In this document: positions 1 through 64,000 of the stretch, one piece after another
How positions within the stretch are numbered: position 1 is the stretch's first letter
Layout: each line of letters begins with the position of its first letter
NCBI GenBank assembly: GCA_026026165.1
Contig: JAPEUD010000063.1
Span: forward strand, 62,001-126,000
Direction of reading: 5' to 3'
Length of the DNA: 64,000 bases
DNA from: Sarea resinae
Lineage: Eukaryota
Program-made: the position numbers and the translations under genes
The notes under the pieces: generated by a model
Told to the model about the DNA's origin: nothing
What the model saw: only the letters and a program-made list of their open reading frames with translations
Database searches by the model: none

Positions 1-3000
1 AACTTCGTGACCGTGCTCACTGCGAAGATGTTTCTTTTCCAGCGTAAAGGGGGAACTCGACCGCACTCCTTGCATTGCAAGGGACGTTTTCGAGTCAAGA
101 AAGAAACTAGACCTCAACAGTTGATGCCTATTGATTACAGCTTTGAAGGCAGCCTCGAAAGCGTCCACACGCAAAGGGCCATCGATCTGATAAGCCATGG
201 TCACGTTGTATGCGGTGGGATCCTCCAGGTACACCCTCAGGAACCAAAGTCGTTCCTGAGCAAAAGACATCCTCTCGACGTGCTGATAGGATTTGGTCGA
301 GAGTAAGGAGTCAAGCTCTACCAAACGAGCTTGACCGTTGGTTGGAAGCTCTTTGAGATTGGGCGTGCTATAATCTCCGCTCCTAGTGGAAATACTTCCT
401 CTTTCCGAATTATTGTCGTCGAAGAGTGATCCTGTATGAGACATGACGGAGCTGTCAAGCTCGCTTGGAGGAGTATCTCGATTGTCGTTTTCGGATTGAT
501 CAGCTTCCTCGACAGATATCTCTGGCACGGCAGACGGTTTGTCCGTCGTGATTTCAGCCTAAATGTTAATCAGCGTCAGCGCGGTGGGCGGAAGAATTCA
601 TATATTGTTTCAGACCTTTGGGGCATTGGCAACCTCAGCTGCCAAAGCTTCCTGTTTCGTTCTTCTCGCCGCCGCCTCACGACATAATTCAGTGACAGAG
701 GCCCCTCCGAGTATTTTGAGCACGGAGACGTCAACATCCGTCTCTTTCAGGAACCAAGAACGAATCTCAACCGCCATTAGAGAATCTACACCGAGATTGA
801 GAAGCGGCTGTGCTCTCTCTATATTGGCCGCAGGAACTTGTAGGATGCGCTCGAGTTTACCTACGAACGCATCTTCAATATATTGAATGGTTTCTTCGAG
901 TGTTTGTGCGTCCTTTAGTTGCTGCTTGAGCGACACCAATGCTGTGGAAGATAGATTTTGGCCGACTGACTCCTCGTGGAAAACGTAGTGCGAGAATCTG
1001 GGATTCTCATGCCAGAAGGCTTTATCACCGTCATCTTCAGTTTTCATGATTCGGTGCAGTCCAGTGATAACCTCTGGCTGCTGTCCGGAGTCAGGTCGAC
1101 CAGCCAGGATAGCATTTGCGAACATGCCATGGAAAAGCGATTCAGAGATGGGCATATAGTTGTATTTTCGCAGGGTCGACTCGTAAACCCCCGTCTGAGA
1201 TACGTAGCCAACACCAAGAACCATTCCAATATCGAGCACTGAAGCTGGTAGTCCATTCTGTCGGCGCCATGCGGCAAAGCTTGTCATAAACAAGTTGGCG
1301 GCTCCATAATTTGATTGCCCACGGTTACCGACGACGCTGGCCAGAGACGAGAACAGAATGAAGAAGTCAAGGTCTTTTTTAGGCAGACACTCGTGGAGAT
1401 TCTTGGTCCCGTCCACTTTAGGCTTCAAGACCTGAAGGAAATCTTGAATAGACAAGTCACCAAACAGCTTGTCTGATAGGACCATGGCCGCGTTAGCAAC
1501 CCCTGCGACTGGTGGTAGTGTACGAGAGATTTCGTCGCACACACGGATCAGCGCCGTTCTGTCGGAAACATCAAGTCCATAAACTTTGATGATTCCGCCC
1601 ATCTCGCGAAGTTCCTCAAGCCAAATTGAATCGACTGTACTGGCATTTCTGCTGGTGAGAACCAAGTACCTAGCGCCATTGCGAAGCATATATCTCGTTA
1701 GAGATTTTCCAAGGCCACCTGTGCAACCGGAGAGGAAATATGTCCTGTCATTCCTGAACAATTCGCTTGATATTATCGGTTTGACGATTGTTGGAACATT
1801 CCCAGCCTTTGTGAAATCAACCACGTAATGATACGGTTTCGGAGAAAGATCTGCAGCCAACTCCTGAAGTGTGATCTTGCTTGCCGTACACTTTTGTCGT
1901 CGGAGGAAGGCTGTTTCCGAGATAAGGTGAGCCTGAGATAGCTTGTCACGAAGCGAGAGTGTTTCCAAGGCCGAAGAAATCTTGGCTCCCTTATCGAATA
2001 GAGTTCGAATATGTTTCACAGTACATTCCGCCGGCAGACAGCCTTCGAGGTTCAGCACATTCTGACCAGTAGCTCCAGAGAAATCAAGCACCTCAAGGGT
2101 ATCTGGGGAAATCAACGCGCGGATCTCACGCTTAAGGGTGCGAGGATGAATAAAGTGGACGTCTTTGTGAGCTGATGAGTTTGATGAGATCGCCTGGGTA
2201 GAAATTCCCATTTCAGGAGCTCTTTGTGTGACGAGAGAGCCAAGAATGTCATCGGGCTCGACAAGAAGAATGCTTCTACCACTTGGAACATCCGCTAAGA
2301 TTTCGCTTGTTAGAAGATTCATGGCAACATTAAGTACTATAGCTTCCTCAGTTTCGGGGGCAATGCTGGCATAAGCCACACGAGAAGAAGGCACTTGGAT
2401 GATAGTCCCATTGGTCTCGGAAAGGGCCAATACTTGAGCACCAGCAGGAAGTTCTCCAGTGTTGCTGCTTCCAATTACCAGGCCAAGACAAACAAACAGG
2501 GATAGCCCTTCTGATAGGCGTATTGATGAGAGTAAGGAATGCGTCACCCGGATTGAGATAGTCTGATGAGCGACAACCTCTTTGATTGATGGCTGAACTT
2601 GTCTCAGGCTGATAATATTATCAGTCTGATCAATATGGATTGCTGTCTTTGAAGTATCCAACTGTTGCGTGATGGCTCTGTCTGCAGAGTTAAGTCGGTT
2701 GTTTAAGATTTGATTCGGCACGATCCGTGGAACCAGGGTTCTGTCATCTTCAATGACGAGCTCAGGTTCATTGGTCCACAACAACTTTTTCGAAGAGAGC
2801 TCGAGCTTATCAGCAGCAATCAATCTGAGAATGGCGGATACAACGTGGGCAGCTCTATCCTTGGCTTTTGCATCCAGATCGAGATATTGGAGGCGAATGT
2901 GGGAGTATTCGTAAATCAAAGATCTCCCAACCCCAATAGACATGTTTGCGTACGGATCGCTGTTTCGGCAACCGGAAGTAATCCACAACACTTGTCGAGC

Positions 3001-6000
3001 TTCGTTGAACATTCTTTGCATCCCCTGGAGCTTGGAAGAACTAAAAGATCTGAAGACGGGCTCATCTAGGTCGACAAGGCAGACAACGGCAGTGAGAGGC
3101 TCTCTCTTTGCGTCCCACTCCACTGCAGACAGACTTTCGAAGTCCTCGAAATGGCGTATTTGTGCGTTCCCCTTAGCCCGAAGAAGATCTGTGATATCCC
3201 CCAATGTCTTCGAAACATCTCGACTTTTGCCACCAATGACTGCAATTGTATCAAGTGGAAGGAGAGGAGAAGCAAATGAGAGAGGATCTCGGAGACAGTA
3301 AATATCATCGTCAACTGCTTGGGAGAGTATTACCGAAGTCATATGTTTAGAAGAATCCACCATGTCGTGAGCAATGTGGTCCACCCCGGAAAATCCTGTC
3401 TCCCTCAAAACAGAATCCCATTGCGCTTGCGTTATGGTCGGTGCATATCGGCGGCCATCATCACCGCCAAGCCACCAGCCGGGAAGGCCACTCATCATCA
3501 ATTTGACTCGCAGGATATCGCTGGTAATTTCAAGTAGAACGAGATAACCGCCTGGCTTGAGTAATTTCCGCACGTTTTGCATGGTGACCTTGAGAGATTT
3601 CGTAGCATGAAGAACGTTCGAAGCCACGATGAAATCATATGACTTCTCCTCATATCCTTGGGCGATAACATCTTCCTCGATATTCAGGGCTTTAAATTTC
3701 AACTTCGATGTCCAGTTGTGGAAAGCTTCTTGCGCTTTTTCGAAGAATCCTGTCGATATGTCCGTGTAGGCATACGAGCCAAAAGTTTGACCCAGCGACT
3801 CAAGAATGCCTTTCGTAGCGCCGCCAGTTCCTGCACCAATCTCAAGTATATCCATATCTGGATAACGATGAGCAACTTGTTTCGTAATGGCTGATAATAT
3901 CGCGTTTGCACGTTCAAAACCAAGACCGTATTTATAGACGCGGTTTAGCATATCATTTTCAATCATATGCTCTAGCATAGATGTTTCGCCCCTGACGACT
4001 GCCGGAAGATTCCTTCCGACAGCTGAGATGAGTTGGACATCGATCTGCTCGGAATACTTTGCTGCCTGAGAAAATAGATATGCTTCTGAATCATGCGACC
4101 ACTCCTTAAGTATCGTCGGGTGTCGACCGCTCTCGATCAGTGGAAAAAGATAGTCGATGAACTCGAAAATCCGTTGATGGTTCCACACGAAGGAGGGCAC
4201 ATCCTCCCGCGGGATTTGTTTGTCTAGATTTCGTAGGTAGTAATATGCCAGTCGCTCACACAATTCGACAAGTTCGAGATGAACTGGGCTGTCTTCTTGT
4301 TCACTCGGCACGTCGATCCCGCTCGCGATGTCGGTGTTCCAGACAGTCTCGGCATACAGCTGACGATCATTGGCCGGTCCTGGACGATCTAACAAAGTAC
4401 ATTTCAGCTCTTCCACTTGAACCCTGAGGCGACCAGTTCCGGTGTTAGAGATTTCAACATCCGCAACTACTGTGTCAGAGGTGGACCCAGTGACACAACA
4501 GTCAATTCCGATGTTCTGTTCGGCTGCGTCTCGCAAATCAGAACCAGCGACGCGAATGCGCCTGATATTTGTTGGCACATATGGCGACCGAAGAGTCCCA
4601 TCTCCCGGCCAGCAGAAGGCTGCAAAAATGGTTTGGAAAGAGCAATCTAGTAAAGCCGGGTGAATCATATACTTGTCGTTCTCTTCAGATATGTCGCGAG
4701 CTAGACCATGCGACTGGAACATCTTTCGATCGACCGAGCCTAATCCTTGAAACAGCCCACTGTAGCTGAGGCCAATGTCGGATAGAGAAGAGTAGAAGCG
4801 GTCAATGTCGATGGATGTTAGATTCTGGGCTGTCACCTTTGGAGGTGGCAGTGTATCCGGGTCTGGGTCTCCCAAGAAGACCTGCAAACGGCCAGAGACA
4901 TTTTTAGTCCAGGAATCTGAATTATTGGCACCAGAAGAGAAGCAAGAGAAGTCGGCTGTGATTGTACTCTCCGTTTGTTCAACCATTTTCAGATTAAAGG
5001 TGACTTCTGCTCCAGAATCTTCGTCAAGTGCAATGGCGCGCAAGATTTCTACATCTTGGAGCTCCACCAATTGTATAGGACGGTCCCTTGCAAGCTCCTT
5101 CGATGATTCCATTGCCATTACCAGATACCCAGCTGCCGGAAAGATAACCTGGCTCTGCACTTGATGGCCGACTAACCACGGGACTTCCTCTAGTCGGATG
5201 ACGTTGCGCCAACGCATATCTTGATCCAAATCGTCCGGGCACCGACTACCCAATAAGTCATGTCTAGGTCGGTCGCGCAATCGATAGTTTTTGGATGCAC
5301 GAGATTCTTTCCAAAATGTCCTCTCATGGTCCCAGCTGTAGCGAGGTAGAGATGATAGCAGTTGAGTGGACGGCTTCGATGCAATTCCGAACGCAAGTTG
5401 ATATTGGCCAAAGTCAACCGCTTCCGAACCAGCAATTATCCAAAGGTATCCGAGGGCATTCGATAGGGATTCGACGTCGTTATCGCCTCGTGAAAGAGTG
5501 CCGTTATAGGGTAAGTCTTTCCCAGTGATCGCCTTGAATGTTTGCGTCGTCGGGCCCTTGAGGGCAGGGTGCGGTCCAATTTCGAGAGCGAGGTCAAGTT
5601 GTCCTTGGCTGAGTTCAATCGTTTTCTCTATAGCCTGAGAGAAGAGAACAGGATTGACCATGTTATCATTCCAGTATTCATGGCTCAGCATAGCCAACGT
5701 ATCCTCGCTTCCAATTTGTCTGCCGTGCACACTCGAGATCCAGAGACACGTAGGCTTCTTTGGCGCAATGTTGCACGCTTTGAGTGATTGAAGATAAGGA
5801 GCTGCGCAAGCTTGCATGTGATGCGAGTGGTATGCAGTGTCAACCTTCAATAGTCTCGCAAACGTCTTCTCTTCATCGAAGACCTGTTTTGCTTCTTGAA
5901 TAGCATCTTCATCGCCAGACAGAGTTACAGTCTTGGGGGCATTGCTCGCTGCCACGTCAATTCGACCAGCGAATTCTGGACGTGCGCAGAATTTTCGGCC

Positions 6001-8124
6001 CTCATCATAAGGGATACCTACCGCCATCATAGCACCGATGCCTCCAGATGCGTTGCGGGCCAGCTTTGCATGGAAACCGCGGTAATATGCAATTTTAATC
6101 GCTTCGGGCGCCGTGATAATCCCCGCGGCGTAAGCAGCTCCAATTTCACCGGATGAATGGCCCACGACTGCGTGGAACTCGACGCCAGCCAGAACCAAGA
6201 GATCCACTAGCATGAGCTGAACGGCAGTACATATCGGCTGAGAATAAGCCGCCTCGCTCAAGTTTGAGGATTCATCCATCAATATCTGAATTATTGACCA
6301 GGACGGCCCATCTGGAAGTTCGGCGAGCGCCTCATCGAGTCTAGCTAGAGACTCTCTTGCTTTATGAGAAGCGACGATAAGATCGCGGGCCATGCCTGGC
6401 CACTGCGCTCCTTGTCCAGTGAACACCCAGAGAAGACGAGGACCTTCATCTGACGGAGTGATTGGCGACCTATGACCAAACCAGGCTGGAGGGCTTCCTC
6501 TTGTCTTTTCTACCGCAGCCTCCATCTTCGAGAGTATCTTTTCCCGATTCAGTCCCGAAAAGATAGTTCTGAAAGAATGTTGCGTTCGTCGTTGCGTCAA
6601 GGCCCAAGCAATATCTTCTAACTTGACAGAATCGTCAGACCTCAAGAAGGATATGTAAGCGCTGACCGAGGACGCCAATGACGTCTGTGACGAGGCAGAA
6701 AATGCCAAAGGAATGGGGAATAATCTAGACGCCGAAGCTGGCTTCAGACGAAGCGAATCTGGATCTTCAAAGCTCTCTAATATAACATGCGCATTGGTTC
6801 CACCAAAACCGAAGGAGTTGACACTCGCCCGACGAACTTGGCCAGGAGCCAGCTCTGGCCAAGGCTGATTTTCAGTCGGCAGTTGCAGGTGATGATACAA
6901 TGGAGTAATCTGGGGATTGAGCCGTTCGAAGAGCATGTTCAAAGGAATGGTCCCTCTCCTCAACGCCTCAGAAGCTTTGATGATACCCGCGAGTCCGGCA
7001 CAGCCTTCGAGATGGCCGATCGTCGTTTTAACGGAACCGACGAACAATGGAGAGCTTTCCCGAGAGCTCACACGATCTGCAGATTCAGTTCCTTCAGGGA
7101 AAAAAGCATCACGGATCGCCCGAGCCTCGATTGGATCTCCAGCTGGTGTACCGGTTCCATGAGCTTCGAAATATTGACATCGGTCAGTTCTAACATCCAA
7201 CCCTGCTTTCGCATATGTCTGCCGAATCAAAGCCGTCTGAGAAGAAGCACTGGGCATAGTTATCCCCTGAGTATGACCGTCCTGATTGACCCCAGTTTCT
7301 CGGATAATACATTCAATGTGATCGCCATCGGCAAGGGCCTGGGACAGGGTTTTGAGAATAACGGCAGCAAACCCTTCACCGCGAGCATAGCCATCTGCAG
7401 ATGCATCCCACATACGAGACCGGCCAGTAGGTGACAGCATGTGCAATTTGGACTCTGAGATCATCATCTCTGGTCCTAGGATCAAATTGGCCCCTGCGGC
7501 AACGGCGACATTTGATTCGCCAGCACGAAGACTTCCCACGGCATGATGCAGAGCCACCAAACTCGAAGAACATGCAGTATCAATAGTCATAGAAGGGCCC
7601 TTCCAGTCGAAGAAGTATGACACTCGATTCGAAATGATGCTTCGTGCCGTCCCTGTCGCTGTGTACTTCGGCATCGTTTCGGGATCTCTGGCTTGCAGCT
7701 CATAATAGTCGCCGTTCATCAACCCGACGTAGACGGAAGTGTTCGACCCCTGCATCTCATCGATAGTAAAACCACCAGCCTCCATGGCTTCGTAAACTAT
7801 CTCGAGGAGAATCCTCTGCTGTGGGTCGATGGCTTCGGCTTCTCGTGGATTGATTTTGAAAAATTCCGAGTCGAATCGGCGATGCTCGTCGTCGTCCCCA
7901 AGGAGATACGCTTTGTCGACGTTGGTACATCCATGCCTTTCGCCGTCTGGGTGGTAAAAGCCTCTCGTGTCAAATCGGGTCTTGGGTATCTTCATCATCA
8001 AGTCTCTCCTTTCGGAGATGGCGTCCCAAAGCTTAGAAGGAGAGTTGATATCGCCGGGAAAGCGGCAGCCAACGCCAACAATGGCGATGGGCTCCGGTTG
8101 TCGGATTTCTGGAAGGACAGTCAT
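1..8124 (-). CDS. Hybrid PKS-NRPS (KS-AT-DH-cMT-ER0-KR-ACP-C...), 3'-truncated by window edge; FUS1/LUC5/NGS1-like
   Basis: First ATG at 8124. Motifs: KS DTACSSS/HGTGT/GHLEG, AT GHSSG/AYHSH, DH HQVQSQVIFP, MT LEIGAGTGG, KR GCTGGLG/YGAAN, ACP GVDSL. No recognisable ER nucleotide-binding motif. The ORF-track stop at 610 lies in a GT..AG intron (615-559). The next exon (558-1) reads ...MSFAQERLWFLRVYLEDPTAYNVTMAYQIDGPLRVDAFEAAFKAVINRHQLLRSSF..., the start of an NRPS condensation domain. Confidence 0.93.
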
Positions 8125-8562
8125 GTCGCTCAAGTTGTTGAAAATAGATAGTAATAGTTGAGGCTGAGCGTTTTTGACTGATTATGTTCTGTTAAAAGGG
8201 TGAGCTGGTATCAAGCATCTCTTGCACGATGCACTTACAAATAACGTCCGCTCGATCTCATAAGGACGTGAGTCTAGTCAGCAAGATTTCTGGAAAATAG
8301 CTTGCAAACAAGAAAATACATTTCTATAGAGAAAGCAAACCCTGTCCAATCCGGATTCGTGTTATTTTGGCCAGAACAACAATTGACGCGTTCCAAGCAA
8401 CGGATGTTGCAAACCACCGAATAATTCCCCGATTTCTCCGATCACTAACGATTCCACCGATTCCACGCGAGTTTATCGCCATGATTTCGACGTCAATGGC
8501 GTCAGCAACTTCATACCTCCTTCTTGCATCGTCACAGCGGAAATACTGGTGGGATATTCAAC

Positions 8563-9879
8563 ATGTTCAGATTCTTCAAATCCGACTTTTTCGACTTCGA
8601 ATTTCTGCGAGTCATCGGCACTGCGCCCGTGCTGGGGGCTGAGATCGGCGAATGCCTGGAGGTAGCTGCCCTCATCACAGACGGAAACATTGAAAGCTGG
8701 TACAGCGCGTGGACTCTGGCAGCCAGAAAAGCAGAAGTTCTAGGGGAAGAGGCAATACAGCACAAAGACAGGGAAGGTGCAAAATGGGCATATCTCCGAG
8801 CATTCAACTATTGGCGAGCGAGTGAATTTTTCTTGCACTGCAACCCTCAGGACCCTCGGATCCTAGAAGTGTACGATAAGAGCGTCGTCAATTTCAAGAA
8901 AGGGGTGTCTTTACTGGACGGAGCAGTGCACTTCCTTGACATTCCGTACGAGGGGACCACCAAGTTCCCCGGCTACCTCTTCCTGCCACCAAAAGAGAAG
9001 CAACTCAAGAATGCGAAGATACCTTTGATCGTCCACACGGGAGGGTTTGACTCGACGCAAGAGGAACTGTATTTTTACGTTGCATCTGGAGCGACTTCGC
9101 GCGGCTATGCCGTGCTCATCTTCGATGGGCCTGGACAAGGCAAGATTTTGCGCCACGATAAGATCAGTTTCCGGCCAGATTGGGAGTATGTGACTGGGAA
9201 AGTCCTCGACTACGTCGTCAGCACTTTGATCCCCGAGCAGTCTCGGCAAGGATCGGATTTGGATGCATCCCGAATCGCCATTTTCGGGGCGTCCATGGGA
9301 GGCTATCTCGCTCTTCGAGGTGCAGCCGATCCGCGCATCAAGGCGGCAATCTCCTGTGACGGGTTTTACGATCTATTCGATATCACGAGGAGTCGCATGC
9401 CGCCGTGGTTTATCAACGCCTGGGTCAGTGGCCGGATGGGCGACGGCATCTTCAATTGGGTAGTAAACATCCTCGGCCGCCATAATTTCCAACTAGCCTG
9501 GGAATTCGGCCATGGGAAGTGGACATTTGGAGTCGGCACGCCGGCAGATGTGCTGCGTGCCATGCAGCGCTTCACCTTGAAGCTGGCGAGAGACGACGTT
9601 GACAAGGACGACACAGAGGACAAGGAGTTCCTCGCGCAGGTCCATTGTCCGGTTCTCGTCACGGGTGCCGCAGACACAATGTACTTTACGCCCGACCTCA
9701 ACGCTCGTCGGATCTACACGAAGCTCGATCACTTGGACGACCTGGAGGGCGCCGAGCGGAAACTGTGGGTTGCTGAAGGTCCTGCCGCTGGAGGTCTTCA
9801 GGCAAAGATCGCAGCCATCGGTATCAAGCAGCAACGGCTGTTCGCGTGGTTGGATGAGCAATTCGGCGTTGCGAGGTGA
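8563..9879 (+). CDS. Alpha/beta hydrolase, FUS2/PsoB-like (2,6-dihydropseudooxynicotine hydrolase family)
   Basis: Intronless from ATG 8563 (MFRFFKSDFFDFEFLR). Motifs GGFDSTQEE, FDGPGQG, RPDWE and nucleophile GASMGG. Divergent from the PKS-NRPS. Confidence 0.88.
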   Translation: MFRFFKSDFFDFEFLRVIGTAPVLGAEIGECLEVAALITDGNIESWYSAWTLAARKAEVLGEEAIQHKDREGAKWAYLRAFNYWRASEFFLHCNPQDPRILEVYDKSVVNFKKGVSLLDGAVHFLDIPYEGTTKFPGYLFLPPKEKQLKNAKIPLIVHTGGFDSTQEELYFYVASGATSRGYAVLIFDGPGQGKILRHDKISFRPDWEYVTGKVLDYVVSTLIPEQSRQGSDLDASRIAIFGASMGGYLALRGAADPRIKAAISCDGFYDLFDITRSRMPPWFINAWVSGRMGDGIFNWVVNILGRHNFQLAWEFGHGKWTFGVGTPADVLRAMQRFTLKLARDDVDKDDTEDKEFLAQVHCPVLVTGAADTMYFTPDLNARRIYTKLDHLDDLEGAERKLWVAEGPAAGGLQAKIAAIGIKQQRLFAWLDEQFGVAR

Positions 9880-10392
9880 GAGCTGGAAGTCCGGCAGGGC
9901 GACATAGAATTTGGACTGATACAGCTTGGATTCGAGGTTGGTCGGATCAGGGACGTGACAGTGGTAAACCCGAAGAGGCGGGAGGCGCCGTGCGGAGCAG
10001 ATGGGTAGATTAGATATTGTGCGATTAGATCAAATCAGATCAGATTAGCCCCATCGGCCCGCTTACTGCGTAACGTCAATATTGACCGAAGCGTTGGTTG
10101 GAAGCCTCACTCGAAAGCTCGGCCCTGGTAATTCACCGACTGTCCAACTCGGGCGCTTCAGACTTCGGGCATTATATTTCTTTCCCACCGACGAGCAATA
10201 TCAACATGGATCTCGTTGACCATGAATCGTCTTGCCTAAGGCGGGGAAGCGCGCCTATACTTTTATCCATCACCCTCAAGCCCGCGTCCTAGTCCGCCTG
10301 CTATCCCGCACGACAATACACTGACCGTCCCGGCTTCTCTTCTCTTGGATCTCCCAATTTCCATTGCAGAGACCACTCACCCGTCCGTAAAG

Positions 10393-11180
10393 ATGGCTCC
10401 CTTCGGAATCCTATATAGCTATGTGCCCAACGCGCGCATCTTGAAGGTAAGACCAAGCATCGCCCCCATGGTCCCTGCCCTCCTGCACATTCACACACTC
10501 ACTCAATATTCATCCGAATCTAATATATCCAGATCCAAGCAGCGGCGCGTCTGAACAATCTCGAGCTCGAGCTCGCCCCGGACTTTGCCTTTGGGCAAAC
10601 GAACCGGTCTCCCGAATTCCTCGCCAAATTCCCGCTAGGCAAGGTGCCCGCGCTGACGTGCGCGGCATCCTCGGAGGCGGCGGCGGGGGCCTCGGAGGAC
10701 ATACATCTGGTCGAGTCCGACGCCATCGCGCAGTTCGTGGCCGAGAGCGGGCCATTGTCGTCGCAGCTGCTGGGGGCGGGGCCCCTGCAGCGCGCGCAAA
10801 TCAGGCAGTGGATCTCGTTTGCCAGCGGCGAGGTCATGGACCATGTGTTGCCGTTGGTCGGGTGGCGCGTGGGCATGGGGCCGTACGATGCGGCGGTCGA
10901 GTCGCGGGCTCTGGCTGCGCTGGAGAGGGCGCTAGGGTGTCTGGAGGCCCATCTCAAGGTGGGCAGGACGTGGCTTGCGACGAGCGAGAAGCTCTCCCTG
11001 GCTGATCTCTCGCTGGCCTCGTCTTTGTACTGGGCCTTCATGCAGGTCATTGATCAGGCAATGAGAGAGAAGTATCCGCGTGCTGTGGAGTGGTATCGAC
11101 GCACCGTTGGGAGCCAAGGTGTCAAAGACGTCTTCGGAGAGCCGATTTTCGTTGAGCAGCGGAAGGAATTCAAGCAGTAG
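10393..11180 (+). CDS. Glutathione S-transferase-like protein, EF1-gamma N-terminal type (FUS3/PsoE-like)
   Basis: Exon 1 MAPFGILYSYVPNARILK, intron 10447-10532, then EFLAKFPLGKVP...ESDAI...QIRQW...SLADL. There is no EF1G C-terminal domain. Confidence 0.88.
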
Positions 11181-11354
11181 CACCTACGATCTATCACAAG
11201 GAAACTTTTGGGTTGACAGCTATACTAGAACAAAATGGTATCGTTTTTTTTACTATCAAATGTAGCTACATATTTCTGACTGTAAAGCTCACTCTTACGA
11301 TCACACTTCCGCGGCGCATTGAAATGCTATGAAAGAGCCAGCAGGCAACGTCAT

Positions 11355-13030
11355 TCAATACCCCTTCCTCGGCTTGAACTTGATCAAATACTTCCCAGCT
11401 TTAAGCTGCAAGGCAACTCGAAACATGGTGGATTCATCCTGACCGGGCAGGTACTCCAGATCAAATCTGCGCAACAGTCCTATGACCGAGAGATAAATCT
11501 CCTGCACAGCAAAGTGCTTTCCAATGCAGTTCCGACTTCCGGCCGAGAAAGGATAGTACGGCATCTCGCTCACGTGTCCCTTCATCTCGAGCCAGCGTTC
11601 GGGGACGAACTCTTCAGCATTGTCCCAGAGCTGCGGGTCCAGATGCAGGACCGCGGTGGTTGGGAAGATAGTCGTGCCCTTGGGGACATGGTATCCCATG
11701 ATCATCATGTCCTGGGTTGCCTCTCGCGGGCTTCCGGCCGCCATGGCGGGAAAGAGGCGCATCGTCTCGTCGACGCAGGCCTGGAAATAGCGCAGTTCGA
11801 TCTCGGTGGTCGTTTCTTTGGTAGGGTCAGGATAGGCGGTATCGATCTCCTGCTGCAGCTTCAAGAGCTTCTCGGGATGCTTTGCAAGGAGCATCAAGAG
11901 GAAGATCTCCGCGTTGGCAGTGGTCTCGCTTCCAGCGGTTAGGAGGATCACGGTCTCGTCTTGCAGGTCGGAGGTGCGGAAAGTCGACCCCGGCGAGTCG
12001 TCTACCGCCTCTACCAGTTTCTGCAACAGGTCGTGCTTCGGATTCGTCTCGAGCTCCTTCTTTCTGTCGACCACAATTTGGCGGGTGAACTCGTCGATGT
12101 ACGGCTCACGGGAGGGGAAGCCGGGCAATCCTTTCAGCCAAGGGACGAATTGGAAAATACCCGAGAGCAAGAGGCCGCGTTCGATCTTGGCCGGGAGAGG
12201 ATGGTGGCCATTCTCCACCAAGTTGAAGGACTGGCCAAAGGTCGTGACGCCGATGACATCGACCGCAAGTGACCGAATGAGATGATGCACATCGACCACC
12301 GCAGAGCCTTCAGCAGCACATACACTGTCCAGCCGTCGAAGCGCAACGTCAACACAATCACGCATCATGGGTTGCAATCCTCGAATATACCGAAGCCCAA
12401 ACATGGAGGAAACCAGCCTCCTGCGCACTCCATAGGCTTTCTTGTCCGTGAACGAGACCAGAGTGGGACGGGCTGGATCTTGGCGAAAGTTGACATAGAT
12501 GATTGATGATTTGGGCAAGTCCTCGGTGACGAGAATCCGTCGTATCTCCTGTGGATCCGAGATGGATATCATACCGGGTGCCAGCACCACGATCGGTCCA
12601 TATCGTTTGTGAAGGTCAAGCGTCACCGAATGGCTGTAGAATTCAGTGGTCAGTATGCTGTCCGAATCTGTATATATTTCAGAAGATATCTCATTCTCGT
12701 ACCTCTGTCCCTTTGTGATGGCAATGACAAATGGCCATTCGGACAGCTTATTGAGCCAAGGGCCAGGTATAGCTTTCAAGGGCGACAAGAACGCTTGGAA
12801 AATCTAGGTCGTAGTCAGCTTTCACGAACAGATAGATATATTTCGTGATAATAGCCGTTCGGCGACGTAGGAATCGGCCGACAGACCTTCCACAGCCTTG
12901 GAACCAGAAACCACACAGCGCTACAGATGACGAAGGTCTTCAGAGTCAGATAACTGGGGTCGATCTTCTCACGTAGCAGCTGGTTGAATTGAGTAAACAA
13001 ATCAGGTAGATCGGGAGTGAGGTTCGCCAT
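11355..13030 (-). CDS. Cytochrome P450 monooxygenase (FUS8-like by context)
   Basis: ATG 13030 with N-terminal TM anchor. Introns about 12886-12804 and 12702-12634. Motifs IPGP, AGSETT, ETMR, PERW and heme motif PFSAGSRNCIG. Confidence 0.92.
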
Positions 13031-13371
13031 TGTCAAGAAAATGCGAAGAAATTGACGACCACCGGCCGGGACAAGAAAACCGAGAAAATGAGGGCCATCG
13101 GGAAGTCCTTTTACCTTTCGCTCGGGAGCGCTGATGCAACATTTGGTCGGCGGTGCTCGTCTGCATCTGTGCCTGGTGGATGCGGGTGTCTGCGTTCCCC
13201 GTGCCCGAAACACGCCGAAAATGAGATGTTCATCGGAGAATAAGTGATCATTCTCTGCCCACCACCAACACCGAATATCTCCATAGTAAGGCCGTGGCCA
13301 GACCTTTCCTGACCGGTATACTCATTATATGAGCGTTTGCCACAGAAGAAAAAGAAGTAAGAGGGTTCGAG

Positions 13372-15120
13372 ATGCACACCTCGCAACAGAGCCAGGCCGA
13401 CAACGATGTGAACCAACCTATTCCTCCTATTCCTCTCACACCCCTCCCCAACAGCAATAATGGCTTCGATCACGACGAAGACGAAACCAAAGTCGAAGCT
13501 GAAGACCAACATTCGATGTCATCTTCCCCACCTCCCGGCAGCCGTAAGAAACAAGGATGGCGGTTCCATCTGATATTTGTTGCTCTCTGCCTAACCGTCT
13601 TCCTGGCCGCCCTCGATACGTCCATCATTTCGACCGCGCTGCCAACCATCGCCCGCGATCTCAATTCCGAGAAGCTGTATGTGTGGACGATCAACTCGTA
13701 CCTGCTGGCCTCATCGGCGGTTGAGCCGCAGTTCGGCCAGGCGGCCAACATCTTCGGCCGCCGCGTTCTCATGATCCTAGCCGTCTTGCTCTTCGCACTG
13801 GGAAGCGGCCTCTCGGGCGGCGCTTCGAGCACGGCAATGATGATTGCCGGCCGCACCCTGCAGGGAGTCGGAGGTGGTGGCATCAACACCATGGCAGAGA
13901 TCATCGTGTGCGATCTTGTCTCGCTCCGGGAACGAGGCAAGTATGTTGGCCTCATTGGCGCAGTGTGGGCAGTTGCGGCCGTTGTTGGCCCTGTCGTCGG
14001 CGGCGCATTCTCCCAGCACGTCACTTGGCGATGGGTCTTCTATATCAATCTGCCCTTGGTGGGCGTGTCGCTGGCACTGCTCATTCCCTTTCTCCAGCTC
14101 CGCTATAAGCGTGAAGGGTCTATCAGGGACCGGCTAGCGCGCATTGATTTCTTGGGGAATACCATCCTCGTGCTGTCGGTCATCGCCATCCTGTTGGCAC
14201 TGACGTGGGGAGGGACTGAGCATCCCTGGGCATCCTGGCGTACAATTGTTCCTCTGGTGCTCGGTGCAGTCGGCCTCGCTGCTTTCCTCTTTTACGAATC
14301 TACCCCGTTCTGCAAGGAACCCACGATGCCGATGCGGCTTTTCAGCAACCGCACATCCAGTGCAGCTTTTCTTATGAGTTTCATACACGGCATGCTACTC
14401 TACTGGTCCTGCTATTTCCTTCCCGTCTACTTTCAGGCCATCAAAGACGCGTCGCCGACCCGGTCAGGGGTCATGCTGTTCCCCATTGCGACAGTGACAG
14501 CGCCATTCGGTGTCATGGCTGGAATCCTCATCACTGTCACTGGGCATTACCGGGTGTTCCATTTCGTGGGATTCGGACTGATGACAATAGGTTTGGGCCT
14601 CTTCACCCTTCTAGACGTGCAGTCATCCACGGGATACTGGGTAGGCTTCCAAATAATATTCGGAGCGGGGACGGGCCTCGTCTTCACCAGCTGCCTGCCC
14701 ACTATCCTCGCCGCCCTCCCAGAGTCCGAGGTGGCGACTGCGACAGCAACCTGGACATTCCTGCGCAGCTTCGGCTCTGTGTGGGGAGTTGCGATTCCGT
14801 CAGCCATCTTCAACACGCGCGTCAATACCCTCGTCTCTAGGGTATCTTCTGGCAGCGTTCGCGCCGCGCTCGTCGACGGCGGCGCGTACGAACACGCCAC
14901 GGCTGCGTATATTCGTACGTTCGATGCCGATCCAGCCCTCAAGAGCACAGTCATGGGCATCTACGTAGATGCTCTGAAGACGGTCTGGCAGGCATCCATC
15001 GCCTTTGCCGGAGTCGGATTTCTCATTGCTCTCTTGGTCAAGCAACTCAAATTGCGGGAGGAGTTGAACACGGAGTTTGGTTTGGAGGTGAAGGAGGACG
15101 ACGGAAGCAGTGCGGATTGA
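13372..15120 (+). CDS. MFS drug:H+ antiporter (DHA2, 14-TMS) efflux pump, FUS6-like
   Basis: Intronless 582 aa. Motifs LAALDTSIISTALPTI, FGRR, GRTLQGVGGGG, WRWVFYINLP, IDFLG. Confidence 0.92.
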   Translation: MHTSQQSQADNDVNQPIPPIPLTPLPNSNNGFDHDEDETKVEAEDQHSMSSSPPPGSRKKQGWRFHLIFVALCLTVFLAALDTSIISTALPTIARDLNSEKLYVWTINSYLLASSAVEPQFGQAANIFGRRVLMILAVLLFALGSGLSGGASSTAMMIAGRTLQGVGGGGINTMAEIIVCDLVSLRERGKYVGLIGAVWAVAAVVGPVVGGAFSQHVTWRWVFYINLPLVGVSLALLIPFLQLRYKREGSIRDRLARIDFLGNTILVLSVIAILLALTWGGTEHPWASWRTIVPLVLGAVGLAAFLFYESTPFCKEPTMPMRLFSNRTSSAAFLMSFIHGMLLYWSCYFLPVYFQAIKDASPTRSGVMLFPIATVTAPFGVMAGILITVTGHYRVFHFVGFGLMTIGLGLFTLLDVQSSTGYWVGFQIIFGAGTGLVFTSCLPTILAALPESEVATATATWTFLRSFGSVWGVAIPSAIFNTRVNTLVSRVSSGSVRAALVDGGAYEHATAAYIRTFDADPALKSTVMGIYVDALKTVWQASIAFAGVGFLIALLVKQLKLREELNTEFGLEVKEDDGSSAD

Positions 15121-17246
15121 TCAATGGTACTCAGCGTAATTATGACGTCTGGAAGGAGAGCAACGCTACGTGTTCTCCTGTCCATATATATATTCTTACC
15201 GACCCCGACCGTAGAATCAATGCCCCTGACAACGATTGCCATCAAGAGTAGCTCAAGCTATTCGACTGTAAGTACGAAGCGTTCGTACTCTGACAGAACG
15301 CACAAGAGGAAGTATGAAGCAAATGAGCACAGGCCATCAAAACCTTTCCCCACTTCGCCCTCTTAGCTACGCAGTATGGCCCCTTACATGAAGCACTCTA
15401 TCGGGAGAGTTTGCATCCATCCCAAAAGATGCGACCCTGCCATCTCGAAAGCGTAAGAGTTGGAGTAGAAGCTTTGGAATAATAAAAAAAGATGTATCAA
15501 ATAATAACCTTTGAATCCTAACCATTATTCCCGTCTTAACAAGAACATAGAGACCCCCAGATACGAGTTGAGCACAGTAGAAGGTCGAAATCGCCAACGC
15601 CCTGCGGTAGGCCAGATTCGCCCCCCCCCCCTTTTGTTTCTTTCGACAGGTAGTAAGTCGGTGCTTTAAGAGGGTGAAAAGGCAATCGTGAGTGCTGGTA
15701 ATAGGCACAACAGTAACCAGCCGAGTCAAAAGACTACTATAACCCGCGGTCTTTTTGGCCCACGTAGGACTAGGTTTGCCCATTTACTGTCTACAGTACC
15801 TTACAAGAGAAGAAAACAAAGATTGATAGAGCTTTTATCAGTACTAACTCAACAAATATCTATAAATTTGTCAAACTATCTGAATCAAAAGGGGAAAAAA
15901 TAGTCTCTCTTACTATTCCTTTCAAGTAATTTCTTAAGGTAAACATAGGAGACAATTAACCTACCTTACCAACCTACCTACCTCACACTACAGCGAGAAA
16001 TAAACTAAAACAACAACCACATATCAACCTAAACCAATACTATGTAGGCCTTCCTAACTCTGCCTACCCAACCCCAATTCCCCCCCTCCTCCCACCAACA
16101 ACCCCAAATTCAGTCACCAAAGATTTCTCTCCTCTCTGGAGAGAGACCTAAAGACCTTCCTCCTCAAAGACCCCATCGGACGAGCCTTCGGAGCTCGCGC
16201 CGGGTCGGGCGTCGGGTCGGGTCGGGGTAGGGTAGCGGGCAACGGCGCGCCGGCGCGCGCGCGCGCATACTCTGCCTATCTAGGTAATTCGTGCTCTAAG
16301 CCGGAGGTAAGAAGAGTTCGTACTACTACTGCGCACGGTACTTCGAGTAAGGCCGTAGTAGCGGAACGGCCCTCCCCACCCCACCCCATCCCACCCCAAC
16401 CCAACCAGCCAACCACCAAGCCCCGAAGCCGAGCCCGCCAAGCCCGCCGAAGCGAGGAGGCGCCACCAGCGCGGGCGGCGTGTCGAGCCGCCTAGGTAGG
16501 TGAGGTAGGTACTCGGAGTAGAGTTAAGCCATGGTAGGGTCAGGGAAGGGGAGGGAAGGTAAGGTAACGACAACGACGGATCCATGATCTATCCATCCAT
16601 TACTACTACTGCACCACCAGGCTCGCTTGCTTGGTTTGCTTGCTTGCTGCATCGCGCACTGCCGGACTCGAAAGGGCTGGTCTCGCTCTACTACTCTAGG
16701 GTCTGGAAGAAAGAGGAAGGTGCTTGACCTTGTAGTTCGGTAAGATAGGCAGATTGCGGAGATGCTTTTTAGGAGGGCCGAGCGAGGGAGGGACGGATGC
16801 GAGGGTTGGACCGTGGAGAGAACAAGACGTTGTCAAGACCGTACGATTTGTGATATGGCACTCCGGCTTATACTCCGTACTTGATACCAAAGACCTGTTT
16901 GGTATTTTGAAGTTCTACCTATCGAGACTACTCCCTGTGCCTATCTAGCTCGCTATCATAAATCAAGATTTCGCTACCTATCCGCTTTGCTTCGCCTTGT
17001 GAATAAAACCTCAAACCCATGCTGTGATATCAGTGAGAGTAGAGAAAAACAAAGACGAAAAACGAAAGTGGAACAAGACAGAGTAGGAGACCGGCTACTC
17101 GAGGCAAAAACGGAAGAGCATTACCTAACGATAGACGATGAAGATCGAAAATTCCAGCTCACCACCCGTCCACGTGCCTCCTCTGCTTTTATCTCCCTCC
17201 TGTTTCCTCCGACACATTTTGGACCCACCACCGCCTCGGTAAGAGT

Positions 17247-18295
17247 TCAAGTCCCCAAGATGGGACCCCAAACCTTCTGCAACCAGCTGCTAAAGCTCTC
17301 CGTGGTAATAGGTACCATGAGGTTCATATTCGGATTGCCAAAATCGAAACGACCCTCGGCGGTAGCAATCAGATGATGCAAGCGATACTGCCACGCGACG
17401 TCCTGGTTGGCTCTCGCATAGGTGAGCTCCGATTGCAGGGCGCCAGAGGGGTAAACCGCGGTTTGAAACGCTGGACCGCCTAGGACTGCGTTAGTAGAGT
17501 AGCGCGAAGCTAAGTTAAGCGCGGGGCAGTGCCCAATGAGGAAAGGTGCACCTACCCCTGAGAGCCTGCCCCTTCTGCACGACATCGCTCACGCTCAACC
17601 TCTCGCCACACATCCGCAACTCTGCCGGCCACTGCGGCAGATCAAGCGCAGCGACGACGAATCGGGCGACATCATTCACGGAGGTCATGCAAATACGCAC
17701 GAACTGGCCCGACGCATTGTGATTCGGTATGTTCGCTTTCCGATTGCGAATGTCCATGATATAGTCACCTTCCCCTCTGCAACCTGACCCAGCTCCAATA
17801 CCGTAAGCTGCAAGCCCCCCTGGACCGAAGCGCTCATAGAAGATTCCGCAGACGAAGACGGTGGATTGCAAACCATATTGACGCCAGTGCTGAAGGCGCG
17901 CTAACGCGGCCGCCTTGCCGCGATCTAAAGGGCTCCCTGGTGGTCTCGAGTATGGCGACCCCTCAAACTCAGACGGCGCAAAGCGTGAGACGCGGGCATA
18001 GACTGCGGCGTCGATAAGGTAGATTTGAGGATTTCCTGAGATGGTAGAAATCACCACATCGATGCCGGCTAATGCAAATCGGAGCGAGTTCTGGCTGTTA
18101 TAGTCCACGACGATGACCTGGTATCCTTTTTGGGTGAGGGCCGGTTTGGGCTAGAGAACATTAGAGTGGCTCCCTGGAGACCACGGAGATACTCACCGAT
18201 CTGGATAGCATGATGAAGTGATGTGATGTGCACGCGTGAATATGATGCGCCATGTATTGGGCAAGCCCGTTAGTCCCAGCTATTGCGACCTTCAT
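17247..18295 (-). CDS. NmrA / isoflavone-reductase-like NAD(P)-binding protein
   Basis: MKVAIAGTNGLA start, introns about 18196-18151 and 17555-17480. Motifs GIDVVIST, LIDAA, RFAPSEF, CGIFYE, DVARFVVAALD. Confidence 0.85.
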
Positions 18296-20562
18296 GATGC
18301 TTCCTTGTGAACTGGAAAGACTGGTTTGTTTCAGAGTTCCTGATACAGGTTCGAGCTTTGAGTTCCTTTTATCTTGCGACGAAGCCATTTGGGGCTCTCG
18401 ACAATGGACAGGTAACGGAAGTTGTTGACTAAACGGATCAGGAACGCTTTCAACGACGCGTTACACTGAGGCTTAGGGATTAGAAGATGCGTGAGACGCC
18501 GAATTGACAGAGACAAGCTGAATGAGATGACTGAAGGCAGAATGATCCCGCAGTGTTTCTTGCAGATGTATGTCATAGGACTCAAATCTGTCCATAAAAA
18601 GAGCACAAATATCAGAACAACCACGAGAACGAAGGCTGACAGAACGAAGTTCGCCAATGATAATGGAAAGCAGTGTATACTAATCAGCTTGATCGATTAA
18701 ACGGTCTCGACGGCAGCGGAAAGCCGCTATGACAGTATGTGCTACAGGCGCTTCTGGCACTGCCTATTCTGCCACTCAAAAAACTAGTGAGGCTCTAGAC
18801 CCCCAATGAATGCGTTTCGATTGCATCCAGTAATGCCATCGGATGCGACTCCGACAGCTGCAGTCTAGCGTCAGCTGCTAGCCCTAGGAGGGGTTCGCCA
18901 GTGACGCAAAGGAGGACCGGTGGGGGCCCTAGGGGCGAGTACGATTAGAGTATCAGGCATGGTTGTATACTGTGCAACTGGCCTAAGCATGACATTAAAT
19001 CCGAATTAAACGACGGCCCATGAGAAATACCGGCGCCGGTGGGCCCGGGGCATTCAGCCACCGAGTTCATGGTTTGATCAGATGCACGGAGCCGGACACT
19101 TTCTCTTGCAGATCAAATGTCTAGCCCTATGACCCAGGAGGTAAGGATATACCAGTGACCCAAGGATGTGGCATCCGGTACAATAAGATCGGGTGGGATG
19201 AAAGAAGCCCCCAATAAATATAAAACGATAGAGATTCCAAGGTGAGGGTATCAAAAAGGGTGGCCGCCAGGAAACAGGATCCTTACCGCTGCCATGGTTC
19301 TTCGCACGGACAGGGGTCAACCTTGAACCAACAAGGGTCTTGCGGCACGGCATTGCTGCAGCCTTATCGAGATACTCTCGTAAAGAGGTAGATCTTCCAG
19401 CAGAAGCTTTGATGCATCCTAGCATTTGGGACTGTTTCGTGTTCTGAGCGGTTCTCAGGTGGTTGATTGATACTATTGGACCTTGTCCACTGAAGTGACT
19501 TGATCTATGGGAGTCGTAAGCACTTTGGAATCGTACGACTCCCGCAAAGCTCATTCAACGTCGGGTATGACTGTTGCTGGAAGCCCTGGGGTGCTTTCCT
19601 CTGCCTGACTCCACATCAGCCATATCCACATCAGCCATATCGTTGACGGCCATGATCGGCGTAGACTATCGGAACGGTGTGAGTAGATACTACGCTCAAG
19701 CGACAACAATAACAATGACACAAATGGCGTGGCCGACACGGTTGAAGTCTTCGGATCAAAGCTCTGATCCCTAAGTCCACCCTTGGATGAGCAAGGGGGA
19801 TGATGCGGTAGCGGTGTGGAGGCTTCATGTGCACCACGGCCCCCTCGGCCCCCACAGCAGAGACCGTGCACTGATTTGCGGAGTTCAGCTGCATGCATGG
19901 GATCGTCGCTGGTCGCCTAAGTTGCAGTACGAAACCATGTACGAGTAAATAGAACGTGGCTATGCATGCTCACGCCTTCGCCACGCCGACCCAGAGATGG
20001 GATGCAGGCCGCCACTTCGCAAAGTGTGCCGAAAGGAGACCTGAGAGACGAATATCTAATCCGGATCTATGAGTGCGATGGCTGATAATTCCGAAGTAAT
20101 TGGGTCGGGACGGACATGGAACGAGGGTGCGCTCCTCGGGCGTTGTTGTTGAGGGATTGATCTGCTCTCGTCCCATCCGTTTGTTGATTGATGATATATT
20201 ACGGTAGAGGAGACGACCAAGAATGGCAAATGCCATACGGGCTTCGAGTTCGACCATGACCGTCGGCTCCGCGGCCTCCTGGTCCCGTGACTTTCGTGTT
20301 TCTGGCCGTTGCGCGCGACTGTGTACTGCGGTACCGATGCGCGTTTCCCAATGTCTCCCCGCTTGTCTCGCAGACCGCTCCAATCATGGTCTAACAACGC
20401 GACGCTCCAACTGACTGATGCACGTCTGAACCCACCGCGAGCCTCAACCTCCAGGCTCTCCGTCCATGCAGTCTTAGCAGCGTTGACCGAGCTCGAGACA
20501 CTTGTCTACTCTACCTTCGTTTTGAGAACCACACTGGATCTATTCCTGTCTTTTATGCAGTG

Positions 20563-22483
20563 ATGAGCAATCACCATCCTGTCTCGTCCTCACCGGACCC
20601 GTCTACCGTCAACAACAGTCAGGTCGAATCAGCATCATCTAGCAGCTATGCATTTCTAGTCCATTCGCAGCATACGCTCCCTCATAATCTACCTCCAAAT
20701 GTCGATAATAAACCTCTAGCACGCCAAAAGCGTCGCCGCACAAGGTACGGCATATACCCTTTGAGGCGGCATCTCAGAGACTCCACAAGTGCTTCTCGCG
20801 TGACCAACTGAATGTTAACTTAGTGCAGTCCCGAAGACCAGGCGATTCTTGAGGCAGAATATCAACGAAATCCAAAGCCAGACAAGGCAGCACGCATCAG
20901 TATCGTTAACCGGGTAGCACTTGGGGAAAAAGAAGTCCAGGTAGGCGCGTCTCAATCAGTGCTCAAAGTTCGTGCTGATTGGGAGGTAGATATGGTTTCA
21001 GAATAGAAGACAGAACACGCGTCGAAAATCACGACCACTCATGTCTCACGAATTATGGCCGTCGACTGGTGGAGAGTCAGACGGTCAAAGCATCATAGCA
21101 TCCAATCCATCTTCGGATGACGCCGAGCACAACGCCTTTTCTGATAGCTCGCAGGGGAGTGTAGCTGTACCCTGTTCATCGGCAGTGGATGCTATTGAAG
21201 GACAAAGCTCGCAGGATGGTGCATTGTCTTCACAAGATCACTCCGTCAGCAAATCTCTCGAATGCGACATTTCCACGTCAACAATAATCAAACCCGTCAG
21301 TTCGCAGTTGAGCATTCCGTCTTCTCAACCCTCAGAACAAGAAACACGCTCGTCGCAAACCTCAACTGGGCGTTTTCCCTCCTTCACTTCCTCCCAGGGC
21401 AGTCTACGGCCTACCATAGACGAAATGGGATATCTATCGAACCGTCGCCACGTACAACATCTTACTGAGCAAGGAAGCTTTTCGTCGACTTTGCCCGTCA
21501 AGTTCTCAACCTCGAGCACGGGAGATGGAACTTCATATCCTCCAAAGGACGGACAAGGCCGTTCGCTGAAGCGAACGTCATCTCAAGTCAGATTATCCCT
21601 ATCGCTAGACGGGAAAGCCGAGGTCGTTGCAGATGGCGGCAGCTCCCCTCCTCATAGTCAACCTTGCCCTTCAAGTGCGCCAGTGGGACCCATTCGTAGT
21701 CTCCAGAGAAGCTACAGTGACGCCAGCACTCGAGACTCTGCTAATTTTCTGAACCCTGTTCCCTGGCCACGCCGGGCTACGAGTGGGCGATCTCGTGACT
21801 CGCGAACATGGGAGTTCTATTGCGATAGCGACGCCCGTAACTCTCTAACTGCAAAAGCCGAAGAGGAACAAAGCGGGTCGGCAGTGAGCGCTATTGGTCT
21901 TCTTAGATCTCGAAATAGCAATCTTCTTTCGCAGAACAAGAATAAACGCAATGCTCTACTGTCAAGACCGGAGTCTGCTAAACGGGTCAAATCTACCCAT
22001 CAAGGAGACAGGAAGAAGCTTGCGCGGTCATCATCCTCGGCAGGCCGTCTTCAAGCGGGATCCGAGACCGTCAAGCCTGGGGCCATGAAAGTAACAGGCA
22101 AAAACCCGAAAAGCTGCTCCCAGCCAACGCGGGGTCCGTCGCCATCTGGGGATTCCGACAAGGAGAATTGGCTACCGGGGACACACACTGCCGGAATGCA
22201 TCGCCGGGATCACCAGCGACATCATGTCGAGCAGCAAATACAACATGGGGTTCTCAAGGACAACGACCATATTCCGAGTCATAGCAACAGTTTGGAGGCA
22301 GCCCTTGGTCCATCGAGAAGGAGGGTGGCCCGTCATCGCAGCAAGGCTCACTCGGACATTCCGATTTGGGAAGAGAACGAAGAGGTCGCGGATGTCATGG
22401 CGGGATCTCCCGTACAACGAGAAGAAGAGGACCTGGACTGCGTGCAAAACCTTCTTTCGCTCAGTCAAGGGAATTGGCGATGA
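20563..22483 (+). CDS. Homeobox transcription factor (Yox1/Yhp1-like)
   Basis: Spliced homeodomain ARQKRRRT|SPEDQAILEAEYQRNPKPDKAARISIVNRVALGEKEVQ|IWFQNRRQ across two introns. Conserved RTWEFYCD and C-terminal DCVQNLLSLSQGNW. Confidence 0.9.
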
Positions 22484-23049
22484 TATTCATTTTGGGCGCA
22501 ACGGTTAGATAGATGATGCAGGTTGGGATACTGGACGATAGGGTCACCCGAGAGAGCTGTCTGAACCGCTCCATTTGACTTCATGTACGGAATAGCAAAG
22601 ATTTGATGCCGTTACACTGATCACGCCGAGAGAGTCTTCGGCGGGGCTCGATGCCATTGGTGGGCGTGCTTCCTTGCCCGTGATTTGCCAAGAATCCATG
22701 TCCGATGTCATGGTGAGCTGGAGAGCTCGCTCGTCCGTGGTCTCTGGCTGAACAGCTTAGTGCCTGCCGTATTCCGATACGATAGATCTCGTACGGAGTC
22801 GCAGGAAACCCGAGTACTGAAGTACTTTGTACGTAGGCGAAAGCATACGTAGTACGTAGTAGATATTACCAGGTCGAAGTCACCCATGCATGAAAGCCGT
22901 TGTGATACCACGAATCCGCATTGGAGCCGGTCCCTCGTGCGCCTCATGGCGAGGGTGGATTCGTGCCTGATTGGGTCTCGGTGGGCATGCCTTCCATTCC
23001 TGGGAGTCCACCGCAGCCTCATCATACTAAGGTATGAGAGTCAAGGCAA

Positions 23050-23090
23050 GGCGAAGAGGGGCGAAGAGAGGCGAAGAGAGGCGAAGAGAG
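23050..23090 (+). repeat. 10-bp tandem repeat (GGCGAAGAGA)x4
   Basis: Read directly, one unit has a mismatch. Confidence 0.85.
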
Positions 23091-24093
23091 AGACGTGGGA
23101 TGCCAGTACACGAGCCTCGGCGGCAGTACTCAGTACGGTGGAGGATGGAGTCTCTCATACCTCGGCAAGGGTATCTGTCGTCGTCTGCATCCCCTGTCTG
23201 CTGCCCACATCCACGCATGGATACCTAGGTAGGTAGTAGTACTTCGTACTCCTTCGTACTTCGTGTTCTCGTGGTCCGCGGCTCATCTATCGAGAATGCG
23301 ATAGGCATTGATTTGGCCGTGGATTGTTGATCTCCAGCGGACTCCCTATGCCGTGCGTGATGACTCCCCAGGTAATTCCCCCCCAGGTAATTCCCCAGGT
23401 GTTTCCCTGCGCGATCCAGTACTATGTGCTCTCCCGCGCCAGGTAGAGTAGGATCAGTAGAGTAGTCGAGTAGACTATCGAAGCGTCGACGCCTGATGGC
23501 TCTCTGTTGACTCAGATGTCCGTTTCCGATTATCTCGCTCACCGTCACTCGCAGCCGAGGGGCACCTTAGTCTCGCTGTTCAACGTTACAGACCCTCTTT
23601 GTTCTCGAAGTCAGCGCTGCATCGCTGGAGTCTAATCCGCCTTACTTGCTCCCTATCAAGAGACGCCACCTGGGACGAACCACTCGCCATCTCCAGGGAC
23701 CCCCATCCGACTTGCACATATAAGCGGTGAGCTGCACCTTCATCTGTCCCTCGCGACTTCTTCATTTCTGCCTTGGCCGTTGCTTCATACCCTCTCGCCT
23801 CTTGCCTCCTGCCTCCTGCCTCTGGCCTCCTGATCCATTCACCCACCAGGACAGGCTCTGCCGTTCAGCTTCACCTGTCGAATGCTTCTCCTCTCTCCAC
23901 CAGAGTCGAGCGTGCATTGGGGGTACTCGAGTGGCCTTTGTAGCATGATGTTATGCTGTGATATATGGAACCGTCATCAATCCCCATGCCACTATTCGTT
24001 CACCTTCGAGACCACCATACACCATATCTACGTCCATTTCACTTTCAAGTCTCGGGAGAGAGAGGATATCTGATTTCGCCTTCTTGAATCGCC

Positions 24094-24190
24094 ATGGAGC
24101 GTGCAACTAATTGCTCGCCAGACCGCAAGAACGGCATGTCTCGCATAGAGCGTGATCTATCAAATAGTCCACATCATCTTCGCTCGAAGA

Positions 24191-24222
<32 letters not shown>

Positions 24223-26066
24223 CACGGCGACGCGAAAATCAACGGCTCGGCCATGTTGCGTCGTGCACTTCCCAGTGGGAGGAAACCCCATGTGTGCATT
24301 GTTGGTGCCGGTATGGCTGGCCTTCGAGCTGCCGATGTCCTGACCCAGCATGGCATTACATGTACCATCATCGAAGCCCGTGACCGGATTGGTGGTCGAG
24401 TGAGTTTTGTAGATCATATCCCAAGGGCACTGGTACTGACCATGACCAGGTTCACCAAGGCGAAAACCTCGGCCATTCTGTCGATCTGTGGGTTGGACGC
24501 CACGCCATTGAGCTTCCTTGATCCAGCTAACTCCGTCTCAGAGGACCCAATTGGATTCATGGCACGGATAACAACCCATTCATGGATCTAGCCAAAGAGA
24601 CGAACACGACGCTTCACTCGTTCGAAGAGAGACAAGCTGTATACGACGAGAATGGACGACTGTTCGACAGCGCCAAATCAGACAAATACTCCGACCTCGT
24701 ATGGAGCATCATCGCCGATGCCCTCCAGCACAGCAACGACCATTCTGCCAAGATCAACCCATCTGAGAGCTTGATGGACTTCTTTCGAAAAAAGGTCCGT
24801 GAGAAATTTAGCGAAGATTGGGATCACACAGGTAAGGACATGGCGCCGAAGGAAGCCAAGTACGAGCAGGATACTATACTGCAGATGGCGGAGACGTGGG
24901 GTGCTTTTGTTGGCGGCACGATTGAAAGGCAAAGTCTCAAGTTCCTCTGGATGGAAGAGTGTATCGAAGGAGAGAATCTCTTTGTTGCGGGTACTTATGC
25001 GGCAATGCTCCAAAAAGTGGCCGAGCCTGTCCTGACCAAAGCAAATATCGAACTGGGCACGAGGGTTGTGTCCGTCGAGTCGAATCTAGGCCACACCAAT
25101 CCGGGCGTCGTTGTCAGAACAGCGGATGGTGCAACGCAGACATTCGACGAGGTGATCATGACGACGCCTCTCGGATGGCTGAAAAAGAACAAATCGGCTT
25201 TTAGGCCTGCATTACCTTTCCGCCTCTGTCAAGCCATCGACTCAATATCCTACGGGCATCTCGAGAAGGTGAATATCTTTGAAAAGAAACGAAAGGGCCT
25301 TTTCCTAACGAGATGCAATTGATAGGTCTACATCACCTTTCCTTCCGCCTTCTGGGACACCGACACGGCATTGAGCCGAACAGCCTCGGAAGATTCGCAC
25401 CACCCTGTTGACCCGCGAAATCCTAACCCCACGCTCATCCGCCCTATGTCCCCGTCCACCAGCTCGACGAAATGGCCTGGGTTTACGCATTTCCTTCATC
25501 CTCTCTACGCGCCCCCCTCCACGAATCCATCAACTGCCAACCAAGAAGCAGTCTCCCTTTCTTCTCTCCCAGGATCTACAGCGCACCCTACACTCCTGTT
25601 CTACCTTTACCCTCCAACATCCCTACACATCTCCTCCCTCCTCACGAGTACCCCACCTGGCGAGCCCCTCAGAGAGGCTCTCAATTCCTTCCTCCACCCA
25701 TACTACTCGCGCCTGCCCAACTACAACGCTGAATCTGCCGACTGCACTCCGCTCGCCTTCGAGGCCACCAATTGGACCGCCGATGATCTCGCCGGCAACG
25801 GCTCCTACTGTAACTTCGAAACCGGGCTCGAAAAGGGAGACGAGGACGTCGAGGTCATGCGCGAAGGCCTGCCCGAGCGCGGCGTCTGGCTCGCCGGCGA
25901 GCATACCGCGCCCTTTGTCGGAATCGGCACCGTGACCGGCGCGTATTGGAGTGGCGAGGGCGTGGCCCGGAGGATCGTGGGTGCGTATGCGGCTGGGGCT
26001 GATGGTGGAGGCGATGAGGATAGAGTGCTTGATGGAGAGGTGCCGAGGAATGGTAGCAGCGTGTGA
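24094..26066 (+). CDS. Flavin-containing amine oxidase (polyamine oxidase-like)
   Basis: Motifs GAGMAGL, EARDRIGGR, spliced GPNWIHG, TTPLGWLK, YGHLEK|VY, GSY, LAGEHT, TVTGAY. Three introns. Confidence 0.9.
24192..24229 (+). repeat. (AACGGC)n coding hexamer repeat (Asn-Gly)
   Basis: Encodes NGNGNGNGNGHG in the amine oxidase N-terminus. Confidence 0.85.
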
Positions 26067-26594
26067 TGGCTGGCTCTTCGGTCATGGATGTGGTCTTGCC
26101 TTGATGGGGAAATTTTGGGTGGCGTGGCAGATGGACGGATGGTGTGATGGACGGCTCTTCAAGTGGTTTTTTCCTCCTGCATTTCACTCTCTGCTTGTGT
26201 CTTCTTTTCGACTTGTCCTGGCAGTCAGTGGCGGAGCGGAGCATCAGTATCAGTATCAGCGTCAGCATTAGCATCAGTTCAATAGCAGCAACGGCAACGG
26301 CAATGGTGGTACATTGGCAATTGGCACATTTAATCATATTCTATAATACATGCATCTCCGACAGACAGACATACAGACAGACAGACAAAACATCACTTAC
26401 GCACTGACTCTTGAAACGGGCAGTAATCTACACAGGCACACGCGACACTCTGGATCATTGGTCTTTCCCCCTCTCCTCTGCACGCCCCCCTTTTTTGTAG
26501 TCCCGGTTCGAACGAGCGGGATTAGTCCGACGTTGGGGGACGGGGGCGGGGGTCATTTATGTGAGATGTGAGAAATGAGGTGGGGTACAAAGGC

Positions 26595-27737
26595 CTAGAA
26601 GTCGTCTTCGATGCCTTGTTCGCGCTCCACGCGTTTCCGGTCCCGGTTCATGGCCCACCACCATCTGTGCGTCCCGTCTCCGCTTTCTGCTGGAGGTTGC
26701 GCTGACGCTGGCGCTAGCTGTGACCCTGGGTGCGCCTCCTCTTCCGACGCGCCGGTGGCTTTGCTGGCGTCGTCTTTGTCCACCTCGTCCCACGGCTTCG
26801 GACTCAGGATATAGTGCACGTTGCGCACCTCGTCGTCGCGCCAGATGACGTCGTGCACGCCCTGCCGCCGCATCGTCTTGAGCGCGTTGTAGACGTACGG
26901 CAGCGCGACCCAGCGGCCGGGGAACAGGTCCGAGAGCAGCGACTGGTCGGCGAACTCGTACGAGGCCGTCGACGCCGGCGACGACAGCGACGTCGTGATC
27001 CGCTCGTATGTCTGGCGCGACGGGTTGACGACCTGCAGGCCGCCGTTGGGCATGCCGAGGCCGGCGGTCGGCGGCGGCGCCGTCTCGCACGCCGTTGTTG
27101 GGGTGGCGTGGAGGGTTGTGTGCGCGCAGTTGGCTGGGATCCAGTCGGCTGGGTAGTGCGGTTTGGAGAGCGGGTTGCACACGCAGGCGTGGCAGGCGGC
27201 GAAGACGCGGGTGCCCGTGCCGCCGAGCTCGGGCCCGTCCAGCTCCAGCTCCATCAGCTCGTCCATGTTGCGCAGGACGAGCATGTCGCTGTCGAGCTGC
27301 ACCACGCGCTCGTACTCGACCAGGCCGAAGGGCGTCAGCTTCGACCAGCAGTCGTAGAAGCGCGGGTCGTTGGCGAAGTCCTTGGGCGCGGAGGGGAGGA
27401 GGTACGGGATTTCTTTCGTGGGGATCCCGCGCGCGTGCAGGGCCCGCAGGCCCGAGGCCGGGAAGGTCGAGGTGTAGAGGGCGAGGAGAGGGTAGGCGGT
27501 GTGCGAGGCGCGCAGGGAATGGGAGAGGGTCAGGAGGCCCGGGAGGTAGTCCAGGTTCGTTATCAGGGTGGTCCAGACTGTGGGAGGGTCAGTCAGTTTG
27601 CTTTTGGAGGAGAAGGGGAGGGAGAGGGAGAGGAGGGGGATTCTACCGCGTTGGGAATTGACGACGGGGGTTGGGTCTGGGTTCGCGGCTGAGACATTGG
27701 AGGTGGTGGGCTCGCTGGATTGAGTGGCAGCGGCCAT
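26595..27737 (-). CDS. Glycosyltransferase family 8 protein
   Basis: WTTLITNLDYLPG, WSKL, DxD motif LDSD, NGG, ADQSLL, YN, HY..KPW. Likely start ATG 27737 with an in-frame pyrimidine-rich intron at about 27646-27578. Confidence 0.9.
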   Translation of the reverse strand: MAAATQSSEPTTSNVSAANPDPTPVVNSQRGRIPLLSLSLPFSSKSKLTDPPTVWTTLITNLDYLPGLLTLSHSLRASHTAYPLLALYTSTFPASGLRALHARGIPTKEIPYLLPSAPKDFANDPRFYDCWSKLTPFGLVEYERVVQLDSDMLVLRNMDELMELELDGPELGGTGTRVFAACHACVCNPLSKPHYPADWIPANCAHTTLHATPTTACETAPPPTAGLGMPNGGLQVVNPSRQTYERITTSLSSPASTASYEFADQSLLSDLFPGRWVALPYVYNALKTMRRQGVHDVIWRDDEVRNVHYILSPKPWDEVDKDDASKATGASEEEAHPGSQLAPASAQPPAESGDGTHRWWWAMNRDRKRVEREQGIEDDF

Positions 27738-28279
27738 GTTGCGCGCGCTGGCTGGCTGTGGGTCTTTGGTGGAGAGGAGTAGAGTGCGTGGTGGTGATGA
27801 GCGCAAGTGTGGTGGTTGAGTCAAACGCAGCGCTTGTTTACTCTGGATGCGCTTCCTCGGTGGGGTCCGGGCACGAATGATGATGCGATGAGTGAGCGAG
27901 TCGGGTATACTTTCTGCCGCTACCAGTGTACTACAGTACTCCGTATTCAATGCATTCAATGCATGATGGTGGACGACTCGAGGAGACATCCAGTTACTTC
28001 AGCCACGCTGGGCATTGATATGTTCCATGAATCCACATCTACATTAGGGATGCTGCACTTTCATCCATCCCAGGGATTTCTCCATACCTCTCTATACGGT
28101 CTTGCTCGGAGACATTGCGATCAAGGGACACTTCAACTCTGTATCTCCTAGCCCTGGCGACTTATCAGATCTGATAGCGTGCGCGATCCTGCATCCGAGA
28201 CGTCATCCATGGCTGCAATATCTTCTGCCTCTGCCGTCTTACAAATCCAACCATCCCCGGCCATCCACCGCTACCGCCA

Positions 28280-29479
28280 ATGTCGGCCACGCTGGACAAT
28301 GACCGCGCCAGCAATCCTGCCGCCGTAGGGGGGACAGAGGTCGACCGCAGCAATGGCTCGAAAAACCAGAAGAAAAACTACAAGGGCTTCGTTGGGGGCG
28401 TCTTCTCTGGAATGGCGAAGCTGAGCGGTAAGCTCGAAAGACGACTCTTTTGATCAAGAGGGAAGCTAATTGAAAGCAGTGGGCCATCCGTACGCAGAGT
28501 GATTGAACCGGATGGTGGAATGTTCATGCTGATGATTGTCAGATTCGACACCATCAAAGTACGACTGCAAACGTCAAATCATGCTCGATTCCGAGGTCCA
28601 TTCGACTGCCTACTACAGACACTACGCAAGGAAGGATTCAAGGGGCTGTATAAAGGCGCTACGCCTCCTCTTGTAGGATGGATGTTCATGGATTCTGTGT
28701 ACGTGGGACCTTTCACTCGGAGGATTGCGAGATGCTGATTGCAATAGGATGCTCGGCTCCCTCACATTCTACCGGCGGATCCTAAACGAGAAAGTGTTTA
28801 CGGCAAACGCACATGGAGGTCGAGAGATCAAGTCGGCCAACGAAGGGTTCCTCTACGAGCTTCCTCCCGTAGGCCATGGCATTGCTGGTATAATGGCCGG
28901 CTGGACGGTCAGTTTCATCGCGGCACCCGTCGAGCACATCAAGGCACGGCTCCAGATTCAGTATGCCGTCGACAAGTCGAAGAGGCTGTATAGTGGGCCA
29001 ATTGATTGTGCCAAGAAGATCGTAAGCTCTTGAATCCGAAGCCAGTTACGTTTGGATCTTGCTGATGGATTCAGCTCAACGGACACGGCCTTCCTGGCCT
29101 CTATCACGGCCTCAGCGCCACTCTTCTCTTCCGCACATTCTTCTTCTGCTGGTGGGGCTCCTACGACATCTTCACCCGATTGCTGTCGGACAAAACGTCC
29201 CTCTCGGCCCCGGCGATCAATTTCTGGGCCGGCGGTCTCTCGGCGCAAATCTTTTGGATCACGAGCTACCCATCGGACGTCGTGAAACAGCGCATCATGA
29301 CGGATTCATTGGGGCCCGATCGCAAATTTCCCCGGTGGAAGGACGCCGCTCAAGCTGTCTGGCGAGAGTCGGGACCGCGGGGTTACTGGAGAGGCTTCGT
29401 GCCGTGCTTCTTGCGAGCGTTTCCTGCCAATGCGATGGCTTTGGTTGCATTTGAGGGCGTCATGCGAGCGTTGCCATGA
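28280..29479 (+). CDS. Mitochondrial carrier protein (carnitine/ornithine-carrier-like)
   Basis: Three signature repeats: PFDTIKVRLQ, PVEHIKARLQ, PSDVVKQRIM. Four introns, including a 10-nt microexon at 28480-28489. Confidence 0.92.
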
Positions 29480-29876
29480 GTGATTCTGTCATCACAATAG
29501 ACTAGACTCGGGGATTGTTGTAATTGTAACATTTGAGGGCGTCGCGATGTAGGAATCTTACTAGCAAGTCAAGCATGAACCCGTCGGGAGGAAGATCCGA
29601 GTACTGCAGCAGCGTCGGCAATCTAGCCGGCGGTTAGTGCAGGTGTGCTCGCTGAGGCGCATGAACTGGACGTCATTGTTTGTTGTGGCTCGATACATAC
29701 CCCGCAGTCGCATCTAGACCCTTCAAGACCGACCCACACCTTTCTCGTGAGATCGCGAAGAAATATTAATAATGGTCCTTCAACCGCACGACTACTACTA
29801 TCGTCGTTTTCGAATCAATTTACTCTGGAGTACACTCCTGCCAAAGAACAATACCCTTTTCAACCCAATTGTACAT

Positions 29877-29905
29877 CCACCACCACCACCACCACCACCA
29901 CCACC
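29877..29905 (+). repeat. (CCA)n microsatellite abutting the start codon of the Zn-dehydrogenase
   Basis: Perfect CCA/CAC run directly before ATG 29906. Confidence 0.9.
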
Positions 29906-31374
29906 ATGGCATCCACTATGCGCGCCGTCAACTACGACGGCCCTAACAAAGTCAGCATCAAAGACGTGCCCATCCCCACGATCGAGCATCCCGACGATGC
30001 AATCATACGAGTCACGACAGCAGCTATATGTGGGAGTGATCTGCACATGTATCAGGGACGCACGGCGGCAGAGGCGGGCCTGACCTTTGGCCACGAAAAC
30101 ATGGGCATCGTCGAGTCCGTCGGCGCTGGCGTCAGCCTGATCAAGAAGGGCGATCGCGTCGTCATGCCGTTCAACGTCGCCGACGGCCGCTGCCGCAACT
30201 GCGAGGAGGGCCGCACCGCCTACTGCACCGGCGTCAATCCCGGATTTGCCGGCGGCGCTTATGGATACGTCGCCATGGGGCCTTACAGAGGAGGGCAGGT
30301 ATGGGTTCCTTGTTGCCATGTTGATGTCTTGGAGCGGAGGTTGACGCTTTGCTTTGCCTAGGCCCAATACGTGCGCGTGCCGTACGCCGACTTCAACGCC
30401 CTGACGCTGCCGCCGGGAACCGAGCACGAGGCCGACTTTGCGCTACTGGCGGATATCTTCCCGACAGGCTGGCATGGGCTCGAGCTCGCGGGATTTCGAC
30501 CAGGCATGCTTGTCACCTAAGAAGACCAGTCACATATATGTCTAACATATGAGGGATAGGAGAAAGCGTGGCAGTCTGGGGTGCGGGCCCTGTAGGCCTC
30601 ATGTCTGCCTACAGCGCTGTCATTCGTGGAGCTAGTAATATCTACGTCGTCGACCGCGTGCCGGAGCGGTTGGCGGCGGCAAAGAAGATGGGCGCCACGC
30701 CCATTGACTTCACCGCGAGCGACCCCGTCGAGCAGATCATCGAATTGAATGGCGGCATGGTCGACCGTGCCGTCGATGCCGTCGGATACCAGGCCGTCGA
30801 CTCGTCTGGCAGCACCGAGAAACCCAACGTCGTGCTCGACGCCCTGATTCGCGTCACCAGACCCACCGGCGGCCTGGGCATCCCGGGTCTATACGTGCCT
30901 GCCGATCCGGGCGCCCCCGATGCGAACTCGAGAGAAGGCAATATTCTGATTCCGTTTGGAAAGTTGTTCGAAAAGGTATGTCATGATATGATTCCTTTAC
31001 GAAACTATACATGAAGTGCCCCCATGTCACACTTTGGTTTGGCATTTCCCCTTCCTCCCTCCACCTTATGGGTATGTCCTGTAGTAGTATGGAAGAAGAA
31101 AAGAAAAGGAGAGAACTAGGAGAAAAGGAAAGATTGCAATTTGCTGAAAATCCGCCACTCCAACCAACAGGGCTTGACGCTCGGCACCGGCCAATGCAAC
31201 GTCAAGGCTTACAACCGCTATCTCCGCGACCTCATCATCGCCGGCCGCGCCAAGCCGAGTTTCGTCGTGTCGCACGAGATCGGCATCGAGGATGCACCGG
31301 CGGCGTACGAGAAGTTCGACAAGCGCGTCGAAGGGTATACGAAGGTGTTGATCCATCCGAATGGACCGCTGTGA
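29906..31374 (+). CDS. Zn-dependent MDR dehydrogenase, glutathione-independent formaldehyde dehydrogenase-like
   Basis: Motifs ICGSDLH, GHE, DGRCRNC..C, GGQAQYVRVPYAD, ADIFPTGW, GAGPVG, DAVG, GQC. Three introns. Confidence 0.9.
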
Positions 31375-31599
31375 GATGGAGATGGAGATGGAGATGGAGG
31401 AAGAAACCTATGCCATCTAGCTACCTCGGTCCTCTATGACCGTCTTTCCTGTAGTATATAGTAACTGCAAGTGTACTGATTACCTGGTCCTCTTCGATCC
31501 ACTTTGAAGGGTAAAATATCAAGAGTACAATAGTGTTGGTAGGAGGAGGAGTCACTTGACCTGTTTGCTCCTTGGTTGCAGATAGGAGTAACCATGTCA

Positions 31600-32010
31600 A
31601 GATCAGATAACAATACTAATTCAACAACTACCTGTTCTTGAATTAAATAGAAGGCAGCAAATAACTGCCTCTAGGGCAGCGTTAGTTCTAAGACTCTCTA
31701 GCTAAGATCTCTAGGTCTAGGTTAGGCTAAGTATAGAAAGTGCTTAAGGCTTGATAGGTAAGTAGTGTTAGAAGAAACTCTCTAGATGAAAAGAGTGTAG
31801 TGTCTTCTTCTTCTCTCTATATCTCTAGTTCGTTTCTCTAGGTATTCTTGCTATAGCTCTCTAACAAGATAAACAACTATAGTATTAATATTGTTTAATA
31901 CAACAGATCTATAGGTTATAAACAGCGTAAGAAGGCACACTTATAATTCTATACCTACAAGCATAGTAGGCAAACAACGACTTATAATAACAGTTACTCT
32001 GTATAAGGAG
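31600..32010. other. AT/TpA-rich decayed sequence, RIP-like
   Basis: Dense TAG/CTA/TATA, few CpA/TpG, no ORF. Sharp compositional contrast with flanking genes (judged by eye). Confidence 0.6.
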
Positions 32011-33399
32011 AAGCGGCAGCGGGCCCCACGGTCGCGCCACTTACAATTCCCCCAGCAGCTAGCCATCAAAGCGGCCCTCTATCTACCCGCCTGCAGGTGT
32101 GTAAAGGGCCTATAAGGCCCCCTTATCTGTAGCCCGCTAGCAGGACAGGCAGAGCACGGGGACGAAGCAGCACGACCACGAGACTGGATGCGTATGGCGT
32201 TGACGTACGATTGCCTCCTTGAGAAGATCTGGGCCATGGTGATTCTGCCACGTACGAACGGACGAACGTGACAGGGGCGCTAGGGAGGAGGGCAAAGAGG
32301 GCGAAGGATTAGGCTAGAGCATAGAAGACTGCTGTCGGATCTCTTGATACGTCGAGTATAGGGTTAACTTGCTAAGCGTCCGCAACTGTTTCCGTACCAA
32401 CACCATCTTTAGATTCCGATGTTTTGTTCTTTAAGCTTTAAGTACCTGATAGCTTGGATCCGATGTTTTCGGATGCTTTTAGGATAGTGCTATACTCCCT
32501 GATAATCCGCGTTTTTAAAATTGTGATCTCAGAATCTAAAGGGTTAGCCTAGAGCATCTTTGCGCGTGCCTTGTGATCGTCCGCGCCGAGACCACACTTG
32601 GCACAGGCTATGTCCGTGATTTCTCAAAGGCGCGCCTTAAGAGTCAAGCTCGTCTGACAATAGCAGGTATATTTAACAATAAGATAAACAAGAGAGAGTA
32701 GAAAGAGATTAACAGAGACAAGGGGTGAAACGATGGCCGAATATGCTATTTCCAGTGGCAATATTTTCGACGTGATCGAAGAAGACATCTAGATATTCAA
32801 ACTGCATGAGCTACCTGTTCCTAGTGCCTAGTATAGAGGAAACAACTTACAGTTCACTCGCTTTAACAGAAAGACCTGTTCTATCTTCGCAGTGATAGGA
32901 GAGAGATGATGCTCTCTGGGAGACTCGTTGTCGAGATTCCAGCCCTTAGGCATGATATGTTTGAGGATTGATTGAACAATCTCAGTGGGTAGAAAGGAGA
33001 AAGGCATGAGAAAGACTTGATGTAAACGTGGCCACTGCTAGACAGGACCGTTGAAACAGGCTAGATATGTGGATTGACTGGTCAAGGAAACCAAGAGCCA
33101 CTGAGAGGGAATTCCAAAACTCCGCAGAGGTCTGCTCGTGATCCAGGGGCCGTCACTTTTGCTAGGGTGATAGCATCATCGGGTACGGATTCAATGAAGA
33201 GAGAGTGAGTGAGCGAGAGAGAGCGATAGCAAGGTAGACTGCCTAGACCGATCAAGGCAGAGGATAAGTCCCTGAACAATTCCTTAGCGCTCTCATAAGG
33301 CCTCTGTACTCTGCTTGTTTGCGGATTCGGGGTGCCAGGAAACCAAAGGGGTGATGGGAAATATCAGGGATCACCAGTGGGCCCAGCGATCGGGCTGTG

Positions 33400-34350
33400 A
33401 ACCAGGTGGTTTCATTCATCTAGATGACGGGAAATATCCACCTTCGAGTCACTATTCGAACGAGAGAGTGAAAGCGGCCCCCCAACCTGTCGACCTCCGA
33501 TATCCGCCGTGGGGGCGTCCTCTCTCCTATTCAACAATATCGAGAGAATGTTCTCGAGATTCTTTGGTTCGACCTTCCTGTACGCAGACTGGAAATCGAG
33601 CATTCCAGTCCTCGACTGGTATGCTGAGAATGTGTGATGACCTGGTCTATGGCCCATCATAAAGTCTCTGTTTTCTGCGCTCGTTGCCGCATCTAACGTG
33701 TAAGAAACTTCTTTCCTCCAAGCATATCCGGTGAGCCGATCTCTCAAGCCACACGCGTATCGTAATCCTGAAATCTCTTGTGAGACTTGTCCCAAACTCT
33801 GGACTATCGGACACGAGGTGGTCTGTGTTCATCTTCGGAGAACTGATTTTTTCAGCATCGACGGCCGCGCTTGAATCAACCTACCTGATTTTGCTCCTTT
33901 CGACCTTTTCGGATCTTGCTAAGATCTGATCTCGTTCTCGAACACTCTATCTATCAGGGCTAATGTAAATAGCAGGCGACGAACTGTCACCGGCTGCAGA
34001 TTTTGTTGATAATAAAGACAAGACAATCTGTTTGAATTCTCTCTCGCGCTTCAGTATAGGTATCCAGTATTTAAAGAGATAAGTATTAGCTTTTACTAAA
34101 TATAACAAACCTAGATTAAATAGAGTTGTAGTAAGGTTCTAAACAATACTCGTAGAAGCTAACACACTAATATCAGATCTATAATAATCACGAGATTTTA
34201 GCACATCCTCATTCTTGTATTCCTTCTTACAGACATTCCGCATCATGCCGAGTCTGTGAATGGCCGTGCTGAAACGCTCAGCTTGGCGTATATTGATAAG
34301 GCTACTTACTGCGGTGGCGCTGGCTGCAGTCGGCACAGTTCCTTCCACTG
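33400..34350 (-). pseudogene. Fragmented DUF3435-like tyrosine recombinase (Starship captain-like)
   Basis: Collinear fragments in different frames: TAIHRLG...EYKNEDVLKSRD (about 34265-34190), LLFTLALIDRVFENEIRS* (about 33980-33920), and CGLRDRLTGYAWRK...RDFMMGH...TFSAYQSR...DFQSAY...LNRREDAP (33755-33510). The order matches the RPG / LALA.D..F / YxxRR / MGH / catalytic Y / RDPRAP pattern recalled for DUF3435. Stops and frameshifts are present. Confidence 0.7.
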
Positions 34351-35618
34351 ACTGGCAGCTCCAGTCGCTTGCGCACCTCTCTGTCGTCTTCTTCGTAGAC
34401 GGGCCTGACGTAGACGTCTAAGACCACTGGACCAGATAATCTGATGGTCCCAAACCCATGGACCTTTTGGACCGTCTAGATCTTTTAATTTTAAGCTTCT
34501 AAATCATGTCGGATTCGCCCCTCGGATGCTCCTTTATAGTTGGTGATTTATCCCACATCGCGTATCTATCCGCGGTTTCCCTTTGAAGAGTAAGATATCC
34601 GAGAAAACTGGTTTTCACTGAAGAGGAATACATATAGAAATGCCTGATAGAAAAGGCTTGGCCGTCTCAAAAGTCCAGATAGTCCAAGCAGTCGGTTCAG
34701 GACCCTTGGACCAGATCACCGAGGAGCGTCCTGAGAGATGATCAAGTCCTCTGATACCATTAGCGGAGATTCGTTAGGGCTTTGGCGCACGCCCGTGATG
34801 AGTGTTGGTTTCCTCGGTGGGCCAAGAGGTGTCTGGTGCGATGGCTTCGTCTTCTATAAGGCGGTTGACCAGACCGTTTGGGACATTTGGACCACTGGAC
34901 CATCGACAGCACTGCATAAGGTACATGGCGGCAACGGTTCTTGGAAACAAGCGATACGCAAGCAATATGAGCTGGGTGAAAGTAGATTGAATTTAGAATA
35001 GGAATTGATAGAAATCCTTGGTATCATATATAGAGAGGAAAGATTCTGGGAGCGGGCCTCGCTGGTTAAGTAGTGAATTTTGGCTGATTGCACTAGCAGT
35101 GAATGTGTCTGTGTGCACAAACTACCCGGTAAGTGCCCATTACCTACAGGCAAACACACGGGTGCGCGGGGTAATAAGAAAGCAGTGAATGTGATGGGAT
35201 CCGCTCGCAAAACCACGTTTGACAGGAAGCTTCCAATGCTGCCATCTAGGTCCGAGCATGTCAACCAACCCAGAAGAAGATGACAGGGAAATTCTCTTAG
35301 ATCCGCAACATATGGAGATAGGTGCTTTGGTATCCGGGAAGGCACCCGCATAAGGAATATACGCGAGCGAAAACGGATACAAAGTTCGCTTTCGTGCCAT
35401 GCGCCTCAGCCCCTGTCCTCCCCTCAACAGACTCCAATCCCAGCGCTTTCATTGCCAGCCGGGACACAGAGACAAGAACAGCATTATGGGGTTCCGACCG
35501 TAGACTAGGCGGTCCATATCATATCCCACATGATCCACCGTCGCAGTTTTGCTCTTGTTGATCTCGAACTGTAGGGAGCAGCAGTAGATAGTCATCAAGC
35601 ACACGCACGCCCCCGCGC

Positions 35619-36622
35619 TCACTGACTCAAGCCACGCCATTGCGCAAACCACCTCCCAAACCACGCGACGGCCTGGTCCTCAGCCTCGTGGCCCTGCTTA
35701 TTTTGCTTCTCATCGGTCGGATCGCCACGGATGCAAAATCCGTGTTTTGCGCCGTCATAGACCACGACCTCGGTCTCGACCTCGACTTTCTTCGACAGCA
35801 CCGTCTGCATGATCGCCAGGTTCTCCTTTCCAAGCGCCATATCCTCGGGCCCGACGGCGACGCTGAGCGGCAGCTTCACGAGCTCCATGTCCTCGGGCAG
35901 CTTGAGCTGAGACGGGTGGCCTGTGAACCCGGCGTCGATGAGCGAGAGGCCGTTGGCGGCCTTGACGCTGTCGCGCGTGAGCAGCGCGACGTGTTTGCCG
36001 CCCCAGCAGAACCCGGCGGCGCCGACTGGGAGGGCCGAGGCTTCGTTCTCGCGCAGCGCGCTGAGGAAGGCGACGACGCGGGGGTGGCTGATCGAGGTGC
36101 GAGTACGGATGAGAGAGGGTAGCGCGTGGTACAAGGTTACCGGGAGGTAGTAGCTGAGAGCGCAGGATCGAGCGTTAGTGTCTGGTATCCCAGCATGGAC
36201 GGGGTGCCAGCGGAGCGGTAGGACGTACATTTTCATGATATTGGCCCACAGGCCCGCGTCCATCAGCTTTTCCATCATCGGCTGCACGTGTGCAGAGCAA
36301 GCGTGTCCTATGGAAAGCATTACAAGTAAGCTTCCGCATCATGTAAACCGTGCACTATTCATAGGAATAAGAGGAACCTACCATCCATGAAATCCGGCAG
36401 ATAGACGCGGAAGTTGCCCTTGCGAGCGTACTCATCGGCCAGACATCTCGAGTTGGGCGTCTCCCAGCCGAATAGATCGGGGATGACAACGACGATGCCC
36501 TTGAGAGGGGAATCGGCGGATGGAGGCTCGGCGACGTAGGTGTTGAGACCGTGCAGACGCGTCGTGGAGCCCTTGGGCGTGCCGGAATGCAGCGTGCCCG
36601 AGAAGCAGTCTCTGCAAGACAT
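35619..36622 (-). CDS. Dienelactone hydrolase family protein
   Basis: MSCRDCFSG start, PDLFGW, LADEYA, YLPDFMDG, nucleophile GFCWGG, HPS, HGFCIRG. At least two introns. Confidence 0.9.
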
Positions 36623-37091
36623 GGTGGCTCTGTCGTGATCAATGCTATCCCCAGTATGCCGAGTATCTCGAAGCGATATCTTGTTCGTCTTTTGGTCTTT
36701 AGGCAATTGAGAGGGGAGAAAAGAAGTAAATGCTTCTGGGAGGAACAGCCAACAAGGGCGGGCGGGCTTGAGTTGGAATTTAAGGTTGGACCTTGACTGT
36801 AAGTAGGTACACATTCCCCGTACACACCGCCCGCGTGGCAGAGGCGGGACGGTGTCACAATTCCGCCGGTGGAGGAACGGGTTCCCCGCTGAGCAATCTC
36901 CTCCCCCCGGACTTCTCCGCTCCAGCAGGGTACGAGGTTTTGTTTCCTCGCGCGGCCCAGTAGGATTTCACCACTATCCGTCAGCTTGTTATCATCAATT
37001 GATTGAGGTGACTAGTTGCTGATCATGAGGATGATTATTGAGTGATTATTAAGTCTACTATGCACTATAGATGTGCCCGCAAAGGGGCTCG

Positions 37092-38677
37092 TCATTTGTT
37101 AAACCACGGATGTTGGAGTAGCTCTTCTGCGGACGGTCGCTGCGACGGCTCAAATTGCAGAATGGAGCGAATCAATTCCGTGATAACCTTTGCCTCTTCA
37201 GTGTCGATGTCATCGGGTTTATTCTGTTCAAAGAGCACCTCGAGGGAATCATTGACCCATTTCGGCTTGAAGTCGTCGTCCTTGTCTTCACCGGTATCAT
37301 TTTCGTCACCACCCTCTTCTTTTCCCTCCTCTGTATCGGCGCCTGATCCGACAGAATCTACATCACTCATGTCACTATCCGGAACAGTATCTCCATCTTT
37401 CTCATCCCTCTTCACAACATTCTCGTCTACTTTGGGGTTTAAAGGCAGCGGAGGAATGATACGTTCTCGATTCGGTCCAAAGTAGTGATGAGAGCGCGGC
37501 CATTTCGACATCCATGCATCGGGCAGTGGCTCGAGAATATCGTTCAAATCCTGCAGATGGCCGTCATCCGCCTCATCCTTCTCGTCATCGCCCATGCACC
37601 AAACCATAAACAGCGGTTGTCCGACCAAGAACTCATATATCAGACAGCCAAAACTCCAAATGTCGATGCTTGGGCCAGAAGGGGTCTCGTCGAATATCAA
37701 TTCAGGGGCCCGCAAGCCTAGTGGGGTCACTGTTGACTTGGGGGGCTTGTCGGACCAGAATGCTGCAATGATATTAATGTCACTAGCAGGCAATGCATAA
37801 CGTCATGGACTCACCAGCTCCTAGATCTGAGATTTTGATGAATAGATTGGGTCCAAGTTCGGCGTAGTCATGAAGTTTTTGGTCCACCGCGAGGTATCGA
37901 GGACCCCACTTGTCTTCCTTCCCGTCGCGACGGTGAATATGGTCGATGGTTTTAGGATCTTCTTGTCGTAAGGCTTTCTCATCAACAGATTGGAAACTGG
38001 GGTTGGTAGAGGATAGTAAATTTCCAGGCTGGAAGTCGCCGTGGGTCACGTTATTCTTGTGAAGAAAGGCCAATCCAGATAGCGCATGTTTCAAGATCTT
38101 CTTGGCCATCAACTTTGGATACTGACGATTATAACGGTCATTCTTATGGCAGGCTAATTCCTCCACCATGGAATTCACCGTCGAGGCCATTGGTTCAAAC
38201 ACGATACAGCGATGTGTTCCGTTCGGCCCAATATGCTCAAACGTGTCCAGAGGCATGAGGATGTGCTTGGAGAAAGAATCGTGAGGCGCCTGATGGGCGA
38301 GGACATCGTACATCGAAAGCTCTGTGGTAGCAGCGGCTGATGACTTGGCCATCATGACCTTCAAGGCCACATAGCGCGAATTCCTAGTACAAGGGGAACA
38401 GCGTTTTGTCAGATGGGTTCATCTCTCATAGTCATTTGGGAAAAGAGCGAACATACTGGCTGTCGACTGCAAGCCAGACAGTAGAGAACGAGCCGTCGCC
38501 GAGCTTCCTGATGACCCGATATTGCCCGGCCTTGAACGTGTCACCGAAATGAATCGGATGATACCTACCAGGTCGATACATCTCAGCCCATTCGCAAGCA
38601 GTACCGGTCACAATAAACCTCCATTCCTTCCGCGATGATGGCAAGGTTGGAGGTGGGGTGGGCGGAGGAGAGGACAT
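37092..38677 (-). CDS. SRPK/Sky1-like serine-threonine protein kinase (fungal expanded subfamily)
   Basis: YRPGRYHP, KLGDGSFSTVWLA, VALK, GPNGTH, HGDFQPGN, SDLG, LRAPE, DIWSFGC, RPSAEELLQHPW. Two introns and an acidic insert. Confidence 0.88.
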
Positions 38678-39641
38678 GACGAGTCGCTTCCGTAAGTGCA
38701 CTGAGCGTGCGATCGGAATGGAATGGACAACGAGATAGCAGTGCCTGGTGGGGTTTTGTGAGATGTTGAAGTGAGGTTGTGAATGAGGTTGAAGTTGAGT
38801 GGAAGGGGCCGATATTGCATCGACGACGTCCTTTCCATCTTCGCTTCTTTGCGTCTATTGAGAGCTGAGCACATGTCTACTTTCCGACGGGAGTAGGCAA
38901 TGAGACGACTATCTTATGAATCAAATAAGCGCCCAGCGAAGGGAGTGGCCCCTCACCCGCCCTCGACAACTCTGCCACATTGGATGGATGCCTAGAACTG
39001 TGGGGATCGGAAAGGCAGGATCAATATCTTTGTCGCGACGGATGAGTCCGGTATCCCGAGTAGCGGCGGCGATCGCTAATTACATCTACAAATACCTAAG
39101 GTAGTTCTCTTGGTCTGGATTGCACAACAAGTACTGCGTAATACCTTCCGCTACAAAGGTTGGATTGCTGGACTATCCACTATTAGGCCAATTAGGGGCC
39201 CTCCGACTGTGCAGAGAACCAGAACCTTATGGATTCCGTGTTGGATTGGAACCTTGAGGTCACCTCATCCACCGGGCCCATCCATGGATGCGATAGCCGG
39301 AGCGGTAGAACGTATATCCGAAGCCACACCGAAACCCTTTGCTGACTGCTCTGCACGGGCATAACACAGCAAATCCAGTATCGGATTTATATTTATACTG
39401 TCGAAAGATTTGATCTTCTTATCCCCCCTGATCCCGAGAGAGGGCAAATAAGGGCTTCCGGGATACATTTACCTTCATTTACCCAATCTAGACTCTCATC
39501 CGAAAATCCCTCGTATCGTAGCCCCAGCGTAAAAGACAGACGCTCACAAGAAACAGCAGAAAACGAAGGCGATGAACCAATCCTCCCAGAAGATGAGACG
39601 AGCAAGATACCACACCTCTCTAGATATATGAAACAACAGAC

Positions 39642-41373
39642 TTATAGCACGAACCTGAAATCGGGATGGTCGTCACCGATATTATCCAATCTCTCCTTCG
39701 GGTACTCATATCGATAGTCACGACCACCGGCATCTCGTTTCCGGTTCTCCCTGATCAGCAAGATCTCCGTGACCGTACACACGATACCGCAGAACAGCAA
39801 CATGGCGAGCGCGGCGCCGTAGCCGCGGGGGTATCGGGGCGCCTCTTTGGTCAGGAAGATCAGAGACCCGACGAAGCCGGAGCAATTGCCGAGGGAGATC
39901 TGAATGGCGCTCGAGAAGGCGCGCTTGTAGTGGCCGCCGACGTTGTTGGCGAGCCAGCCGATGGTGATGGGCTGCGTGATGTAGATGCCGCTGGTGACGA
40001 AGAAGACGGCCATGTATTTCACGCCCACGGGCAGCCCGCCCTGGGCGAGCAGGATGATGTAGCCGATGCTGGCGAAGACGACGCCGAAGAGCGTGAAGGC
40101 GTAGCGGTGGTGTAGACGGTCGGTGAAGTAGGCTGCGATCAATGACACGACCGTGCACACGATATAGATCGGGATCGTATGTACTTGGGACGCCGTGGCC
40201 GAGTAGCCAAACTCGCGCAGGATGGTCGGGATGAAGAACGAGGTCGCATAGCCTGATGTGCCGACGCCGAGGTACATTAGGCCGCTGTTGGATGGTTGCG
40301 TTAGCTTGCGATGCTGAGGAAAGGTGAAGTGAGGTGGATGAGGATGAGAAAGCGCCGGGGAGAGGACGTGGGAGCCCCAGGGAAGTAGATTTCAGTAGAA
40401 TGAGAACAAAAGAAAGGATTTGCAAGACGTACCCCGCCCAAATCTTCCAATCCGAAAGGATGAGCTTCAGCGCCGTACGATCCAGCCGATCCATACGCGC
40501 GATGCCTGTGTCGTTATTGATGCGCCGTTTCAGCGCCACACGATCGTCGGCCGATAGGAAATTCGCTGTCTCGGGCCAATCGACGATCAAGAATTTGGCG
40601 GCCATCGCCAGCGCGATGGTGCAGATGCCTTCGATGATGAAAATCCACCGCCAGCCCTCGTACCCGTCTGTGCCGTTCATATGCGCAATGGCAAATGCGA
40701 GGAGCTGGGATTTGGGTCAGTATCCGTGTTACATTGTAGTGCTTTGCGGTGGGCAAGGACGAATGGAGGTAGACATACACCTCCAAAGGCTCCGGCTAGT
40801 AAACTCGAAGCAAAGAAGACGGCAAATCGGCGTTGGAATTCCAGACGCTTGTAATACATGCTCAGCAGATATATGACGCCCGGTAAGAAGCCGGCTTCGA
40901 AGATCCCCATCAGGAATCGGCAGGCCACCAGGCCGCCGTAGGATTTCGTGAAGCCTTGACACATGGTGCAGATGCCTGGAGTCCTTCTTAGTGACGTCCA
41001 GTGGTAAGCAAGAAATGATAGACCTACCCCAGCAGAACATGATGCCGCTCAGCCACGTCGAGGGCGCGACCCTCTTCAAGATCAAATTGCTCGGCACCTC
41101 TAGCAGCACATAAGGAATAAAGAACACCAAAAGCGCAACATTGTACTCGTTCCCCTTCATGTGGAGACTCTTCTCGAGACCCTGAATGCGGGCATTGCCA
41201 ATGTTGACTCGGTCAAGGAAAGAAAACAGGTAAAGAATAAACAGGATTGGAATGATATGAAGATCGCACTTCCTCATGAGACGATCGTCGGCCGCCTTAT
41301 CTAACTCAGTCGACGCAGCATCCGAGGCATCGAGTTCCCCCGACGTGACCTGCAGCTCTTTCTCTTCGGCCAT
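39642..41373 (-). CDS. MFS transporter, allantoate/nicotinate permease (ACS) family
   Basis: DLHIIP..LDRVNIGNA, EVPSN, FEAGFLPG, GWRWIFIIEG, NNVGGHYKRA. Three introns. Confidence 0.9.
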
Positions 41374-42999
41374 GATATTGAGATTTGGCTGCCGTTGCTG
41401 CTGCCTGCTGGTATTCGCATAAATATCCTCTCCCATTGTCTACAGTGGATGATCCGAGAGTCTTAAGGATAATGCCATGTGGGAAACCGCAAAAGCCGGG
41501 TTATCTACCGCGGACCAAGCATGCGAGAGGCGAGGGCCAGAAGCAACAGTATGCATAGAAGAAACGCACGCGAGGCCGTTGAACCTGAAACCAAGCAGAA
41601 AGAGAGGTGGCTTCCGGGCGAAGATATGGCCCAGGGTTCGCAGATATCATCATGCTAGAGAAGTTCCGTGCTGTCTTCTATCTGCCACCTGCCTAATCAG
41701 CACCCAAGAGCGAGCCAAGCAAAGAACCCCTCCGTCCGGACATGGCCAAAGGAACATCCGTCGAAGAAAGATTTCGCATGCGTGACTGTCGTGCATGACT
41801 ATGCTGTGCTTTCCCCTTTCTGTCGGTGTCGCTGGTCCCAAATTTACCCTAGAGTACTCTGATCTTCGTATCGAGATGGCTTCATCTAGAGTAGTGGCGG
41901 TCGCGGTCTGTGCCGTGCCATTGAGATTGGTGGCGGGCGATTACCGTGCCGCAATAGTGGAGAGAACGGCCGATCCGTTGTATCCTGACGTGCTAAATGG
42001 TGGGAGAAGCTCGGATGAGTTTGAAGATCCGAACAGCTCAAACGCGCAGGGAGCAAGTTTCTCGACAGGGGTTCCCCGGAAGGTTACACGAAGACAACCA
42101 GCCGGCTCTTGGAGCCCTTGCTGTGGAGCTAGCCGCACCCGTACCTTATTTGGATGATTAGGGAGCATTTATCTCAAGTGAGGTGGCCGCTGCGCCGTAC
42201 AGATGCATCTCCCAACGACACAATCCCTTTTCGCTTGGATGCCCAGTTGAAGAGACTTCTTTGCGTATGGCGAAGCCCTCTCAGCGTAGGATCACGTTCC
42301 TTGCAATGTGATTGTAATCGTCTCCACAGATGCGTGATTGATCGATGCTTGGGGACACTCGAGCCGGGGCCTCGATTGGCATTACACGATAATTGAACCC
42401 CAAGCCCTTGGCTGAGATGACACGATTTTTAATTCCCCAAGAAAGCAGCCTTGATGGGATGATCGGCTAGCATTCCAAGGTCTCCTTGTCTCCCACTGGG
42501 TGACGAGCATGCCCACGCGGTGCCCAGAGGATGATATACGTTGAAGATTGGCGCGCTGGGGCGATCTGATTGGTTTTCCTTCGGCGTTCGTGATCGATCT
42601 TGGCCTGTGACGGTTCAGGTAAGGATATGCTTCAGGATGATCACCTTTCATTAACACTTTGTTTCTGCCTTCCCCTCCCAGGATGGATGACTGGTAGTCT
42701 GTTCTGCAAGTGTAGGATTCGCTCGTTCGGATGCGGCATGGCACGCAACGTCTCTGTCTCTCTCCTTCTCGCCCGCGCTGAAGATTCTTGGAAGATCAGC
42801 TTTGCACGTAACGGGTGTACGCATGTATGTGTCGAAAGTGGTAGTGTACGGCTCGAAGTATGAAGCTCGTTCTTCCATCCACAATCGCTGTGTGCTATAA
42901 AGTCAATCAGCAGTCTAGACTCTCGGCGAAAGGAGGTGACCTTGGTGATTGCGTTGGCGATGCCTCACGATTGATTCTGACTCAATAAACAACTACGCC

Positions 43000-44355
43000 A
43001 TGGCGCTCTCATACCTTGATGGCCTTCCCGATAATGCCAACGAAGTTCGCATTCCTTGTATCGTTTTCTCCGTCCTCGTTCCCTTCATTGTTGGCCTCCG
43101 CTTCTGGTGTCGACTCACGATTCCTAAGGGCCTGGGGTCTGACGACTGGATCATCTTCTTATCAACGGTATGACATGATGGGAGATGAGATGCTTCAAGG
43201 GATCTCTTGACTGATGGCATCTCCAGGTCGTGTCGGTCGTCGAATCTGTGCTTCTACTAGTCGGTGAGCTTGGTTCTCTTATGATTCCATGTGTGATGCT
43301 TACTCTCTCAGCTTGCGACTATGGATTCGGTCATCATATCAAAGACCTTCATCCTCACGATCGGCTTGTGTCATTGAAAGTAAGATGTTCCCCACCACAA
43401 CGTATTGACCTCAACTGATCACACCCGGAGCGAAGATGTTCTGGCTCTCGCAGGTCTTCTACAAAGTCTGCGTCGGGCTGACAAAATCTTCAATTTTACT
43501 GCTGTATCTGCGCTTCATGGTGGGGAAAGTCTATCGTGGACTCTGCTGGGGATTGTTCACCGTTGTCGTTTTGTACGCATTCGCCTCCATCCTGGCCACC
43601 ATCCTCGAATGCACACCCGTGCCCCGCGTCTACGACAAATCCATAGCGGGCACTTGCATCAACATCTCGGCCTTTTGGTATGCCAATGCTGTATACTCGA
43701 TCCTGACCGATGTCCTGATCCTCGCCTTGCCAATGCCCATGGTTTATGGGTTGAAGCTGCCGACGCGATCGAAGAATGCGCTGATGCTTGTGTTTGCTTT
43801 GGGAGGCTTGTGAGTAGTCCTCCAATCTCCCCGATTAGTTTTACAGAAATCTAATGCTCCTCCAGCGTTACGGTGACCAGTATCCTGCGAATGACCACGC
43901 TCAATATCACGTCCAAAACGCCAGACTCAACATGTTAGTCCCTTCACCCTGTTTGCGAAGACGGACACCGCTAACGAGAGAAAGGGACGCTCAAATCGAC
44001 AATGTGGACGGTGGTCGAACTCAACATCGGTATAATCTGCGCCTGCCTCCCTACCCTGCGTCCCATAATAGCAAAGATCGTTCCCTTCGTGCTAGGGCGG
44101 ACGACTGACTTCCTCTCCTCGTCCGGACACCGCAACTTCCAGCGATCCAGGGGCCACGACCGCGACGGCTGGGGCCGCATGGCCAAGCACAATGACTCGA
44201 GCTCGATTCCCATGGACTCGAGTTTCCGCAGCAGCCAGGACGGTATCATGGACAAGCAGACGGGCATCATGAAGACAACTGAGGTTAGCGTGCACTACGA
44301 CGAGGGCCACAGCTCCCACTCTGATCAGCTTGTCCATCCCTTTTCGGAGCCCTGA
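43000..44355 (+). CDS. PTH11-like integral membrane protein (no CFEM domain)
   Basis: LRFWCR..GLGSDDW, YGFGHH, KSSILLLYLR, CTP, TDVLILALPMP, SILR, VELNIGIICACLPTLRP. Multiple short introns. Confidence 0.88.
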
Positions 44356-45503
44356 GATGTATTTGGATCTTTCTATGGATAGTGGGCGTTAGAATCTTTG
44401 TCTGAGATTTCCTTTTTTTCTTGTTGGGTTGGGTACCCAACTTTGGGAGGAGATGATGGGGTTTTTTCACGAATGATACCGCTTACGATGGATGGGACAA
44501 CGGAATGATACGGTTCACATTTTCTCTACGTCCAGCACCAAAAGAAGGCTCTGGGGTCTCAAACGATGTAGAAGACATCCAAATTGAATTGGTTCATCTG
44601 AACAAAATTCAATGACACAAGTTGTAATAAGCTCCAATGCTACCTTATTGACCGCCCGTTTGTATGTGAAACAGACACAGTCTCATGATTCAGCCTCACA
44701 AACCAGTCATGTCCTTGCAGACAAGCATCTCAGGAACGACGTCGGATCAGCAGGGGAAGCCGTTACAGCACAGTACATAGTACGGTAGCGATATTCCAAA
44801 CTGCAAAGCAGCTGCAAGTCGCAACATGGGGGATGCTGATTCTGCATGTAGAAGTAGGCTCCGTTGCGAGTGATTCGAAACGCATCGGATATGATGCACA
44901 TAATACTAAATCCTTGTGTATAAAAGCCTGCAAGCGAGCGCCCCGGGTGGGCCGTGCAGGGGAATGATGTGATCGTAAGCGGCAGGTAGGAACCCTGCGT
45001 ATGGTACTGGGATTTGGACTGCATGGAGGCGCGAGGCGAGAGGAAGAGAGGAGAAGATCGTGGTATATACCTCAGGAAGCTGGTTATAATCGCTTGCTGT
45101 GTGGATTGATTCCCGGGGCGCGGAAGCGCGAGGAAGGGGCTCCGGTTCGAAAACGGTCTAGATTTTTGCGGCTGACTTTCCACCACCGGTACACGATACC
45201 CAACGACGTCGGGACCGTTTGGTTCGCCAACCGACTGCAACATATATCCTCAGAGATCATGATAATGCTTGCAATGCAACAAGCTGTGCGTTCACAGGAA
45301 TACGTTTTCAAGGAACTTATTGGTCACTGAGCTAAGTCCTTCAATGTGACTTGAAGGTGCCGTCCGCATGTAGATGCTCCAATATTATCAAGTAATTAAG
45401 CTCGACATCCTCGAAATTCAGATTCAAATAGCTTAGGCGAACACTGCAAGGTGATAGGAAATCCTACGCCAACCATCGAGCTTATTACCAGACGATAATG
45501 CCA

Positions 45504-46653
45504 TCAGTCACTGGTCAGGTCGATCGTGATGCCAATTTTTGATTTCTTGATGCGCTTAGGCGTAGAACCTTCGTCCTTCACAGCTTGATCCTCCTCTCTC
45601 TCTCGCTTTACAGTGTTGTGCCCAGCCAATGCACCTTCAAGTTGCTTGATTCGGTCCCGCATTTCTTTCATCTCCGCCTTTGACCTTGTCAGTGTTTAGA
45701 CTACCAATAACAGGCGCGGTCACTGAATCGTAGAACCTTCGCATCAGCCTGTTGGTCCTCAATATGCAAACTTCCCCTGCTGTCGCTATCCACTTTGACT
45801 TTGGGTTGCTGCTCGATTGATGATGGAGTCCTTGGAATGCATCCGAGGCTTTGGAGTATACCTGGAGGGAATGATCAGTCTCAATGCCTTCTTACGATCT
45901 AAACCCAAATACTTACGCCTTGATCTGTACCCAAATTTGAAGAGAAGTGGCTTTCCTGAATCTCCTTGGGCAGCGGTGAAGCGAACCCCAGAACGACTTT
46001 GCTCACTGATTATCTCACCACGTACAGTTTGTACGCAATGTTCTAGCGCCCATCCCTTGATCGATTCCTCTGCCACTTCTTTGACTGGAACAAATTCAGC
46101 GCCCTTAGCTGGGGCAACCGTACATCGTGGCTCTGACAAGCTCCCACGAGTGATTTCTACGGTAATGGTGCCAAGCTCGCGAAGACGCTGTGGTGTTATG
46201 ACAGTGGTGGTGGCTTCCTCTATAGTAGTCACTGTTATCTTTGACCAAAGCAAAAAAAGTGTAAAGGTAAAGCACAGGGGACTTACTGGTTTTCACCTGG
46301 CCAAATGTATATGCGCATTTCCTCCAAACTCTCTCGCTCTCAGAATATACACGTCGACTGCCGAAAGTCGTAGTGATTGGTAAAACTCGTTTCTTTACTG
46401 TCAAATAAGAGCGATCGTCGAAGTTCCCGTCAAACCAATAACGGATTCTGATAGTAGAACTTCCTTCGAAACTGAAAGGCGTTGCGAGTGTGAATTTCAT
46501 TGAGAACTTTTTGTCCGTGACAGCTTCGATGAATTTCTCAATACCCCGTGGTGTGTGGCCTAAGGAAGTCTCGTCAACATCAGGATCGTCATATTCCTGA
46601 AGCTCTTGACCTTCTGAACAGATCGTGACTGTAGCTCCTTCTAAGGTCGGCAT
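45504..46653 (-). CDS. Uncharacterised fungal protein, tandem paralogue 1 (DUF7918-like)
   Basis: MPTL..VTICSEG.EL.EY.DP, IEA, YWFDG, LGTITV, FKFGYRSR, LGCIPR and C-terminus ...TIDLTSD*. Three introns. Confidence 0.78.
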
Positions 46654-47552
46654 ATTGGCAGGTACTTTTGCTTTGTAAACGTTGATGTGTAGCTGTAAGG
46701 AAGCTGAGCTTAGGACTTAGGACTTGAAAGGCTGGAAATGGCCAGAGTCAGACGTTAAAACAATCAGGTAAGTAGTGCTCGCCCGTCGATGCGTGAGTGG
46801 TGGTGGGATGGTGAAGTGGTGAGCATGTAAGTGTTGGGTTGAAGTGTCAACACGATACCACTCACGGACGAAGATAAGGTATTGAAGTCTTGTAGACCGT
46901 CCTTGGTTCGCGGCGTACTAGGCCAGAGGAGTGGTACTTAGCGCAGGTACAGTGAGATTAGCGAAGTGAGCGAATCGCGAGCATGAGCGATTCAGATGAA
47001 GTGATACCTTAGTAGTAATCAAGACTTGCTGCGTTCCTACTACTCCGGAGTAAGGTATAGAGACATAAGGATCACTAATCTCAAAGCATATCTACCTACC
47101 TAGGTAGTAGTAAGGTGAAAGCGCGGATAAATTACATCAATAAAGTGGAACTATCAGTGCATTCTTCTACGTTTCTTTTACTGCGCTAAACCTCTAGTAT
47201 CAAAGGTGTTTTAGCTTATTGACAAAGAGATACACACTTTCAGTACAGAACAAAATCATGGACACAACATGTCACGATAAGTAGAGACTATGCAACAAAG
47301 TGCAGCATTGAATCCTGAGGATAGAGGAACGTATAGAAGGTGTCAAGCTGTGTGCATTGCAGAGAAGACGATGTTGCAGAGCTACTTCACGCTCTCTGAG
47401 CCGATTGGCCCAATATGACGCCGAGATACCGATTGCAGGAAAGCAACCTTTCTGGACTGAGCGAAGGTAGCCGCGTGAACTCCCTGAGATTAAGAGCTGA
47501 CATCAGGAAAAACCTCTTGAGTACATGCCAATACCGTTTTAGCTACCAAGAA

Positions 47553-48682
47553 TCAATCGCTCGTCAGATCAATCATCTCGCCTTCCTCAAAGACTCTGGC
47601 ACGCTTGACAGTAGAGCCTTCGATCTTGACATTTAGATCGCTGTCTCTCTCACGTTTGACTCCTCGGCGGACCCCCAACGCACTCTCGATTTTCGTTCTC
47701 CGTTTCTCGATCTCTGCTAATTCTGCCTGGTCGAGTGTTAGCCCCACAACCTTTCCATTTCGTATGTCCACTGACCTCCAATATCCTCGCCTCATCTCCT
47801 TGATCGTTTCCGATGCCACTTTGCGCTGTGATTGTGCGGGCAGAATCGGCTTCCGATGACTTCCTGGAATGTGAAGGGGATCGCGGTATACAGTGAAGCA
47901 TTTGCAGAGCCCCTAGCGTGAGTCTGAGCAGTCAGTCTATCAAATTGTGAAGAGCCGAAACTTACCCCTGGATCGATATGAAAACTTGAATACGAGCGGC
48001 AATCCCAACGGCCCAAGGGCTGGGTCGAGCGTATCAGTCCGAAGAGGAGGTACACCAACGATTTCATCCCTCACGCCTTGAATTGAATATTCTATAGCCT
48101 TTCCCTTCAAGGCCTTCTCGGAGACTTCCGTGGGTCCGAAGGTCGGGGCATCCATTGGCAGGCTGTGAAAGGTTGGAACTATGTTTCCTCGAATGATACA
48201 CACAGTAATGGTGCCAAGGCCTCTCAGGACCTCCGGCGGCGTCTCAGTGGCAGACTCCTCTGCTGTTGTATCACCATATTAGTAAGTCAAAGTTTCATGA
48301 CGTACCTACAGCCATGGGATGTTTACTTACCTATGTTCAATGAGCCAAAAGAGTACTTGCACTTTCTCCAGGTCTTATCGTTATTATGGTATTCTGTATG
48401 GCTATCAAAGTTCATAGTCTGGTGCTCTGGTACGATTATCAAACTATCCCCGCTGTTGTTTGAACCGTCGAACCAGTAATCGATAGTGGCCGCTTGACCA
48501 GGCCCAAATTTGAAACCTTTCAGAAGCTCGAGCTTGATAGAGAACTCGGCACCTGTATGAGCTTCTATGTATTTTTTCCTCTCTCGATCGGGATGGAGGC
48601 CTTGCATATCAGGGTCTTCATACTCGGGTAATTCTCTACCACCCGAGCAGATTGAGACCTTTGCGTGATGCAATGTCGGCAT
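47553..48682 (-). CDS. Uncharacterised fungal protein, tandem paralogue 2 (DUF7918-like)
   Basis: MPTLHHAKVSICSGGRELPEYEDP, YIEA, YWFDG, LGTITV, EVSEKALKGKA, FKFSYRSR, LHCIPR and ...MIDLTSD*. Introns at the same positions as copy 1 for the first two. Confidence 0.8.
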
Positions 48683-49320
48683 GGCTGTTGTAGCGTTGAT
48701 TGGCAGATGTTAAGGCGCCGAAGGAAGAAAGCCGAGTTGACAACCTTCACAATTTGCGAAGACGAGGGTGCGATATTTCAAGTAGCGAGGTAAGTGAAGG
48801 TCGTCTGATGGTTGAGTCTTGATTGGTTGTGGGTGATTCTGTTGTGACCTTATTAGGTGAGTGTGCCAGAGTGTCAATAAGTTACCACGCAAAGATGGGC
48901 TATCGAAGTGAAGTCGTTTGGACGCGTCGGCCACAAGAGTAATTTGACTCGTGTAATCGGATGAGAGGTAACAATCGTGTGTGAGTGATGATTAAGAAAG
49001 AGACCGGTCATCATGAATTTATGAATTGGTGTGTAGATGGTATTGACATCCGCTTTATTCTACTTGGGAAAAGTTATGTGCAAGGTCATTCACACATTTT
49101 AAAGAGTGAGGTAAGGTAGTAAGGAAGATTGCTTTGATTAAGTGTTGTTGTTGGGTCATCTCGCTGTGTGCTCTCCCAGGTAATTTCTTTATCTTATGGA
49201 CAAGATGACCAACTACAATCCTCACCCCGTCATCCGCCTACCCGCTCTCTCTTATATTACCCCTCAAAACCCAAACCCATGCTCGTTTCAAAGACGGAGC
49301 TGGAGCGTTTGAAAGGGGCA

Positions 49321-50435
49321 TCAATCGTCTGTCAAATCAATTATCTCTCCCGCTGTCCTTTCTGTCTTGACTCTCTTCGAAGCGGGGACTCTGACGGTCT
49401 TTCCGCTGCCCACCCTCTCACGTTTGATGCCTTGACGGGCCGCTAACGCCACCTTAAGCTTCTTCGCACGTTCCTCAATTTCTGCAATCTCTGTCTTCAG
49501 ATATGTCAGTGACTGAGATTTGCCATGGTCAACCAACTTACTTCGATCTTTTCGGTCTCATTGCCTTGTCCATTGAGAGCACCGATATTCTGGGTCTGAG
49601 CCGCTTCAATGGCTGGCTGTGGTGTCCTGAGTAGAAGACCGAGGTTTTGAAGGGTTTCTATAGGGTATAAGTGTCACTACCTTTTGCAAAAAGCTTGGCT
49701 CAGAGTGCTCACGCCTGGATCTGTATCGAAATTTGAACAGGATCGGTAAATCATGGGCCCTCTTAGACGGATGGAAGACGGTTGTATTCGAGGCCGGCTC
49801 ATTTTTGATCATGCCCCTTATACCTCGAACGAAGTGATCAACGAATTTCTCTGTGTCGGGAATGATGCCGGTTACTTTCGCTTCTTTAACCGTGGGCAGA
49901 TTGTTTTTATCAGGCATGCGGTAAGAATAAGTTCCCAGTTTTCCCCGAGATATTTTGACCGTAATCGTGCCTGGTGCCTTGAGGTGTAGTGGTCGACCCA
50001 AGTGTTCGCGACCTACCCCAGGAACCTGTTATCTCAAAGCTAGAGAATGAAAAGACCTTGAAGATTACCCTGCTGCACCTGACCGAAGGCGAATTTACAG
50101 TCCCTCCAAACCTGGTCGTCCAGAAAAAAGTTGACTTGACGATCGATATGTCTCTCAACCGGCAAAAGGTCTCCCTTGACGACTACAGAATCAGTGTGGC
50201 CAAAGTCGCCGTCGAACCAGTACTTGATCTGGACATCATCCTTGATTCGAGCTTTGGACCCTTTGGTAAAGTCGACCTTGAATGAAAATTCTGCCCCTGC
50301 AGAGGATTCGATATACACTACGGCTTCTCGAGCCTGGGGGTCAGCATTCTCTTGTTTGAACCCAGGGTCCTCGAACTCTTCGAGGTCTTTTCCCCCGGAA
50401 CAGATTGTGACCTTGACATTTCGCAAAGTCGGCAT
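49321..50435 (-). pseudogene. Tandem paralogue 3 (DUF7918-like), apparently frameshifted in exon 2
   Basis: MPTLRNVKVTICSGG, YWFDG, GTITV, FKFRYRSR, ...IIDLTDD*. With the orthologous splice sites, exon 2 goes out of frame just before GTITV (about 49980). Confidence 0.6.
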
Positions 50436-52299
50436 GATGGCTGTGGTGGCAACGAAGACTGAAAGTTGGCTCGATCAAAGATGTTGATTGCAGACAGTGG
50501 GAATGTACGAGTGTGGATTGGAAGAATTGTGTGCCTCGGCAGCGGTAGAGACAGAGTGAGTAAAGTGAGAACGAAAGATGCAACCATTCACAGGGACGAT
50601 TTGCCTGAGCTCAAGTTGTTGGGATGCTCAAGAATCGTGAGATGGCTTAGATGGCAAAATCGGACTAGACAGCCCTGAGAGGACTTCAGTTGCTACGTGA
50701 ATGTGAGGCTATGCATGATTCCAGGTCCTTTCACTCCAATAGTTGATGACTTTGTCATGTTGTTGAACAATGCCTGGTGAATGATCTAAGGAGATTCACC
50801 TTAGCAAAAAAGTACTGAAATAAGTAATGTCCTCAATGATCAACATGCACACCGAATCCTGCGACTTTCTATTCTCCTTCGTCTAATGCGGCCATACAAT
50901 ATCCATGCCTTCTCCTTATGTTGATCTCGTCTTTGTCTCTATAAGAGTATACAGTCATTTGCCCTTCGCAATCCTTGTGCAGTAAACGCTCATTAGAAGG
51001 CTTGAGGAATGCGTACTGGATGTCTGGCTTATCTCCCACGAAGATCAAGGGTCTCACTCGGTGAGGACTCCATGTGCTCGGCTTGGGACCGGCTTGAAGG
51101 CACCTATAGTCGCGTTTACGCACTGATGACAGAAAGATGGTCGGTGGAGAGGCACTGGCTGCATTTACACTGCCATCCATATCTCTGCGGTGGTGAATTA
51201 ACAATCATCTGGCGGCCGCTGTTTGAGAAATACTAAATGTATAGAGAGATATTGGTCGTGGTCTTCTGGTAGGTAGGTAACTTTCAAATGAGGATTTGAC
51301 GTCGATAAGTACGTTATCGCATCCCCTCTTAACCACGACGCACATCGAAAACATTACTACACTGGCTTAGTCAGTGTCTTCTCTAACCCATCTAGCTACG
51401 ATGAGCGCCCTAAAAGGCTCCCCTAGATTCATTGAGCGAATATCTGCTCTTAAGCAAACAGCGGTAATAGACAAGGAGCGCCGACAGCAGCTAGATACAA
51501 TTCAACAAAGAAGCGTATCTGCACACGCAGAGATAGCAGCCGCGCTTCAAACGCTATCGTTCGCATCCGACTATCTCGCAAAGAAAATCACATCACTAGA
51601 AACAGAATCAGAATACGCCGACAATCACCGGATAGAGCTCTAAGAGGCTGTGCAGGAGCAGAGATGCTCTGAGGGTACTGAAAATCGATCTGCGATAATC
51701 ATTCACTTCTTCAGCGTCCTCGAACTGTTACGTCTGCCTCTCTTCAACAGATAAACAAGCCTCTACAATCAGCATATACCTTTTCCTAGTTCTCTAAGTG
51801 CTAGTGACTTAGCTGTTTGTGTTTGCTTTCACTTTCTTCTCTACTACACTTTCTGTTCCTACATTACTAACTTATCTATTTCGGCTGATACTAGCAGTCA
51901 GGGACCCTTAGTCCTTGACTGCACCAGGTTATCGACATAAGGCCAGCATCATCTGGCAAGTCGTGATCTTGCGGATTAGTTATGAAGTCATGATTTTCTG
52001 ACGACACAATTAACGCATACGCCTAATCACAATTATTAACACTCATTCAACGACATTTTAGTATCGACGGTCTGATTGCTCTCTATCTTATAGAAAACAA
52101 GTCTTTCCTTCTATATGACTAGGACTAGAGGCCTTAAGTTATTTAAAGATATAACTCTCTAACACCATTAGAGTTTCTATTCTAGGACCTCTTACATAAG
52201 TTTCTTTTTGAGAAATAAAAGAATCTATTTAACGACAGGCTAAGTCTAGAGAAGAGAGGATAAGGAAGCTGTTTCTAGCTTCATAATAATTAAATATAT

Positions 52300-53512
52300 T
52301 GTGTTAACCGTGTTAGAATCTGAAATATACCTGGACAGACGAATGCTTTTTAAGGGAGCGCTTCATTCAGGTTCAGATAGTTTGATAGGCTATAAGCCTT
52401 ATTGCGCGTGGAATAGCTCAGCCTCCAGATGCCCTCCGCGACAGCAGGCGCCTGGGTCGAAAGCATTGGAGACGGAGCTGATCCCATCAAGGCGAGCGGT
52501 AAGACATCAAACCAGGGCCTCAAGGACTGGCAATACAATCATTGGCGCACCTACTCCAAGTACCTCGTCGCAGACGTCGAGACAAATTAGCTGCCTCCTT
52601 CAAACGTTCGACTTTCAGATTGGCATGTCGCCCTAGTGGTTCTCACCGGTGTCCCACCTACTGAGCGCGCGAGGCGCTGGCCGGCCGACTTTGGGAAAGG
52701 CGGAGAAGTGAAGATGATTCGCATCCCAGCAGACCCACCGGCAAAGCTTCAAAAACCGGATGGCAATTGGTACTATCTAAGCTACCAGAATGTTATAGTC
52801 CTATGCGGAAATGAAGGCGTCTCAGCCGGAATGTCCACAAAGGGAAACTCCAAGTACAGCGATGCCAGCAGACCAAAGGCCATCGAAGTATACTTTCATA
52901 CACATATTGCACATCGCATCAAATGGTATCGACGGCTACGAGAACAAAACCGATCAGTTCCTCCTCTCCAGCTGCGCACCTACACAGAAGATGTGTACCT
53001 AACTGGAGGAAGGACATATTGTTCGCTCACCTACTGAGAGGCGTGTCATAATTCAACTTGTACTTCGTACGAAGTACCTGAACAGACGAATGCCGCTTAA
53101 GGGAGCGCTTTCTTTGGGTGTAGATACGTGAGGTAGGTACCTTAGTTCGACAACACTACCGCGCCAAATAGACTCGGACAATCTTGATTCCTGATCGTTG
53201 CCATCACCGCAAACATTGAACAATTCGTCGTGCCATTTTCCACCATGACGCTCGATGTAGTTTTCGACCCGCGAAACATGGACCACAAAAAGGAAGAGAG
53301 ACGAACGAAGTACATCGAAGCTCTAAAAGTTTCGAAGAAGACGCCCGAAGGGGCAGTAAAAGCCCTTTACTCACAATATAACGCTCGACATTGCTTTCAA
53401 ACCAGCCAACATATTCCACGCTTCTGAAGCCAAACGGACGAAATACACGGAAGCAGTGAAGGTTTCAAAGAAGACGCCCGAAGGGCGTCCGAAGGGGCAA
53501 GAAAAGCCGTGA
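52300..53512 (+). pseudogene. Decayed coding sequence of unknown function with internal duplications
   Basis: Frame 52429-53037 is open except for one TAG at 52588. Contains a 36-bp direct repeat and a tandem repeat of about 40 aa split across frames. Flanked upstream by TpA-rich DNA. Confidence 0.45.
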
Positions 53513-54391
53513 TTGTGTACGTGACGGCAACCACTATTCACCGCAGACTACTATTGTATTGATATCGGATAGGAACGGGCCACATACTAGTACAAGCGAT
53601 GGAAGACAGCATATAACCGTTGACTACATGGATGTGAATGAAGAGAAAACAAAAGAAGGACACGACCCGTGTAGCCAGTAGGAACCCAATCACATGCCCG
53701 AAGCCGCGTCAACGGCAATACTATCGTTTTCACACGTATGGAATCCGTCGGCATTGTCAAAGTTGAGCGTGCCTCTTCTGAACGATACTCACCAGTTTAG
53801 ACCCCGCATTGCTCTATCCCAGAGTATTCTATCCTCATCGATCCCACACTGTCCACACTGTCCACTCGCTTGCTTGGAAACTTGCCATTCTTGTCTTGCC
53901 ATGCATTGCAAGGTGCCATCGACATCGCCGTCACCATCGTCACCATCATCACCAGCATCACCAGCATCACCAGCATCGCCGAAATCTGCAGCGCTACCAG
54001 ACTAAGCCACTTACATAGAGGCTCGCAATCACATTGTTAGATTACTAGCAAAGCAGGCCTAGCAAGGGTGTTTGGCCAGGAGATGCAAAGAATATCCACC
54101 TCTTGACTATACAAACATACACGCCTATTACCAAGGAGGATGCGACAATCAGATACGAGAGGCCATACATTACGCGTTAACTCCACGGATGGATCTCCAA
54201 TTGCTGGTAAACGATCAAAATAGGCAAAGTGAGGTACTAAGTGCTGCGTTTACAGGCCCGAGACCGAGGGGCATTGAAAGATCGAGTTTCAGACGTCGCG
54301 TGAAGGGCCAAGATCATCTCAGCCCGACCAATACCCGGTTTCCTGTTCAAAGATCTATTACATTGATGTCTCAAGCCGTTGAAGCTTGCGG

Positions 54392-55951
54392 CTATTGCGT
54401 CTTTTCAACAAGTTTGATTCCCTCGCCTTCGAGGGCTTCTCTGATGGGTTCGCAAACCTCCTTCTTATACGGTGCGATAATGCCTGGCACATTGAAAGCA
54501 GGATTGCCATCCAGTAACAGCTGAGTTGCAATGCCGCAGGTCACACCAACTGATTTGGCCATGGCGGAATATCCTTTTGGATCGCCCAATAGTTCAAGCG
54601 TGGACGTGAGCGTGTCCTATGCTACTGTCAACGCCGAGTCTTGGGTTACGGCTTGTGCATGTCCTTACCGTCTTGCCGTCCCTCCATTCGACCACAAATT
54701 TATGCTGCAACATGACGAGATCTCGTTCTCCCGGCTGGTAACTTACGAGCTCGTCTAAATGATGAGACAGTGTGTCTAAGAGATTTCCCCCTCGTACGAC
54801 AGCCTGCTCATTAGAAAAGAGGCCAAACCATCGCATGCCGGAGATGATTCGATCACTTTCGCTGTCACTGGAGAACTTGCAAATCTCCTTGACTCGAGCG
54901 ACAAGGCAGCTGAGAGACTATGGTCAGAGGTATCTGGGAATGGAGTCTCGAAACAAACCTTTCCGTTGCATTTTCCGTACCAATCACCTTCTGTTGTATC
55001 TGAGCCCAGGTCAAATCCTCTTTCAACCAGTCCTTCTCCCCCGCGTCAAGCCAACCGAGATCGAATAGAGCCTTGATAAAAGCTGGTGTCCCTTTGTAGC
55101 GCAACGATCCTCTGACCACGGTAGTCGCCTCTGGAATACTATACCACTCTTGGAAGGGGACCGAGTTACGGTTCGGATAGGCTACGAAATCATAGCCATC
55201 GGTAACGAAGTATGGCTCAGAGAGGCTCAAGAGATTGTCGCCGGGAATATCCACCCGCTTGCCCTCAGAGATATAACTCGCCGAATTGAGCATTGAGAGA
55301 ATGGCGCCACGAGGAGACCACGAGAATTTAAAACGTAGGGGGTTGTCTGCACATTCCGGCGCCGGAAGACCGCCGCAGTACGAGTGGAACTCCTTGACCT
55401 GCACAGTCATGAACATCTGCTCTTGAGGGCCAAAGGTTGCAAACCTACATACCTTTCCACCTTTTTCATGGACTTCACCAATTGTCTTGATAGCATACAG
55501 ATGATCGATACCCGGATCCATACCAACTTCGTTCAGAACGACGATTCCGGCTTCTTTCGCTGCGGCTTCTAGGTCGCGAATGGCGTGCGAAACATAGCTT
55601 GTGGTTACGACATTTGTCTTCGCCTTGATTGCCGACTTGACGACAGTCGCATGATAGATGTAAGGTATGAGCGAAATGACGAGGTCATGGGCAGCGACCT
55701 GGGGGTCAAGATTCTTGGATAACGAGACATCGAGAGAGATTGCCCGTGTGCCAGGCAGACCAGATATAAGTGCCTCAGCGGTAGAGAGCGTCCGACAGGC
55801 TTATTCAATTCGCCATAAGTCTTCCGCCAGGAGGATACTGCATGAATAACTAACCAACTGTGATTTCATTTTTCTCATTCCGGGTCAGATACTCAACGCA
55901 TGGGCGAGCGACCATCCCACTGCCAAGGACGAGGATCTTCTTTCCAGACAT
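54392..55951 (-). CDS. Saccharopine dehydrogenase (NADP+, L-glutamate-forming; LYS9-like)
   Basis: KILVLGSGMVA, ACRT, SLIPY, TTSY, NEVGMDPGIDH, SYCGGLP, FSWSPRG, YPNRNS, RGSLRY, ERDLVMLQH, SAMAKSVG. Four introns. Confidence 0.92.
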
Positions 55952-57004
55952 GGCGCTTGTTCAAAGATTGACAAGTACATACACAATTAGAGCTCATGAA
56001 AGTGAAAGTAAAGTAGCAATCGTGATGGCTTTAAGGGGAGCTCCCCGTTCATGTTCCCGTTGCTTTCTGGTACGAACATATCTCTCTCGAGATGAGTCAC
56101 ACTACGGAGTATGTAGGCCTGCACTGAAGGATAAACTGTATATGTGGTGGGCGAGCCACATAGTTTCCTTGGTGCGCAACCTTGCAAGGCGAAAGCTCTT
56201 ATTACTCGCCCATCTTTCCGACGTGCAGATATCTCCAATGCCGTGATCAATCTGTAGAAAGACTGTGACAAGTCCTCCTGAGTACAGGCATTGGAATCCT
56301 CCCAAGGTTGGCGGACTGTGATGTAACAATGCGGTATGAGTAATACTGCGACAAGGATCAAACATACACCCCGGAACGTCCTAATGGACATTGACCTCCC
56401 CCCAGCACCACCTGACCACCATTGGAATCTTTACTCCTCAGAGATGATTACCTATTTATTCATTTCATAGCATAGCATACAAGAAAATCAGGGGAGGCAA
56501 CTTCTTTAGACTTTCTGAAAACTGCGCAAAAATCTCACGCAAGTCTAGCGACATCGCCAATATTCGTTAGTATCAATGCTGGTGAGGATGTAAACATCAA
56601 CAGGATCATCCACTATCCAGTATATTGTCCACGGTTCTTGCCTTCTGGACCCTGATAAGACGTGACTTATATTTCCGTTTATTTGCATCCAAGAGCTCGT
56701 TTAGGAATGTATTCTCTAGGCTGTCTTCTGTTGCTTTCCTTCCCTATTCTCTTCAGTGTTGTATCAATTGCTCCGGGAGATCATAACATCAGAGACAGAT
56801 AACCCTCACGGCTTTCAAGCTAGTCTACTTAGTACTGGCTGTCAGCATCATGTCCTTTGTGATTTCAATGTTCATATGTTGCTTTTGTTTCTCGGCATCG
56901 GCATGGAGCTTCAATCAATAAGGAACGATGAATCTGCACGAGCACTAACAAATAAAACCAGATTGAGCCACTTTCTACGCAAAAATATATCCACCAGTCC
57001 GGAA

Positions 57005-57788
57005 ATGCACGCATACACCGTACTTTACCTGATCAGCGGCTTTGCGATCCTCGAAGCTTTCTCATACCCCTCAGCCAACACGCAAGTCCGGCTCAGCCAC
57101 GCCAAAATCAACGTCCCTGATAGCCCCGCAAGCAACAGCATCAACGACAACATCACCACTCTGATAACCGTGGGTTCTTCCGATACTTCACAAACCCTAG
57201 ATAAGTCCAGGACAGACTGATAATCCTATCCTTTAGTTCGACGACATCCGCACGCGGGACGGCATCGCTGACGTCCCCTCTCCCTATCACGCCCTCAACT
57301 TCTCCTCGGCCTACTGGATCGTCGCGCCTACCGACCCGGCCCTGGACGGCTACATCTCAGACCACGACCTCAACGCTGCCGTGTCCCCGCCCAACGCACT
57401 CATCGGCTCGCGCTTCCACCCCGACGACCCTTCCGAAGATACCCCGGCCTCATTCTTCCTCGGCGCCAGCACCGCCGCGCGCGAGGGCCTCGAGCCTTAT
57501 TTCGACCTCGACAGCTTCTATGTCAAGCCGCTCGATGCACCCGCGCCCGGCGTCTGGCTCTTTGTGCGTGGCTATCCATACGATGATGACCGAGAGCCGT
57601 TGACGTGGTCCGTCGAGTTCGTCGTCGGCTACCACGAGCCCTTTCTCGTGAAAATCGAGGAGTATTCCCGGGCCGAGTGGCGCGCGCTGGGCAAGGTGGA
57701 AATGTGGGCTCAGTTTGGCGTGCAGAGGCTGGACTGGGAATTCTGCGTTGATGATCTCAGGGTCCGGTTTCATGAGGCTTGGAAGTAG
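57005..57788 (+). CDS. Putative secreted hypothetical protein
   Basis: Hydrophobic N-terminus MHAYTVLYLISGFAILEA. Intron about 57170-57236, then an open high-GC3 exon FDDIR...PSPYHALNFS...SPPNAL...FDLDSF...FCVDDL. Confidence 0.7.
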
Positions 57789-58135
57789 GGAGGCGGGGTA
57801 TGTCTCGACCATCTAGAGCATGGGGAGGACTTGTAAGGTCTAGTAAATAGGCAAACCCGTTCTTACGTGTGCCAACAAGACTACCATAATCCGACGTGTC
57901 CAGGTCATGCCTAATTTCCTACTAGATAGCTGCACTCGTCACAGGACTCGAAGACAGGGACAGCGTGACGATGGTGAGTCGCTGTTGATCGAAAGCCTGG
58001 CATTCATAGCTTATGCCAGTATGTATGTCCAAGTTTTGACTTTGATTTTCACATGCCATAGCCTGGAGTGGAGTCCATTACAATCCTTAGACAAGTACAG
58101 TTGCTATGCTACATTTTAGAAGAAAACTCCAGCAA

Positions 58136-59044
58136 TCAAGATCTCAATCCGAGAAGCAGACTCGTCCCTTTTCCTCCCTTCTCTCCATCGCCACTGCCAC
58201 CGCCGGGTAGATAGGTGACGTTCGGATTTCCGGCAAGCGTCTGCGCAATCTCCTTGCTCGCATCGATCTTTCGGATCTGGATCAAGCCATCACCGGCCCT
58301 CGCAACGGCCTTGGAGATGGTCTCCGCACTCTCGGCTTCTCCCTCTGCACGGATGACATTCGCCTGTCTCTCCTGCTCAGCCTTCTCGACGATGAACCGG
58401 GCCCGCTCGGCATCCTGTTGTGCGATCTGCTTCTGCTCGACGGCGCGGGTGAACTCCTTGCCGAATGTCATGTGTGTGATTGACACATCTTCTAGAGCGA
58501 TGTTGAATTCCTGTGCGCGCTTGAGCAAGTCCGTTCGGATGCGGTTGGAGACGGCCTCCCGCTGGGTGATGAGCTCGGCGGCGTCGAATTGAGCGACGAT
58601 GGCTTTGAGGACTTCGTTTCCGATGGAGGGAAGCACACGCTCGTCGTAGTCCAGACCGAGAGACTATTTCGCCGTTAATATATCATTCCCGGACTCAACA
58701 TTCGAACTCTAGAGGATGCTTACTTGGTAGATCTTTGGCAGCGCCTTCACCTCCGGTCTGTGGAGCACTCTCAGAGTCAAACTGACCATCTGCAAATCCT
58801 TGCTTCCGGTTGTGGTTGAGATGTTCCTCGGCTTGGTTCGGACATCATAGATGACACTCTTCTGTAGCCACGGGATGAGGAAATGTGTGCCCTCGTTGAT
58901 GACCTGGTCCTTGACTCCCGATACTCTGTCGAAGATGACGGCTCGACTTCCACCCTTGACATCATATATGGAGGCCTGCGCGAAGGAAAGGCCGATGGCA
59001 GCGGGGACGGCAAGCTTGTAGATGGCGTTCAGGGCGTTCGCCAT
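58136..59044 (-). CDS. PHB1: Prohibitin 1
   Basis: [71 protein letters not shown]. One intron at about 58723-58665. Confidence 0.96.
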
Positions 59045-59375
59045 CTTGAACAACGGGATCACTGATGCGGGAGAAGGATGAGGAGTTGAGAAAGCGAAGT
59101 AGGCACTGCAGTAGAGATGCGAGAGAGACGAGCGAGGTGATGATGGAGTCGATTTCGATGGTCCATGTATTTTCCTCGTGCCGACAGACGCTCTAGCCCC
59201 AAAGCGGTTAGACCAAAAATAGGCTTGGCGTTGAAGCTTTGGACGGAGGATTCGGCTGGCTCCCCATCATCTTCAACCTCAAAGACATCAACCCTCAGTT
59301 CTCCGCTCCGAGCTCATCCTCCGTCCCATTCAATTTACCTTCTACGTTTCGGCCTACTTTCGAAAATCTGCCAAA

Positions 59376-60074
59376 ATGGGTGGCGGCGGCGAAAAGATTC
59401 CTGGAGTGTGAGTTGACCCTCTCCTTTGGCCCGGGCGAAGACATCTCCGAGCGGCATCTGCGGCATCGGCCTAGGATCTGGCACGTCTTTCGGGATGGTC
59501 ATTATGCCAATGCGCCTGTTATCTGATCATACATGGAGTTTCCTTGCTGATAGTTGGCCGTTCTAGATACATGGGATGGTGGGGCAGTCTTGGTAGGCAA
59601 TCCATTGAACCCTTCAGCCGAACACTACCGCCACGAGACTCGAATCGACAGACAACATCGTCACCCTGCACGACTCGTGGTTGTGTCTGCGATATGCGTG
59701 TAGAAACATGGCTGGGCCACTGGACTGCTGGCAACGATTGGAAGTTCTCAAGCTCGACTAACTGCTATACTTCATCATAGGCTCCCAACCCCAAAAGGGC
59801 GTTGTCTCCTACGCCCTTGCTGCCAACCGTCAGCGTCCTCTCGCCGGTACATTGAATGCCGCTATCTTCAACAGCTTCAGGAGATTCCGAAACCAGGTCC
59901 TCTGGGTTGCCCCTCCATTCATCATCGCATATGTCACGATGGGCTGGGCGATCGAGAAGTGAGTTCTCCTGAGCTTTTCTTCAGACAGGATATCGTTCTA
60001 ATTGATCCGTAATCAGGAATGAATATCTCAACTCGAAGGCTGGCCGTTTGGCCGAAGGAGGAGCCGAGGAATAG
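59376..60074 (+). CDS. QCR8: Cytochrome bc1 complex subunit 8
   Basis: Four exons assembled manually: MGGGGEKIPGV|YMGWWGSLG|SQPQKGVVSYALAANRQRPLAGTLNAAIFNSFRRFRNQVLWVAPPFIIAYVTMGWAIEK|NEYLNSKAGR... Not represented in the ORF track. Confidence 0.93.
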
Positions 60075-60589
60075 GTCAATCGCAGCGAATTAAGCGCTAT
60101 TCCGTACTCGTCAAATACCATCTCTTTCTTCAACCTGTACATTCGAGGAGATAGCGTAGTGTATAGAATAGATTCCGATCTACCTCACCGTTCAGGTTAC
60201 ATTCGTCGGACCATCAACTCCCTTTGAAGTGAAAATAGCGCTCACGGCGGTGAAACCACATGGTAGACCTTGACATGCGGTAAGGAAGGACCTGCAGTAG
60301 CGATGTTTTAAGATGTAAGAATTATATAAGTCGTCAGATGGCCCCTTCTAATAAAGTCTCTTACAGCGTTCATCCTCTGTTTGTTCATTCCCCACTATTG
60401 CTCGCAGCCAAAAATATTCCTTTCTGTCGTGTACTACCTTACGCAGGACTACTCCGTACACTGACCGTGGCCGAAAGCGGTTAAGCGTGAATAGATTCTC
60501 AAAAGTTTCGCGAACGGAAAACCACACAGTGTTCCCGCGCCAGACCAAACCACGAACCACACCCCAGTCCTCAAGCAACACTCGACAAG

Positions 60590-61339
60590 ATGGCCAAAGA
60601 GAGGACCGAAAAGAAGGAGAAGAAAGAGAAGAAGGAGAAGAAGAGATCGGAGACAGATGGCGTGCACAAGAGCAAGAAAGACAAGAAGGATAAGAAGCTG
60701 TCGCCGCCCAACGGAGATGTCACTGGCGCCCTGCTGACCTCGCTCGATACGACTGAGACCAATGGCGACGTGGTGATGAAGGTGGATGAGGCAGTCGTTG
60801 CGCTTCCCAAGGGTGCATTGGTGCCGTTTGCAAATCCTCTTGCGGACGAGAAGGCAGCGAAGAAGGTTCTCAAGAGCGTCAAGAAGGGTATGTCTCGTGT
60901 CTTGCAGTCTCTCAATCGAGTCTGGAGAGCTCGAAGTCCTTTTTACTAATTGTCTGCAGCTGCCAAGAACAAGTCTCTCAAGCGCGGAGTCAAGGAAGTT
61001 GTCAAGTCTCTACGAAAGTCTGCCAGCACAGCCGCAACAGGCGGCGTTGCTCCAGGCGTCGTCATTCTCGCCGCCGACATCTCTCCCATGGACGTCATCT
61101 CCCACATCCCCGTCCTCTGCGAAGACCACAACGTACCCTACCTCTACGTCACCTCGAGAGCGGAGCTGGGCGCGGCGGGCAGTACGAAACGGCCGACCAG
61201 CGTGGTCATGGTCACGCCGGAGCGCGGAGGCAAGAAGAAGGCCGGCGCCGAGGCCGAGGAAGGCGAGGAGGAATTCAAAGAGGTCTACAAGGATCTGGTC
61301 AAGATTGTCGAAAAGGAATCGCGAAACGTGCGGGTTTAG
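60590..61339 (+). CDS. NHP2: H/ACA snoRNP subunit Nhp2 (L7Ae family)
   Basis: Lys/Glu-rich N-terminus, PFANPLA, LKRGVKEVVK, ILAADISPMDVISHIPVLCEDHNVPY, TKRPTS. One intron at about 60888-60959. Confidence 0.93.
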
Positions 61340-62145
61340 AGATTTTGTCTTATGGTTTCTGTTTCCATTCGGGATCTGCTTGGGTTCTGGCGCAGATGGG
61401 TTTTGTAGAATAGGATGTGAATCACGAATGAGACACCTGTCTGCCAATTTCGCTTTCGGATGGAGGGTATATGATGCTGCTGTTCTCATGGCGTGCGCCT
61501 GAATGGTGGGATATCAATCTCGCGTTGACTGGATTGTATGGTGAGGCCAGATCAATTTCGTGCCATAGCCCGTCGTACTCAGCTGTACTGCGGCACCGGG
61601 TAGACCCCGCGTCAGACTGAAATATATGCAAGCCGACGAAATAGTGAGACTGATCATGTGACCAAATATGTCTTCCCCTATCGAGTCAACGCCTAGCGAA
61701 AGGGTGCTTACATAACGGGTACGTCAAAAGAATGCCAAAGACAGAATTCGATTCGATCTGCCCCATCAATTCGATCAGTCCGATACCGTATTTCCCGGTC
61801 ATACGTCATGCTAGCGCACCTCACATTTAATCAAGCCCCACACTGGATGAGCACCTTGCGGTCGCTGGAAACCGTCATATTCCAAGACTGACACAGCCAA
61901 AGTCTCTAAGGCTACTTCGTAGTCCTCCGACTTGAATATAAATTCATTCCCGCTCCTCAGTCTAGCAACTTCTCACCCTTCAACTCATCCATCTATCACT
62001 GCAACCGATCACCAAAGTCAATCGACTGTCTACCTGTCTTCTGATCCTCTACCAACACCACTACCCCTCCAACAAATCGTAGGTTAATTGCTGTCACCCA
62101 CTACAGCGTTAGATTGAAACTGATCTTGTCAGGACACACATCACA

Positions 62146-62388
62146 ATGGCCGGAGCAGACCCCAAGACCATCGACGAGCGCAAGGCCAACTTGCCTCTGC
62201 CCGATCAGCCACCGGTCGAGTCCGACTGGAACTCCGCCGACGCATCAAAAGTCAATGTCGGATCCGGTGCCGTCGAGGGCGACATCTCGACCGGCAAGGG
62301 CAGCGACGCGCTGCGAGGCCCCGCCACGGCCGACAGCAGCGTCCGGGTTGACGGTGACGAGTTCAAGAAGAACACTGCACCGAACTAG
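62146..62388 (+). CDS. Small hydrophilic hypothetical protein (80 aa)
   Basis: Good start context (ACAATGG), high GC3, upstream TATAAA near 61937 and a probable 5'UTR intron (about 62079-62132). Confidence 0.7.
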   Translation: MAGADPKTIDERKANLPLPDQPPVESDWNSADASKVNVGSGAVEGDISTGKGSDALRGPATADSSVRVDGDEFKKNTAPN

Positions 62389-63448
62389 GAGAATTGGCCA
62401 CGAAGGAGCCACGTCTTGTGAGTGGCGGGCGTCACATTGGGAATGAATTAAAAGCACGATTTGCATGAACTGGACGATACTGGGTCTGCTCGGGATGAGC
62501 GTGACGGAGAGGACTGGGTCTGAAATCGCTAGCGCTTGCTCGTGTAGCTAGATCTCAACAATGAAGCCGATACCAACAAGATTGTCACAGCATGGAGCCG
62601 ATGTTCTCATTGTGATTTCGCCAGACAATGTGATACCGTGTACAATGTAGACTCTACCTTGCGGCAGTGGAAGCCAGGTCAGCTTCATCATTTGCCAACG
62701 AGCATGTGCCTTTGCTATCCCCCTTCCCCAGCCCTCGAGCCCCTGACAGCCTACGCAATTTGCCTGAATGCCCAACATTGGTAGATACGAGGGTCCTAGA
62801 CGAGACGGGGTGGTGTCCGTCGGGCCGACCTAATCTTGCCCGCTCGGTGTCATCTGCGGGCACAACAAGGGAAAACCGTAGGGACGACGAGATATGACTC
62901 GCAACTGGACAGCGAGCCCCGTGGAAAATGTCTGATACTTCAGTAGTAGAGTGATATTACGGAGTACATGCCAGCCCGGTGCCCTGATCATAATCGACTT
63001 GGGCTACCGAAGACAGACGACCGAAGTGGCCAGGGCTTGCTATCTGGCCGAGCGGAGTGCCTGGTGATGTCATGGTGATACAGCATTGCCATCACCACCA
63101 AGGAATGCCATCACTGCCACTGCAGTCCATTGGATCTCACCATCGCCATCGTCTTCGATCAACTAATGCCCTCTCGCGTCACCCCTCTCTCATCTTCCAT
63201 CATCCATCACTCACCCTGCCCCACACTATCCGGTACCTTGCTCGAGCCATACGCGCAGCCTGATCTCACAGCACTTGGCGCCGACTTGATTGACATATAA
63301 ACATCTCCGCCGCCATTGACATCCCTGGGTTTGTTCATCTGTCTCGTCGTGATCTGATTTGATTCAATACAACATCCAAGCTCACTTCACCTCGTCGAAA
63401 ATAAAACAATTACCTTTCTCTGCAAATAGCCTCACCTCGACCGTCACG

Positions 63449-64000
63449 ATGCCTTCTTCAGCAGGAACAAAGGTAAGCCAACCATTCAACCCATCCCTTC
63501 CCTTGAGAGATCTCTTCAACGCACTGCTCTCAACGCATGCGTAGGCGCTTGATCCAGCTGACAAAAATCACACACAGAACACCTCGGACCCATCCGCCCA
63601 AGACCCGATCCAAGAATCCACGGGCACCATAACGTCCGACTCGCTGGCCGCGGCCTCAGGCGCTTCCGGAGGTGCGTTCTCGCAGAACCGCAACTCGGGC
63701 CACCCGTCCTCGGTCACGGCCTCGAACACGACCACCAACACGACCGACACGTCGGGCGCCACGACGCTGGCCCCTGCCCCAGACGCCGAAACGCGGGACG
63801 CGCAATCCGAGTGGCAGGAAGCAAAGGCGCTGTCATCGGGGCCCCCCAAACCGTCAGAGGAATTCGCCAGCAATGCGGCCGCGCCGTCCACCTCAACCTC
63901 GACCTCCAACGTCGACGCCGCTCCCAGCTACGTCGGCGCCGACCTGCTCTCCCAGCCAGGCCAAGCCAAGCCCAAGGGCAAAAACATCACCGAAGGCGGC
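63449..64000 (+). CDS. Hydrophilic hypothetical protein, 3'-truncated
   Basis: MPSSAGTK, intron 63473-63577, then NTSDPSAQDPIQESTGTITSDSLAAAS...APSYV...KPKGKNITEGG, open to the window end. TATAAA near 63296. Confidence 0.7.

Follow-up and report, generated by a model that had tools for sequence, protein, structure and literature searches.

Between two convergent genes of Sarea resinae lies a gap of 4.2 kb that raises the question of whether a giant Starship transposon once resided there, and what the debris in it actually is. The locus was analysed within a 64-kb stretch of one contig, referred to here as the window. A preliminary description, made from the letters of the DNA, had seen in the gap a derelict Starship-like element headed by a shattered DUF3435 tyrosine recombinase. 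The reading preferred here, with a probability of about 0.7, is that a DUF3435 gene has left a dead, truncated remnant in a small graveyard of mobile-element debris between the convergent genes. An element-level story around this piece is unproven.

The gap and its flanking genes

The gap extends from the stop codon of an alcohol dehydrogenase (ADH)-family gene (31,374) to that of a dienelactone-hydrolase gene (about 35,619). On the left, a multi-exon Zn-dependent alcohol dehydrogenase on the + strand (29,627-31,374; Pfam ADH_N and ADH_zinc_N) turns its 3′ end towards the gap. This gene is closest to glutathione-independent formaldehyde dehydrogenase: NCBIfam TIGR02819 is the top match for three of its exons (126.6, 113.1 and 27.6 bits), with an equivalog cut-off, 637 bits, that is far above these scores. 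On the right, a dienelactone-hydrolase-family gene on the - strand (35,619-36,967; Pfam DLH, E = 1.2e-11) likewise has its 3′ end facing the gap. The 4.2 kb between them include no intact gene that Pfam recognises. The gene-free island of 4 kb that had been described is real in this sense, but it is not empty of other coding remains, as a second relic, carrying a DUF3716 domain, is present.

A fragment of a DUF3435 tyrosine recombinase

Homology identifies the - strand of 33,508-34,096 as a genuine pseudogene fragment, derived from a tyrosine recombinase of the DUF3435 (Starship-captain) type, which bears out the earlier claim of a decayed gene of this family on that strand. The core of the relic (33,508-33,978, -) was recognised by tblastn, phmmer, a family HMM and Pfam. 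The closest database protein, P0001, matches it with 42% identity (tblastn, E = 8e-38) and a second relative, P0043, with E = 2e-33. For 37 of 42 database proteins, 33,103-34,075 (-) is the sole place of a match (tblastn, E <= 0.01), and a phmmer comparison of the core with 1.84 billion representatives yielded 41 matches at E <= 1e-3, nine of them at E <= 1e-10. The search with DUF3435 profiles that the preliminary description had proposed also returned a match. With the stops read as X, Pfam DUF3435 (PF11917) scores 27.0 bits (E = 2.8e-6, profile positions 104-255 of 418) against a gathering score of 25.8 bits, and the family HMM made in this analysis gives E = 3e-29; the uninterrupted 138-residue ORF of the core alone reaches 24.0 bits, just under the Pfam cut-off. 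A Pfam scan of 25 database proteins found DUF3435 in 22, the remaining three (P0027, P0035 and P0038) being weak repetitive matches. Full-length relatives, each one long protein of 840-1,112 residues (2.5-3.3 kb), come from Pezizomycotina, and the two that are named from Bipolaris zeicola and Dothistroma septosporum. A blastn self-comparison detected no second copy of the gap sequence elsewhere in the window. A structural check of the fold, in which a profile of 11 relatives was compared with PDB sequences, gave only weak zinc-finger matches in the tail and no recombinase, and was set aside.

What survives of the recombinase amounts to about 196 codons (34,096-33,508, -), approximately residues 250-446 of a relative of about 1,000 residues. 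It covers the second half of the catalytic domain, in which the YxxR, His and nucleophile Tyr positions are present. The upstream segment (33,983-34,096, -; VKANTYLFKYW...EREFKQIVLSLLSTKSAAGDS) is collinear with the core and lies in a different frame. When the N-terminal parts of relatives were used as tblastn queries, this segment showed 42% identity to residues 18-48 of the P0001 query and, over shorter spans, 52% to P0013 and 61% to P0006, with E values of 4e-5 to 2e-4 that apply to a search space of 1.65 kb. The two HSPs, in frames -1 and -2, meet at 33,983/33,978, which places a frameshift at 33,979-33,982 (-), where the relic has ...GDS S / RLLFTL and its relatives read (E/D)DS(M/L)RLLL. 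Within the core, all on the - strand, follow LLFTLALIDRVFE (within 33,978-33,937), the YxxR motif YAWRK (33,726-33,712), MMGH (33,660-33,649), SAYQSR with the nucleophile Tyr position (33,627-33,610), DFQSAY (33,597-33,580) and LNRREDAP (33,534-33,511). In an 11-sequence family alignment, the Y, R, H and Y of the relic fall at Y373, R376, H398 and Y408, columns whose putative catalytic role is assigned from the R-K-H-R-Y scheme and the note on YxxR in PMC11162782. The core keeps 16 of the 22 covered family columns that are conserved at 90% or more.

All seven peptides that had first drawn attention to the gap are found on the - strand where they had been placed, and six of them fall in the DUF3435-homologous stretch; the seventh, RLG...EYKNEDVLKSRD, is in frame but has no homology. 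The variants YAWRK and AYQSR had been taken as signs of a divergent captain lineage. This does not hold, as the closest relatives share the motifs YAWRR and SxYQS. The pattern YxxR, to which YAWRK conforms, is moreover reported as the norm in Starship clades 1 and 3 (PMC11162782).

The aligned block contains no intact ORF. In addition to the frameshift it carries two in-frame stops, a TAG (33,921-33,919, -) and a TGA (33,831-33,829, -), of which the former falls on the near-invariant W303 column, occupied by Trp in 10 of 11 relatives. The word "shattered" overstated this damage, which is limited to one frameshift and two stops in the homologous part; the rest of the gene is missing, not broken. 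An active recombinase is impossible from such a fragment, and nothing at the locus can move now.

The missing ends of the gene

The N-terminal 260 or so codons, with the first catalytic Arg, the Lys and the core-binding domain, were not found at the locus. A family HMM of nine full-length relatives matched stop-to-stop pieces at profile positions 261-443 only, and on the read-through frames, with 200 shuffles as a control, it detected no N-terminal domain in the real sequence. The best match of a sensitive tblastn search beyond 34,075 had just 20.4 bits. The N-terminus had been assigned to what is a 92-codon open frame (34,139-34,417, -), which contains RLG (34,255-34,247, -) and EYKNEDVLKSRD (34,222-34,187, -) and is in phase with 33,947-34,138 across one TAG. 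This frame has no demonstrable DUF3435 homology. The RLG...EYKNEDVLKSRD piece ranks 140th of 1,473 pieces against the family HMM (score -2.8), its read-through frame matches nothing in Pfam at E <= 10, and its best Smith-Waterman score against the N-terminal regions of the relatives is matched by 355 of 500 shuffles. The first catalytic Arg of the aligned relatives sits in RGGE/RGCD-type motifs and not in RPG, and the assignment is given up together with the RPG-to-RLG change that had been read into it. Upstream of 34,096, a stretch of 57 nt resembles an intron and would restore a family-like spacing between 'EDV' and 'KA'; it was picked out by eye only and was dropped, since the residues on either side of it fail to align.

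The core has survived well, with those 16 of 22 columns and an open stretch of 138 codons, so that the total silence of the N-terminal part is surprising. The sole explanation offered for this silence, despite equal conservation of that part, is an assumed deletion or heavy RIP. The N-terminus may yet emerge with a more sensitive, RIP-aware method, and the 92-codon frame shares the phase of the relic.

Of the C-terminal tail of about 500 codons there are weak hints only. The frame of the core continues open to a TGA stop (33,412-33,507, -) without homology found; only a weak alignment of P0024 extends further, to 33,103 (23.9 bits, 25% identity), and P0043, its 640-residue tail included, has no match beyond 33,508. 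A possible remnant of the post-catalytic block 'HGS.AAASR..DP.F..Y...L..K' (32,386-32,540, -) is weak and lies about 870 bp downstream of its expected place. P0002 reaches 25.4 bits by tblastn at 32,386-32,499, a score attained by 5 of 200 dinucleotide shuffles, and P0003, P0006 and P0007 give collinear tblastn matches at the block, which is not seen with P0043 and has a C-terminal HMM score of 1.2. These two weak post-catalytic candidates, 33,103-33,327 and 32,386-32,540, are mutually inconsistent, which hints at a less simple past, for instance with an internal insertion or with two copies.

Other debris in the gap

The second relic, a DUF3716 domain (32,010-32,198, -), is interrupted by an in-frame TAG (32,081-32,079, -). 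With this TAG read as X, it matches Pfam PF12511 over profile positions 1-58 of 59 (E = 3.7e-8, 33.6 bits; gathering score 22 bits), and its halves taken singly score 16.9 and 14.1 bits. The two ORF pieces span 32,079-32,279 and 31,941-32,078 (-), with a possible start ATG at 32,237. A word search found no relatives of it among longer proteins, and DUF3716 is present in 0 of 22 relatives of the recombinase. As Starship cargo, DUF3716 occurs at least once in the available supplement of PMC11162782; it was not seen in the available supplement of PMC9156397.

The TpA-rich patches that had been described around the relic are real, and, as judged by dinucleotide indices, they resemble the product of RIP. 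The usual thresholds for RIP are about 0.89 for TpA/ApT and 1.03 for the substrate index, (CpA+TpG)/(ApC+GpT); the averages of the whole window are 0.65 and 1.22. In the AT-rich patch at 31,500-32,500 the two indices are 1.83 and 0.73 at 31,501-32,000, where GC is 0.36, and 1.31 and 1.00 in the second half, and the composite RIP index exceeds 0 in five consecutive sliding windows. A milder patch at 34,001-34,500 (1.16 and 1.00, GC 0.42) spans the upstream end of the relic and RLG...EYKNEDVLKSRD. The recombinase core, with patches on both sides, has values of 0.59 and 1.15 at 33,501-34,000 and is thus without a RIP signal.

The upstream part of the gap further contains three clusters of a (T)GGACC(A) motif (34,418-34,475, 34,670-34,716 and 34,866-34,905; repeat families D1 and D2). 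This is a short dispersed repeat: other contigs of the sequencing run that is the probable source of the locus match 34,673-34,711, and one of them joins 34,715 to 34,885 by way of 33 other letters. A 183-codon ORF at 34,854-35,405, which has no Pfam match and a low Atlas recognition (950), was treated as non-coding.

Was there a Starship element?

Gluck-Thaler et al. 2022 (PMC9156397) define a Starship-like region by DUF3435 together with DUF3723, ferric reductase (FRE), patatin-like (PLP) or NLR genes, or else by direct repeats and an empty site. No such partner gene was found by Pfam among the 142 ORF pieces of at least 110 aa across the window, nor in six-frame read-through scans of 31.4-35.6, 15.1-17.5, 18.2-21.0, 41.4-43.5 and 50.5-54.9 kb. 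Under this definition, the name "Starship-like element" is not warranted for the locus. There are no terminal inverted or direct repeats of at least 18 nt that link the gap to other places in the window, published direct repeats being 2-16 bp long. Of three sequencing runs of one study, one contains the locus and is its probable source, and the other two come from unrelated organisms; at 80% likeness no contig bridged the gap and neither of these two covered it, which speaks neither for nor against an empty site. Curated Starship insertion sites are 5S rDNA in 23% and AT-rich sequence in 26% of cases; Rfam gave no match of any kind, 5S rDNA included, in the gap at E <= 1, nor in the window at gathering scores. 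AT-rich patches are present in the gap, but they may post-date an insertion. The debris itself measures at most 4.2 kb, and the neighbouring genes may or may not have been cargo; the length filter of the Starship survey is 15 kb (PMC11162782).

The preferred reading of a dead gene piece among debris would imply the following history. A DUF3435-encoding element would have inserted into the 3′-to-3′ spacer and would later have been inactivated. One inactivating change may have been a G-to-A mutation that turned the conserved Trp codon TGG into TAG; on the opposite strand this is CpA to TpA, and the change would therefore be of the RIP type. RIP-like mutation probably hit the flanking patches as well. 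The N-terminal half that binds DNA and holds the first catalytic Arg and the Lys, about 260 codons, would have been lost or overwritten, and the C-terminal tail would have been reduced to weak traces at most. The presence of the unrelated DUF3716 relic and of the short dispersed repeat suggests that insertions occurred more than once.

A more ambitious possibility is that a giant element ran leftward from a 5′ end marked by the relic, with some or all of the genes on the left (the formaldehyde-dehydrogenase-like ADH, a mitochondrial carrier, a GT8, an amine oxidase and an NmrA-like gene) as stranded cargo, which perhaps reaches a RIP-like patch at 15.3-16.9 kb or the PKS-NRPS cluster. Starships that carry biosynthetic clusters have been reported (PMC9156397), and ssfC, a gene of a Starship formaldehyde cluster, is weakly similar to glutathione-independent FdhA (PMC11623301), the family to which the ADH gene adjoining the relic belongs. 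A RIP-like patch does recur 15-19 kb leftward, but it has no Pfam match, and the left-hand genes have no RIP signal and are normally spaced. No DUF3723, ferric reductase, patatin-like or NLR gene appeared in the scans of the window, no terminal repeats of at least 18 nt join the right end to the left-hand side, no 5S rDNA was detected by Rfam, and the relic lacks the very N-terminus that is expected to adjoin the element's 5′ end. A degraded Starship with surviving cargo is thus improbable. It is very improbable that a beheaded captain still has cargo on its left of at least about 18 kb, possibly about 35 kb with the PKS-NRPS cluster included. If true, a cargo block including the formaldehyde-dehydrogenase-like gene, whose type is known from Starship cargo, would have come to the fungus by giant-transposon transfer and been fixed once the captain died.

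Alternatively, the whole 4.2 kb could be one element, a cargo-less insertion of Crypton size (3-4 kb, with little beyond a recombinase gene) that decayed in place. The 2.5-3.3 kb length of the relatives fits the gap, weak collinear post-catalytic hints reach down to 32,386, and the upstream 92-codon frame is in phase with the relic. Moreover, DUF3435-bearing repeats were first annotated as Cryptons (PMC9156397), and most predicted Starship-type recombinases are without a delimited element, for which several reasons are discussed (PMC11162782). Such an insertion is nevertheless unlikely: the strongly conserved N-terminal motifs are undetectable, the C-terminal candidate block is displaced by those 870 bp, the DUF3716 relic (0 of 22) and the GGACCA repeat have no counterpart in the relatives of the recombinase, and DUF3435 recombinases reportedly form their own clade, separate from those of Cryptons (PMC9156397). 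It is barely conceivable that the locus is not dead at all, A-to-I editing of UAG to UGG making the recombinase or the DUF3716 ORF conditionally functional. Editing of this kind has been described for sexual-stage 'pseudogenes' in Sordariomycetes, among them the DUF3716 gene PSC58 of Fusarium graminearum (PMC10776026), and the TAG of the recombinase lies exactly on the conserved Trp column. However, the recombinase also has the TGA and the frameshift and is without its N-terminal half and a start, and the DUF3716 ORF would comprise only about 98 codons in a RIP-like patch, with no relatives by word search. Sarea resinae, in addition, is not a Sordariomycete, and editing outside that class is called undetermined in PMC10776026.

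Significance

As it stands, the relic has little significance, being an ordinary and common kind of genomic fossil. Pezizomycotina have many such dead fragments of Starship-type recombinases, which are routinely removed in surveys. The main use of the locus is as a marker: it shows, for a group with little sequencing, that the lineage of Sarea resinae has been host to DUF3435 elements and that RIP-like mutation occurs in it. The locus would gain weight if the adjoining genes or the PKS-NRPS cluster proved to be cargo by comparison with relatives.

Comparison with known systems

Cryptons are a few kb in size, and the 4.2-kb gap is of that order. Like the Starship captains, fungal Cryptons (CryptonF) encode related tyrosine recombinases, in DNA elements of conventional size (PMC11162782). 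The match here, in contrast, is to DUF3435, reported as a separate clade (PMC9156397), and the read-through Pfam scan of the gap revealed no other domain of Crypton proteins. DUF3716 is found in a mobile-element context in REP9, a class II transposon of Zymoseptoria tritici (PMC8232023). Unlike REP9, the gap has no integrase/DDE gene or REP9-like structure, and its DUF3716 carries a stop. The domain also occurs in ordinary host genes, such as a telomere-binding protein orthologue (PMC10776026).

With the captains of the 11 Starship families, among which only HhpA of the Starship Hephaestus is said to be functionally validated (PMC11162782), the relic shares the Pfam family DUF3435, the conserved positions of the His and the nucleophile Tyr and, with clades 1 and 3, YxxR instead of HxxR (PMC11162782). 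It differs from them in that roughly one fifth of the protein is left, neither the first catalytic Arg nor the Lys having been found, in being broken by stops and a frameshift, and in having no element, cargo or repeats attributable to it. The relic is also akin to degraded Starships, whose recombinase gene or element is inactivated by stops and RIP and for which the term 'derelict' is recommended (PMC11162782; PMC9156397). Published Derelicts, such as the regions of that name in Macrophomina phaseolina, kept cargo and accessory genes and lost the captain, whereas here a piece of the captain alone is recognisable; the captain of Wallaby, with many premature stops, still heads a delimited element, which the present relic does not. 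A survey of public fungal genomes predicted 10,771 Starship-type recombinase genes and excluded 2,402 of them, with fewer than 203 residues, as fragments or pseudogenes (PMC11162782).

A recombinase relic between two convergent genes

A 4.2-kb 3'-to-3' spacer separates two convergent genes, a four-exon Zn-ADH gene (29,627-31,374, plus strand) and a dienelactone-hydrolase-family gene on the right (stop near 35,619), and holds on its minus strand the remains of a DUF3435 tyrosine recombinase gene. About a fifth of that gene is left, truncated and inactivated, amid other mobile-element debris. The preliminary description had proposed a DUF3435 recombinase on this strand from a series of short peptides, all of which are present there, and profile searches bear out the proposal. 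A 138-codon ORF (33,412-33,828) matches the Pfam DUF3435 profile with E = 2.3e-5 and 24.0 bits, slightly below the 25.8-bit cut-off; with stops translated as X, the match covers positions 104-255 of the 418 in the profile and rises above that cut-off, to 27.0 bits. Searched exhaustively with phmmer, a set of 1.84 billion representative proteins yielded 41 matches with E ≤ 1e-3, nine of them with E ≤ 1e-10, and DUF3435 is present in 22 of the 25 database proteins scanned with Pfam, the other three being weak repetitive matches. When proteins were compared with the window by tblastn, 37 of 42 matched at E ≤ 0.01, all inside 33,103-34,075 on the minus strand. The closest is P0001, a database protein of 251 residues (E = 8e-38, 42% identity), and P0043, an 828-residue protein of the same cluster, matches with E = 2e-33. 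The assignment to DUF3435 is right and stands on solid statistics.

Homology to the DUF3435 relatives spans about 34,096 to 33,508 and corresponds to approximately residues 250-446 of full-length relatives, which are 840-1,112 residues long. A first segment (34,096-33,983) and the core (33,978-33,508) lie in different frames, separated by a frameshift of one base near 33,979-33,982, and the core is further interrupted by an in-frame TAG (33,921-33,919) and an in-frame TGA (33,831-33,829), all on the minus strand. The TAG occupies a column that is tryptophan in 10 of 11 aligned relatives (W303 in the numbering of P0014, another relative). A change from TGG to TAG is G-to-A, which on the opposite strand is CpA to TpA, the context preferred by RIP.

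Within the span of the relic, 16 of the 22 columns that are conserved in at least 90% of the family are kept, including Y373 and R376 (in YAWRK), H398 (in MMGH) and Y408 (in SAYQS). The catalytic scheme described for Starship recombinases is R-K-H-R-Y, with YxxR in clades 1 and 3 and HxxR retained in clade 2 (PMC11162782). Its YxxR form predicts that the relic falls in clade 1 or 3. The motif variants of the relic had been taken to suggest a divergent captain lineage. This reading falls away, because the closest relatives have YAWRR and S(S/H)YQ at the matching sites and YxxR is the form found in Starship clades 1 and 3; the variants are thus the family norm.

The missing ends of the gene

Upstream of the region equivalent to the relic, the relatives share a strongly conserved sequence, NMRTVLNL.LF..LMVD.C.RGGEIA.....P.HMCL.W.DV.FY.FQ, which includes the invariant first arginine, R208. 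None of these N-terminal blocks, R208 included, turned up in the window. A profile built from nine full-length relatives detected only positions 261-443, and it found nothing in the read-through frames of 34,076-35,600. The expected place of the missing coding sequence is occupied by clusters of a GGACCA-type motif (34,418-34,905). A 92-codon frame that contains RLG...EYKNEDVLKSRD is in phase with the relic, with one TAG between them, and may formerly have lain within the recombinase gene. Pfam found nothing in this frame, and the best Smith-Waterman score of the RLG...EYKNEDVLKSRD stretch against the relatives' N-terminal regions was equalled by 355 of 500 shuffles. With N-terminal homology absent by profile, Pfam and Smith-Waterman alike, the suggestion that RLG arose from RPG is left without support. 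Among the database relatives, those closest to the relic (P0001, P0002, P0006, P0010, P0013 and P0043) are gene models that begin at or just before the block F.Y.KG..L.ES.FK and have no N-terminal half, which may stem from short contigs, from gene calling that ignores introns, or from truncated copies being widespread.

Downstream of the relic, the 640-residue tail of P0043 has no match. For the post-catalytic block of the relatives (HGS.AAASR..DP.F..Y), the stretch 32,386-32,540 is a weak collinear candidate (25.4 bits, a level attained by 5 of 200 shuffles), which sits about 870 bp beyond the expected distance, and a weaker candidate at 33,103-33,327 extends the frame of the relic core. Both are taken as hints only.

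Other mobile-element debris in the spacer

The strand of the relic also carries a DUF3716 domain (32,010-32,198), revealed by a read-through scan and scoring 33.6 bits (cut-off 22) over the full 59-position profile. It is broken by one in-frame TAG into ORF pieces 31,941-32,078 and 32,079-32,279, and lies within a RIP-like patch; the domain is found in none of the 22 DUF3435 relatives. DUF3716 has been reported in two genes of the Zymoseptoria class II transposon REP9 (PMC8232023) and, at least once, among Starship cargo (PMC11162782 supplement), and in a Fusarium host gene carrying this domain a TAG is repaired via RNA editing (PMC10776026). The copy in the spacer would be a second mobile-element relic or, with much lower probability, a small gene with an edited stop.

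RIP-like dinucleotide indices mark 31,250-32,500 and 34,001-34,500; the recombinase core is not RIP-like. A (T)GGACC(A) motif is clustered, in direct orientation, at three places (34,418-34,475, 34,670-34,716 and 34,866-34,905). Fragments of these clusters occur again on other contigs of sequencing run X1, the probable source of the locus, one of which has two clusters 33 nt apart. Because of this recurrence the clusters are assigned to a dispersed repeat, which looks like a short one. No family matches the 183-codon ORF at 34,854-35,405, and its Atlas recognition value is low.

Genomic neighbourhood

At the left edge, which truncates it, the window holds a secondary-metabolite cluster (1-15,117) with a PKS-NRPS hybrid gene on the minus strand (613-8,181 and 1-558), an alpha/beta hydrolase, a GST, a P450 and an MFS transporter. 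The hybrid is ordered KS-AT-DH-MT-KR-ACP, followed by a condensation domain that leaves the window. The window's strongest RIP-like patch (15,250-16,900, TpA/ApT up to 2.46, partly at GC near 0.6) sits between the MFS transporter of this cluster and an NmrA-like gene, and a six-frame read-through Pfam scan of it was empty. Many multi-exon genes lie to the right of the cluster. A homeodomain-like exon (20,818-20,943, plus strand; 21.4 bits, under the cut-off) directly precedes a 497-codon ORF (20,990-22,480, plus strand) that has no Pfam match, and the two probably form a single transcription-factor gene. Three tandem DUF7918-domain paralogues follow on the minus strand (45,789-46,716, 47,943-48,709 and 50,043-50,474). 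The right of the window carries housekeeping genes, namely saccharopine dehydrogenase, a Band 7/SPFH-domain (prohibitin-like) gene and an L7Ae/L30-family ribosomal protein gene. For the saccharopine dehydrogenase, a 311-residue stretch (54,868-55,800, minus strand) shares 92% identity with a protein from a Sarea resinae metagenome-assembled genome and 71% with the next best hit, identities that make the host a member of the Pezizomycotina close to Sarea, in a sparsely sequenced lineage.

Relation to Starships and to known recombinase fossils

Starships have been defined either as insertions delimited by direct repeats against an empty site, or by DUF3435 lying beside DUF3723, ferric-reductase, patatin-like or NLR genes, and predicted elements of less than 15 kb were discarded (PMC9156397, PMC11162782). 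No repeat of at least 18 nt joins the right end of the spacer to a leftward site; direct repeats of 2-16 bp are below the reach of this search. None of the four accessory gene types occurs among the 142 ORF pieces of at least 110 aa in the window, read-through scans of five gene-poor intervals found no Starship accessory genes, and neither 5S rDNA nor any other Rfam family was found (spacer at E ≤ 1, window at gathering scores). From the orientation of the relic, any cargo would be expected at its left. The best NCBIfam match of the adjoining Zn-ADH is glutathione-independent formaldehyde dehydrogenase, far under the equivalog cut-off, and the gene is of a similar type to ssfC of the Starship formaldehyde-resistance cluster (PMC11623301). 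It recalls ssfC as a resemblance, not as evidence for Starship cargo.

The survey that defined the Starship families predicted 10,771 recombinase genes, of which 2,402, shorter than 203 residues, were excluded as fragments or pseudogenes (PMC11162782). With about 196 recognisable codons, the relic would belong to this class, and represents a further instance of an already known type of fossil.
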